Assembly: GCA_030704615.1 (NCBI GenBank)
Contig: CM060733.1
Location: forward strand, 57,970,001-58,034,000
Reading direction: 5' to 3'
DNA from: Takakia lepidozioides
Lineage: Eukaryota; Plantae; Bryophyta
DNA: 64,000 bases
Part shown: piece after piece, positions 1 through 64,000 of the stretch
Layout: each line of letters starts with the position of its first letter
Numbering within the stretch: position 1 is the first letter of the stretch
The notes under the pieces: model-generated
The model's input: the letters and a program-made list of their open reading frames with translations, nothing else
Told to the model about the DNA's origin: nothing
Databases searched by the model: none
Position numbers and translations under genes: made by a program

Positions 1-226
1 GTCTTTGTTGTTTGTTTTTCTAGTGTGGTTTTCTCATATTTCAAACAAATGATCCAAAATTTTGAGCTATTGATGCCATCCACATGTCATCCACCTGGCG
101 GATAGGAAGTGTGATTTGTAGGATTTTTTGTTTAGCATTTCAATTTTCCAAATCAAAAGAAGAGAAGTCTGGTTTGTGGTGTAAGAAGTTAACATCCCCT
201 GACATGTGAGAAGAGAGAGAGAGAGG

Positions 227-1241
227 TAACTAAGAGCCACTTCGCCTTGCGGCTACTGCCCCCTTTTGGGGGTGAGCCCTATATGGCATGTGAGAAAACT
301 CTCTTCCTACATGAGAAGATGTCTCCCACAATATTGACCCAGTGTGGTATGACCAATATGTCATCATCCCATCTTTTGCCCGGAATGCATTTTGTTTTTT
401 TGGAATGGATGCAAGATCACACCAAGGATAGATTGGGAGCATATTCAATTAATTCGGAAATCATTTCATCACCCAAACCTTAAAAATTGGAAGTCCCATT
501 TGTAATTTTGGTGTGTGCGGCCCAAAAATAGGCCCACTTGCAAGGGTGGGTTTTTCTCAATTTTCACCTGAATGCCTTACAAATTGGCAGATTCCTTTAA
601 CAGGTAGGTATGGTATGGTATTGTGCGGTCGTAATTTTAAATTTGTGTTTTTTTTCACAATTTAGAAGGCTTTTTCAGTTTAAGATTGGGGTTTTGGAAA
701 GAAAAACAAATGACTACTAGGCACTTACGGTTTTCGCGACCGTGGCATCTTGGGTTTCAAGTGTGGAGCAATGATATAGTCTACAATAGTTCGCATTATG
801 GCAGACATCCCAACATTACTTATGCCGAATCAAATTTGAAGATTGAGCAAAAGTAAGATTGTTGAAAGTCGACTCACTTTCGCCTCTTCGTACAAGGGAG
901 TTCTTGCCTCCCTCTCCATGTCATTTGAGGGGGCCATTTCAGGATCATCGATTGGCCGGGTTCCCTCTTTATGGGATGCATCGGCGCCCACATGATGCAT
1001 TAAGAGATCCTTCATGGCTTGCACATCCTCGTGGTTAATTCCATGCTCATTGTTGTTGTCACTGTCACTATCATTGTCATTGTCATCATCGTTGGGGTGG
1101 CTAGATTTGAGAAACTACCATATCTTCATGAGGTACAGTTTTTGACTTTACATGATTAGTTATTATCATTATTATTATTATGTATATAGGGCCCACTCCT
1201 GAAAGGGGGCAATAGCCGCAAGGCAAAATGGCTCTTAGTTA
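227..1241. mobile_element. Putative non-autonomous DNA transposon bounded by ~57-bp imperfect terminal inverted repeats
   Basis: 227-283 TAACTAAGAGCCACTTCGCCTTGCGGCTACTGCCCCCTTTTGGGGGTGAGCCCTATAT is an imperfect reverse complement of ~1184-1241 (ATATAGGGCCCACTCC...GGCTCTTAGTTA). No transposase ORF, no clear TSD, superfamily not assigned. Confidence 0.5.
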
Positions 1242-2511
1242 TGTCAGCTTCGGTCGGAGTCATCTCTCTATCTTAATATTATTTTCTCTAAAGCATGTTT
1301 TCTAACTCATTTTGAATCACTATGTCTTTTTCCCCTCTCCTAAGAATAGGAATCAAAATTCAAATGTGTGATACATTGTAAGCTAGATATTATAAACCCC
1401 GTAGTTTGTAGTTTTTATACATGAAAAACCATATCTTCGTTGCATAATTTTCTCCATGACAGTTTCAATTACGAGCATTGCAGATTGTTGATCCAACCTA
1501 TCAAAACAACGTAAATGTTGACTGGGGGACGGCCGGGTCGTTGCTTACTTGTACGGCTACATATACCGATTCAAGAGGGTTCAATTACACTCACACATGA
1601 CAAGCCGCTGGAAGATGGTACCAAGGAACGTTAGTTTCTTGGGAAATTGATTTCAACGGTGCTTGTTATTATCATGGTAATGACAAGGAAAACTGTCGAT
1701 CAACTTGGTCTTGGTAGGTTGTGAACCATGTGATATCTAGGTTCAGAAGTGAAAAATAGCGTGATAGACCAAATATTCTAGCTGGATGTTGTGAATTGTG
1801 AATCAGCTTCAATGGAAATGGTCACAATGGTCGATGGAAGGTGGTCAAGATGAAAAACAAATAGACTTTCACTTAAGTGGGGGATGGGGCCCAAGGTGCA
1901 TGCAACGATGTCTGACTAGTGGTAGCACATGATGCGAGGTAGACACTTAGAGCAGATGTTTTTAGTAAGTAGGTGGTTGCATGAAAACTAAAAGTGATCT
2001 TGATGGATAGAGTGACGAGTAGTTTTTTGTGGAGGTAGAGGGTATAACACCCAACCATCCTATTTGTTATCCACCTCTCATCATGGTTTTTATTTAGATA
2101 GTGGTGGGCAAAAATGGTGGCTCCCTACACTTAATGGATTGGGCCGCCACTATATATGCTACCTTTGTCTCTTTTTTGTATGTGTTTACCAGCACACAAG
2201 TTAGCTTATGTGCATAAGTAATGAAGATGATTTGGAGCGGTACAATGACAAGTGGAAACCAACCAAAATTTATGACATGTAGTGATGATGTCACATTAAT
2301 GTTTCAATTATATTTTGAAGGTAGGTTCTTCCAACTTCTTGGATCTCCTTCTATGATCCTACTTGTTGTCACAATCCCATTATCTAGTCCTCAGATTGTT
2401 TGCTGCATTCATCCCCCTTCTCTCATATCTTTCGTAGATGTTCTAAAGCGCAACTACAAAGATATGCAAATGACTAAAGCGTATGATTGAGACTGTTTCA
2501 CCATAAGACTA

Positions 2512-2952
2512 TGTCATGGTTTTAGTCATGGTTATCTAGAATTACCTACTTCTAGTTAACTAGGACATTTTAGATATTTATATTTATATTTTGTGTGTTG
2601 GGACTTCATTTGGTCTCACATGCCAAGTGAGGTGTCGAGCCTCACTTGAGACATGGAGATAGGTTTTCCCCTTGTGAGTGTTGAGGAGGCTCATCTTCTT
2701 GTAGTTGAGCCTCCATGAGCCTCTCCCACCTCCATAGCTCTAGGTATTGAGAGGGAGTGTGGTGAGGGCTTTGTAGGGTGGATTGCTTTAGCAAAGGTGC
2801 CCTTGGCTTGACTTAGTTTATGTGATTGAGTGGATTCATGAGTGGAGTGTTTCCATTGTGTGTTCACTTCCATTATCTATTGTGGTATAGCTTTCTAGGA
2901 TTGTGTCGTGGACATCGATGTATGTTGTGGCACGATGCTTAGGTGTACGACA
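2512..2952 (+). mobile_element. Solo A-B repeat unit of a diverged relative of the split-direct-repeat gypsy element
   Basis: Starts TGTCA and ends CGACA like the 12305-24350 element read on the minus strand. Shares GGAGGCTCATCTT..GTTGAGCCTC, GGTGC(C/A)CTTGGCTTGACTT, the A-B junction TTATCTATTGTG and GGACA(T/G)CGATGTA in the same order. Flanks ACTA/GCTA are a 3-of-4 TSD match. Confidence 0.7.
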
Positions 2953-2984
2953 GCTACCGCCGAGATTGCATAAACACTCGTGGG

Positions 2985-3350
2985 TGTAACGATCTATGAC
3001 TCCAATTGCATTGGATATACCTGGGTGTCATTCATTCTCAAATTGACTTCCTACAAGTGTCACCTTCTTCCCACTGCAAATGGTGGCCTAACACTTTAAT
3101 GATTGCTGGAATGACCTCTCGTAGGAGTTCATACAAAGTTGCATCTCCAATGCCAAAAACTTTTTTGATCTCAATGGTTATGGCTGCCCACAACAACTTG
3201 TAGACCACTGCCCTACTCTGAGAGGAACATGCAATGTGGGATGAAAAGTGGTGTCATTCTTAACAATGACTGGTGCTAAGACATTGCACAACCAAATGAA
3301 AGTTCCAATGGTCATTATCATAACTTTCAGCCAACGCTCGTCATCATACT
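2985..3350 (-). pseudogene. PIF/Harbinger (HARBI1-like) transposase N-terminal remnant, frameshifted
   Basis: Manual translation: YDDERWLKVMIMTIGTFIWLCNVLAPVIVKNDTTF...PLRV/AVVYKL...VFGIGDATLYELLREVIPAIIKVL...NAIGVID. This fits the Harbinger HTH region leading to the first catalytic Asp (GAIDG motif). Confidence 0.6.
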
Positions 3351-3370
3351 ACATGCGGAAATTATAAAAC

Positions 3371-3592
3371 CAACCCTCGATGAGCCCAGCTTCAATGAGA
3401 ACTGGATGATTGTTAGGGCTGAGAGACAAGTTGGCTAGCACCCCCGCAGTGGCTTCCCTCTCTCCCTCTCACTCTGAATCCACCATAGCCAGTAGACTGT
3501 AGCACTGGTAATAGCTCGAGGTCAGCAATTTTTGTTCTTTCATTTTCATCCACCGAAATGTTCCATAGGACGCACATTGTTTGCTCTCTTAC
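3371..3592 (-). pseudogene. Isolated exon of an armadillo-repeat protein gene, with frameshift and stop
   Basis: After a TAG acceptor: VREQTMCVLWNISVDENERTKIADLELLPVL / LLAMVDSE*EGEREATAGVLANLSLSPNNHPVLIEAGLI, showing ARM-repeat LWNxS and AGVLANL motifs. Confidence 0.6.
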
Positions 3593-6205
3593 CTACATCA
3601 AAATATTGAGAATAGAGTTAGAAACATGGGCTATGGAGCTTGACTTAGTGGCCAAAGTCTTTCCAAATTAATCATTGTGTCAGCTTTATGAATCTCTCAT
3701 CTAATTTCATCACTTACACATTATCTGGGCCAGGCCACTCTAGAAGCTCATCATGGTCGTAATCCAAAAAGGCTTCAGCCACTTATGATTATTTGTGGAA
3801 CATAGATAAAGCTTTTAGGCGATGTTTCATCCACATACCTAAGGACTCACTTCCCTGAGGATGGTAAAAGAGCCACATAGAAAGCTGATTATAATGTTGC
3901 TTGATCAAATATAGCCTTCCTTCTTTTGGTCATGGTTATCACTGTCCTCATTGTCCTCATCGTATTCCAGCAACAGACATCTTTGTTGACGTCGCTCTAA
4001 GAATCCAAAGAGCTCTGGAAATTCCCCTCGCATGAATTCCAACAATAAAAATATCTCGCTTATAACGACGCGCATCTCATCTGTATTTATGCACATATCT
4101 AGTTTTGAATATGCAAGAAATCATAATGAGTTTGTAGGACTACATATCAGAGTGTTCTCTTTTAAGTTAATGAGCCAACAATGCAAAACTAAAAACCTGA
4201 CATCTTTATGCTAAATTTGAGGCAAAGATTGGGAAATTTAAAGCAAAAGACAAATATGTATATCTTATATTCTGATATAGTAGATGGACGTTGTATCAAT
4301 TTGAGCAAACATATGAAATTCAAGATACTTGACAAAGTTGTATAAACGATTCTTTGAGTCCTACAAAAGATCCACTTGTGGCCATATTTGGATATCAATT
4401 GCAAAGTACTCGAGTGGCTTTGGAATAAACTATGTTCAATATATTATTTTCATGTTCCATCCAAAAACTGTGAAGGATGAGGTGACTGGACTGTGTGTTT
4501 CAAATATGAAATGTATTATACGCAATGTCTATGTATTTGCAATCCATTAGGGGAACACAAAAGAGGGGAATCCATAATATATGTCAGCTTTGCACACAAT
4601 CTCTCACACGTCCACACGGGTTGTTGTAAATGTTTGTTTATTTCCATACATACCTTAATTTTCAAGGACAAAACTGAGTCTAATGCTTGTAAAAATAGAT
4701 GGAATGGTAGCATGGGTTAGACCACTGGTCGAAATTTGCAAATTGAGTGTGCATGATTGACTATGTGCAACAGGTATGCTCGTTTCCCTTAATGAGATTA
4801 ACATATATCAGTTTTGAACATTGGTTATTATATTTATGAATCACATATACTATTTATTGGTATGTACCGACAAAATTGGTAGGTTGTCATCATTTATTGG
4901 CTCCTCCCTATAAGTAAGGGAGAGACCATGCATTGGTGCCAAAAATGAGTAAGATCCTGATATACCTCCACTAGATAATACCTACATGAAGCAGATGATC
5001 CTCCCCCACTTAAATGTTAGCTTGAATATACTTTGATTGGATAAGATCCATAACTGAATCTTTTGCTCTTAGAGAGGATGTTTGACAGAGTCGCGGCCAT
5101 CAAATGTGGTTGAGTGGTGTGACAGATCTCTTGCAATTGAGGATTAAACCAAAGTTGTATGGTCTGCCAGCATAAATGAAACGAAATGAAATGGTACTTT
5201 ATAATGTCCGTGGAAAGTTCAAAGAGCTTATGGGACAAAATGGGAAAAAAAAACCTGAGAGGGGAATTGAGACCAAAGCCAAAAAATAATCAGAGAATGA
5301 CTCCAATTGCACACAGATTTGGAATGTCTGTGGAGAGAAAAATCTTCAATTACTATTTGATTAGTCAGTTAACAAGGTGTTGGAGCATGCACAGATCAAC
5401 ACGGATGAATCAAAGTTGTGTTGTCTTTTCAGTTTAGGGTTTGCTGTCACATTTTAGGTTTCACCTTGTTCATGTTATCTTCTAGGCTTCCTCACTCTCT
5501 CTCTCTATTTACAGTTTTACAGGTTTTTTTTTAATTTTAATTTTAATTTTAATTTTAATAATAAAAATAAAAATAAAAATATTATTATTTATTTAAAAAC
5601 AGGGGACCTGGCCCTGGTTGGTAACTTTATTGCTGAATTATTGAAGGGAAAAAAATTAAAACCCTTGAGGCTGCCATAAGGCATTTCGCATGAGAGCCAT
5701 GCATGATAACTGAAGTTCGTCACTGAGGATTCTTCCCTGATATTCCGTAAGAAGAAGTAGTGCTCTACCGGCGTGCTGCCTATTAAATTGGCTTTACAAG
5801 CCCTAGGGAGGGTGTGTGAACCCCTGGAAAAACTATGTGATGGGAGCATAGACTGAGTCGAACTGCCGACTAAAAGACTACTAGATAGAGCCAGTAAATG
5901 TTCCAGTCCAAGACCAAGCAATGGAACAGCGCATACTGCTCCTGCATGCCAAGAAGAAGAAGCCTAAAAAAAAGCCTTGCATATATGCCTGACTAGGGTT
6001 AAAATAAGAAGAAAAAGAGATAGATGGGGAGACGAGAGGGTAGGGTAGGCGCGAAAAGAACGTTGTGGAGATTGTGAAGTGGAATGGGGCGGCCGTTGGA
6101 GCTGATTAGGGGAGGAGGAGAGGGTCAGCCGAGCCAGAATGAATCGAAAAGCTATCGATGGAAGTGGAGCTGCATTGCAGAAGACGAACGGACATGTCAG
6201 ATCTT

Positions 6206-9200
6206 TCAAATTCTGGGGAGGCCGAAGAGGAGACCTCTGTGTCCGTCCCAACAGCAGGAGAGTTTGTCTGCCCATACACAGGAGAGGTCATTAGAGCAGC
6301 GACAAATGATTCCCTCCTTGCCCCAATTGGCGCAGAAGGCAGAGATGAGGGTAGGCAGACGTTGAGTTTTCTTGGCAGCTTCTGCACACAGTGAGGCCCA
6401 TGCTTTTTTAGCAGCAATCAACAGATCAAAGAAAACTAGAGATAAGATTGCTGACACAGAGGTGTTCTCATTGTTGATTGCCCAGGCACATCGACTTTTC
6501 CAAATGTTCCAGAGTACCGAGCTTCTGAGAGACTCAAAGACAGGGCAGTCAGTGACTTTGGATTTTTGGCTTTTGCAATAGTTAAGTAAGATTGTCATGG
6601 ATCCAAAGTGCAATGCACCATCGGCCAGATGGATGTTGGTGTCACGGACATAGCCCAGAGGAACTTACCAGGAGTAAATACCAGAAGTTACGAAGTTACC
6701 ATAGTATCGGAAGTTTCCATGACTTATCATGATTTACCATTACTTACCAAGTTACCGGGAGTTTATCAAATTACCAAGAGTAACTTGGGAAACTACTCAT
6801 GAAGCTTCCTTTGGAGGAAACTTCTCCATCAAGATACCTCATTTGTTTAAGGAAGCTTCTCCATCAAGAAACCTTTGTTTAATCTTGGAAACTTCTCCAG
6901 CAAACAACCTCCATAGGGGAAGCTTCTTAGTAGCCAGTATATATAGGAGGCGAGACTGGATACTTTTCAGTCTCGCCAACACCAGTTCAAGCTACTCTTG
7001 TTTCCAGTTCCCAGTACCCTAGCCCGGTTTCCAGTATCTGGTACTCTAGTCCAGTTTCCAGCATTCCAGTATTCAAGTCGTGTTCCAATATCTTGTACTC
7101 TTGTTCATTGTTATAAAGATCGTCTTGATTCCTATCTACTCATCGTGCATTCGGCCATGCCGACCTTGACTTCTGTCTAGCCTTGTACCTCTAGTCTTAT
7201 CTCTTGTTTGTGTTCAGTCATGTTCTCAATCTTAACAGTTGGTGCCAGACAGTAGAGAAGGTAGTGTTCCAGTGTTTCTATTGTTTGATTTGTGCAGCAG
7301 TGACACATGAGCGCATCTTTGTAGTTCAGAAACTGGCCCACTTTGAGAACCATGTTTGCTACTTGCCATAAGAATGCATTGATTTTGGCTGGCTTTGTCT
7401 TATCCCAGATGGTTGCCCATATGCCCTTCCAGTTCTCCTGATTGAAGTTTTCATGAGCCCATCTGCCTTCCCATTTTGAGATAGGAGGGCTAGCTTCGAG
7501 CATCGCTCTGTAGCCCATCTTGGCAGTGTATGAGAACATGGGGTGGAGCTCTTCCTGGAAAGCCCATTTCCATTCTGATGGGTCAAGTTGCAATGTAGAA
7601 ATGCCAGAATTCCCAAATAAGACAAAAGGTCCTTTGCTAAGCCAAGTAAGGGTGTTAATCCCTCTGGGAGCAGTAGGATTGAATACTTTGTCCTGGGAGG
7701 TCCAATGGCAAATACGAACCAGGGTGGTATTGAAGGTAGGGACTGAGACTAGGTCCTGACTGGAGAGACAGAGACGTCCTGAAAGGTCATTCGTTGTGAA
7801 GCAGAAACCCTTGAACCAATGCTGAGAAACCACGGAGACGTAGAAGACCTGCAGAGAGGGAGGATTGTGCATAACCCATTGACCAGGATGAAAATCACCT
7901 TGCCCTACTCTGAGAATCAGTTTCCAGGTGTCTGGGATGGAGAGGATGATTTGAGCAATCCCGGATCTAAGGCGGGTGGTCCCTAGAGCTTGCTGTAGCG
8001 ATTGGGGGGAGCTGACCCATAGATTGTTGACTGTCGAGATACCCCTAGATTCCCAAGCTACCCATTTCTTTGCTGTTTGTCTTTCCAAAGAGAGGGGTTC
8101 GGTTCATTAGGAACAAGTGTTGTCTTAGAGTTTCCTGGAACGTGGATGGGTCCTGTTTCCTCAAGAATGGCCTGAGGGGATTCCAGGAGTTCCAGATTGA
8201 AGACCAAAGAGGGGAACCTGGAGATTTGTGGTTGAAGCCTTGCAGCAGCCAGCGATTGGATGCAGGCCAAAGGACACGTTGCAAGGGTGAGGAGGAGGAA
8301 ATGGTGGATGAGACCATGAGCTTCCACCAGCCACCCTCCGGCCCTATGAATCTGGGAATCCATTTTCCCAAAAGAGCCTTGAATTCTGGATCCAAAACAC
8401 CTAGGCCTCCCATTTTTTTTGGAAGACATATTTGGGCCCAGGAAACTTGGGGTCCTTTATTCTGGGTGGAAGACTCCGCCCTCCAGATGAAGTTCCTGAT
8501 TAATCTTTTGATTTCTTTGATGAGTTTCGACCCAGGTCTCCAAGTTTAAGCAAAGTACCAGATCCCTGCCAGCAATATTTGGTTGGCAACTAATGCCCTA
8601 CCAATGATGGATAAGCGACAGGACCCCCAGTAGCCCAGGTTGCGTTTGAGCTTCAGAATTGTGGGGCCTATTCGCTGCTCTTTAGATAGCGAATACCAAA
8701 AGTGTGCCCCAGTAACGTGGTGGGCTCACCTTCTTTAAGCCATTGAAGCCCCAGATGTTGCCCCCAGGAGGGGTTGGCCCCTATGGCAGATTTAGAGATG
8801 TCACCGAGAAGCATGGCTTTGGTTTTGGACCAGTTAACTCTAAATCCAGAGACACTGCAGAAGTGAGAGAGTGTACTTTCTGCCGCCGATAGGGAAGGAT
8901 CGTCGGCTTGAAGCAGCAGAAATGTGTCATCTACAAACATGGAATCCTTAACCTGTTTGTGGTGGTTATTTCTTGGGTTCTGCAGGTTGAGGCCTCTCAC
9001 TTGAGTGTTATTGTCCAGCATGTGACCAAGGGTATCAGCTACAAAAAGGAAGAGAAAGGGCGCTAGAAGGCACCCCAGTCTGACTGAGCGTTGTAGCATG
9101 AAGGGCCTGGACAGATGCCCATTGATCATGACTCTACTGGTTGCTCCCTGAAGGAAAATCTGAACCCACTGGCAAAAGCCAAGTGGGATGCCTGATTTCC

Positions 9201-11070
9201 TTAAGACCGCCATGAGAAAAGACCAATCTACCTTGTCGAAGGCCTTTTCAAAATCCAGGAGCCAGAGGACAAGTGCCTGGCCAGAATTGCTTGCATAGTG
9301 GTTAGCCTCCTGAGCCATGAGGACGTTGTCTAGGATGTATCTTCCTTTCACATAGCCTACCTGACCAGACCTGATCATTGAAGGGAGAAGGGGCTGAATG
9401 CGGAGCGCTAGGGCCTTGGCAATGATCTTGTAGGCGACATTGAGCAAGGTGATGGGCCTGTAGTTGGAAAGGTTAGCTCTGTCACCTTTCTTGAAGAGCA
9501 GAGTTATGACCCCCTGAGTCTTGGAGTCAGGCATAAAGCCTTGGGCCTTAATGGCATTGGCCATTTCGCAGAAGTCCTTGGAGATGGTCGACCAGAGAGA
9601 TTTGAAAAACTCTACTGGCATACCATCGATCCCAGGGGCTTTGTTGTTGTTCAGGGCTTTAAGGGCATCCTCTAATTCTTCAGGGGTAAGACTTGCCTCT
9701 AGAACGATCGCTTCCTCTGCCTTCAGAGTAGTGGGGATGGTTTGAAGGCAAGCAGCAAGCCTGTCTGGGTAGTCATGGTCCTTCAAGTCTGCCTGAAAAC
9801 AGAGAGGAGAAGTGATTGAAAGCAGACGCGCACATTTGCCTGGGGTTGGAAGAAGTGTTACCAGGGAGATCCTACAGAGCTTCACTTTTTGGATGAAGTA
9901 TTTGTTCATTTTTTCACCCTTCGTTGACCAGTTGACCCTTGCCTGCATTTTCATTTTGTTTTCTTGCTCTGTGTGGTAGCAGTCCAGGTTATGTCGGGCT
10001 TCCAAGTATGACTGAAACGTGTGCGCGTCGCAAGATTGAGATTCAATTCTTCTTTGGCAGATACTTAGGCATTTTTGGAGGGCTCGAGCTTTCCTTTTTT
10101 GTGCCTTTGCAATGGCTCGGTTGAGGTCTTGACCGACTTTGCAAGTGGCGGCGAGCTTGGCTTGGAACCTCTGGACTGGGCAAGGGTTGTGGTTTGCAGT
10201 GGAGAGCCAGGCTGACTTAAGGCCATCAATGAAGGAAGAGATTCGAAGGTGGGAGGAGTTGAGCTTGTAGATCCCTCTACCTCTAGGGTGGGAATTGGGT
10301 AGAGTGAGGGATGCAGACACCCGTGCATGATCAAAACCTTGGGGAATAGGATCCTAAGGGCATAATCGGGTAGCATGGGAAAGGGAAATAGAGGAGTAGA
10401 ATCTGTCAAGCCTTGCCATGCAAAGAGCATTAATATCTCTGTTGTTGGTCCAGGTGAAGAAGGGGTTAGCCCCCAACGGGTAGCTGGGGGGTCCTTCCAA
10501 TTCTGCCAAGCTGTGAGACTAGATCAGAGACTGCCAGGAGAGGTCTTCTTCAGGGCTTAGGTGAGTTGCAGTACTCCCCATTCTGTCAGATTCCTTTTCT
10601 GCCATGTTGAAATCACCCGCCACAATCCATCTGCATATGAAACTGTGATACGCCATCTAGAGGTTTATCTTGGCCCAGAGATCCGCTTTGAGAAGAGAAT
10701 CGTTTGGCGCATATATGTTGATAAAACCTGTAGGCTCAATGTCATTAGGGAACCTTAGGGAGCAAAATTGTGCTCTCCCTGGCTCCCAGATCTCGTCTTT
10801 GATGAGAAATTGGTGGATGGAAGGGGACAGAAGAATCGCGGTCCCTCCTCTAGTTCCTTCAATAGAGGGCTTCCAGAGAGGTGAAGCTTTAGGCCAGAGC
10901 TGATTGGTGAGCTTTAGAATTTTCCTGTCACAGAGTTTGTGTTCTTGGAGAAAGACAATAGCCTAAATAGTGATGAGAGGTGCCAGCCAGGCTAAGAGCT
11001 TGACTTTTTTAAGGGCCATCTGGTCAGAACCCAGGCCCCTGATGTTCCAAGAAGACATGCTAACCTGCAT
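6206..11070 (-). pseudogene. LINE A ORF2 (APE endonuclease - reverse transcriptase - zf-RVT), broken by stops, frameshifts and a solo LTR
   Basis: ORF pieces 10963-11274 (SWNIRGLG), 8668-10320 (RT motifs), 8045-8413 (GGLGVLD), 7177-8088 (CHCC..ETLEH..LYC) and 6206-6613 (WNIWKSR). Confidence 0.85.
6640..7237 (+). mobile_element. Solo LTR (598 bp) of the Tcn1-like chromovirus family
   Basis: TGTCACGG...TTAACA termini, 5-bp TSD GTTGG (6635-6639, 7238-7242). Highly similar to the LTR at 33108-33739. Confidence 0.93.
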
Positions 11071-11407
11071 CGCAGGATGGAGACAGCCTGATGGGATGAG
11101 ACTCAATTGATGGCTTGGGTGAAGCGAAGAATCGAAATTTAGTATGTTTGTCTGTGGGCTTTGGGGAGGGACACCAGTGGAGCCCTGGGGGTTCCACACG
11201 GATGGGGTCCTTGAGGTGGACGAATATGACTTGGGTGCTTGGCCGACAGGGTAGAGGGTTGCATGTGTCGTCAAGAAGGATAAATCTGTTGGAATCTTGA
11301 AGGGATGTTTTAATGGATTCTATGGTGGGCTGGGGGTTGGTAGGCAAATTTAGAAGTTTGGAGAGGTGATAAGGAGGCAGTGGGTAAGCGGATGAGGGCA
11401 GCAATTT

Positions 11408-12304
11408 CTACTTGTTGCCTCCAGGGGTAGAGGGGAGTGACTCAGGCGAGAGACATAGGATACTGCATACCTTGTCAGAAAAGAACGAAAAGAAAAGCAG
11501 GGGAATGGATTGAGCGTGGAGTGGGTGACTTACAGGGAAGGATGGAGAAAGGAGCGGAGCCGGTGTCGGGGAAGGCAGCAGAGTTGTGACTGGGTGGAGG
11601 GGCCCGGCGTGTAGTTGAGAGACTTCTGGCGACTGCTGCGTGAAGTATTGCGAGATCTGGAGGTCTGATGAGCTAGAGGTCGACCAAGAGCCCATGGGGA
11701 TGTAGCTGGGGTTGCCATAGTCTTCAATTCTCTTTCGCTCGATTTCCTCATTCTGCGCTTCAATTTCCATGTCCAGATAGGCCTTAAGAACTGTGAAGGC
11801 ATTTTTTAAGGTGTCATTGGACCTGGTTAGGACCTTGCTTGGAGTGTAAGGACCTTCAAAGTGGTCAGCCTCTACCCATACCCCTGGGAGAGTGGTTCCA
11901 GTTTGAAGAAGCTGGTTTTCGTCCACGAGAGCCAAAATATTGGTGTTTGGAGACAGGTCTTGACAAAGCCCAGGGAAGGCCTCAACGTAGGAGCCCCAAG
12001 TGACCAAAGAGTGAGAGAAAAGAGAGTAGAGAGGGAGGTTGGAGTTGAGATAGGCCTGAATCTTGTTGCAGAGGGTCGGGATAGGGGAGCTGTCCATGGG
12101 GCTCTTAGCTATGAATGAGTGGATGTCCTGCACCGAGATCCATATTGAGTCAAAGTGCATATTGTCCCTGGCAGTGACCCTGAAAGCTAGGTTGGGTTTC
12201 CTTCTGAAAATCATCGGGGTAAGACAAGTGGCGACTAGATCTTCCCTGGTGACTAGCTGCGAACAACCTTTGAGAGAGAGCGAAGGAAATGTTCCCAGAG
12301 TGGC
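11408..12304 (-). pseudogene. LINE A ORF1, C-terminal part (downstream of the 12-kb insertion)
   Basis: Removing 12305-24350 plus one TGGC restores the frame ...AHNPTIAKICA/TLGTFPSLSLKGCSQL, homologous to LINE B ASNPVLARICLQLQTFPKLALAGCSKL. Confidence 0.85.
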
Positions 12305-12494
12305 TGTCGTGCGCATACATATCGCTACACAACTACATCGCTGTCCAAAACCACACAACACATGTGCACACCACACACTAGTATACCACTAGTCTACCAC
12401 TAGTCCAGCCACTAGTCCAACCACTAGGCTACAACTAGTCAGTCACTAGGCTGCCACTACGCTGCCCACTATGGCAGTCACTAGTCCACACAAT
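12305..12494 (-). repeat. Split direct repeat B2 (190 bp, 3'-terminal)
   Basis: Identical by eye to 12824-13013; rich in ACTAG motifs. Confidence 0.95.
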
Positions 12495-12495
12495 A

Positions 12496-12821
12496 GATAA
12501 AGAAGAAGAATACAAGCATGAGCTCATGCGAGCTCACAAAGCTGAAGCATAAACTCATGCATATATAACCTCATCACTCAAATACAAGTCAAGCCAAGTG
12601 CACCCCACGCCATGGGGAATCCACACTACGGCGCCATAGCTAGGCGCGGTGAGGCTCATCTCGAGAAAGATGAGCCTCCCGCGCTTGCCGTGAAGATAAC
12701 CACTCCAGGGCCTAAATCTGCCTTGACCCCTGGATTGACACTTGGGCCAATCCCAAATGTCAATATGTAAAAGCTAGCTATTTCCTAGCTAGTTTCACAC
12801 TAGTGGTAAAATAACTTGACA
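12496..12821 (-). repeat. Split direct repeat A2 (326 bp)
   Basis: Matches 24025-24350 with 5 substitutions counted by eye. Confidence 0.95.
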
Positions 12822-12823
12822 GC

Positions 12824-13013
12824 TGTCGTGCGCATACATATCGCTACACAACTACATCGCTGTCCAAAACCACACAACACATGTGCACACCACACACTAG
12901 TATACCACTAGTCTACCACTAGTCCAGCCACTAGTCCAACCACTAGGCTACAACTAGTCAGTCACTAGGCTGCCACTACGCTGCCCACTATGGCAGTCAC
13001 TAGTCCACACAAT
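12824..13013 (-). repeat. Split direct repeat B1 (190 bp)
   Basis: Direct repeat of 12305-12494, separated from A2 by a 2-bp GC spacer inside the palindrome GACAGCTGTC. Confidence 0.95.
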
Positions 13014-13023
13014 CGCCCCCCTA
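13014..13023 (-). promoter_or_regulatory. Polypurine tract-like sequence just upstream of B1
   Basis: Minus strand reads AGGGGGGCG-ATTGTG. Also present in the second copy at ~29365-29374. Confidence 0.6.
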
Positions 13024-13271
13024 GCTGGTGCTTAGGTCCCTCTAAGTCCAGGTAGCCACAAGATGTGATAGTGACCATAGCCTCACTAAGTCCTCCACCA
13101 CTATCCCTACTACACTCAAACTCGATAGATCAAGAGGCCGGGTGCAAGAGTTGCCCCATCGTTAGTCGCCGTCTTGCAACCTGTGAACTTGAGCTTGGGA
13201 TCTCATGTATTGACTCCTATGAGCTTGGCCTCCCATGTCTTGTTAGCTGCCTCCAGTCATGTCCACTGCCA

Positions 13272-16200
13272 CTATCCCAAGCAGTGTGGACACAACCAAT
13301 CTCCGTCAGGAACCTTCTCAAGAGGTGGTGTCAAGCATCCCATATGCCAACCCCTTGAGCACCGATCACACACCAGCATGGTGGCTGCCCCTTTGGCAGA
13401 CCCACAGAGCATGCACCTCAAACCTGCAGGTACCACTGCCAAGTTTGGGTCAACTCTGCCATCGACATTGGGAAGGTGACATGGCGCACAATTACGCACA
13501 TGGTCTTTCCAAGTCATGCCATCCCGACCCTCTAAGATCAGGACCCCTGAGGGCAACACCTCTCGAACCCTCAGAATAACACGCCCTGCAGTAACATCCA
13601 GAGTCGTAGGAGCAGTCTGCTGCAAATAAACATAGTCACCAGGGCTAAACCTCCGAACCCCAGGACGATATCCTCCACCACGTATAGTGGCATACCTCAA
13701 CGTATCACGGTGCTGTGCAATGGCAAGGTTCTCAAAAGCCATGGGCATGACTTTCTTGAACAACTCTGCACGCTGATCACATGCACGTACCCACACGTCC
13801 GGATCGTCAAGGTTAAGGACTTGAGCAGTGTCCCTACGAATGGCTGCAGGCAAATCCGGCTCTCGGCCAAAGAGAAGGAAATATGGTGAGAAGGAGGCAA
13901 GTGATGCTTGTTTGCTGAACCTGTAGCCCATGGCTAACCAAGGAACCTGAAGATCCCAATCTCCTAGGTGTCCCTTCTGCAAGCCATACTTGCGCAAACC
14001 CCTCTTCACCGTCTGAACAACTCTCTCTGCTAAGCCATCGGCCTCAGGATGATCCCGAGAAGTGGTGCGGTGGTCTATCAAGGCTTTATCACACAAAGCC
14101 TGAAACTCCCCCAAGAACTCTCTCCCTTGGTCCGTGAGTACCTCAGCTGGAGCACCAAATCGGCTAAGCACACGATCCAAGAATGCATACGCAGCCCCCT
14201 CACTAGCCTTGTCAGGCAATGGAACCAACTCAATCCACTTGGAGAAGTGCTCCACCATCACCAACACATATCTGTGGTGGCGCATAGTCAGTGGCAACGG
14301 TCCTGCGAAGTCAAGACTCCACCTGTAGCCCAATCCCATGATAGGTAAAGGATGCAACTGTGGTGTAGGGGCGTTGAATGAAGCACGCACCCTGTCACAC
14401 ACCATGCACCTAGCCACAAACTGTTGCACCTCTGTATGCATACCACGCCACCAATACTGCCCCTGCAGTAAACTGTGAGTGCGTCGCACTCCAAAATGCC
14501 CCAACTCCTCATGGGCATGCCGCACTAACCGTGCACGCTGTGTGGGGTGAGGCACAATCCTCACCCGACCATCCTCCCACACTCGAAGTAGGTGTATCCC
14601 CTCCCACTTGAACCTCTTGGCTCGTTGCAGGATCCGATCCCTCTCCCTGGCAGTCACAATGGCTGCCGTGTCTCCCGTGCGGAGGTAGTCCAACACAGCC
14701 GAATCCTCATGTATATCTCTGGCACCACCTAGCTCATCACTAGCCTCAGGGTCCTCAGACACTCCGTCTACAGTCATCCCTGTTGTAGGTCCAATCTGAC
14801 CTCCCGATGCCAAGATACACAAAAATGCAGATGCGTGCCATCCCGACACCATCTCCTCGTCCGTCTCACCATGCCACCGAGCTCCAGTGTCATCCTGCTG
14901 GCTCATGCATGGATTGCGACTCAATCCATCCGCATCCCGATTGACCAAACCCGGTCGATGCACAACCTGAAAGTCATACTCCTGGAGTATAAGTGCCCAC
15001 CGTGCAAGCTTCCCTGTAAGCTTGTCTGACTCCATCAACCACTTGAGTGGCTGGTGATCCGTGACAAGGGTGAAAAGATTGCCGTATAGATAGCACCTGA
15101 AGTGTGCCACGGCCCACACTGCAGCTAAGCACTCTCCCTCATATGAGCTGTACTTAGCCTCTGCAGCGTTGTTCGAGCGGCTAGCGTAAGCCACTACGAA
15201 CTCTCTTCCCTCATCATCCACCTGTGTGAGCACCGCTCCAAGCCCCAGCATGCTCCAATCCGTATGCAGCTGAAAGGGACGCCCCCTGATAGGTCGTCTC
15301 AAGATAGGCGCCGAGGTCAACCTCGCCTTGAGCTCTTGAAAAGCTCGTTCCTGCTCATCTTCCCACTGCCACTCCTGGTCCACCTTGGTCAGCTTGGTTA
15401 GAGCCTTTGCAATGGTACTAAATCCCTTGACAAACCGTCTATAATAGTTTGCCAACCCCATGAAAGCTCGAACTCGGCTCACATCCGTGGGGCGTGGAAT
15501 TTGTGCAATGGCCTCTACCTTAGTCTGCTGTACCCCCAATCCTCCAGGATATATCATGTGACCCAGATACTCAATCTGGTTGTGGAAAAACTTGCACTTC
15601 CCCGGATGCAACTTCAATCCGTGCGCTCTCAAGCGCTCCAATACCACCTGAAGGTGTCTCTCATGCTCCTCCATCGTAACACTAAAGATGATGATGTCAT
15701 CTATGTAGCACCGAGCAAAGTCCACCCCTGCTAGAATCCTATCCATGACTCTCTGAAACTCTGCAGGAGCATTCTTAAGCCCAAATGGTAAGAACCGCCA
15801 CTGATATAGGCAATCCTTGCCGTGCTCATTGATCCCCCAGAATGTCGTCTTCTGCTTGTCCGCCTCCTTGATTGGCAACTGGTGATATCCGGATCGTAAA
15901 TCCAAAGTGCTAAAGGCCTTAGCATGCCCGATGGCATCAAAGATCTCCTCTGGTGTTGGCATGGCATACTTATCGGACTTGGTCTGACGATTTACAGGCC
16001 GGTAATCACCGCACATACGTCTCTCCGTCCAATTGCCATAGACATCCTTCTTGGCTGGCATCACTGTGGCTGAAGCATACTCTCCACCAGAGAGCTCCAC
16101 CAAACCTGCCTCCCAGAGATCTTGAGTCCTCATCTGAATCAAAGACCTCTCCATGTCACTGTATCTATAGGGTCTCCGAAAGATTGGCGTGTCAGTGGCC

Positions 16201-16406
16201 AACTCAATACGGATCTCTTGACCCTTCAGTGCTCCCAAGTCCTTCAAACTGAAGGCAAAGCAATTCCTGTAAGCCCTCAGGAACCGCCGTATACGTCGTC
16301 TCTCTCCTCCGGTGACAATGGGTCCAATGTCAGGCTCCCAATTGTCCTCCGTAACTACAACCTTAAGTCCAGTGGGCTTAGAGGTAGAGGACGCGTCCCG
16401 TGGTTG
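13272..16406 (-). CDS. pol: Pol: reverse transcriptase, RNase H, DDE integrase and C-terminal PHD finger
   Basis: LDLRSGYHQ, LPFGLKNAP, YIDD; TDWS..GAVL, TDHQPL, DADGLSR; H..H..CMVC, WSLDFAG, LTDQGREF, GLAER; PHD C4HC3. The frame is open back to the TAG at 16407-16409 and in frame with the upstream ORF. Confidence 0.95.
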   Translation of the reverse strand, partial: QPRDASSTSKPTGLKVVVTEDNWEPDIGPIVTGGERRRIRRFLRAYRNCFAFSLKDLGALKGQEIRIELATDTPIFRRPYRYSDMERSLIQMRTQDLWEAGLVELSGGEYASATVMPAKKDVYGNWTERRMCGDYRPVNRQTKSDKYAMPTPEEIFDAIGHAKAFSTLDLRSGYHQLPIKEADKQKTTFWGINEHGKDCLYQWRFLPFGLKNAPAEFQRVMDRILAGVDFARCYIDDIIIFSVTMEEHERHLQVVLERLRAHGLKLHPGKCKFFHNQIEYLGHMIYPGGLGVQQTKVEAIAQIPRPTDVSRVRAFMGLANYYRRFVKGFSTIAKALTKLTKVDQEWQWEDEQERAFQELKARLTSAPILRRPIRGRPFQLHTDWSMLGLGAVLTQVDDEGREFVVAYASRSNNAAEAKYSSYEGECLAAVWAVAHFRCYLYGNLFTLVTDHQPLKWLMESDKLTGKLARWALILQEYDFQVVHRPGLVNRDADGLSRNPCMSQQDDTGARWHGETDEEMVSGWHASAFLCILASGGQIGPTTGMTVDGVSEDPEASDELGGARDIHEDSAVLDYLRTGDTAAIVTARERDRILQRAKRFKWEGIHLLRVWEDGRVRIVPHPTQRARLVRHAHEELGHFGVRRTHSLLQGQYWWRGMHTEVQQFVARCMVCDRVRASFNAPTPQLHPLPIMGLGYRWSLDFAGPLPLTMRHHRYVLVMVEHFSKWIELVPLPDKASEGAAYAFLDRVLSRFGAPAEVLTDQGREFLGEFQALCDKALIDHRTTSRDHPEADGLAERVVQTVKRGLRKYGLQKGHLGDWDLQVPWLAMGYRFSKQASLASFSPYFLLFGREPDLPAAIRRDTAQVLNLDDPDVWVRACDQRAELFKKVMPMAFENLAIAQHRDTLRYATIRGGGYRPGVRRFSPGDYVYLQQTAPTTLDVTAGRVILRVREVLPSGVLILEGRDGMTWKDHVRNCAPCHLPNVDGRVDPNLAVVPAGLRCMLCGSAKGAATMLVCDRCSRGWHMGCLTPPLEKVPDGDWLCPHCLG

Positions 16407-19400
16407 CTATGCTGCAACCTCTTGAGCAGTACTCCCTGCCTGCTCAGTCAATGACAAGGCCTCATCCTGCCCCATCATCTCATCCTTGAGGACCTCCTCA
16501 ACCCGAGAAGAATCCCCAACCTCATCTATCACAGCCGCCTTGGCTGCCAACTCCCTCTGAACCTCGAGCACCTCCCACGTGTGCCATGGATGCATGCACC
16601 CCGTGGTCCTCACATGCTCGCCCCCACTCACTGCCTGTACCGTCTCGGTAGGCAGAGAGACCATTGAGGGAAGTGTATTCCGCACTCTGCGTTGCTCAGC
16701 CAGAGCCAAGCTGATAATCCAGGTCAAGCAATTGAGATCCATTGCTTGCCCCAACACTTGACGACGTGATGCCTCAGAAAGAGACGACACCGCCGTGGTA
16801 CCAGTGGTAAAACCCATTGCCCGCTCACGCTCGTCAGCATTAGGCTCCACTAACTGCTGCAACTGAGCATCCCACAGGAGGCCAGGTCCACTATCCCGGA
16901 AAGCATGCGATCCTGGGAAGCTGAGCAGTGTAGGTAATGCTGCTCGTGGTTGACCCACCTTGTTGACCACTGCCAAAGGCGAACGGTCATCGTGTCTCAC
17001 ACGTTGAGACTGCCTCCCTGTGTCCAGAATGTTATCCACTGTGAGATGTGCTGGCCGCTGCACCCCATCAAATGCACGCTTGAGCAGTGCGGGTGGCATC
17101 ATGTTAGTCCACCATAGCCGTGGACGATGAGCCCGTGACCCCACTGTAGCTGCATCTAGCAACACTGCTGACCCAAGCCACGACCGGACTTGATGCACAC
17201 TGGCCATCACCCTGGCCCGAGAATCGCCCATCAGTGGCACATTCTCCAAGATGTATGCTGGAGATACAGCTTGATGAAGCTGCAAGTGGCGCAAAACCCG
17301 CACCATCTCCCAAAACAGACCCGACCTCGAGTCTCGCAATCCATTGCCATGCCCGGCTGATGAATGCCCTTGGCAGGGCCAACCTGCCACTACCAGATCA
17401 ATGGAGCCAACCCGCTCCAAATCCTGCGCCCCCAGCAACGAAATGTCTGCTGGCAAGGCCTGCTGATATCCACGAATTGCAGACACCGACAACAACTCAG
17501 GGTACCGCTGCACCAACTGAGCAACATGGCGAAGTGAAACGCGTCGTGCAGTCTCATCCCTCTCCACATACAGGTAACGCCGAACTCGTACACCTGCCTG
17601 TAACACAGCAGCCAATCCGGTGCTGATCCCGCCAAACAAGTCCAGAAGACAAATGCCTTCATCCGGAGACTGCCACACAATAGGTGTGGTGTCCAATGGA
17701 GACAATTGAGGTGGTCCTGGTGCAATCCCCACACTCTCCTCCTCTCCTGACGGTACAAAAGCCTCCACCCAGGCTTGTTGCACCCGTCGATCAGCATCCC
17801 GCTGCAAATCCTTGCTCGTGCCCCACAATGGAGTCTGAGCAACCATGGTAGGCAACTCCGCCATACCATACATGTCATCCTGCTCTCCCGGAGGTGGTAC
17901 ATCCTCTGAATGAGCATTGCCCTCAAGCAACTCTCTAGGCCAACTCACTGCCGCTGTGAATGCTGCTAGTGTCGGCATCTTGCCTCGCTGGGCAACCGCA
18001 ACTCCTCCTATGAACGTCACAGGGAGCTGCACACGCCGGCCCTCCCCTGACTGCCATGCAGGCCTATAGGAAGCTGACTCCTCCCAAAAATCCAGGGTGA
18101 AGCCCATGGGGTACAACACTGCCCCACCAACCAGGACATCGTATGAGACTGCGTCTGTCACAATGGCCTTGGCTCGCATCACTGAGCCATCTGTAGGGTG
18201 ATCCGGCCGTAGTCTGATAGCCAACTCATGCCGTGTCATGCCCCGAGCCTGCTCCGATCCTCCCAGAGACGTCTGTATCTGGAAAGGACAAGGCTCCATA
18301 TCCGCCTCCGTGAGGCCCAAGCCTGCAATAGCAGCTCTGCCCAGCATCAGTGGCTGAGCTCCCGAGTCCAACAAGACTCGCAGTGGCCGGTACCTCTTGC
18401 CTGCCGGTCCACTCAAACAGAAAATGCCATCCTGGTTGTCTAACATGACAACTCCAGGTGTCACCATGGCGCGCTCAATGGCTGGCCTAGCTGGCAGCTC
18501 CATCAACCTGGCAGCTGCAGCTTGCCATGGCGCCGCCGTGGCAGTCTTGACCCTCAAATCCGAGGATCCCTCCGGCACTACACCTCCCACTATCTCCGCA
18601 GAAGATGAAGTAACCTCCCCACTCTCACAGAGTGTAGCTGCCAGCCTGAACACCTCAGCTGGTCTTATCCCCGGCGTCGCAATCATGGTAGCCGAGAACA
18701 ATGGAGCCTGGCACACAGATGTGGCCGCTCCTAGCAGCACACTAGCTGCCGTAGCCTTGGCAACACTAGGTAGTGGTGCTACCCGTGTAGCTCTCCCCAA
18801 TGGCATAGTAACCTCCGCCTCGGTAACAGTCGGGCGAGAACTAGGTGCCATGGATGGCGTCGACACTGTCTCCGCCAATGTGAATGACTGAGGAAGCCTA
18901 GCCTGACGGCTTGCCTCCCCACGCTGTGGATCCAACTCCACCTCTGCACCTCGTGGCTCAGGAACTCGTGCTGCTCCTCGAGTCACGGCTGCAGCAGACT
19001 CCACCTGCACTAGTGGTAGTGCTGCTCCACACATGAATCCCATGCCTCCCATATCTCCTCCCTCAGGAGCAGGAGGTGGACCATCCGGCCTTAGAGCCGG
19101 TACCACCTGAGCTGTAGCCATGGCAGCGAGCCTCTGCTCTAGCTGCTGAAGCCGGTTGGCCATGCCTTGGTCAACACCCTGACCTCCGCGTCCTTGGCCA
19201 CGTTGAGCTTGCCCTTGGCCTCGTGGCTGGCCACCTCGTCCCCTCTGGGCTGCTCCACCTCGCCCCCGGCCACCATTGTTCCCTTGGAACTGGCCTGGGC
19301 GCAACTCAGGATGCAAACCATAACACTGAGCCTCTCCATGCCCGTGTTTGCCACAATGCCCACACTGTAACTGTGCAGGCTGTGCATGTGCCGCCCTTTG

Positions 19401-19478
19401 CCTCCTCTGGACAATCCTTCTTGACATGGGGTCCTCCACATGTCCAGCACACCACATCCGCCCGTTGTTGGCCAGCAA
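16407..19478 (-). CDS. Second zinc knuckle, aspartic protease and DNMT3-like C5 cytosine methyltransferase
   Basis: CGHCGKHGHGEAQC; LLDSGAQ protease; MTase motifs LDLFGGI (I), GWPCQG (IV), ENV (VI), RPRLWW (VIII), ERERAMGF (IX), RRQVLGQAM (X). MTase domain ~16712-17654. Confidence 0.92.
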   Translation of the reverse strand: MLANNGRMWCAGHVEDPMSRRIVQRRQRAAHAQPAQLQCGHCGKHGHGEAQCYGLHPELRPGQFQGNNGGRGRGGAAQRGRGGQPRGQGQAQRGQGRGGQGVDQGMANRLQQLEQRLAAMATAQVVPALRPDGPPPAPEGGDMGGMGFMCGAALPLVQVESAAAVTRGAARVPEPRGAEVELDPQRGEASRQARLPQSFTLAETVSTPSMAPSSRPTVTEAEVTMPLGRATRVAPLPSVAKATAASVLLGAATSVCQAPLFSATMIATPGIRPAEVFRLAATLCESGEVTSSSAEIVGGVVPEGSSDLRVKTATAAPWQAAAARLMELPARPAIERAMVTPGVVMLDNQDGIFCLSGPAGKRYRPLRVLLDSGAQPLMLGRAAIAGLGLTEADMEPCPFQIQTSLGGSEQARGMTRHELAIRLRPDHPTDGSVMRAKAIVTDAVSYDVLVGGAVLYPMGFTLDFWEESASYRPAWQSGEGRRVQLPVTFIGGVAVAQRGKMPTLAAFTAAVSWPRELLEGNAHSEDVPPPGEQDDMYGMAELPTMVAQTPLWGTSKDLQRDADRRVQQAWVEAFVPSGEEESVGIAPGPPQLSPLDTTPIVWQSPDEGICLLDLFGGISTGLAAVLQAGVRVRRYLYVERDETARRVSLRHVAQLVQRYPELLSVSAIRGYQQALPADISLLGAQDLERVGSIDLVVAGWPCQGHSSAGHGNGLRDSRSGLFWEMVRVLRHLQLHQAVSPAYILENVPLMGDSRARVMASVHQVRSWLGSAVLLDAATVGSRAHRPRLWWTNMMPPALLKRAFDGVQRPAHLTVDNILDTGRQSQRVRHDDRSPLAVVNKVGQPRAALPTLLSFPGSHAFRDSGPGLLWDAQLQQLVEPNADERERAMGFTTGTTAVSSLSEASRRQVLGQAMDLNCLTWIISLALAEQRRVRNTLPSMVSLPTETVQAVSGGEHVRTTGCMHPWHTWEVLEVQRELAAKAAVIDEVGDSSRVEEVLKDEMMGQDEALSLTEQAGSTAQEVAA

Positions 19479-20571
19479 ATGAAGGGAGAGACCCCTGCAT
19501 CTGAGGTCCTCTCTGCCCTTCCCTGAGCTTCACCTGAGCCCCCTTGTTGCCTTGAGCACGTTGAGGTAGTGGTTGGCTAGGAGCACCACTACCCCGTGGT
19601 GTCTCCTTAGCAAATCCCACCATGACCACTCGTTCCTCCACCATGTTGAGCTCTATCCGCTCTGCCAGCAAAAACACATTTGCTAAGGTGGGTTGGGCCG
19701 CTTGTAGGAGAGTTGCATCCCGCACCCTTCTCCTCAGCTCCTTGTCCAATATCCCATACCAGAATTGGACTGCCTGAGCTTCCGTAACCCCTTGGGTTAC
19801 ATTTATCAAGCGCCTCATGCGAGTGAAAGCCTCCCTCAAGCTCTCGGTCGGCTTCCGTTGGAACTCTTGCAAGCTCCGCAACTTCTCTGTCCTCACCCCT
19901 TGGTAGTTCCCTCTCAACTCTTCGAAGAACTCCACAACAGGGTTGAAGGCAGGCACGGGTGCTAGTGCTGGTGCGGTAGTGGCTTGGGTGGACGTCGTAG
20001 CTACTGTACCACCAGTCCCACTGCTGCTTGCTGAAGCTGCCGGTGCAGCGGCAGGTGTAGCCACTGCCCTCGTGGCTCTAGTGCCCCTAGTGATGGAGAC
20101 ATAGTCGGGTGACCAGTACATCCTCCACTCCTCGATCTCAACCTCATGCCCCCGCCTGAACTCATGGTAATCATCCATAGGCGGCCCCTCAAGGTGCTGA
20201 AACAGCCCCTTCCATGCCATGAAAGGCGTAAATAGTTGTGGATTGCGCATTTGCTGCAAATCACACCAACTATCAAACTCTTGGATAAAATCATCCAACT
20301 CGATGGTGCCCACCGCCCCAGAGTATCTTCGTGGCCCCTTGGTAGCTCCATACATCTCCTCCATTGTGTCCCACAACAATGGCAAAGAAACAACTTGCAC
20401 CGCCGGTATGAGTCCTCCTGATTCACAATCCGAATCAGAACCTTCCGTAGAAGACACAGGAGGTGAAGGTGGCCTAAACCGCACACCTCGTCTCGTGTAC
20501 CCACTAGTATCGCTAGTGCTCGAACCGGCACTGTCCCCAGCAACTAGTGGCACCTCCGTGTTGACACTCAA
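19306..20571 (-). CDS. gag: Gag (capsid-like region and CCHC zinc knuckle); first ATG at 20364
   Basis: PRRYSG..ELDDFIQEF, FQRKPTESLREAFTRM, QFWYGIL..ELRRRV, CWTCGGPHVKKDC. Overlaps the next ORF, which is in the +1 frame. Confidence 0.85.
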   Translation of the reverse strand: MSVNTEVPLVAGDSAGSSTSDTSGYTRRGVRFRPPSPPVSSTEGSDSDCESGGLIPAVQVVSLPLLWDTMEEMYGATKGPRRYSGAVGTIELDDFIQEFDSWCDLQQMRNPQLFTPFMAWKGLFQHLEGPPMDDYHEFRRGHEVEIEEWRMYWSPDYVSITRGTRATRAVATPAAAPAASASSSGTGGTVATTSTQATTAPALAPVPAFNPVVEFFEELRGNYQGVRTEKLRSLQEFQRKPTESLREAFTRMRRLINVTQGVTEAQAVQFWYGILDKELRRRVRDATLLQAAQPTLANVFLLAERIELNMVEERVVMVGFAKETPRGSGAPSQPLPQRAQGNKGAQVKLREGQRGPQMQGSLPSFAGQQRADVVCWTCGGPHVKKDCPEEAKGGTCTACTVTVWALWQTRAWRGSVLWFAS

Positions 20572-21289
20572 CCGGTCATGAACATGTCCATAACCCCCTC
20601 TTCACAAGGTAACCGGGTAGAGAACCTGTTGCGGCTTATGGTTTGGAATACTAAGTTCCTAACATAGCCTACACCTGTACCTGCATCCACCGCAAGCACT
20701 CCTATGGTTGGCTGGTCATCACCTCCAACCTCACCACAGGAGAAACAATGATGGTCTGGCTGGTCATCACCCCAGCCTCACCATCGACAGCATGCTCTAG
20801 GACTGGCCGGTGATCAAATCCGGACCAATCACCTATAAAAACAAGCGCCCACACAAAACTAGCATGGCGCACAGTCAAGCATGCAGGTATGGAGGGGATC
20901 CAAACACAAGAAATCAGATCACAACTCCCCCACACCAAAAACAACTCCACGGTGTTGCTCCTGCAAGGACACCCCAGCCCAAACCCGGACTGACTCTTGC
21001 CTCCACCTACGGAAAGGTCTTGGCCTAATGAGAGGGTGGAAACTACGAGGAAGAGAAGCTAAAGCAATGCCTAATCCCAGCATGCCTCTCATCCCAACAC
21101 TCTGCCTCTCCTCTCTACCCTCACTTGCATGACCATGGGAATATCATGAAGATACTCCTCAAACCGCCCTCCACGAGCTTCAAAATTCGGCCTTCCAGAC
21201 CACATGCCAGTCCTTAGGCAGTCCACCAGTGCCTCCACGAGTCAGCACAGGCCGTCCACAGGTCAACACGGGCCACCACAGACCAGCAC

Positions 21290-22490
21290 AGGCCCCCACA
21301 GCTCACTGGTCACAGCCGTCACAGTCCCACAGGCCACTGGGCACAGCCTGTCGCAGCCCCTCACAGCTCACTGGTCACAGCCGTCACAGTCCCACAGGCC
21401 ACTGGGCACAGCCTGTCACAGCCCCTCACAGCCTGTCACAGCCTCAAAGGCCTCAGGCACGGCCTGTCACAGCCCCTCACAGCCCCAAAGGCCATGGGCA
21501 CGGCCTGTCACAGCCCCTCACAGCCCGTCACAGCCCCAAAGGCCTCAGGCACGGCCTGTCACAGCCCCTCACAGCCCGTCACAGCCCCAAAGGCCTCAGG
21601 CACGGCCTGTCACAGCCCCTCACAGCCCGTCACAGCCTCAAAGGCCTCAGGCACGGCCTGTCACAGCCCCTCACAGCCCCTCACAGCCTCAAAGGCCTCA
21701 GGCATGGCCTGTCACAGCCCTCATAGCCCGTCACAGCCCGTCACAGCCCATCACAGCCCCAAGGCCATGGGCACGGTCTGTCACAGCCCCTCACAGCCCC
21801 ACAGTCACAGCCACAGCCTCACAGGGCACAGGGCACAGCCTGTCACAGCCCATCACAGCCCATCACAGCTTGCCACACAGCCCGTCACAGCCTCACAGCC
21901 TCAAAGGCCTCAGGCACAGGCCTGTCACAGCCCTCACAGCCTCAAAGGCCTCAGGCACGGCCTGTCACAGCCCCTCACAGCCCGTCACAGCCCCAAAGGC
22001 CATGGGCACGGCCTGTCACAGCCCCTCACAGCCCGTCACAGCCCCAAGGCCATGGCACAGCCTGTCACAGCTCGCCACAGCCCGTCACAGCCCCACAGGC
22101 CTCAGGCACAGCCTGTCACAGCCCCGCACAACCCGTCACAGCCCCAAAGGCCACTGGGCACAGCCTGTCACAGCCTGACACAGCCCGTCACAGCCCCACA
22201 GGGCACAAGGCACAGCCTGTCACAGCCCATCACAGCCCATCACAGCCTGTCACAGCTTGCCACAGCCTGTCCCAGCCCGTCACAGCCCGTCACAGCTCCA
22301 CAGGCACAGGGCACAGCCTGTCACAGCTTGCACAGCCCATCACAGCCCGTCACAGCCCGTCACAGCTCGCCACAGCCTGACACAGCCCATCACAGCCCCA
22401 CAGGCACAGGCACAGCTTGTCACAGCCCCTCACAGCTCGCCACAGCCTGACACAGCCCGTCACAGCTTGCACAGCCTGTCACAGCCCCAC
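21290..22490. repeat. ~1.2-kb tandem array of ~10-bp (G/C)TCACAGCCC monomers with a 51-bp higher-order unit, in the element leader
   Basis: Visible directly. The plus-strand ORF repeats a 17-aa unit (RPVTAPHSPSQPQRPQA), equal to 51 bp. Confidence 0.95.
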
Positions 22491-24024
22491 ACATGGCCGC
22501 TCTGGCAGTTTAGCCATTTCTCCAAGGGGTTTAGCCACGCCAAGCTAGGGTTTGTGTCTCTTGGACTCTAGGCTTCTTTCCACCAAGCTATGGTGGCTGT
22601 GAGAAAATCAGCAAGGTATCCTTGCTCTTTCGGCTCCCACACACCACCATAGTAGCCCTAAGTCATGAGGTGGTTGCCACAAACCAAGCCTTCTTTCTCA
22701 CTTAGCCTCCCCAAACACGCCACTAAAATCAATGGCAAACAACCAAGCCCTGCTGGTTCCCAGCCCTTGTGAGCACTCATTCAAGCACTCTCATTGGCCA
22801 TAGCATCTGTCTTAGAGCCTATTCCAGCCCTCTACACCTGTTGCTTCAAGAGTTGCGCTCCCTTCAAGCTTGAAGTTGAAACCCCAACTCACATAGGCCC
22901 TACAAGTGCTTTTCTTTCACTCCAAGTGGAAACCAGCCCTAGACCTTCCGTTCTAGCTCTCTAAGGCTTGAAAACAAGAGCCTCAATGGGCTGAAGGCAT
23001 GCTCCACACATGCCCCACTCTCACCATAAGAGAATCAGCTCCTTTGCTTCATTTCTTGCACCCACAAACCTGAAAATACAAGCTTCAGCAGGCTGAAAGC
23101 ATGCTCTACATGCCCTACAGGGAAACCAGCCCCTTCCTTCCTTCCTTGCACTCCCACACCTAAAAGTGCAAGCCTTCACCAGGCTGATAGCATGCTCCAC
23201 ACATACATTGCCCTCACATAAGGGAAGTCAGCCCTTCCCTCTTCCTTGCTTGCCCTCCAAGCTTGAAGATGGAAGCTTCAATGAGCTGAATACATGCTCC
23301 ACACATGCAACCTCTTCACACAAGAGATATCAGCCCCCTATCTTGGCTCCTTGGCTCCTTGATGCTCTCTAAGACAAGACTAAGTACTCCACAGCCTTTG
23401 CCAAGCTCCTGAAACCCTAAGGCTTACATTTCCAGCCACAAGACACTTCTCTTGTGGTGCAAGAGCTCTTCTTCCAAGCTCTGAAACCCCAGGTGCACAT
23501 TCCATGGCCTTGCCGCACCTCTTAGCTCCTGTTCCAGCCCTGCTCTTGCCATGACAAGAGCCCTCTCAATGCTGAAGCTCGAGATTGAAACCCAATCTCA
23601 CCATACTCCACAAAGTGCATTGATTTGCCCCAAGCCAAATCAGCCCTTTCGCTTGGTCTTGCAATCCTTCACACAATGAAAGCTCGCATTCCCAGGTCCA
23701 GTTCTCAGCTTTGCCACCAAAGCCACTATAACCTGCTCTTGACTGGTCCTCTTCCCAATCGTGCTTGCTCATGCATGTACACAATCTGAAACCATCAAGG
23801 TGCTCTGGAATTACCTGCAGCATGGTGCTTTCATCTCTGAAGCTGAAGATCGAATGCCAAGGTCTACCACCTCGTAACCCACATCACCTCCGCTTCTAAC
23901 AACCAAGAGCTCCATGTTGCTCCTTGCATAACAACTTGGTTTCTCTCAATCTCAAGCAAAAACCACAAGTGCTACAACTAACTCGTATCTAGCACTCATA
24001 GATACGAGCTGATCTTTCTCGAGT

Positions 24025-24350
24025 GATAAAGAAGAAGAATACAAGCACGAGCTCATTCGAGCTCACAAAGCTGAAGCATAAACTCATGCATATATAACCT
24101 CATCACTCAAATACAAGTCAAGCCAAGTGCACCCCACGCCATGGGGAATCCACACTACGGCGCCATAGCTAGGTGCGGTGAGGCTCAACTCGAGAAAGAT
24201 GAGCCTCCCGCGCTTGCCGTGAAGATAACCACTCCAGGGCCTAAATCTGCCTTGACCCCTGGATTGACACTTGGGCCAATCCCAAATGTCAATATGTAAA
24301 AGATAGCTATTTCCTAGCTAGTTTCACACTAGTGGTAAAATAACTTGACA
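24025..24350 (-). repeat. Split direct repeat A1 (326 bp, 5'-terminal)
   Basis: Begins TGTCAAG on the minus strand. Contains several hairpins and TTATATAT. Repeated at 12496-12821. Confidence 0.95.
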
Positions 24351-26253
24351 TGGCGCAGATTTTGGCAATTGTAGGGTTATGTGCCAGTGGTGAGGGGCAA
24401 CGAAGTGGTGTATGTGCTTGCTCCACTGGGTGCCTGGTGATGATGTTGGGGCATGCTTTCCATTTGTTCTTGGCCTGTTCCATCTCCCAACTGATAATCC
24501 CTGGAATTGGAATGGGGGTGGGCATTGAAGGAAGTGTTGTTGGAAGGTGGGCTTTGAGGATATCTGAAGAAGAGGAGCCTTGGATGCTTGCAGCTTGGAG
24601 CTCAGAGATGATGGGGCCCTTGCCTCTGTGGGATTTGGAAGCTAGTGCAGAGGAGGCCTCAATGACCATAGGGTCCTCAATTAGCCTTCTTTTCCTTGTT
24701 GGCGGGGAGGTAGAGATTTGATTGACTGCACTATCCCAGGCATGGTTGCACCGATCATGGGCAGGCCTCTGGTCAACTTTCTCTAGCGAGAGTGGGTGAC
24801 ATAGGGAGGAGTCCTTGTGATTGATTGGAATTCTTGGGTGGGGATCTGTGGTAGGAGCTGAATTTTGAATAATTTCGGTGCTTCCGTGCCCAGCCTGTGG
24901 GTTGTTCATTCTCCTCCTTTTCAGCTTGGGGCACCCTGCCTTGAGGTGCCCAGATTTTCCACAGTAATAACATGCTGAAGCTGCCGTGTCCTCAGACACT
25001 TTCACAGAGAAATAATTGCCTTGATTGTCAATTGGTAGCCTGATGAATTCTGGATGCTGAGTAAGCACTCCAGCTCTCGCTTGAACTCTTTCTAGTAACA
25101 CCTTGATGGTCACTAGTGTACAGTTTTGAATTGTCCAAGTTATAATGATTACTTTTCATTCTGCTGTAACCTTTCTCTAATTGACTCTCTGAGTGGAGGC
25201 ATCATTCTTTCTGGTTTCTTTCCTGTTTTTCTTCTTTCCTTTGAGGTTTTGTCCTGGTGCCTTTGTAAGTTCCTGATCGTTGGGCATTAGCACCACAATC
25301 TTAGGGAATCCGTTTTCATTCGCCTTTGATGAAATGGTTGCCCCTCTCCATGATGGGTGCTGTCGCAGTGAGGCAGTGTATGTATCATTGTCAAAGACCG
25401 CCAGACATCCCAGAAAAGCACCAAAATAATTACCTATAGCTGGTAGGCTCAAGAGGTATTGGTCAGGAATGTAAGGCAACGATATGATCCTTGGGCTCCA
25501 AATCTTGCCATTCCTGTTTCTCATGCATCTAGACCATGGGAAAATATTGACGTTAAGCCCATGCAGATGAGGATTGAATGCTCGGGCTTTGTCCGCTGCC
25601 TCTCGCGCTTGATTTCTAGTCACCTTTTTGCCTGGGAAATGAAGGAGGATACCGTTGTTCTCATACTGAGCTGCATCTGAGTCAATCTGGTCGAGCTCCA
25701 CTGGGACGAGTGGGTGGTCTCTGGCGATTGCGGACTGCAGGGTAGTAGAGTCTGAAGGGGAATCTTCCGAGAGATCCGTGGGCGGGCTGCCTGGAATGGG
25801 CGGGCTCGGGGAATTTGAGTGGGGCCCGGAAGAGATCCCTGCAGCACCATTGTGAATGGGGGGCCCCAAGGGAGGGCCTGGAGCGAAGTGAGGTGGGGGA
25901 TGGTTTGCCTGAGACGAACTATGCGCAATGAGGCCCATGGAATGGGTTTGATGCGCAATGAAGAAGCCTGTCCCCGTTGACGGATGGAGTCTGCGAGGAT
26001 CCGGAAATCTGGGGCCTTGGCCTGGTCGATGGGTTGCCAGATTGAAGGCCTTGTGAGGGAAGGGCGCCATGGAGAGGAAGCGAGCTGAAGCAACAGGAGA
26101 GGGAGCTGGAGGAGAAGGAGGGGAGGGGCAATTGAGAGGATAACAAGAATCAACTAGCCAAATGCGTGCAAAAGGGTCCCATGCGAACTTGCAGGCACCT
26201 GAGGCTGGCCAAGCGAGGAAAGGCGAGAAGAAGGACTGGAGGAAAGGGCGCAA
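24351..26253 (-). pseudogene. LINE A ORF1, N-terminal part, with a ~213-bp insertion (25054-25266) and an internal deletion
   Basis: GILLHFPGK, FNPHLHGLNVNIFPW, GFPKIVVLMPN/PEFIRLPIDNQGNYF and the CCHC knuckle align with LINE B ORF1. Confidence 0.8.
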
Positions 26254-28079
26254 GCTGAAAAACGGGCCCGAGCTGATTAGCTGCTACAGCGAAGCGCGGG
26301 TAGGGGCTTAGGGGTGAGTTAGTGAAGGCGGCTCCTAGGAAACTGAAACGATCATTTCCATGATGAAAAAGGTAGGGATCGGATTGGCCAGGATGATATG
26401 GCAGGGGATCAGGGGGGGGGGACTTATGTACTTGGTGGCTGCGCTTTAGGGAGAATTAATAGAGGTGAGTTGAGAAGCATATGGCTAAGCATGCGACTCT
26501 GATGAAGATAGACAGGCTCGTCATGACAGCCGCTTAGATCCGGTGATTGGGATGGGGCCTGTCGATGGCACCAAGTATTATGTTTGGGATGAATCGTGAG
26601 GTACAACATTAGCTTGTTTGGGACTTAGAGCCGATAGTGGGGAGGAAGGGGAGTCCGAGTGCTAGGGTTGAAGAGGTGTAGAGGCTGTCGGCGAAGCTTG
26701 CACACACCGCGCATTGCGGAGCTCTTCTTCTTCCTCCATCACCTCCATTGAATTGTCCAATATTTTCATTGTCCAGTTTTACAGTTTTATAAATTTACAG
26801 TTTTATAGTTTTATGGATCTTTATTATATATCTTTTTAAACATATAAAGACATCTAGATAAGTTTTTCAGTGAGTATTTCAGTATTACAGTTTTACAAAT
26901 GTACAGTTTTATAGTTTTATGGATCTTTAGTATATATCTTTTTAAGCATATAAAGACATCTAGATAAGTTTCTCAGTGAATATTTCAGTATTATATCAGT
27001 ATTTCACTTAAAAATAAATTTTCAGCTCATTATAAACTTCATTTTTCAATTGTAATATTGTAAATTTATTTGCTTTCCATTTCAAATTACTTCTTTGTAT
27101 TTATAGTATCTCAATTACAGACTTAAAATTTTATTTCATATTCACATTTATTTTATATCATTCTGCTTTGGATGCCCAATCCATATATCTAATGTTCTCA
27201 CTTTTACCACGATTTTAATTTCATAGTTTTAAAATTTTAAAATCTAACAATTGAATAAGACCAATATATTAGCTTGAAGTTCAATTTTTCACTTCATATC
27301 ATATGATTTATTTCCAGGAAATAATTATATTCTAAATTCTCGAATCTAACAGTTTTTCATTAATCTAATTAAGAAAATTTGTTGTTACTAAACCACAACA
27401 ATAATCGTAAACAAAAAAGTATAATATTACATTCTCTTCTTTACGTAAATCCAGTATTTCTCATTTATTAATGTTTACATACTTAACTACAACATAGTAA
27501 ATTACATCCAAAAAAAATATCTCAGTATTTTAGTAATTCAGTAAATTGAACAATCGGTTAATAGTATCATACATTATACTTAATTTTGTTCATTTAGGTC
27601 ATTGTTCTATTTTGAAAAAGATCAAATATAAAATTTTATGAGAGGATTTGTTGATTATTATATTTTCAATTGCCAAAGTTGTCAATAAAAATAATACAAT
27701 AAGCTGATTGATATCATATATTTTCACATAACAGATATTCTAATCTGAAGATTGAATGATGCTTAGGTTTTTTCGATTTAAGTCTATTCTCTATTACAGG
27801 GAATTTATTTTGTAATTTGTTTTTTTATCTACAAATAAAATAAAGTTTTTCCAGGGTCTCTGGTCTCTGCCCTTGTTATACATATATATTTAGTTTCAAT
27901 ATAAAATTTTAAATAAATATTCTACTTTCAGGGTGGAGCCATTACGCGACTAGCCGCTTGTTATAATTAAAACAAAACTTTATTTTGGATAACGTTCATC
28001 CATCCATTTGTAATGCACCGACATCCTTTTTGAAATAAACCTTTACGTGTTAGTACCTATGTTAAAAATAGAAAAATAG

Positions 28080-29174
28080 TAAGATATGTATTATTATTTA
28101 TAACTGCCCTAAGGAGCCCTAAGATGGGGAAAATAGAAATATATAAATTATTATTTATAATTACCTTCAAGACACCTAAGAGGGGAAAAAATGCCAATAT
28201 ATATATGATTATTTATAACTACCCTTGGGATTTCTTAGGACAGTCTTAAGGAGTCCTAAGAAGAAAAGAATGGAAAGACAAAAATATTTGCTCTTAAGAC
28301 CCGTTTAGGCAGCCTAGGGGGTTATAAGAAGGGGAGAATGAAAACATATAAATTATTATCTATAATTACCCTTAGTAAAAAGAGAAAAAAATGAAAGATA
28401 TAAATTATTATTTATAATTGCCCTTAGGACTCCTTACGGCGGCCCTAAGGAGTCCTAAGAGGGAAAAATAGAAATATATAAATTATAAGAAAATCAAAAT
28501 ATATACATTATTATTTATAATTACCCTTAGGACTATCTAAGAAGAGAAAAATGGAAAGACATAAATAATTTCCCTTAAGACCCATTTAGGCAACCTAAGG
28601 AGTTATAAAAGGGGGAAAATGGAAACATATAATTATTATCTATAATTGCCCTTTGCACTCCTTAGGACTGCCCTAAGGAGTCATAATAGGGGAAAACGGA
28701 AATATATAAACTATTATTTATAATTACCCTTGGGACTCCTTAGGACTGCCCTAAGGAGTCCTAAGAGAGGGGAAAATAAAAACGTATAAATTAATAATTA
28801 CCCTTAGGGCTTCATAGGACAGTCCTAAGATGAGAAAAATGGAAACACATAAATAATTGTCTTTAAGACCCGTTTAGGTAACCTAAAGGGTTATAAGAGG
28901 AGGAAAATAGAAAAATATAAATTATTATCTATAATTGCCCTTATGACTCCTTAGGGCAGCCCTAAGAAGAACTAAGAAGGGGACAGTTGAAAGATGCAAA
29001 TTATTATCTATAATTGTCCTTAGGACTCCTAATGGCTCTAAGAGGAGGAAAATAAAAATATATAAATTATTATTTATAATTGCCCTTAGGACTACTTTAG
29101 GCCGCCCCAAGTAGTCCTAAGAAGGGGGGAAAATAAAAACATATAAGTTATTATTTATAATTACCATTAGGACT
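28080..29174. repeat. AT-rich degenerate tandem repeat
   Basis: Recurrent AAATTATTAT(T/C)TATAATT(A/G)CCCTTAGGAC...CCTAAGA-purine tract units of roughly 60-80 bp. Confidence 0.85.
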
Positions 29175-30031
29175 TGTCGTGCGCATACATATCGCAACAC
29201 AACTACATCGCTGTCCAAAACCACACAACACATGTGCACACCACACACTAGTTTACAACTAGTCCACCACTAGTCTAGTCACTAGTCCAACCACTAGGCT
29301 ACAACTAGTCAGTCACTAGGCTGCCACTATGCTGCCCACTATGGCAGTCACTAGTCCACACAATCGCCCCCCTAGCTGGTGCTTAGGTCCCTCTAAGTCC
29401 AGGTAGCCACAAAATGTGATAGTGACCATAGCCTCACTAAGTCCTCTACCACTGTCCCTACTACACTCAAACTCGATAGATCAAGAGGCCGGGTGCAAGA
29501 GTGCCCCATCGTTAGTCGCCATTTTGCAACCTATGAACTTGAGCCTGGGATCTCGTGTATTGACTCCTATGAGCTTGGCCTCCCATGTCTTGTTAGCTGC
29601 CTCTAGTCATGTCCACTGCCACTATCCCAAGCAGTGTGGACACAACCAATCTCCATCAGGAACCTTCTCAAGAGGTGGTGTCAAGCATCCCATGTGCCAA
29701 CCTCTTGAGCATCGATCACACACCAGCATGATGGCTACCTCTTTGGCAGACCCACAGAGCATGCACCTCAAACCTGCAGGTACCACTGCCAAGTTTGGGT
29801 CAACTCTTCCATCAACATTGGGAAGGTGACATGGCACACAATTACGCACATGGTCTTTCCAAGTCATGCCATCCTGACCCTCCAAGATCAGGACTCCTGA
29901 GGGCAACACCTCTCGAACCCTCAGAATAACACGCCCTACAGTGACATCCAGGGTTGTAGGAGCAGTATGCTGCAAATAAACATAGTCACCAGGGCTAAAC
30001 CTCCGAACCCCAGGACGATATCCTCCACCAC
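29175..30031 (-). mobile_element. Truncated second copy of the split-repeat element (integrase tail, PHD, 3'UTR, single B repeat)
   Basis: Collinear with 12824-13681. ORF 29622-30056 encodes the same PHD. Ends at the same CGACA terminus, with flank GACT on the plus strand. Confidence 0.93.
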
Positions 30032-33000
30032 TTTGTCGAAGTACTTCATCCGACATTCAAAATCACCGGCGGGGGCGCCTATCTTGTTTGTGAAAAAGAA
30101 GGACAGATCATTACGCATGTGTGTCGACTATCGCGGTCTCAACAAAGTCACAATCAAGAATCGTTATCTGTTGCCGCTGATTTCTGGGCTTCTCGACTAG
30201 CTAGGACGAGCGAAGATTTTTACCAAAATAGACTTGAGATGAGCTTATAACCTTGTACGGATAAAAGAAGGAGACGAATGGAAAACAACTTTTCGAACAA
30301 GATATGGACATTTTGAATACAGTGTTATGCCTTTCGGTCTTATAAATGCTCCAGCAAATTTTCAACATATGATGAATGACATCTTTCGAGAATTTTTAGA
30401 TGACTTTGTAGTCATCTATTTGGACGACATTTTGATATTTTCACAGAATGAAGAAGAACATGGCCGCCATGTACGCCTTGTCTTTGATAAATTAAGAGAA
30501 AGAGGACTATATGCCAAGTTGGAGAAATGTCTATTCCATCAATCTGAGGTCGAATTTCTGGGCTACATTAATTCCGACAAAGGCGTCTTTATGGATCAGA
30601 AGAAAATACAAACCATCGTCGAATGGATTAAACCAACTTCGGTCCGAGATGTACAATATTTTCTGGGCTTTGCAAATTTCTATAGAATCTTCATCAATGA
30701 CTACTCCAAAATTGCTGCACCATTGACACGACTCACATGGAAGGATAAATTTGTATGGGACGATAAGGCTGACCAGACATTTGAAAGGCTGAAGCAGGCA
30801 TTTACAACGGCTCCAATACTGGTACATGCAGACCCATCTAAACCATTCTTCTTGGAAGCAGATGCATCGGACTTTGCACTTGGCGCGGTACTCTCTCAAT
30901 ACGGTACAAATGACCGACTCCACCCTGTTGATTTTCGTTCTCGCAACTTTTCCGTTGTGGAGATCAATTTGAAATCCATGACAAAGAACTTCTAGCGATT
31001 ATCGATGTTTTTGAGGAGTGACGTCATATATTGGAGGGAGCTAAACATCATGTCACTGTCTATACCGATCACAAAAACCTCGAATATTTTATGAGTGCTC
31101 GTGTTTTGAATCGGCGTCAAGCGAGATGGAGTATGTCACTCGTAAGGTTTGATTTTGTTATTACCTACCGTCTCAAGGAACTTCCTGGTGGGGGAGGAGG
31201 TGCACCCAGTTTCTTGGTACCAGGTATAATGATTGGCAACTCACTGCTCATCATTGTTGTGGTTAAGGCCAAATGCTCTTTCTCGACAATCGTATCTTGC
31301 GCCAAAAGAAGGGGATGCAGCTTTTGACCAACAAAAATCCATCATCTTGAAACCAGCAAATCTCCATTTGAATATGCTATCCATGTCCACCTATGACGAT
31401 GCAGAGATCATAAAGGAGATTCAAGAAGTACTGAAGAACGACCAATTTGCTACGACACTACAAAATCAACAAAATCGTCCTCGAGACAACTCACATGTTA
31501 CAAACGACTTCGAATTCAAAGATGACTTACTTTATTTCAAGGGACTTCTCTATGTACCTCCAGGACCTATACGACTTCGAATTCTTCAAACATGTCACCA
31601 CCGATTCAATCCTTGTTATTGTAGATCGTTTTACGAAGATGACACATTTCATTCCATGTAATAAGACGGTTACCGGCGAGGAAACTGCAAGACTCTTCCT
31701 CAATAATATCTACGACATTCATGGACTTCCGAAGGACATCGTATCTGATCGAGGACTACATTTCATATCAAATTTCTGGAGGGGATTATTTCGCATATTG
31801 GATACTAAGATCAACCTCTCTACAACTAATCATCCACAGACTGATGGTCAAACCGAATATGTAAACTAGTTTTTGGAGCAGTATCTTCGCTGTACAATAA
31901 ATTATCACCAAGATAATTGGACGAACCTTCTGTCATTGGCTGAGTTTGCCTACAAAAACACTATACATTCTTCGACCAAACAAACTCCATTTTTCTCCAA
32001 TTATGGTCATCATCCTCGAGCAAACCCATTCCACATGAAGACTGTTGGAAGCCCTGTTGCAGAAAACCTTGCTACTCATCTTGCTACGATTCACAAGCAG
32101 CTTACATTCCACCTCGCAAAAGCTCAAAAACAATACAAGGAGTATGCAGATCAACGTCGCCAACTCCAACTTCAGTTCAAGGTCAGAGATCGTGTGTGGC
32201 CTCTTCGACGAGAAATACAAACCTCGCGACTATCAAGAAAGTTGGATTATCAACGCCTGGGACCATTCAAAATTATTAAATCCGGTCAGTTTTCGGCTTA
32301 AACTCCCACGAAGTATGCGCATCCATCCAGTGTTTCATGGTTCATTGTTGGAGTTGTATCATCCATCGAATATTCTAGGGAGAGTTTCCGTACCACCTCC
32401 ACCAATCGAAGTCAATCAAGAAATTGAGTATGAAGTCGACGAAGTCCTAGACTCTCGCATCAAGTATAAACTCTTGAGTATTTCGTACATTGGAAAGGCT
32501 ACGACATCAGCGAACGAACGTGAGAACCTTCATCCAACCTCGCCAATGCATTTGACAAAGTCCAAGAGTTTCATCAACGATATCCAGCTAAGCCCCGAGC
32601 TACACGTCAGTAAGACGTCACAACAATGATGTCAGCCAAGTTAGCTTCTAGGTGAAGACTTCACATTCAATGTACCTGATATACGCTAAGGAGGGAGGAG
32701 CACCACACATCAGTATATATAGCTACACTTCCAGCACTCTTGCATCTTGTATTGGCAGTATGGAGTCACAGGAGGAGTTGTCGCTTACCTAGCTACCGGA
32801 TCAGCCGTTCCGACTCTCACGACCTTCAACATCACGCCGACGATCTCGAGACGATGGGCCACCAATGCGACGCGTACTTCCTCGTCTGGATCCCGTATGA
32901 CAGCAAGTGGAGCCTACTCGAAGTCTGATAATTCTATTGGAGGTTGAGGCTTCGAACCCAGAGGGAGATCTATAAATCATTTGAGTCAAGAACGAAGAGC

Positions 33001-33739
33001 CAAATACTTGACAAGTACCATTCGTTGGATTTTGGATTTTCTCCAACTCTAAGCAAGTCCAAGATTTTACCGCTTCTCGAGGAATTCGGCGCTAAAGGAG
33101 TGGGTGATGTCACGGACATAGCCCAGAGGAACTTATCAGGAGTAAATACCAGAAGTTACCAAGTTACCATATTATCGGAAGTTACCATGAGTTACCGTGA
33201 TTTACCATTACTTACCAAGTTACCGGGAGTTTACCAAATTACCAAGAGTAACTTGATAAACTACTCAGGAAGCTTCCTTTGGAGGAAACTTCTCCATCAA
33301 GATACCTCATTTGTTTAAGGAAGCTTCTCCATCAAGAAACCTTTGTTTAATCTTGGAAACTTCTCCAGCAAGCAACCTCCATAGGAGAAACTTCTTAAGG
33401 AAGCTTCTTAGTAGCCAGTATATATAGGAGGCGAGACTGGACACTCTTCAGTCTCGCCAACACCAGTTCAAGCTACTCTTGTTTCCAATTCCCAGTACTC
33501 CAGTCCAGTTCTCAGTACCCTAGCCCAGTTTCCAGTATCTGGTACTCTAGTCCAGTTTCCAGCATTCCAGTATTCAAGTCGTGTTCCAATATCTTGTACT
33601 CTTGTTCATTGTTATAAAGATCGTCTTGATTCCTATCTACTCATCGTGCATTCGGCCACGCCGACCTTGACTTCTTGTCTAGTCTTGTACCTTTAGTCTG
33701 ATATCTTGTTTGTGTTCAGCCATGTTCTCGTCCTTGACA
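30032..33739 (+). mobile_element. 5'-truncated, decayed chromoviral Ty3/gypsy element (Tcn1-like) with 3' LTR
   Basis: [73 protein letters not shown], chromodomain EYEVDEVLDSR. PPT AAAGGAGTGGGTGA precedes the LTR. Many stops. The clade call rests on motif resemblance only. Confidence 0.88.
33108..33739 (+). repeat. 3' LTR (632 bp) of the chromovirus
   Basis: TGTCACGG...TTGACA; matches the solo LTR at 6640-7237. Confidence 0.92.
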
Positions 33740-36700
33740 GTATGAGGGTATCAGTGTCAATATGAAAGGAGTAACCTTCCATGGAATGGTCTGTAGTGGA
33801 AACCACAAAGAGGATAGTAAGTGTGTTGGAGATGATAACTAGAGTCCAGTAATTGGAGGAGGGGCTTGAGGGTCCCGCCATGAGATTGTCAATCCAAAGG
33901 GGTGGGATGTTTTGGATAATGAAATTGTAACTGTGATTCGCTTTGATTTTTCCGACTATGGTAGTGGTTGTGTCTTCCAAATGTCTCTTAGTTTACTGAT
34001 CTTCTTAGAGTCCCAGCCTGCCCATTTTTTGGCCTCCTGCCTTTGGATTGGGGTGGTAATTAGGAATAGTGATTGTCTGAGGGTTTGGAAGTAAGATATG
34101 GGCTCCGCTTTTGCTAGAAATGGTCTCAGTTGTGACCAAGCTTGCTAGATGGCCGTCCATAAAGGGGTCCTGTTGTCTTGTGTTTAAACCCGTTGACTAT
34201 CCATCTGTAAGATGGCTGCCATGAGACAGATTTGAGGGGGGATGCCATGACTATGTTGTCTGCAACTAAGAATTTCCACTAGCCCCCCTCAGGGCCTAAG
34301 AATCGCGGGATCCATTTGCCCACAAGGGCTGTGATCTGTTTGTCCAAGTCAATGATGCCAAGACCCTTTTTTTTTTTGGGAGACATATCTGTTTCCACGA
34401 GACCTGCGGGCGTTTTTTTTCATTATGGTTGGCTGCCCCCCTTATGTAGTTCCTCAATAGTTTTTTTTGCTTCTTTGATGTTGGACGAGGCAGGTCGCCA
34501 GGATGCAGCGAAGAACCATAGACCTGATGACATGATCTGGTTGGTTGTCAAGGCCTTGCCTGTAATGGATAGGAAGTAAGAGCCCCAGTATGTCAACTTT
34601 GTCTTAAGCTTCACTATTGTGGGCTGAAAACGTTGCTGGTCTGTGAGATTAATGCCTTATGTGTACCCTAGGAGTGTGGTAGTTTCACCTGGCTTAAGCC
34701 ATCGCAATCCTTTGTCCAGTCCCCATGTTGGCTGGTTCCCAATCTGGGATTTCGAGGTGTCCCCCACTAGTAAGGCACATGTCTTACCCCAGTTGACTTT
34801 AAATCCAGATGCTTGGCAAAAAGTTTCCAGGGTTTGTGTTGTGTTGTCTAGGTTGATGGGGGAGGCTTGAAGCGCGAGAAATGTATCGTCCACGAACATG
34901 GCACTACAACAGATCGCAGTATTTATGACTGTATATATGACTATTCTGCAGTCATAAACGGTACATATAACTTCTATGACTATAAGTTGTGCAAACCAAG
35001 TGAATACAATGAGTACATGATGGTACGGTCCGGATGACTACAGTCAGATAAACCAAGTGATATCTCTCACTGCAGTCATATATACCATACTGCAGTCGCC
35101 GCTGCCGCGCCACGTGGCGAGGCGCAATTGATTTTATTTTTTTCAAAAACATTAAAAAAAAATCAAATGCCGCGTCGTACCACGTTGTGCCACGTGGCAT
35201 AATACATTTAATAATTTAAAAAAAAAACCACATGGCAGCCCATCTAAGGTGCCACATGCTATCCCTAGCTCGCCTACTAAGCCTAGGGCCATCTTATCCA
35301 TTTGATTGTACTTAGAGGAGTTTGAACCTCCAACCTCTTTACTATAAGAGTTATAGTTCACTACCTGCTAACCAATACACCCATTAGTCATTTATGTGAT
35401 CATATGGTGTTTTAATTGTATTATACACACCAAATTACAAAATCCCCAGTAGTCATCATGACTATGTAACCTCATCCATGTACATTGTAGTCATGGAAAT
35501 GATTATCAATGGTGAGCTAAATCTGGTCAATTGTCGTTGACCAGCCTTCCGCCTATTTCGGAGCCATGTAGTCATACAGACGACTACTTAGATAGTCGTT
35601 TATATGACTACAGTTGTATGAACGATTGCGGGAGGTCAATTTCATATAAAAACATGGTACAATCATGGTCAAAGTCAAGAAAACCATGACTACCACGGTT
35701 TGGCAGTCATAATTACCGCGATCTGTTGTAGTGTGGATTCTTTGATTTGTATGGGTTGTCTAGTGATGTGGTTGAATGTTTGTAGGCCGTGTATACTCTG
35801 ATTGGTTTGTAGCATGTGACCCAGTGTGTCAGCAGCTATGATGAAAATGAAAGGGGAGAGCGGACAGCCCTGGCGCACCGATCTGCGAAGGGAGAAAGCT
35901 TTGGAGAGGTGACCGTTGACTAGAACCCTACTTGAGGCACCAAACATGAGAGTCTTTACCCATTTGCATAATCCCTGGGGTATGCCTATCTTTTGCAGGG
36001 CTCCCATTAAAGAAAGGCCATTCAATCCTGTCAAAAGCTTTTTCGAAGTCTAGAAGCAGGAGCGTTATGGCCTGGCTAGTTTTCTTGGCATAGTGGGGTA
36101 TTTCCTGGGCAAGCAAAAGATTGTCTAGGATGTACCTTCCCTTAATGAATCCTGTCTGACATGGTCTAATAATAGTTGGCAAGAAAGGCTGGAGGCGTCT
36201 TGCTAAGGCTTTTGCTATTATTTTGTATGCCACAACAGGCCTGGGCCTGTAATTGGCAATACTAGTTCTGTCCCCCTTTTTGAAGAGGAGGATGATGATT
36301 CCTTGTGTCATATGTGGAGGCATTTTGCTGTTGCTGGAAGATCTGATTTGCCATTTCAGTGAAATATTTGGATATGTGTTTCCACAGGGACTTGTAGAAC
36401 TCTGACGACATCTCATCTAGGCCCGGAGACTTACCATTGTGGAGCTTTGAAAGCGCATCTTCAAGCTCTAGGTCGGTGAAGGGGCCTTCCAGAACATCCG
36501 CCATGCTTGGAGTGAGCAGGTTTGGGGTCTGCGAGAGGCAGTGCTGTTGGGTGGCAGTCAGGGTGAGAATTGCTGGTCACTATGAAATAGGGATTGAAAG
36601 TGAGAGAAGGCTAAGCTGGTCATGGCTTTTGGGGAGGAAGTGGTAATCCTAGAGGTGTGATCTTTAAGGCTGGTGATGTTTTGCGCAGCTCTTTTCTGTC

Positions 36701-39700
36701 TGGTTTTGTTGAAAAATTACTTGGTCATCTTTTCTCCCCGAGTTGCCCAATTAATTCCTGCCTGCAGTTTGAGTTTATCATCTCTAAGGTTTTTGTACAC
36801 TTCCATGTTAACTTTAGCTTCCATGTATGTATTGAAGGTGGCTTCATCGCAGTGAGGGCTTTCCATTCTAATTTGACAGACCCTAAGACATTTAGTTAGG
36901 GCTTTGATTTTGAGCTTCCTGGCTTCCGAGATGTCTCTGCTTAGAGATTGACTGGCTATCGCAGTGGCTTTAACTTGGCTTGAAATCTTATAATGGGATC
37001 TCTGATGTCGGTACCCTCTTGAGACCAGACTATTTGTAAACCTTCTTTGAAGGCCGGGATTCCCAGTAGGGATGCGTTCATCCTTCAGCCCATACTGCTT
37101 CGGAAGTGATGAGTGGTTGGATAGCTTGCGTAAATAGGATGGCCGTACCTCCTCTTGATCCCATGGAGGTTAGGGCCCAGTGAGCCAAGGCTTTTGGCCA
37201 GAGGTGGTCTGACAGGTTATCTATTTTTTGTTGGTCTTGTTTGTGCTCTTGAAGTAAAATTATCGTTTGCTGATTCAAAAGTGGTGCGAGCCAGGTTGAA
37301 AGCCGGACTCTTTTTAAGGAGCTGGGATCATATCCCAGACCCCTTACGTTCCAGGATTTGATATTAATCAACATGAGGGTGCCATAAGGGGCTGAGACCA
37401 GGGGTCTCCATTGATGGCCCGTTGACAAAGAATTTTACCCTTTTGTCGAAGGGAAGGAGAGATTTTGTCCATGTCAGATTCGGGGGAAGGGTTAAAGAGT
37501 GTTTACCGATTTGAGCCATGACTACCAATGGAGGGGTTTTCCATTGAGCTAGGTTGTGGTTGCAGGTGAAGGTGAATTGGGATTGGTCTGGGGTGAGTCT
37601 GGTTATGGAATGTATGGTAACCTTTTCTAGAGATAACATCTGAGCTATTCTGTGGTTCAATATTCTATCTATTTCCAGAACTGGATGCCACACATCGTTT
37701 TGTGGTTGGGTATAAAGGAGGAAAACCAAGGGGATAGATTGCCTTTTCGTCTTTGAACTAGGTCGCTTTTGGTCATTCCTGCAAAGCAACCAGCATCTTT
37801 TGCTGTCTCGAAGAATAGGCTGGAAAATGAAACATGGGGTGGGTTTTAATCGTACCTGGAGTGAATTGATGACTGGGGGGGGGGGGGGGGGGAGGGTGGT
37901 ACATTTGCTTCAGGGACTGCCGGGGGTAGAATTTCAGCTGCTGTCGGCTCTTCTTCCACCGTTGGAGGTTGTTCTTGAGTGATCACTTCCCTTGGCGCCG
38001 AGACACTTGATGATGAAGAAGTTGAATCCATCGGTGGAGGGCGTTCACCATTGATGTAGTCCGTGGTCCGCTGAAGTTCCATTCGGTGATTTTCCTCTTC
38101 CCTGTCTTGTTCCAGGCGTCTCTCCAAGAGCATGAAGGCATTCCTGAGGGAGTCCCTGGTTCTGATTTGCAGCCCACCAGTGCCCCAGGCTCGAGACATA
38201 ATAGCCTCATTGACCCAAAATTGCTCCTTTGGTGCGGGTGCTTGATAGATGTCTGCCTCTTCCATGAGGGCCAAGACTTGCGTTGATGGTTTGGAGGTTA
38301 AACACGGGTGATCTTCCCTGCATGCTCCCCATGTGATGTTGGTTGCGGCTGAGAGGTGGTAGTGTTGAAAGTGGTTGGTGAAAAAATCGTATGTTTTTCT
38401 TTTTACGATAAGGTCTGGGTTGCTGCCTTTTGGGCAGGTTTGCATGAAGGATCTGATGTCCGAGGATGTTACCCACATGGATTCCAGACATTCTGGGTTT
38501 CCGAAGGTCATTATGAAGGATGGAAGAACTCTGTTTTTGAAGATTAAAGGTGTCACACAGGAGGCCTTGGGCTCATTGTCGGAGATCAGTTTTGAGCAAC
38601 CTGCGAGAGCCAGCTTGGGGAAAGTTTGTAGTTGGAGACATATCCTTGCCAATACAGGGTTACTGGCAATCCCGGAGACAAAAAACTGGCCTGTTTCTCC
38701 TTGCACCAAATGTGGTTTGAGTACCCTGTTGTAGTTTCCAAGGGGAGAGTCCTTTTCCTTTGTAGGTTGCTGTTTAGTGTGTCCCTGCCTTGATCGAGGG
38801 ATTTCAGCTTCCAGCTGCATTGGGTTTGACCCCCTCTTGGCATGATTTGGTGGTGGATTCAGCTTAAATGGGTCCTCCATGTCTGTGTTAACCTGGATCC
38901 TAGTTTTGGCCCTTTGGATGGGTCTACCTGTACTCGGTGATAACTGTACCGGTGATTGGCCTTCTTCCTGTGGACGGGAAGGAGTCGAGTTCCCCTGCTT
39001 ATATGATCTTTTCCTTTTCCCTGTGGACAATTAGCTTTAATGTGGCCTTGCATGCCACAGTTAAAGTATGCTAATGAAGTAGTGTCTTCAACCAGTCTTG
39101 TAGTAAAATAGTTGCCTTCCTCGTCAATGGGGAGGCGCACAAAGTTCGGGAGAGTGTCCTCGTTAGGCATTAACAAGACCATCTTAGGGAAACCACAATC
39201 ATTGAGCCTTGAAGCAATGGTAGCTGACTTCCATGCTGGATTTTGCCTTTTAAGTTCTGTATCCATGTGTGGATCAAATACTCCAATGCATCCATCTGGC
39301 AAATTCATAAGATACTGATAAGGAATAAATGGAAGTGAAACTATCCGTGGCCCCCACAACTTATCATTCTTGTGTCCCATTTTTGAGGACCAAGGAAATA
39401 TGTTTACATTGAATCTGTGGACATGGGGGTTGAAGTTGAGGGCTTTGGCTGCAGTTTCTTGAGTTTCAAATTGAATAGAGAAGAAGCCCCTGCCCCTTGC
39501 ATGGCAGGATTGCTGCTTTAAGTCACCTGAACCCCCCATGTATCTGACTGCCCAGTCTCTCACAAAGGATCTACTAACATTTTTTCCGGGGAAGTGTACC
39601 AAAATTCCGAGATCTTCCATGCTTGAGGTCATTTTGCGAAGATCTGCCATGTCCATGGGGATGAGAGGGTAGTCTCCCTGGAGCGCCTCATGTGTGGATA

Positions 39701-40640
39701 GAGGGTCTGAAAGGTCATTTGTGATGTCTGGGTCCTGTGAATGTCCTTCTAGCAGCTCTGGGTTTGATACTGGGCTTCAATTCTGCAGGTAGACTCGCGT
39801 GTTTGCTGTCGCATTGGGAAGGGGGTTCGGATGCTGCCTCTGCTGACCTTCGTGACCTTCCCCGCTGTTGTCCGTCCAGGGTGTAAGTCGATCCCTGGGT
39901 TGCCAAATGGCTGTGCTTTCATGAACATTGCGACCCCTTGATTGTGCCTGGTGGGCTTGGAAGTATTCTGTACCCGAGGATGGAAGAGGGCGCTGCTGAT
40001 GTCGTGGTTGTATCCGTGGCTGACCTCTCCCTCTGCCAAAGCTGTGACCGCGAGAGTGGAAAAAGGAGTTGGGAGTCATTGTACCGGCTGAGGAAAGCAA
40101 GTGCTAGAGACACTCGGAGCTGGAATGGAGCAACGGAGCGAAACGGGTCTACAGTCTATCCGATCACTATGCTTTCAAGACTAAGCAAACCTTCACACTG
40201 AGAGTTTACCAGGGGTGCTGGGCGTTGGCTGTGGCAATGAGAAGGCAGTTGCGCGGGAGAGCTAAGCTTAGTTGTTGGGGGGGCCATGAATCGTAATGAG
40301 ATGACAGTGAACTTTGATCGAGATCATAAATGGTGACGGCCGTCAGCCAAAGGCCTGATCTTCCCAAGATGAAAATAGAATGAAAATAACCAGTTAGTAC
40401 TTACTCAGGATGAAGGAGTGATGAAGCTCCGAGGGGTTTTTGGGGTGAGTTTGGTCAGGGAATAAAGATTTGCTTGGGTTCAAAACCCGTTGCCTGTATG
40501 TCTGAAGCCCTTAAGCATCTGATGCCTTCTTCGAAAACTTGAAAATCCCTGTTTGGGCTTAGCCGTAGGTGGAGGAGAGAGACGAAAAGACCGTTGTGGT
40601 CGGCTCTCCTCTCACCGCAGATCGCGGAGCTCCCTGGCAC
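33740..40640 (-). mobile_element. L1-type LINE (copy B, diverged relative of copy A), decayed, 3' end lost
   Basis: ORF1 pieces 38859-39656 and 37846-39030. ORF2 from 37374 (SWNVRGLG), KSPGLD, LDFEKAFD, RQGCPLSP, FVDD, all fragmented. Confidence 0.85.
34902..35733. mobile_element. Non-autonomous CACTA (En/Spm) element, 832 bp
   Basis: TIRs CACTACAACAGATCGC...GCGATCTGTTGTAGTG, 3-bp TSD TGG, subterminal ATGACT/AGTCAT motifs. Removal restores IKES/MFVDD of the LINE B RT. Confidence 0.95.
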
Positions 40641-43600
40641 CCGATTTTTGTTATAATTTTCCTAATGACGTGAAATGGCGCTATCGTTTTTAAACACTCC
40701 GATCTGAAGTCTCAGGAATTGTTGAACGACATCTGGACCTTCACTGTCATTGCAACTGGTTGAGAACTGGCTTGAGAAATGCTTGTACCCTGTACTGTGT
40801 ACCAAAATATCTCACATTTCAGAATCTTATATGATATTGCTGTGAAGGAGGGAGACAATGTGTAAGTAGAGAGACTTGCAGGTCTTCTCTCGACGCGCTT
40901 GAAGAAAAATCGATCTTTCAGATCTACCCAATGTACAAAGTCTGCTCTGCTCTGCGCCTCCCAAATGTTGACTTTTTCGTGAGCTATCTCTGGAAACAAT
41001 TAGTCAAAGCTCAGACATTGCTTGCTCTTGAGAAAACACTAGGTGCGATGAGAGACCCAAAAAATTAGGGCTTAGGATGGAAGACCGCGCTGGACTTGGG
41101 AATTGAAGAGAGCACTAGGTGTTGCGAGGCTCTTCTTGCAATCATGGTTCCTCTCTCTTTGCATCCTTGACCGATGGTTTGTCTCTCCTCGTTCTCTCTC
41201 TCTCTCAAACATTGATCTTGCATGCAGGCCAGCTTAAATTAAGTGCATGAACTCATCGTCATAGAAGGACGAGTTGCACTGGATGGATTCTGTGTTGTTT
41301 CCTAACCTTGAACAACCCTAAATCGCATTGACTGTTCAACTGCCCTCTATTACCGACCCGATCAAAGGTGCTTAGCTCAGGTCGGAGGCCCTTAGTCTAT
41401 CTCTGTGTGCTGTCTCTGAAGACTGGAGTGCCAACATTTCTCGAGTAGGGACCGGCATAAGTTCTGTGATTGGCAGCCAAGATGAACACCAAGATTTTCA
41501 ACATAACGAGGTTGGAATGAACCCCTCAGCTTCTGAATGCCGTGCATTCTAGAGTCACCATTTGATCGTACAACAGTAGGTTGAAAATAAAGTTATTAAG
41601 TGGATGACATGTCTGCGTCTAAGTACTGGGAAAGCAAACTTCAGATTCATACTTCACTCCCTTAATGTGTCCTTTGCAACGCCAATGTTCTGCTTACAGA
41701 AGGTCCTAGTCCAGAGAGATGGTACTTGTATTCAGAAAGGAAGATGACCAAGCACTTGGTCTTCGATGTTGTGACTGCTGCCTTCTGGATACCCTGAGGA
41801 CGTATTGCAGTATGCTTGAATGTTCATGGATGCCTTTACCAGTCATTATGAAAGGAGACGACGATATGCAAATCACCTCAGTCCTGATAGGCATGTAAGT
41901 ACATGAGTGCTAGCAGGGTGGTGGCATGCGAGAAACTTCACCTTTCTGAAGACGAGTCATATATTTCGAACAGCACTTCAAGATACTGTTGCAAAAGTCA
42001 GTGAGTTTGTTTCGCAGAGAGACAATGGAGGAAATGAAGAGGCCATCAAAGTTCAAGTTTGTGTACTTTGCGGTAGTCTTCTACATTTTTTGCATCGCAA
42101 TCCTAAGCTCAGTTTCTGTCTATTGAGACTTTGCAGTTGGTCTTTTGAAACGCTCAAATGCCTTCCGCCTTCCCCGTGGCGGACTGTAGGCATTATTGCC
42201 ATGGTGCTACTTACACCAAGTAAGGATTTTCACTAACTCCTGCAACCCCTGTCATGCTTCCATCTTCGCAAATTTCCGACTTTGTTTTTCTGGAAATGGG
42301 ACTGAACTGAACGACTGAACGCCCAGAAACTTCATAAAACAAGGAAAAATAAGATTATACTTGAGTGTGAAATGCAGATGAGAGTGCCGCGAGAAGCTTC
42401 ACTCTCCTGCTGTCGGAACATTTGCGAAACACCCGCCAGGCCTTCCTTGCCTCAGACAAAACGTCTGAATGTACCTCCAAATCGAACCAGAATGGAAATT
42501 GAGCAGGAAAATGAGAGATCCGAGGGACTGAATGCCTCCCAGTTTACATAGCAAGCTTTGGCAAGCACTGTGGTGGCGAAGGAGCAGAATATAAGGCAAT
42601 GCTCAATGAACCAGATTGCAGTGCATGACAGAGAGCACAAGAAGGCTGAACGTAGGAAATAACGTCATCAATAGGCAGAAATCTATATGGGTCAATTTCC
42701 ACAAGAAGCCACATTTAGAGTTCAAGAGTACGGGGGTCTGAGAAGAGAATAGCCAAGCTTGACAGAACATCCAAAAAAAGGTGTGTGCTTTTTGGACATC
42801 CACAACCATTATCCCGGATCGAGCTGGAGATGACAGATCGGGCAGAAAGGAACCAACGAAAAATTTCCCTTGGTGGTGATGGATTTCAGTGGGCGGAGTG
42901 GGATCAATGGCTGTGACCAAGCAGAAGACTCTGATAGCAAACAAGTCTTCCTCAAGGAAAGTAGTCCTGAAGAGTGCAAAGAGAGGTCCTGAAGGATGAA
43001 CCTTGAATCCCCAGCCATGAAGGGAAGCAGAATCTCAAAATGTAGCATGGAATGCTGTAAGTAGCGGACCTCGAGAATGACCTAGCCAGACAAGAAGGGG
43101 TTGCAGGTTAAATGGGAGAGTAGACGCCCAATCCACGATGCAGGCAAATTGCTTGTGACCATGTCCCAACCAGCCCTAGCTCTTCGACTCGGCAAAGAGG
43201 GAGGTAGCAATTTCCAACGGGAGAAGAGCACATGTGAGTGTACATCAGGTAACCAGAGCAAGCCAAGCTCCTAGCTAGTTGTCAAATTGCATGTTCTAAA
43301 GTGCCTTGTAACCCCAGTTGACCACAGAACTCTTGGGGACATGGACCTCAGTAATCTAGGGTAGGGTGCCCTCTCCTGTCCAAATCAGTAAGACTTAATA
43401 TAAGCATGGCCTAGGTCAACCTCTCCAGAGTGTGCACACCAAAAAAGGCATTTATGAGATGCATTAACAGGGGCTTCCTGGAGGTCACACCTAATAATGA
43501 AACCAGTACTTTCTTGTGCTGTCTTCTGACATTGAGAGTGAAGTGATGAAAATTTAAAACAGAAGCAGGATGGAACAACCTGGGGGACAAGTGGTGTACG

Positions 43601-44113
43601 AAAGAGAACGCGTGTCTATGATCACAAGGCAACACATGTGTAAAGAATCTGGCATCAGATCACATAGAGATTGTCTTTCCAAGGTTGTACATATACAAAG
43701 ATCACCCCAGCACAGAACAACTCCCCTAGCACTCTTTCCATGCAGGAATGTAAGAACTATCTCTCTTCTTCAAGACAACTGTGAAATCCAATGACAGCCA
43801 CGTGTCACATCTGTTGCCAAATTAGGAGGAGCTAAGGCAGCAGTGTAGGCGTCCATTTTTGTTTCCACCCTGTACCCCAACAGTTAATTCCTGTAATCAG
43901 ATTGTTGTTCGTTGTGTGGGGCATATCACAATTTCAGATGTAGTTTCCATCTCGCGTTGGGTAGACCCCACAATTGGCTCTTGCAGCTGTTGATATGCAG
44001 CAGGAAATGCCCTAAAAATGCATATCACAGTCAATTATCCCGGGAATGGTGAGCAAACAATGCAGCAGCATTGTTTTAATGAATGAAGCAAGACACAGAC
44101 ACCTTACATCATT

Positions 44114-44545
44114 TCACCAGTACTCGCTACAAGGACGAACTCCATCAAAGAAAGTGCTTACCATCCAGTACATCGCCCAACAATCATTGAAATGAACTTT
44201 GTGGCATGTGGAAGTCATTATGCACCTGAAGGTTCTTCACGACCTGAAGAGGCATCCGTGGGGCCATGCAGATCAACCCAAAAGCAAGCTTCTCACTGTG
44301 GTGCCCAAGAGATCACTCTTTTTGCTTCTTCTGCAGCCATTGCCGAGCTCATGCAGCAGAGACATGGTCACTTCTTGAGACATATGAATTTCATCATCTT
44401 TCTTGTTTTTGTGGTTTAGTTCCATCTGCCAGCTGCGGCATGAATAGGCGATAGCAACACTACTTTTGCATATGCTCATATATGCATAGATAATTGATGG
44501 CCAACACTTGCCAACTCTTCAGGGGACTGGTGGGTGAACCAAGCA
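44114..44545 (-). pseudogene. Degenerate tandem duplicate of the PPR E/DYW 3' end
   Basis: Remnants of YAAAGRW, HSEKLA and a terminal EYW*. The downstream GTTTTA(A/G)TGAATGAAGCAAGA block is also duplicated (~44075 and ~44553). Confidence 0.75.
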
Positions 44546-44600
44546 GCTGCATAGTTTTAGTGAATGAAGCAAGAAACTCGCACCCAAGGAAGACATTATT

Positions 44601-47600
44601 TTACCAGTACTCTCCACAGGAACAAACCCCATCTTCGAAGTGGTGAAACCGGTTCGCATCCCGTACAACAATTGCTCGGCCAACAATCTTTGAAATGAAC
44701 TTCATGGCGGTGTGGCAGTCACCACACACCCGAAGATTCTTGATGAGACGAAGAGGTGTCCCTGGTGCTGTGCAGATTAGCCCAAAAGCAATGGCCAGCT
44801 TCTCACTGTGGTGGCAAAGAGAAGATTCCTTTTGCTCCTCCTCAACATCATGCAACACAAAGCGCGTGTCAGGTACGTACCCTGCCTCCTTAATCTGCCG
44901 AGACAATCTTCTCAGCTCAGCATGGATTTCTTCAATTTGTGGATGCAATTTGTCATCCACCACAAATGTGTGCACCCCATTACCGACCACAATGCAGCAG
45001 CGACCTGGTTGCTTTCTGACACCTCTGACTTTCATCATTTTTCTCACCTTTGCAGTATCCTCCCACCTGCCAGCTGCGGCATAGATATTTGATAGCAACA
45101 CATAAGTTGTAATGTCCTGTTGATCCCACTTGAGAATAGATTTTGCCGCACGTTCTGCTGCTTCCACATTGCCATGAACTCTGCAGGCGCCAAGCAAGGC
45201 TTTCCACACCACAGCATCCGGTTGGACTGGCATTTTGTTAATGAAGCCCTCAGCCTCATCCAATCGCCCTGCACGGCCAAGAAGGTCCACCATGCAGCCA
45301 AAGTGCTCCACTGTAGGGTTGAGGTCATGATCTTGGCACAAGGAATCAAAGTAGTGTCTTCCTTCCTCCACTAGGCCCCCATGGCTACATGTTTGGAGAA
45401 TACATATATAGGTGATGCTGTTGGGCTTCAAGCCTTCCTTTTTCATTCCTTCAAATAGCTGCAGGGCCTCCTTATGACAACCATGTTGGCCATATCCTGC
45501 AATCATTGCAGTCCATGACACGACATTTCGTTCAGCCATATTGTCAAACACTCCCTTTGCATCCGCAATGCTCCCGCATTTGGCATACATGTCCATGAGG
45601 GCATTGTTCAGAATGACATCTGGTAAAATTTTGGCTTTCATGATGTCAGCATGGACTTCTTTGCCCTTTTCCAGGGCTGCCAGGCTCGAACACGCATTGC
45701 AAACGCAAACAAATGTCACCTCGTCCGGCTTCACCTTTTCCAGCATCATCCGCTCATAGGTTTTCAAAGCCGCCATCCCGCACCCGTGCTGGGCATATCC
45801 TGCGATCATTGCACTCCATGACACCACATTTCGTTCAACCATATTGTCAAACAATCCCTTTGCATCCTTGAGGCTCCCGCATTTGGCATACATGTCCACG
45901 AGGGTTGTATTCAGAATGACATCTGGTGCAATTCCAGCTTTGAAGATGTCAGCATGGACCTCTTTGCCCTTTTCCAGGGCTCCCAAGCTCGCACACGCAT
46001 TACAAATGCAAACAAATGTGACACGATCCGGCTCTACTGCTTCCCGCAGCATTTGTTCATAGGTCTGCAAAGCCTCCATCCCACATCCGTGTTGGACATA
46101 TCCTGTGATCATTGCGTTCCATGATACTACATTTCGTTCAGCCATATTGACGAACAACTCCTTTGCATCCTTGAGGCTTCCGCATTTGGCATACATGTCC
46201 ACGAGGGTGTTGTTAAGAATGACACCTGGTACAGTTCCAGCTTCTATGATGTGAGCATGGACCTCTTTACCCTTTTCCAGGGCTGCCAGGCTTGCACACG
46301 CATTGCAAGCGCCGACAAATGTGACCTGGTCTGGCTTCACCCCTTCCAGCATCATCTGTTCATAGGTTTCCAACGCCTCCATCCCAAGGCCATGCTGGGC
46401 ATATCCTGCGATCATTGCACTCCATGACACCACATTTCGCTCGGCCATATTGTCAAATAATCCCTTTGCATCCTTGAGGCTCCCGCATTTGGCATACATG
46501 TCCACAAGGGCAGTGTTCAGAATGACATCTGGTACAATTCTGGCTTTCATGATGTCAGCATGGACCTCTTTGCCCTTTTCCAGGGCGGACAGACTTGCAC
46601 ATGCATTGCAAGCGCAAATGAACGTGACCCGGTTAGGCTTCACCCCTTCCTGCATCATTTGCTCATAGGTCTCCAAAGCCTCCACCCCACAACCATGCTG
46701 GGCATATCCTGCAATCATTGCGCTCCAGGACACCACATTTCGTTCAGCCATTTTGTCGAATAATCCCTTTGCATCCTCAAGACTCCCACATTTGGCATAC
46801 ATGTCCACCAGGGTTGTATTCAGAATGACATCTGGTACAATCCCAGCTTTCATGATGGCAGCATGCACCTCTTTGCCCTTTTCCAGGTTTGAAAGGCTTG
46901 CACACGCCTTGAGGACGCAAACAAATGTGATCTGGTTGGGTGTCACCCCTTCCCGCATCATTTGCTCATAGGTCTCCAAAGCCTGCACCCCGTACCCATG
47001 CTGGGCATATCCTGCAATCATCGCACTCCATGACACCACATTTTGTTCCGCCATACTGTCAAACACTCCCTTTGCATCGTCAAGGCTTCCACATTTGGCA
47101 TACATGTCCACGAGGGTAGTACTCAGAATCATATTTGGTACAATCCCAGCTTTAAGGATGTCAGCATGGACTTGTTTGCCCTTTTCCAGAGCTGCCAGAC
47201 TTGCACATGCATTGCAAACACAAATGAATGTAACCTGGTCTGGCTTCACACCTTCCTGTATCATTTGATCATAGATCTCCAAGGCATCTTTACCACACCC
47301 ATGCTTCGTAAATCCTGCGACCATCATATTCCATGTGATCAAACCTCGTTCAGGCATTCTCTCAAACACTTGGTGAGCATCTGTAATGCTCCCACATTTG
47401 ATGTACATGTTGACAAGGGTGTTGTATAGAAACAAATATGGCTTAAATCCACTTTGAAAAATGTGAGTGTGCACCTGCTTTCCCACTGCAAGGTCTTTCA
47501 TCTTGATGCAGTTCTGCAAGAGACAGACATAAGTATTTGAATCTGCTGAAATGCATCCTTCGCTCAGAATTCTCAGAGCCTCTTTCACTTGTCCTGCCTC

Positions 47601-47825
47601 ACATAGTGTCCTCAAATGTCCAGGAGTGCCAGAAGTGATCTTGTGGACTCCCTCTCTTGGTCCTCTTTTGGAAACAGGGATCATGGCGGAAGTGCCTGAT
47701 TTTATCAACTGTGCTGCAGCTGCTGCTTCCAGTGGACTATCTACCCATGCAGGTTTCTTGTAGCTGTCAATCCACAGAGGTTCATTGCTACTCTTGTGCT
47801 TGAAATCCAGCACACTTGGAAGGAT
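44601..47825 (-). CDS. PLS-class pentatricopeptide repeat protein with E and DYW domains (organellar C-to-U RNA editing factor type), main exon
   Basis: About 7 tandem 101-aa PLS triplets (VDMYAKCGS), HFGCMVDLLGRAG, PG box KQPG, HSEKLA, CGDCH, terminal GEYW. Probable acceptor CCAG at 47829-47826. Confidence 0.95.
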   Translation of the reverse strand: MLPSVLDFKHKSSNEPLWIDSYKKPAWVDSPLEAAAAAQLIKSGTSAMIPVSKRGPREGVHKITSGTPGHLRTLCEAGQVKEALRILSEGCISADSNTYVCLLQNCIKMKDLAVGKQVHTHIFQSGFKPYLFLYNTLVNMYIKCGSITDAHQVFERMPERGLITWNMMVAGFTKHGCGKDALEIYDQMIQEGVKPDQVTFICVCNACASLAALEKGKQVHADILKAGIVPNMILSTTLVDMYAKCGSLDDAKGVFDSMAEQNVVSWSAMIAGYAQHGYGVQALETYEQMMREGVTPNQITFVCVLKACASLSNLEKGKEVHAAIMKAGIVPDVILNTTLVDMYAKCGSLEDAKGLFDKMAERNVVSWSAMIAGYAQHGCGVEALETYEQMMQEGVKPNRVTFICACNACASLSALEKGKEVHADIMKARIVPDVILNTALVDMYAKCGSLKDAKGLFDNMAERNVVSWSAMIAGYAQHGLGMEALETYEQMMLEGVKPDQVTFVGACNACASLAALEKGKEVHAHIIEAGTVPGVILNNTLVDMYAKCGSLKDAKELFVNMAERNVVSWNAMITGYVQHGCGMEALQTYEQMLREAVEPDRVTFVCICNACASLGALEKGKEVHADIFKAGIAPDVILNTTLVDMYAKCGSLKDAKGLFDNMVERNVVSWSAMIAGYAQHGCGMAALKTYERMMLEKVKPDEVTFVCVCNACSSLAALEKGKEVHADIMKAKILPDVILNNALMDMYAKCGSIADAKGVFDNMAERNVVSWTAMIAGYGQHGCHKEALQLFEGMKKEGLKPNSITYICILQTCSHGGLVEEGRHYFDSLCQDHDLNPTVEHFGCMVDLLGRAGRLDEAEGFINKMPVQPDAVVWKALLGACRVHGNVEAAERAAKSILKWDQQDITTYVLLSNIYAAAGRWEDTAKVRKMMKVRGVRKQPGRCCIVVGNGVHTFVVDDKLHPQIEEIHAELRRLSRQIKEAGYVPDTRFVLHDVEEEQKESSLCHHSEKLAIAFGLICTAPGTPLRLIKNLRVCGDCHTAMKFISKIVGRAIVVRDANRFHHFEDGVCSCGEYW

Positions 47826-48601
47826 CTGGACCCATACTGCACCTTGCCTCCTTCAGCGGTCCCTACCTTGGTAATAATAATGCAAAGATCCTCCTCCTTT
47901 CTAGCAGCAGACAGTGACACCTAAAATGTATCTAGCAAACACCCCAACCCTACTTACCACAGACTAGTTCCTATACTGAATTGCTGACCAACCTTTAAAA
48001 TGTGTTGAGGAGAGAGGGAAAACGACAACATCATAAAAGCTTTTAATGCATTTTGTTATCTACTTCTTACGGTAACATAACCTGCATTCACCTTGATGCC
48101 TCCACTATCCCAACAATGACAGGGTTTCAAACAATATTCTGTCCCTCGTCGTCTCTGTTTTCCGTTTTTGAATATTTCCTGTTACCCCATTGGGTAGTAT
48201 CATGTGAATTACACTTGAATTTAGCATGAATCCACCCTATGAGCTGCCTTACACAACTCAACATGAGAAATCTGATCAGAGGCCAAATCAAGTAGCTACC
48301 ACACTTTTTGTTCATGAAAGTAGCTAGGACCGAGGAGGACTGCACCAACCCCCAATCTGAAGGACCTCTTCTGTGTGCTGCTTATGTCTGCAGTCCAGCG
48401 ATCTTGTATTGACCTGTGAACAACTACCACGGTGCAGCTGAGCTGCCAAAATTTTGAACACAGCCTCCTAAGATCAAGCTGATCCAACCCTCCCAAGTAC
48501 TTTGTAAACACCAGGAAAGCCCTTGGGCAATGCATTTTCAGGAATAGCGACTCCTGCAGAACAGACAGACATCTTTGCATCATATATGAATAGAGACCCA
48601 C

Positions 48602-48730
48602 CTTGCCATCGCAGTTATCCCAGCATTGTGAAGGATTCTCAAGGAACCCAAGCCACCCCTGTTCCATGCTCCATGGTTGAACTTCGTGCATCAACACTGT
48701 GACAGACTCATGTAAGGAGGAGTGCTCCAA
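48602..48730 (-). CDS. Probable upstream exon of the PPR gene encoding the first half of an OSB-type PDF motif (5' limit uncertain)
   Basis: EQGWLGFLENPSQCWDNCDGK followed by a GTGGGT donor. It splices in phase 0 to ILPSVLDFKHKSSNEPLWIDS. Confidence 0.65.
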
Positions 48731-48930
48731 AACTTATAGATGCTAATAACTTAAACAAGCTTGCATCACAAGCCTGTTCCTCTACTTCAGCTTGCGGCCG
48801 TTTTGCTTCTTCGCCCACTTTATTGCAAAACAAACCCAACTGCAAAGTCTTTTGTGTGATCACTATCTACAACCAAGTAGTAGCAAAAAAAAAACAAGAA
48901 GGAAAAAAAAAGAAAAAAAAAGAAGGTAAG

Positions 48931-49050
48931 TAGTAGCCCAGTGGTGATGGGCACATACCACCTTGGAAGTGGTTGTGGGTTCAATCCATGTTGGTGTTGC
49001 AGAGGTGTCCACCTTGAGGCCGGAGAACCCTTCCTTTGGGGTGAAGAAAC
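48931..49050 (+). mobile_element. tRNA-derived SINE-like repeat
   Basis: A box TAGCCCAGTGG and B box GGGTTCAATCC. Second copy inverted at ~54548-54668. Confidence 0.65.
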
Positions 49051-50404
49051 ACCATAATTTACACTTCCTTAACCCTTAAAGGACGAGACTTATTTTGGTG
49101 GGCCACTCCAAAAATTGCATATACCTACATGTTCTAAGCTCTATTTTCCTACTCATCCATCTAACCCCAAAAAATTAGGAAAATCCACCTTTGGAATTGG
49201 TAGATTATAACAAAATTGTATGGTGGTTTTTTGAAGCCCACTCAAAATTAGACCCCAAATACACGCTTGACCATGGTTTTTGTGGTCATATGGAATTTTC
49301 ATGTTTGAATGCCCTGCAGATTCACATTCTTGGGCATCTACTTTGTGATGTCTCCACTTTCCAGATAAAAATTCCAAATCTCATAGGGGTTGGTTTGTAT
49401 GTACAAAGGGGGATTGAAATAACTTTCCATCCACACCATGGGTCAAATGGGGCCTGGAGGCATACATCACTCATTCACCTACGCTTGTCAACGTAGGTAC
49501 CTGCACACATGAGCAACAAAATGAAAGACAAGTTTAATTGAAGGATTTCCCCCGGGACATTTTATTTTTGTAACACTCCGTTTGAGGTTCTCTTTGCAGC
49601 AAAGAGGAGAACTAAACAAAAGAGGGTTCCAACAGCCATCACATTTAGGTCATGTACAGGGGTGGTTGGGTGTGTCCTTGTCTTTCCTGGCAGAAGCACA
49701 TGCACTTCATGGACTGCACCTCCTTGAATGGCTGTTCATTGCATCATCAACTTGTATCCACCAGGGGCAAAAATCTGCACCAACAATACTATATTCTTCG
49801 TCGCAGGTATCATGAAGTGTCAATTTCTCTCAAAGATTCTACTGTTACTCCCAATTCATAAAATATACAGCACACAAAGTAAGCCTCACTGTCGCTATGA
49901 AATTCTCTGGTCACAACGAGTGTTCCCATTTTCTTCCCATTTTTCCCAGCTGAAATACAAACGTATATCACAACTATATTCCCTTCATAACATCACTGGA
50001 TCCACACGCAACATCTCTCTCCCTCCACACTCCACTATCCAACAGTCTCGGATTAACAAAGAAATGTCAATTACCATCTCCCTTTTTTATCACCCCACAA
50101 ATCCTAGAAAGCCCATATCCTAGGAGCTAATACCTATAGACCCACCCTTCAAAAATCCCGGGGGACCATTAACCAAGCTACTTCTGACACATCAGAGTTT
50201 GGTTTCGTGCACGCAATGGCCTTTCTTGCTAAACTGTAATGCAAAACTTAAACACAGCCTCACCCCTCATAAATTTCCTGCCAATTTCTCCTACTGCCCA
50301 TCTTTTAAATCTTTAAATGGAATCTCTCCATTCAATGCAAAGCTTCAGTAGCCACTCTTAGCCACCTTTTCTCCAACAGACTGAACTTGATCGTCGTGCC
50401 CATG

Positions 50405-51250
50405 CATAACAACCCATCGCAGCCCTGTCATGAATTGTGAGAATTCTAATCATCTGTGTTCAGTAGCATCCTCTCAACCCAATATAGGTTATGTTGCTTT
50501 TATATGTATGAGCCAACTGAAGTTCCAGGAGGCCATGGTTTAGTGGTGTTCATAAATAGTGGATAACCTTGCTTTCTTGCTTTGTCTGCCATTCCTAACC
50601 TAAAATCTAAACCCCGGTCATGCCACCATGTTTTCAATAGATTATCATGCACAAAACTGGCAGCATGCATTTCCTTTGGAGCCTCTTCGAGAAGCTTGGC
50701 GTGTGCTGCAATTTGTCATGGTCAAGCTTGTCGAGGTAAATCCCATCCACCTAAAAGACAGCAGTCCTAAAAGACCAATTATATTCTTACCTTCAGATAA
50801 TATGGTCGTCTCGGAAATAACACGGAAGTTGTCATATCCAAATCGTGCTAGTTATGGGCAGAAAAAACTCTTCCATATCGAAAATGCACATGCCAGGACC
50901 TGTCTTTTAGGTGGATGGGACTTGTTTCGACAAGCTTGACCCTGACAAATTGCAGCAGGCGGGCCAAGCTTCTCGAGAAGGCTGCAAAGGAATGCATGCT
51001 GCCAGTTTTGTGCATGATGATCTATGGGAACATGGCTGCATCACCGAGGTTCAGATTTTAGACTGAGAATAGGTAGGCTAAGTAAGAAAGTAATATTATA
51101 TATTATTTATGAACACCATTATACCATAGCCTCTTGGAAATTCAGTTGACATATATATAAAAGAGCAACGTTTGGTTAAGAGGAACCTACCGAACGCGGA
51201 TGATTAGAATCTTCACAATTCATGATAGGGGCGGCGAGGAGTTGGTGTCG
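50405..51250. repeat. Long imperfect inverted repeat (foldback/MITE-like), arms ~360 bp, spacer ~125 bp
   Basis: For example ATCATGCACAAAACTGGCAGCATGCATT vs AATGCATGCTGCCAGTTTTGTGCATGAT, and TCCCATCCACCTAAAAGACAG vs CTGTCTTTTAGGTGGATGGGA. Ends approximate. Confidence 0.85.
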
Positions 51251-53949
51251 TTTTGAGAACATGTTGGTGCTACGTAGGGGCAGAAACAGCTCATGCATAT
51301 GAGTTTTAACACAAGCGACGATTGTGAAACATTCACATTCCATTGCAGGGGTTGCCAATCAAACTTGACAAAGCAGCTCTTCTCCACTACTGTGCAGTAC
51401 TATCCTTATCTGCAATTTCTTTGTTGCAGCTTCATAGATGCTGCGCTCTTCTCCACTTCCTCACTCTCCCACCGAGATACTTGAAGCATTGCTGAGGAGG
51501 TCTCCGCCCACTCGTTGTTGTAAGAGAGTTCCGGTTGGAATTGGAAAAGAATGGCGTTGCGAGAATACCAGACAGCCTATGAGAGCATACAACTCTGCAA
51601 ACCTCAATCCGCAAGACACTCTCGTCATCTCTATCCACCTCCGATCCAAACAACGATGTTGCGTGCACGCGCCTGTCCCTGCTAAACTCAACTCAAAGAG
51701 CGTTCAGCCCGCCCGCTTGTTAGGGCTCCAAGCCAGAAACTCAGCGATGCTCTGAGCTATGGGAGGAGTCACAGAAAAGTGTTGGAGTGCTGAGCAAAGT
51801 TTGGAATTCCTAGAGTAGTGAGCCTGGTCAGATGCTGAAGCCCTACTTTGCAACATCTTCTAGTTGGAAATGTGGGATAAACCCACCGGTGAAGGTCGAG
51901 CAGGCACACTACTAGATGGGAGAGGTTTGAGTTTACTCTCTCATATCCATGTTGATCTCTTCTTATGTCCGCCCACCATCGAGCAGAAGTAGAAGTCGGG
52001 TCCGACTGTGTGGATGCTTTGAACTGTTCCGCTGTTTTCATGGTGGATTTTTAATCAAAGCGGATAAATCGTATGGGCAGTCGTGAAGAGCAACAGCAAG
52101 TGCCTTACTGGAACAGAGGAGGCACCCATTTATGTTCTCAAATCCACCCTGTAAATATGCACACTCCATCAAGTACATTGTAGGGAGAATACGAGGAGCA
52201 CATCGTTGGAACCTTTCCAATGTTGTCTGTGTCCGTTGCGTGACCTATTCTCACTCACTTAGTGTTCATGGACATTAGGTCTCTGGTTTCTTTTGGCAGC
52301 TGCCAGGTAGCTGGTACTCTTCCTCGTAAAACGAGTTCAGGTTCTTCTCTTCAATCGGTTATGGCAACCTACCGCTCCTCTTTCCCCTTCTCTCATTCTT
52401 CTCAATGTTCATGCAAATGCTTTATGGCGCTCTTGCCTAGTTTGGGCAGTCTTAAGGGCTCACACTATGAGGGGCGCAAGGTTTGTTGGCGAGCTATCTC
52501 CGAGGATCTTTGCAGATCATGTGGATAAAGGAGGCGAATTCAGCTTATTGCCGATTTCGACCACTCCTCCGAGGAAAAGGAGGCATTCTCTGCTCTAGGC
52601 CAGGAGACAAGGTTATCTGGACAGATTGCACCCCTGCCAAGTTATGCCCATCAAGCTATGGCATTGGTCTGGAATACATGAAGCCCCAAAATCAGAATGA
52701 CTCCCTTCCTAGTTAACTACCCTCCATTGCTGTGATGATCACCAGATCTCATGCTTCCCAGCTGGGAACTCGTCGGATTTACCTGGGCGTGTATACGCAA
52801 CCTCCGCTGATTAGCACTGGAACAATCAGTGCACTGTCCATGAAGAGCTCTCTGTCTCTTCATCTCTCTGCCAAAACTTGAAATCAGGGGCTATGGGTAT
52901 TTTGATGCAGGAATTTATTGCATAGTTTCGAATACAAATGGGAATGTAATGGGGACAAAGAATCGATTAGCACTATACATATCACATTCGTTTGGCAAAA
53001 AATATTCCCCGCTAAACTTGCATTACCTATGTCATGAAATGGCTGGGCGCTTCCAAATACCTAGAACCAGACAACTAAGGGACCTCGGAAATGGAAACGC
53101 AGAGATCAATTGAAGAGATCAGTCGCAAGTGCTCAAAATTGAGGAGGGCCTTGACTTTCGAGTTCCTGTTCTTGCATTGCCTCCAATTTATATCTGCATC
53201 TGCCTCCAGAAGAGAAGGCCATGGATCAGGTGTCTTTGCAGAGTTTGATTCACCGGATCTCAAAGCCAAAGAGCTCAAAACTTTAACCAAAAACAATCCT
53301 CCAAAAGCCTAACTAGGCACTTTTGTTTCGAGTGAGGCAATCCCCCCGCTGCTTGTCTAATGACTCGCATCCTCCAGCTCCTTTCTGCATGCACTCCCAT
53401 GGCGGCGCAAATTGACACTGTCGATCCAGCTCCGGATCCTTCTTTCCATACGAAATGGATGCAATGTGTGAGGAGGAAGCCATTGTGGGAGATGGCGCAA
53501 TGTAGGATGCCAACAAGAGTGCAATACCCGATCCACCCACGGCTGCGGCCGTGGTGACCGCAGCCGCCACCGCCACGCCTGGGGCACGCATGACGAGCGA
53601 GCGATGGCCAACTGCAAAACTATTGAGCAACACAGAGCACGACACAGTAAGCAAGATCCAAGAGAGAGAGGGGACAAGATCAAGTGTGTGAGTGAGATAG
53701 CAAACTCCATCATTAAATACAAACTGTCTTTGTTCTTTTCTTCTCTTTTGAGCACCATATCAGTTTAGCTTTTCTAAAAGTATGACGAAATTATATTAGT
53801 GAAACTTCCGACTCCCCAGTGGGAAAAGTGTTATATATTTGCTTTTTGAGTTCTCATTTCACTGAATATGTCGGATGGACTCAAAAAGAAGATCCCAAAA
53901 AGATCCCACAGTACAATTTGATTTTTTCAAAAAAGACAAACAGTCAGGA

Positions 53950-54670
53950 CCTCACTTGGATGGTGCACTGAGTGCCACCCAGATGATTCTGGGGTCAAAT
54001 CTTGCTACTTGACGGGTGTGGTATGTTCTTTTCCCCCTTCCCACCTTTGTGCCGAGGCTGCTGTGGAAGAGATTATTTTCTCCTATCTTTTTGGTTTTTT
54101 TCCTGTCCTTTTTAGAAAGGGAAACACTTGGGAGCAACAACTCACAAATCAGGCCCCTTAATTGCGAGAGGAGAAAATAATCTCTTGCACATTAACCTTG
54201 CGATGAAGTAGAAACGGGACACCGGCCAAGGGAAGGGGGAGAAGAGTATACCACACCTGTCAAGTAGCAGGATTTGACCCCAGAATCATCTGGGTGGCAC
54301 TCAGTGCACTAACCAACTCAGCTACTGACTGTTGGATCTCTCTCTATCAAGGGGCCTGATTGGTGGGCGGTCGCTCCCAGGTGTTTCCCTTCAATTTTTT
54401 TCTTAAGAAAAAGAAAAAGATACCAACCATTGGTAGGTTAGCTGAGTTGGATAGTGCGTGTGCCATCAAGGTGATTGTGGGTTCAATGTCAGGTGTGGTC
54501 ATAATAATAATATACGCCTCTCGTAAGAAACATAACTTATATGCTCTCTTGACCCTGAAGGGGCTATTGCCTTCCAGCAAGAAGGTGGACACCTTTGTGA
54601 CACCAATCGGCGGATTGAACCCAAAACCACTTCCGAGGTGGTATGTGCCCATTAGCACTGGGCTACAACT
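53950..54670. mobile_element. Cluster of tRNA-derived SINE-like copies, including a tail-to-tail inverted pair
   Basis: ~53950-54090 (+) and ~54165-54325 (-) share GTGCACTGAGTGCCACCCAGATGATTCTGGGGTCAAATC, with A box TAGCTGAGTTGG on the minus copy. A third head lies at ~54437-54500 (+), and a second family at ~54548-54668 (-). Confidence 0.65.
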
Positions 54671-54829
54671 TGGTATTGGGATTGCCTATGTGGGATTGCA
54701 ATGTCTGGGATTGCCTGTAGCCCAGTATTGGAATACCCCAGACATTGTATCAGAAAATGTATAGTCTTCAGGTCATTTGCACATTGCTACTGCTGAGGGT
54801 GGAAGGCCCTTCAGCTTACGCACAACATA

Positions 54830-55175
54830 AGAGAATGTACTCATGAGACGATGTTTGTCGTAGCCTTGTGGTCAGAGACCCCATGCCCAGTTTAGACGAA
54901 CACATGGGGAATGGCCACTACCTTTGTGAGGGGCTCACTCCAGTAGCGTGACTTACCTTGATACTTAGACTTAGATTGGGCTTCCAGATATCCTCTAGAA
55001 AGCCCTTCATAGAAGCATCAATCTAACATGTGAGCAGCCCAAACGTTAGACCCCAACAGGGCCAGGGTTTTAGGCTTAGCTGAGAGAGAGAGAGAGAGAG
55101 GATGATGTACTCATTACAACGTTGCTTGCTGTGTAGCCTTGTTGCCATGGACCCTGTGCCCGGTTACGGGTGTCA
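54830..55175 (-). mobile_element. Short 5'-truncated 3'-end copies of the LINE family at 56825-57815
   Basis: Share TGTACTCAT...GTAGCCTTGTGG..GACCCC.(C/T)GCCCAGTTT and CCAGATATCCTCTAGAAA.CCCTTCA with 56825-57010. Another short copy is at ~59428-59487. Confidence 0.7.
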
Positions 55176-55272
55176 GAGAAAGAAAGTCATTTTAAACTGC
55201 CAACAGAGCCTCGTGGCCACAGGAAATAGGGAAGATAAGGTTTGTCTTCTATGCCGTAGCAGAGGAGGGCTA

Positions 55273-58200
55273 TCAACTATCCATCACTGTGCACTTGCAG
55301 ATTGCTTCCTTTAACAGCTTCCGACCTAGTGATGTTTCCACCAGCACCTGAAGATTAACCCACATGTGCACTTAGAAAACATACGAAGTACTGAGACATA
55401 TCCATACCTTGTCCCTCCCAAGATTGGTGATGTGTCAGATCTTACTGATTCAACTACATGTTCTCCATCGAAACCTTGCTTCTTCCTGCTAACAATTGAC
55501 ATACATATATCCAAGCCAGGCCCATGAAAATCCCAAGTATGAAGTTCTTGTGGGGGAAAAGTCTACCAGCTGTTAGCTGTTCCCCGTAAGTTCTTCCAAA
55601 TCTTTCTAGATAGGAACCCTGCTTAAAAGGAAACATGGTTGACATCAATTAACAGGCAGGCACGTGGGCCTGTGAGCAAAACATGAGATCAAGGGGCAGG
55701 ATTATGGACCTCTTGCACTTGGTTTCCAGATCTGGCAAGTAGCTTGAATCCATTCTCCAAAGGGCGTGACAAATACACCTGATGCCATATACTCCAAAAT
55801 AATTGACCATTAGGTGCAGCTTCTCTGACAAGCATTGAATCTCACTAACTGGTTCAAAGAATGTGAATGACCACTAGAGCACTAGCTACATATTAAGAAG
55901 GCCAGGTGGGTTTCGAAGCATTGGATTTCAACACACAAATCTGACATTACCAAAAGTGCATCTGCACATAGCCGTTAAAAATAGGCTTAATGTTGTATGT
56001 GCTTGCATCAGCTCCAGAAAGCATGAGTTTGATTCTAGCCCTGATGCTCAAGTTCTCTAGCTGGTAAGAGATGTGATGGATGAGAGAGTTGAGAGAAGTA
56101 GGGTGATACAGCAATGTGATCTTACCTGAAAAGTGGGAGCCATTGCAGAACCTCGCAACTTACGGCCTTTTGTCACACTGATGATGCCCTCTATCTCCTC
56201 CAGTCTTTTAATGACTGCATTAAGCTCAGAAATATCTTGGATCTGCATAGCCCGCATGAATGTAGGTATTGCACACATATATGGTGTATGCCTTACAATG
56301 TGGCTGCCGTTTCATCATGTCTTCAAATGACAATTTGGTAAAGCTTCTAAGAATCAACCATTCCTTTCAAACACTCTGTCATCACTTACCCCAACATCAA
56401 TCTCTTCAGACTCTGAGTCTGCATTTGCATCACTTGACACCAATGACTCCAGAGTCTCTCTTAGCGGGTCTGGCTGCACCCACCATCCCACCACAGAAAC
56501 AGTTCTAGCTTGCAGTCTCCTAAAGAATGACAGCAAAATGGAACTAAATAGACCAGAACTTCAGGAAGCTTATAGATGGATTAATCCATCTCGTACCTAC
56601 TTCCACAGGTACTCCGCACGCTATAGAGCTGTGGACGAGGAGGATGAGATAGCAGGGTAGATGACAGAGTGGGGTCACTACTGTTGTTGAAGGCTCCCTC
56701 AACAGTAGTAAGACTCACCTTGGTGCGATGGGAAGTTGGAATGGCAAGATTTGAAATTGGAGTCGTACTCAATGGGTGTTTTATGTCAAAAGACACACAG
56801 ACCGACTGTCACACTGTAAGAGATTGTACTCATAAGACGTTGTTTGCCGTAGCCTTGTGGCCATTGACCCCGCGCCCAGTTTGAGCGGGAACAAAAGGGA
56901 CAGAACCTACCTCTGTCAGGGGCTGACGTTGGTAGTAAGACTTACCTTCATATATAGAATTAATCCGGGTTTTCCAGATATCCTCTAGAAATCCCTTCAC
57001 ACAAGCATCAATCTGCTGTGAGTGATTTGCCCAAAAACTAGGCCTCAGGAGGGCCTGGGCTTTTGGCTCAGCCTCGAGACTTTCAAAGTTGGTAAACAGG
57101 GGTACAGGCACAATTCCCTTGATAGATTTGAAGAGAGCGTCTCTTTGGTGAGAGAACCCCGGACAGTGTATCAGAAAATGAATACTGTCTTCAGATTGCC
57201 CACACAACGGGCAATTGCACTCTCCCTTTCCTCTCTGCTTCTGTTTGCTGTTCAAAGGTAGGCTTCCTGCCCTGAGTTTAAATTTCAGTCTAGTGCCGAG
57301 AGTGGGTAGACCCTTGAGGTCATCCAAGATGTCCTCCCCATGTCACTGACTGGAAACAAGTTCAGGGAAGTTTTCTGCCTAACTTCATTTTCATCAGACA
57401 ATCTCATGGCAACAGACATGGCTTTGGACACTACAGCCTCTAAGTCAGATTTATTCAGCAGGGTCAAGACTTGCGGATCCAGGTCCAGGTCCTTGAGAAT
57501 CTCTTCTACTCTCTTCTGCCAGGACTTGGCCTGTTTGACAGGGCGGTCCTGTTTCCAAGATATAGAGTCGATTAACTTGGGATATCTGGTGTTGGGCATA
57601 TGTTGCAGCTGACCCCACCATCTGACCTTGAATTCATCTCGTCGGGAGCTTAAGGACGGAATGCCAAACTCACCCCGAACAGCCACATTGGCTGTTTTGG
57701 AGCATGCTGACATACTCTCCTTAAGCACCCCACTTGAATGGATTCTAGAGACTTAGCCTGGTTGGAGTTATCAACCCATATAGCAGATCCGTACTCCAAG
57801 GCAGGTCTAATAACGCGACAAAGCATGTCACACCGTAAGAGAAAGGTAAGGAGGGAAAGAGCTATCATACTTGCATTTGCTTGAGGGAGAGGTTGATGCG
57901 CTGTAAATACCGATCAAGTTTACAAACCTTCACCTCCAATTCCTGCCCCACCAAATAGCCAAAGCTTTCTCAATACCGTTGAAGAGTGCCATATGCTTCA
58001 ACACATGTATCAGTGTACCAAACTATTGTTGTTGGCAAAGCAAAGCCATGTCTTTTGGGCCTCTGGTAGTCCAGGAGAACCATGCTGGAATGTCTCTAGT
58101 CTTTTGACAGTTGAATTGACCAAGTACATGTTGCTCAATACTCCAGACATGTGTATGGCCGTGCATTGACAGAACTAGTTTCAAATACCAGGTGTTTCTA

Positions 58201-61200
58201 GTGAACATTTCATCAAACTTACAATCAGCAGCAATGTGCAATTAGCAAACAATTTCAAGGCATGTTCACCCCGTATTACTAACTTGTAGGGAAGGAGACA
58301 AATAAGCCCAGTTTGCTAAACTGTGCTATGGCTAACACTTGGTCTGTGATCATCCATAATCTGCATGTCTGTCACATAAATGCAAGTCCTGTTTCAATCG
58401 TTCTACAAACTACCTCCAAAGGGAGGCGCTTTGGAGCACTACAATCTAATTACAAATGATCTTAAGAAGAACCATGTCCCTACACACCATCGTCTTTACT
58501 GCTATGACATTTCAACTTCTGCTTACGGTACAAAAGCTCCTTCACCTTAGTCACCTTCTGGAAAATGATCACTGGCAATGACAGAAAGGAAAAGGCTTCT
58601 GAACTGAAGAGGTAATCAAATAAACTTATCAGAGTTCATAACAGTACCTGCCCAGCAATGGTAAATGGCGTCGGATCTGTGATCCGATTCCATGAGAGTT
58701 CCGAGATATGGATAAGCGCTGGCACACCTTGTACCTGTCCCACAGTCGCAATAACATGAGTAAATTAGTGGGTTCAACCATCAAGTGACAAATCATCAAT
58801 TTCAACTTCAACCTCCACACAGAGCAAGAGGGTGAACATCTCCTATGGAATTATAGATTCCAGAAGCAGCCAGAACTACATAACAGGCATGTGTCTCAAC
58901 ACAATGTGTGCCATTTCCAATCCATGCTAAATTCTTGAAGAGGGAAAGAGATGAGACCTACCTCGACAAAAGCACCAAATGAAGTCACTTTCTTGACCAC
59001 ACACGAGACCACATCCCCTACACTCAAACTTGCCTGCAATTATTACTATCCGATTGCCTCAGTGCTTGGCTAAGATGCAATGTGCAGCTTCAGATAAATG
59101 AAAGCATTCCTTCTAACTGTAGTATTACAGAGGAGAGAAGGCAAGCTAAATTTCTTTCCTTGAAATTATGTGCAAGTAAAGGTGACATCAGGTCCATGAT
59201 GCTTATATGTGCATGCCTCAGACAGGAACGCTGGGTCATGCATGGGGGTCACACATGGCTTATGGAAGTGATCCAATGTGACTAGCCCTGAGCATACATC
59301 CTCAGAAACTCCAAGTCATAACACAATTGAGAGAAAATTCTCCTTGCAGAGATATACTTGTTGACAGGCCTCACTATAAGGTGTTAACCAACCCAGAGCC
59401 AGCTGTAGAGTTTGAACCCCACCCTGGTAAGACGTTGTTTGTCATAACCTTGTGGCCATAGACCCCGTGCCCAGTTTGGGCGGAACACAGAGAGAGACAG
59501 AGAGAGGGAGAGGAGAGGGAGAGATCTGGGTTGTTTCCCCCTTTACCTGCAAGGAAAAAGTGAAGGAAAGAGAAGAATATACTCATCGACCCTCCTGAGA
59601 GAGATAATGTGTACTCTTGAGGGACTCAAATGATAAGCATATCACCATGTCCAGCCTGTAATGGATGCTAAATAAATAATGTGAGGTAACAATGAACCTA
59701 AGGAAATACCCGAAAAGGTTGAGAGGTAACAAAACTGTAGTGCAAAACATCAATAGTATACACACCATGAGTTGAGCTTTTTTCTGAGCCATCTCCTGGT
59801 CCTCGCCCTCTGCGATCTTTTCTGAGAGCCGTAACTGTCGCCGCTCCCTCTCTAATGCAATCACTGTCACCCTTGCAGTCTGCAACACAAAGGTATGTTG
59901 GATCCTTAGCTAACTGGAAAAGCGAATGCCCTTGAAGTCGATATGTGACAGAAGTGACCACAAAACACTGTCTCCAGGCAAGAACAAACAGCCTCAACAG
60001 CCCCTCAACTGTGAACATTGACAGCCACATGGTGCCCACATTATAATACGAAGAGCTTTGGTTCTAAGAGCTCATGTATAGAAATTAGGAAAGGTGCACA
60101 CCTCTCCAACCAATGCTGACAAAAGACTCGCCCTCTCTTCACGATAGTTCCGTAACAGCTCCTTGTAGTCTGCATCCTTGCTTGATTTTCCGGTTTCATC
60201 AGTAGCCTCTGAAACAGTCACTTCCACACTTGGCTCAGTTGTGAGTGGCTCATTCTTCCGCAGTGTAGACAACGGATGGTTCACACTGAAGCCCTTCTCC
60301 TCGGCCCATGCTGTGAAAGAAGGCAGCCTCCTCTTTGCACTCAGTTCCCATGCCGGCAAGAATCCAACAAGACACCCAAAGCTTACCTGTGTGAAATCCG
60401 CAGAAAGCATGAGCTGGTGCATGGAGTGGTCACTAGATTGTCAGCAGAAAGCACTTCTATCAGTATGTAACCTACCATTAGAGTAAAGAAGTTGAAAGTT
60501 AGGGATGAGCATCAAGGAGACTTTCTCATTGACCCCTTGTGGAGGTTGGATATGGTTGACGGGGTGAACTGTGTGGGATAGGATCACTTCAGAGCCAATG
60601 TCGAGTTTTAAGCCATCAACCAGAGGGAGGGGAGGGGAGAGAATCATCACCAGAAATATAAGGCTATAAGCAGAACAGAAATGAAATGCAGTGCAACCAC
60701 AAGCTTGGAGCGGCCACTCACTCAGTCTAATCCACAACTTCATCGGACACTTGAGAGCCCCTTCGGATAATCACTCTTTTCATAAGTTTTCCTATGTAAC
60801 ACGAGCAACATGCTGATGTACATACCAGCATTCCAGCTGCATTGGCAGCCACAAACACAACATCCTCAATAGCCTTGGACTCATGCAATGCCTCTGCACG
60901 TGCCCAATCTCTATCCTCCTCCTCCTGCCCAGATTCAGTGACATTGATCAGGTCCTTGGACAGATTCTCAAACTAGGTTTTTAAAAACAAACTTTGTGTC
61001 ATGGATATTAGCCCTGGTGAAGTGTTGGCAAACGTCCACTCTGAGCTGTCAATGAGCCTCTCCCTCTTCCCTCTTTTCTTTCACACGCACACCTCAAGAA
61101 TGCAGTGCATCCAGTTGCTAAACTGAGGATGTTATAAATGGTGTTGCCTTTGAAATTACCAAATAGACCCAGGTCACAGAGCACACACCTTCGATGATAC

Positions 61201-63541
61201 TCTCCTCCTGTCAAAGAGCACAAAAGCTGCCTCTCGCAGCTGCTTCACAGGTGCTGAATCTGCATCATTTGTACTGGGGGGTTTTGGCCTTGGGACAATA
61301 GGGCGGGTCTCTTCCAGCTGCTGTCTCGCCACTTCAGCGGGAGTGGGGGAGGCTTCAGAGACAGCTACAGGTGCACTTGGCCTTTTTAGCAAGTTGCCCA
61401 TGCTGCTATCTTGCACCAAAGGTTGCCAGAATCCACCATTAGTATTTTCTGTTCATCTATCATCTCCACCTTTAATTGTTTCTCCTGATCTCTATCAGTG
61501 TGACAGTAAAATGATAGACTAACCAAGAATGCAGGAGATGTTGTGTTGTAAGAACAGTAGATGGTGGGGAATGAGAGCCCGGTGGTCTCATAAGGTTACT
61601 TCCATGGAAAATTTTGGGAAGTATATTGCTCCAGCTAATGCTTTTCCGCAAATTCTACCCAAAGAATGTGCCCAAGATCCCATCCCTCTAGCTTCATCTC
61701 TCCTTCTCTCCCCTCCAAATACGTTCTCTGCTTCAGCAATACGGCAGGAACATACCATTCGAACAGATAGTGAATTCCTTCCATTCTTAAAGGCAAAGGC
61801 TCCCAAGAAAGTAGGTTAGAAATGAAGGGGATATCGATTAGTCTTATATAGACTCAGGCCCACAAGAACAAAAAGCACGAGAGGAGCAGGCTTACTCAGC
61901 CTTTTGTTGCTGAAGCAGTGTATCAAATTCCCCTTCTGAAGGAGTTTTTCTTTCTTCTCGTTTTAGGGCAGCCTCACTCCGGTATATTGCAGCCTTCACT
62001 TCTTCAGACCACCCAGACAACCTATCCCTCTCTGCAATGTGGGGCCGCTGCAGCTCATTGTCAATCTCCTTTCCTACTGAAACTCTCAAGTCTGTTGAAG
62101 GACTTGGAGGGGGTGTCCTTTCTGAGGTCAGTATGCCCTCAGGTACAGCAAACTCTTTTCTGCTTGATGGAATGGGTTTGATAGTTGCTGAAGCAACTGG
62201 TGGTGTGGTGGGCCTTGCAGGTGTTACAAGATTCACTTTTTTTGCCAATCTCAGTATTGGCCTTCTGGGAACAGCTACAGCCTGAACCTCTTTAACTTTT
62301 GTGAGCTCTGTGAGGTCCTGAATACTAGCCCCCTCCATGGGTGGTTCCTGTAGTAGTTCTGAAGTCCTCTGCCCTTGAACACTTGCAGCCAAATCTGATG
62401 GAGAAAAATGCACATGTGACACCTCGACAACAGAAGGAAAAGAAGTGGGAGAAGGGGAGGGTCTCAACAAAGGCTTTTTGGCCACGCTATCTGAAGGTGT
62501 TGCTGTGGACGTTTGTCCCGTCTCCGACCACCCAGCCAGCCTATCCTTCTCTGCGACTTGGCACCGCTCCAGCTCATCATTGTTTTCCTTCTCCGTCAAG
62601 TCTGTTGGGCCCATCGAAGCACTTGTCAGGGGTGACAATATTGACTCACCCAGCTCCTGTTTTGATATTTTTATGCCCTTCGGTCCAGCATCTTCTTGTC
62701 CGCTTGACGAAAGAGGGTCATTTGCTACCAAATCAGGTCCCAGAGCACCTGGTGGCTTCAAGGGCCCTGCAGCATTTCCCTCTTTCGTTGATCCCAGCAA
62801 CTCTCTTCTTGAGACCGTGACAGCCTCTGGACCTTCATCGACCATTGTCAGCTTTTTGAGGTCCAGAGCAGCCTCCACTATGTCTGGAGCCTGCACAAGC
62901 TCCAAAGGAGTTTGCCCTTTAACATTGTCGGCAACTGTGGAAGGAGTAGCAGAGGGAGATGGTCTCAACCAAGGCTTCTTAGCTGCTGGTCTTGCTGTGG
63001 AAGCTGGCTTCATCTCAAGGCTTCTTTCCGCTGGTCTCTCATCAGGGGAGGTTATAGATGAGGTAGTATCTGGGGGTACAGAGCAGACCTCTGAGACTTC
63101 ATCAAGTGAAGAAAAAGGAAGGGGGGATAACATTGGCTTCTCAGAAAGGGCCAGTACAGGCATTTTTGTTGCAACTGATTTAACCTCTGTTGCAGCTGGC
63201 ACTTTGTGCCAGCCATCTGTGGAAGACATATCTGGGGCAGATTCTATTATGGAAGAATCTACTCTGGAACTGGCTTGGGTTGTGGATGACAATCCTGATG
63301 CAATAATTGGGTTAACTGTGGCTGCAGGTCTTCTTGGAGGGGTCATTGTATCAGCAACACTCGCAATGCTTCTGTTTCCCTCCTCTGCAGAATCCGTCTC
63401 TTCATTTTTGGTTCCAAGGGAAGTGGAGGGGGTATGTGCTATGGGTGAGGGCCTTAATCCCAGCTTAGGAAGCCCTATCTTCTTGCTTGGCACAGTGTTG
63501 CTTGCAATGACCCGGGCAGTGCTTGCCTCAAAACTGTCGTC
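55273..63541 (-). CDS. Multi-exon S1-domain RNA-binding protein, resembling the Arabidopsis chloroplast SDP (At1g12800) family from memory; 5' end unresolved
   Basis: GT-AG phase-0 exons: 60924-60826, 60386-60102, 59879-59766, 59033-58962 (LSVGDVVSCVVKKVTSFGAFVE), 58734-58648 (GVPALIHISELSW), 57942-57871, 56473-56390, 56242-56126 (MAPTFQ), 55778-55710 (FKLLARSGNQVQE), 55347-55273 (stop). Probable upstream exons ~61415-61188 and 63541-61896 are less certain. Confidence 0.85.
56825..57815 (-). mobile_element. Intronic 5'-truncated non-L1 LINE (RTEX/L2-like C-terminus)
   Basis: IRPALEYGSAIW, AVRGEFGIPSL..RR, RYPK, FKLRAGSLPLN, CPLC..EDSIHFLIHC; frameshifted. Confidence 0.8.
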
Positions 63542-64000
63542 CTGCAGAAATAAGATCCACAACCCAGGATTTCTGACTTTTATGTATTTCAGAGAGTATG
63601 TAAGCAGTTTGATCTCAATGAGGCTCAAAAGTCATAGTGCCTCCTTTGGCCTCTTTTGGCAAGTAAAGTGTGTTCCTCTCTTCCGAAAATATGAAAAAAA
63701 ATTCTGAATGCCCACCAGTTCAGGCCACCCCTTTAAGCTGATGCCAGAATGCACTTTCATCCAAACATCAAAGCTCTCAAAAGAGACAACCTCAAATAAA
63801 ATGAGAGGGAGAGCGGCAGAAGTGGAAGGGCATAGACTTCTCTTCATTGAACATTCCCTGTAACTATTGGCTATAACTTTCCCTCTGTCCTGTCAGATAC
63901 AATCCCTCCGGGAACCAGCACTGGAAAAAATCTTCAAACCAAGTCCAAAAAGATCCACTGCTCATGCAGCTGACGATAATACGGTTATGAGGAAGTGCAT

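Follow-up and report, generated by a model that had tools for sequence, protein, structure and literature searches.

A DNMT3-like methyltransferase in a split-repeat Ty3/Gypsy retrotransposon of Takakia lepidozioides, with a predicted readthrough stop codon before reverse transcriptase

The window analyzed here, the whole stretch of 64,000 nucleotides from Takakia lepidozioides (GenBank assembly GCA_030704615.1, contig CM060733.1, positions 57,970,001 to 58,034,000 of the forward strand), contains a 12-kb Ty3/Gypsy element on the minus strand (12305-24350), which lies between two identical 4-bp duplications and has apparently inserted into a LINE-like element. Along its coding strand, the element begins with a repeat (A), followed by a predicted self-priming site, a long leader with a tandem array, gag, a protease, and a DNA methyltransferase (DNMT) domain. 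A TAG codon separates these from reverse transcriptase (RT), RNase H, integrase, and a PHD finger, after which come a polypurine tract (PPT) and the repeats B-A-B. The target-site duplication, the TG...CA ends, the primer site (predicted to be self-primed), and the PPT are all features of Ty3/Gypsy elements. The window also contains a PPR-E-DYW gene, which marks the host as a land plant; a DYW tree places it beside paralogues from Sphagnum, Calypogeia, and Diphasiastrum with an SH-aLRT of only 92, tentatively suggesting a seed-free lineage. The features of the element, in window coordinates, are as follows.

12301-12304, no strand: left copy of the 4-bp target-site duplication, with the same letters as the right copy
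12305-12492, minus strand: terminal repeat B2, the 3' end of the element
12496-12821, minus strand: repeat A2, with B1 and B2 on either side, 98.5% identical to A1
12817-12828, no strand: palindromic B1/A2 junction, the predicted integrase cut site (a role inferred from its halves, which match the two ends of the element)
12824-13011, minus strand: repeat B1, immediately downstream of the PPT
13014-13022, minus strand: PPT, recognized by its sequence and lying at the same position in related loci
13272-16406, minus strand: ORF2, 1044 stop-free codons, the first Met being codon 85
13275-13436, minus strand: PHD finger at the C-terminus of the integrase (PF00628, E = 2e-10)
13827-14606, minus strand: H2C2 and DDE-type integrase (rve) in ORF2
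14967-15371, minus strand: RNase H in ORF2
15537-16226, minus strand: RT in ORF2, with YIDD at 15696-15707
16401-16409, minus strand: in-frame TAG and the two codons after it, CAA CCA, which give it a type I (TMV-like) readthrough context
16407-19529, minus strand: protease-DNMT ORF, 1040 aa
16713-17657, minus strand: DNMT3-like C5 cytosine methyltransferase domain
18030-18449, minus strand: aspartic protease domain, with LLDSGA (DSG motif) at 18357-18374; its Pfam matches are weak and below the cut-off
19306-20601, minus strand: gag, split from the protease-DNMT frame in the window copy by a frameshift near 19400
21245-22493, no strand: array of degenerate tandem repeats within the long 5' leader
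24008-24024, minus strand: non-tRNA primer-binding site, predicted to be self-priming, 16 of 17 positions being complementary to 24188-24204 within A1
24024-24350, minus strand: terminal repeat A1, the 5' end of the element; contig cover drops steeply beyond ~24370
24351-24354, no strand: right copy of the target-site duplication
29175-30031, minus strand: second copy, truncated (integrase end, PHD, and repeat B only) and 96% identical

The window copy is a recent, nearly intact member of an abundant family. Its insertion is considered recent because an alignment of A1 with A2 shows 5 differences in 323 columns and one of B1 with B2 none in 184. The sole visible lesion is the gag frameshift, which falls between two Cys/His knuckle-like motifs and leaves this copy unable to make the full Gag-fused protein. 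Contigs from other copies vary in length at the same site, and in Marchantia and other relatives Gag, protease, and DNMT form a single continuous protein. The abundance of the family is evident from the best sequencing run, in which 98,550 of 2,790,647 contigs match 8.7 kb of the element, a count of contigs and not of genomic copies, from a run that may itself be the source of the window.

The methyltransferase domain matches PF00145 above the Pfam cut-off (E = 3e-13). The first-pass annotation had described it as a complete DNMT3-like enzyme, with canonical motif order and intact PC, ENV, and RxR residues, in frame with the protease, and this description holds: the C5-methyltransferase motifs could all be located, unpermuted and in the frame of the protease; they are numbered here within the series I-X.

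17628-17639, minus strand: motif I
17370-17384, minus strand: motif IV (PC)
17238-17249, minus strand: motif VI (ENV)
17103-17129, minus strand: motif VIII (RxR)
16809-16832, minus strand: motif IX
16737-16754, minus strand: motif X

In a comparison of 216 homologous domains, all 210 with a residue at the catalytic position retain the Cys, all 216 retain the motif-VI Glu, and the two members of the motif-VIII Arg pair are retained in 211 of 214 and 209 of 212, respectively. An AlphaFold model of the window domain has a pLDDT of 97, and Foldseek returns DNMT3A as its best match (E = 2e-19; TM 0.73/0.86), the top matches all being DNMT3. In a profile search of the PDB, DNMT3A (5e-26) is followed by DRM-type enzymes (4e-15 to 2e-11), HhaI (1e-8), and DNMT2 (2e-4 or worse), and single sequence, profile, and predicted fold all rank DNMT3A/B/C above DRM2, HhaI, and DNMT2 as the nearest solved proteins. 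Judged by these rankings, which are not a tree, the domain is a complete DNMT3-like C5 methyltransferase. Identity as a plant DRM enzyme was rejected because the motifs are in canonical order instead of being circularly permuted and because DRM2 aligns only to query residues 11-136.

A search with the domain recovered 81 long proteins, the best of which share 70-76% identity and include sequences from Marchantia and Calypogeia, with further matches in Sphagnum, metagenome proteins, Chromochloris, and Closterium; 266 clusters (50% identity) match it at E 1e-30 or better. A search with RT added Klebsormidium KFL_009030040 and one Coleochaete transcript, and a scan of viral contigs returned distant phage methyltransferases only (30 of 53 stretches, with 29-50% identity over part of the domain). 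Quick trees were built after identity filtering, which retained 95 of 227 DNMT rows and 91 of 158 RT rows; the DNMT tree comprises retroelement and phage domains only, and 11 phage methyltransferases served as outgroup. The window DNMT groups with elements from liverworts and Sphagnum (SH-aLRT 99), and the DNMT-bearing elements, Klebsormidium included, form a single RT clade of 75 rows (SH-aLRT 99) with respect to an imperfect outgroup. The two trees concur on the nearest groups of the window element. In a large nested clade the domain sits between RNase H and integrase, and in the biggest sister clade it is the neighbor of integrase.

Selection on the DNMT domain was estimated by the pairwise Nei-Gojobori method in 13 chosen pairs among 15 loci. 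Four of the seven unsaturated pairs have dN/dS values of 0.09-0.12, and the other three, all pairs of decayed copies, have values closer to neutrality (0.29, 0.50, and 0.83). In six more pairs synonymous sites are saturated and dN ranges from 0.19 to 0.49 (0.19-0.43 in comparisons with the window copy). By these pairwise estimates, the domain is under purifying selection. The first-pass annotation had named absence from other copies and neutral evolution as outcomes that would count against its reading; the domain is instead present in relatives of many lineages, and its evolution is not neutral.

The same annotation had placed the methyltransferase between protease and RT. The position is correct, but the domain does not share one open frame with RT, from which it is separated by the in-frame TAG at 16407-16409. 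Together with the six nucleotides that follow it, this codon (TAG-CAA-CCA, 16409-16401) fits the type I readthrough consensus UAG CAR YYA, for which passages of PMC2754532 and PMC11166343 give a readthrough level of ~10% in vivo in TMV, and it is the only one of the 219 stop triplets on the coding strand of the element to lie in a type I context. A survey of stop contexts drew on 80 loci; the site is covered by 59 of these and by the window. Of the 31 loci whose DNMT is at least 50% identical, 28 have a stop codon and then CAR-YY at the corresponding position, in frame with RT, although these 28 include many copies of one family and represent about three independent lineages; the motif occurs in none of the 29 loci of a distant subfamily. 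The full CAR-YYA hexamer is found in five loci (the window, L017, L019, L029, and L061). The other 23 deviate from CAR-YYA at the sixth base and often have an ATG after it, so that reinitiation is possible there; in the window copy, simple reinitiation is disfavored because ORF2 has no Met before codon 85. Taken as a whole, the sequence context makes it likely that RT-integrase is produced by stop-codon readthrough, and since the conserved stop separates DNMT from RT, the enzyme is assigned to the Gag-protease frame. High enzyme dosage is not required lineage-wide, because the distant subfamily lacks the stop motif and the large nested clade has its DNMT between RNase H and integrase.

Decay as the origin of the TAG was ruled out by the occurrence of the same stop context in lineages that are only ~50% identical. 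This sharing also argues against a broader reading, in which the domain, a fragment recently captured from a host gene, is carried along neutrally as a passenger and the TAG arose as a disabling mutation. The frameshift in the window copy and the decay of many relatives would agree with such a history, which nevertheless appears very improbable in view of the purifying selection on DNMT and of the range of the domain, from Klebsormidium and Closterium to liverworts and Sphagnum. The excess of enzyme that a stop after the DNMT would give is compatible with yet another role, in which the Gag-protease-DNMT product would work in trans in the nucleus to silence sibling elements or rival transposons or to hold down the element's own copy number, self-limitation having been raised in passages of PMC5890265. 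Against this, Pfam detects no targeting domain on the DNMT frame and the family is very abundant by the contig count given above, and action in trans is regarded as distinctly unlikely.

The ends of the element are unusual for an LTR retrotransposon in that repeat A stands at the 5' end and B-A-B at the 3' end, instead of one complete LTR at both. The 5' repeat A has no B ahead of it in 25 of 25 loci, and B-A-B closes 10 loci at the 3' end; an exact 4-bp duplication is kept in six of the ten two-ended copies, the ends having been judged by eye where B finishes in a short repeat. Two nested elements or a one-off rearrangement were rejected as explanations because the same end layout occurs in two distant subfamilies. 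The sequences at the two ends of the element are the halves of the palindromic B1/A2 junction, and the A2/B2 junction joins the primer-side end (before the primer site) exactly to the PPT-side end (after the PPT). Contigs of a single run differ by a few letters at the A2/B2 junction, a variation that fits a circle junction formed anew. Among the loci, no A-B-A...B form was observed, nor any use of the downstream palindrome. Circular cDNA is usually regarded as a dead end for LTR elements. In this family, the arrangement of the repeats makes it likely that insertion proceeds from circular DNA, which would be opened by the DDE integrase at the upstream palindrome; alternatively, a DIRS-like route with inherited junctions may be involved. 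PAT/Ngaro-type DIRS elements, which have split direct repeats, resemble the window element in their A1-internal-B1-A2-B2 organization and in the likely use of a circular intermediate. Unlike them, the window element has a DDE (rve) integrase, a protease, a PPT, and 4-bp target duplications. Its identity as a DIRS element was rejected because a scan of its three coding ORFs detected rve and H2C2 and no tyrosine recombinase.

The closest solved relatives of the PHD finger are those of CHD4, PHF12, KDM5B/KDM5A, ATXR5, and PHF21A. The fingers of CHD4, PHF12, KDM5, and PHF21A read unmodified H3 tails (H3K4me0), like the ADD domain of DNMT3. By similarity to this class, the PHD finger likely steers insertion away from H3K4-methylated promoters. 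Assignment to the chromoviruses was rejected, as the C-terminus of the integrase bears the PHD finger and no chromodomain. The resemblance of the integrase-fused finger to these readers, together with the location of the DNMT next to integrase in the biggest sister clade, speaks for a role at the insertion site, where the methyltransferase would ride with the integrase-PHD complex and methylate flanking chromatin, as DNMT3 does via its ADD reader. In the subclade of the window element, however, the conserved stop uncouples the amount of DNMT from that of integrase, a situation that is easier to reconcile with a bulk substrate in the particle than with a single target site, and methylation of the insertion site is considered unlikely.

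The preferred reading, to which a probability of slightly less than 0.6 is assigned, is that a particle-borne DNMT, whose activity is predicted, methylates the newly made cDNA of the element itself. In such a scheme, most ribosomes would halt at the UAG and a minority would read on into RT-RNase H-integrase-PHD; enzyme and capsid subunits would be present in particles at a ratio of about one to one, and the protease would free the methyltransferase inside the particle. Self-primed reverse transcription would then yield a B-A-internal-B-A cDNA, the ends of which would join into a circle, and integrase would open the upstream B/A palindrome to give A-internal-B-A-B with a 4-bp duplication. The cDNA would arrive methylated, most likely at CG, and would resemble host DNA or be protected while extrachromosomal. 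Methylation of cDNA has already been proposed for algal elements, and the retrotransposon DNMT3 of Symbiodinium (SymbioDIRS-Dnmt3) methylates CG de novo in yeast, according to passages of PMC5890265.

Base composition counts against methylation of the cDNA: dinucleotide composition gives no sign of self-methylation, the CpG observed/expected ratio of the element being 0.51, and there is no extra CpG loss relative to its neighbors (0.32-0.42 in LINE-like DNA and 0.40 in the PPR gene). Between the two copies in the window, transitions affect 8 of 44 CG sites, 8 of 73 CHG sites, and 13 of 335 remaining C/G (CHH) sites, a pattern that fits ordinary host methylation after insertion. The lack of extra CpG loss would also suit a domain that is retained for some function besides C5 methylation of DNA, for instance methylating RNA or binding DNA while the circle forms or integration takes place, as would the result for KnitGypsy-Dnmt3 of Klebsormidium, which produced no methylation in yeast, an outcome that its authors call inconclusive (PMC5890265, in the passages available). 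The near-invariance of the catalytic Cys, Glu, and Arg residues and a match to DNMT3 that is far better than that to DNMT2 in the PDB profile search weigh against such a function, and little credence is given to it.

The nearest described system is KnitGypsy-Dnmt3 of Klebsormidium nitens, which shares the DIRS-like split repeats, for which passages of PMC5890265 give no mechanism. The K. nitens protein KFL_009030040 has the same PR-DNMT-RT-RH-IN order and 45% DNMT identity, and it shares an RT clade with the window element. The host of KnitGypsy-Dnmt3 is an alga, whereas that of the window element is a land plant and its nearest relatives are in liverworts and Sphagnum. In KnitGypsy-Dnmt3, the DNMT lies in the ORF of RT according to its authors, and the term PHD is absent from the main text of PMC5890265; the window element has a conserved type I stop between DNMT and RT and carries a PHD finger. 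It is classed as a land-plant variant of the KnitGypsy-Dnmt3 kind, and not as KnitGypsy-Dnmt3 itself, because in its subclade the stop separates the DNMT from the RT frame. DNA methyltransferases are also carried by SymbioDIRS-Dnmt3 (PMC5890265) and by DAM-LTR and EpiLTR (bioRxiv 10.64898/2026.05.21.726589), which belong to other retroelement classes or carry other methyltransferase families and represent independent captures according to passages of those papers.

Individual features have further parallels. The self-primed Ty3 elements Tf1/Sushi and Tcn1 likewise have a non-tRNA primer site complementary to the 5' repeat (passages of PMC6317226, the main text of which does not contain the term PHD), and the window element differs from them in its PHD finger, present in place of a chromodomain, its split repeats, and its methyltransferase. 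Readthrough of the TMV type, as described in parts of PMC2754532 and PMC11166343, uses the same UAG CAR YYA but in a viral replicase, and here the signal follows Gag-protease-DNMT. Chlamydomonas Gypsy-7a_cRei (PMC9940879) and REM1, cited there, are Gypsy elements with a PHD finger that has been proposed to limit harmful insertions; compared by description only, the section on Gypsy-7a_cRei describes no methyltransferase or split repeats. The view of the first-pass annotation that a DNMT is not a recognized feature of land-plant LTR clades agrees with the literature searched and with passages of the REXdb paper. Passages of PMC12344493 and bioRxiv 10.64898/2026.05.21.726589 cite KnitGypsy-Dnmt3 as "streptophyte" and name no land plants, and their supplementary trees could include land-plant copies; passages of PMC6317226, PMC12885004, PMC9033089, and PMC9985172 mention no such element. 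In the literature searched, outside which most subscription journals lie, no land-plant members, readthrough, or integration route were described. The features not found in print are the Gag-linked dosage of the enzyme via a likely leaky stop and the likely integration from a circle.

A more far-reaching proposal is that these elements make up a green-plant-wide Ty3 clade, Marchantia included, with a replication mode of its own, comprising a DNMT3 dosed with Gag by readthrough, a two-LTR circle, and cutting of an internal, CG-flanked palindrome, in which methylation of the element's own cDNA would be a working step of transposition that possibly chooses the palindrome to be cut. This proposal is tentative and more likely to fail than to hold.

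LTR finders that rely on a matching pair of ends would overlook the family or misplace its boundaries, and this may explain why it has no name. Why retrotransposons carry the silencing enzyme of their hosts has been a question since the report on algal elements, the hosts of which are hard to work with, and the existence of close relatives in Marchantia, Calypogeia, and Sphagnum brings it within reach of experiments in a model plant. From the conserved stop, both the amount and the place of the enzyme can be predicted, namely with Gag in the particle, which separates methylation of the cDNA from methylation of the target site. In addition, the combination of split ends with target duplications suggests that the DDE integrase of these elements uses circular cDNA.

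In a large clade of the element's own lineage (P0045, P0055, P0061 and relatives, recovered in the homology searches), the DNMT3-like methyltransferase (DNMT) domain is located between RNase H and integrase. This clade, which includes a Chromochloris protein, forms a single group in both the DNMT and the RT trees (DNMT tree: 53 rows, SH-aLRT 98) and is nested among elements with the order protease-DNMT-RT, a pattern suggesting that the domain likely relocated within the element only once. One further protein with the order RT-RH-DNMT-IN-PHD, P0075, is labeled in the database as derived from a bacterial metagenome-assembled genome, and its source is likely algal DNA within a bacterial bin.

Relatives also differ in subfamily and end form. 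A second subfamily (loci L041-L080), with DNMT identities of 36-43%, shares the split repeats and self-primer of the main element; the readthrough stop motif was found in none of its 29 copies scored (0/29). Some copies, namely L020, L027, and the truncated second copy in the window (29175-30031), have a single B repeat at the 3' end. L020 retains an exact 4-bp target duplication, while that of L027 matches at three of four bases. Such single-B ends are as expected for a one-LTR circle or for recombination between B1 and B2.

Within the window, a LINE-like element (7177-12388 and 24307-26283) is apparently split by the main element, which has the same orientation; a zinc knuckle lies on one side of the insertion and RT plus zf-RVT on the other. 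The truncated second copy adjoins a decayed plus-strand fragment of an unrelated Ty3 element (30035-32600), whose CpG O/E of 0.97 indicates no CpG depletion, in contrast to its neighbors. Other features are as follows:

28051-29180, AT-rich degenerate tandem array, units of about 57-80 nt, adjoining the end of the second copy
44601-47852, minus strand, PPR-E-E+-DYW gene, single ORF
48928-54671, 50410-51244, and 53939-54333, three inverted-repeat pairs

The PPR gene contains seven repeat units of 303 nt with about 80% identity, and its product is likely an organellar RNA-editing factor; the inverted-repeat pairs are possibly ends of DNA transposons or MITEs.

Outside the DNMT clade, two Ty3-type RT proteins (P0312 and P0333) carry a precomputed PF05869 domain, a Dam-type adenine methyltransferase. 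Both resemble the DAM-LTR elements (bioRxiv 10.64898/2026.05.21.726589). Finally, P0230, an RT-RH-IN-PHD protein from the Coleochaete scutata transcriptome with 74% identity over RT-RH, was placed inside the main element's RT subclade, hinting that a charophyte relative of this element is transcribed.
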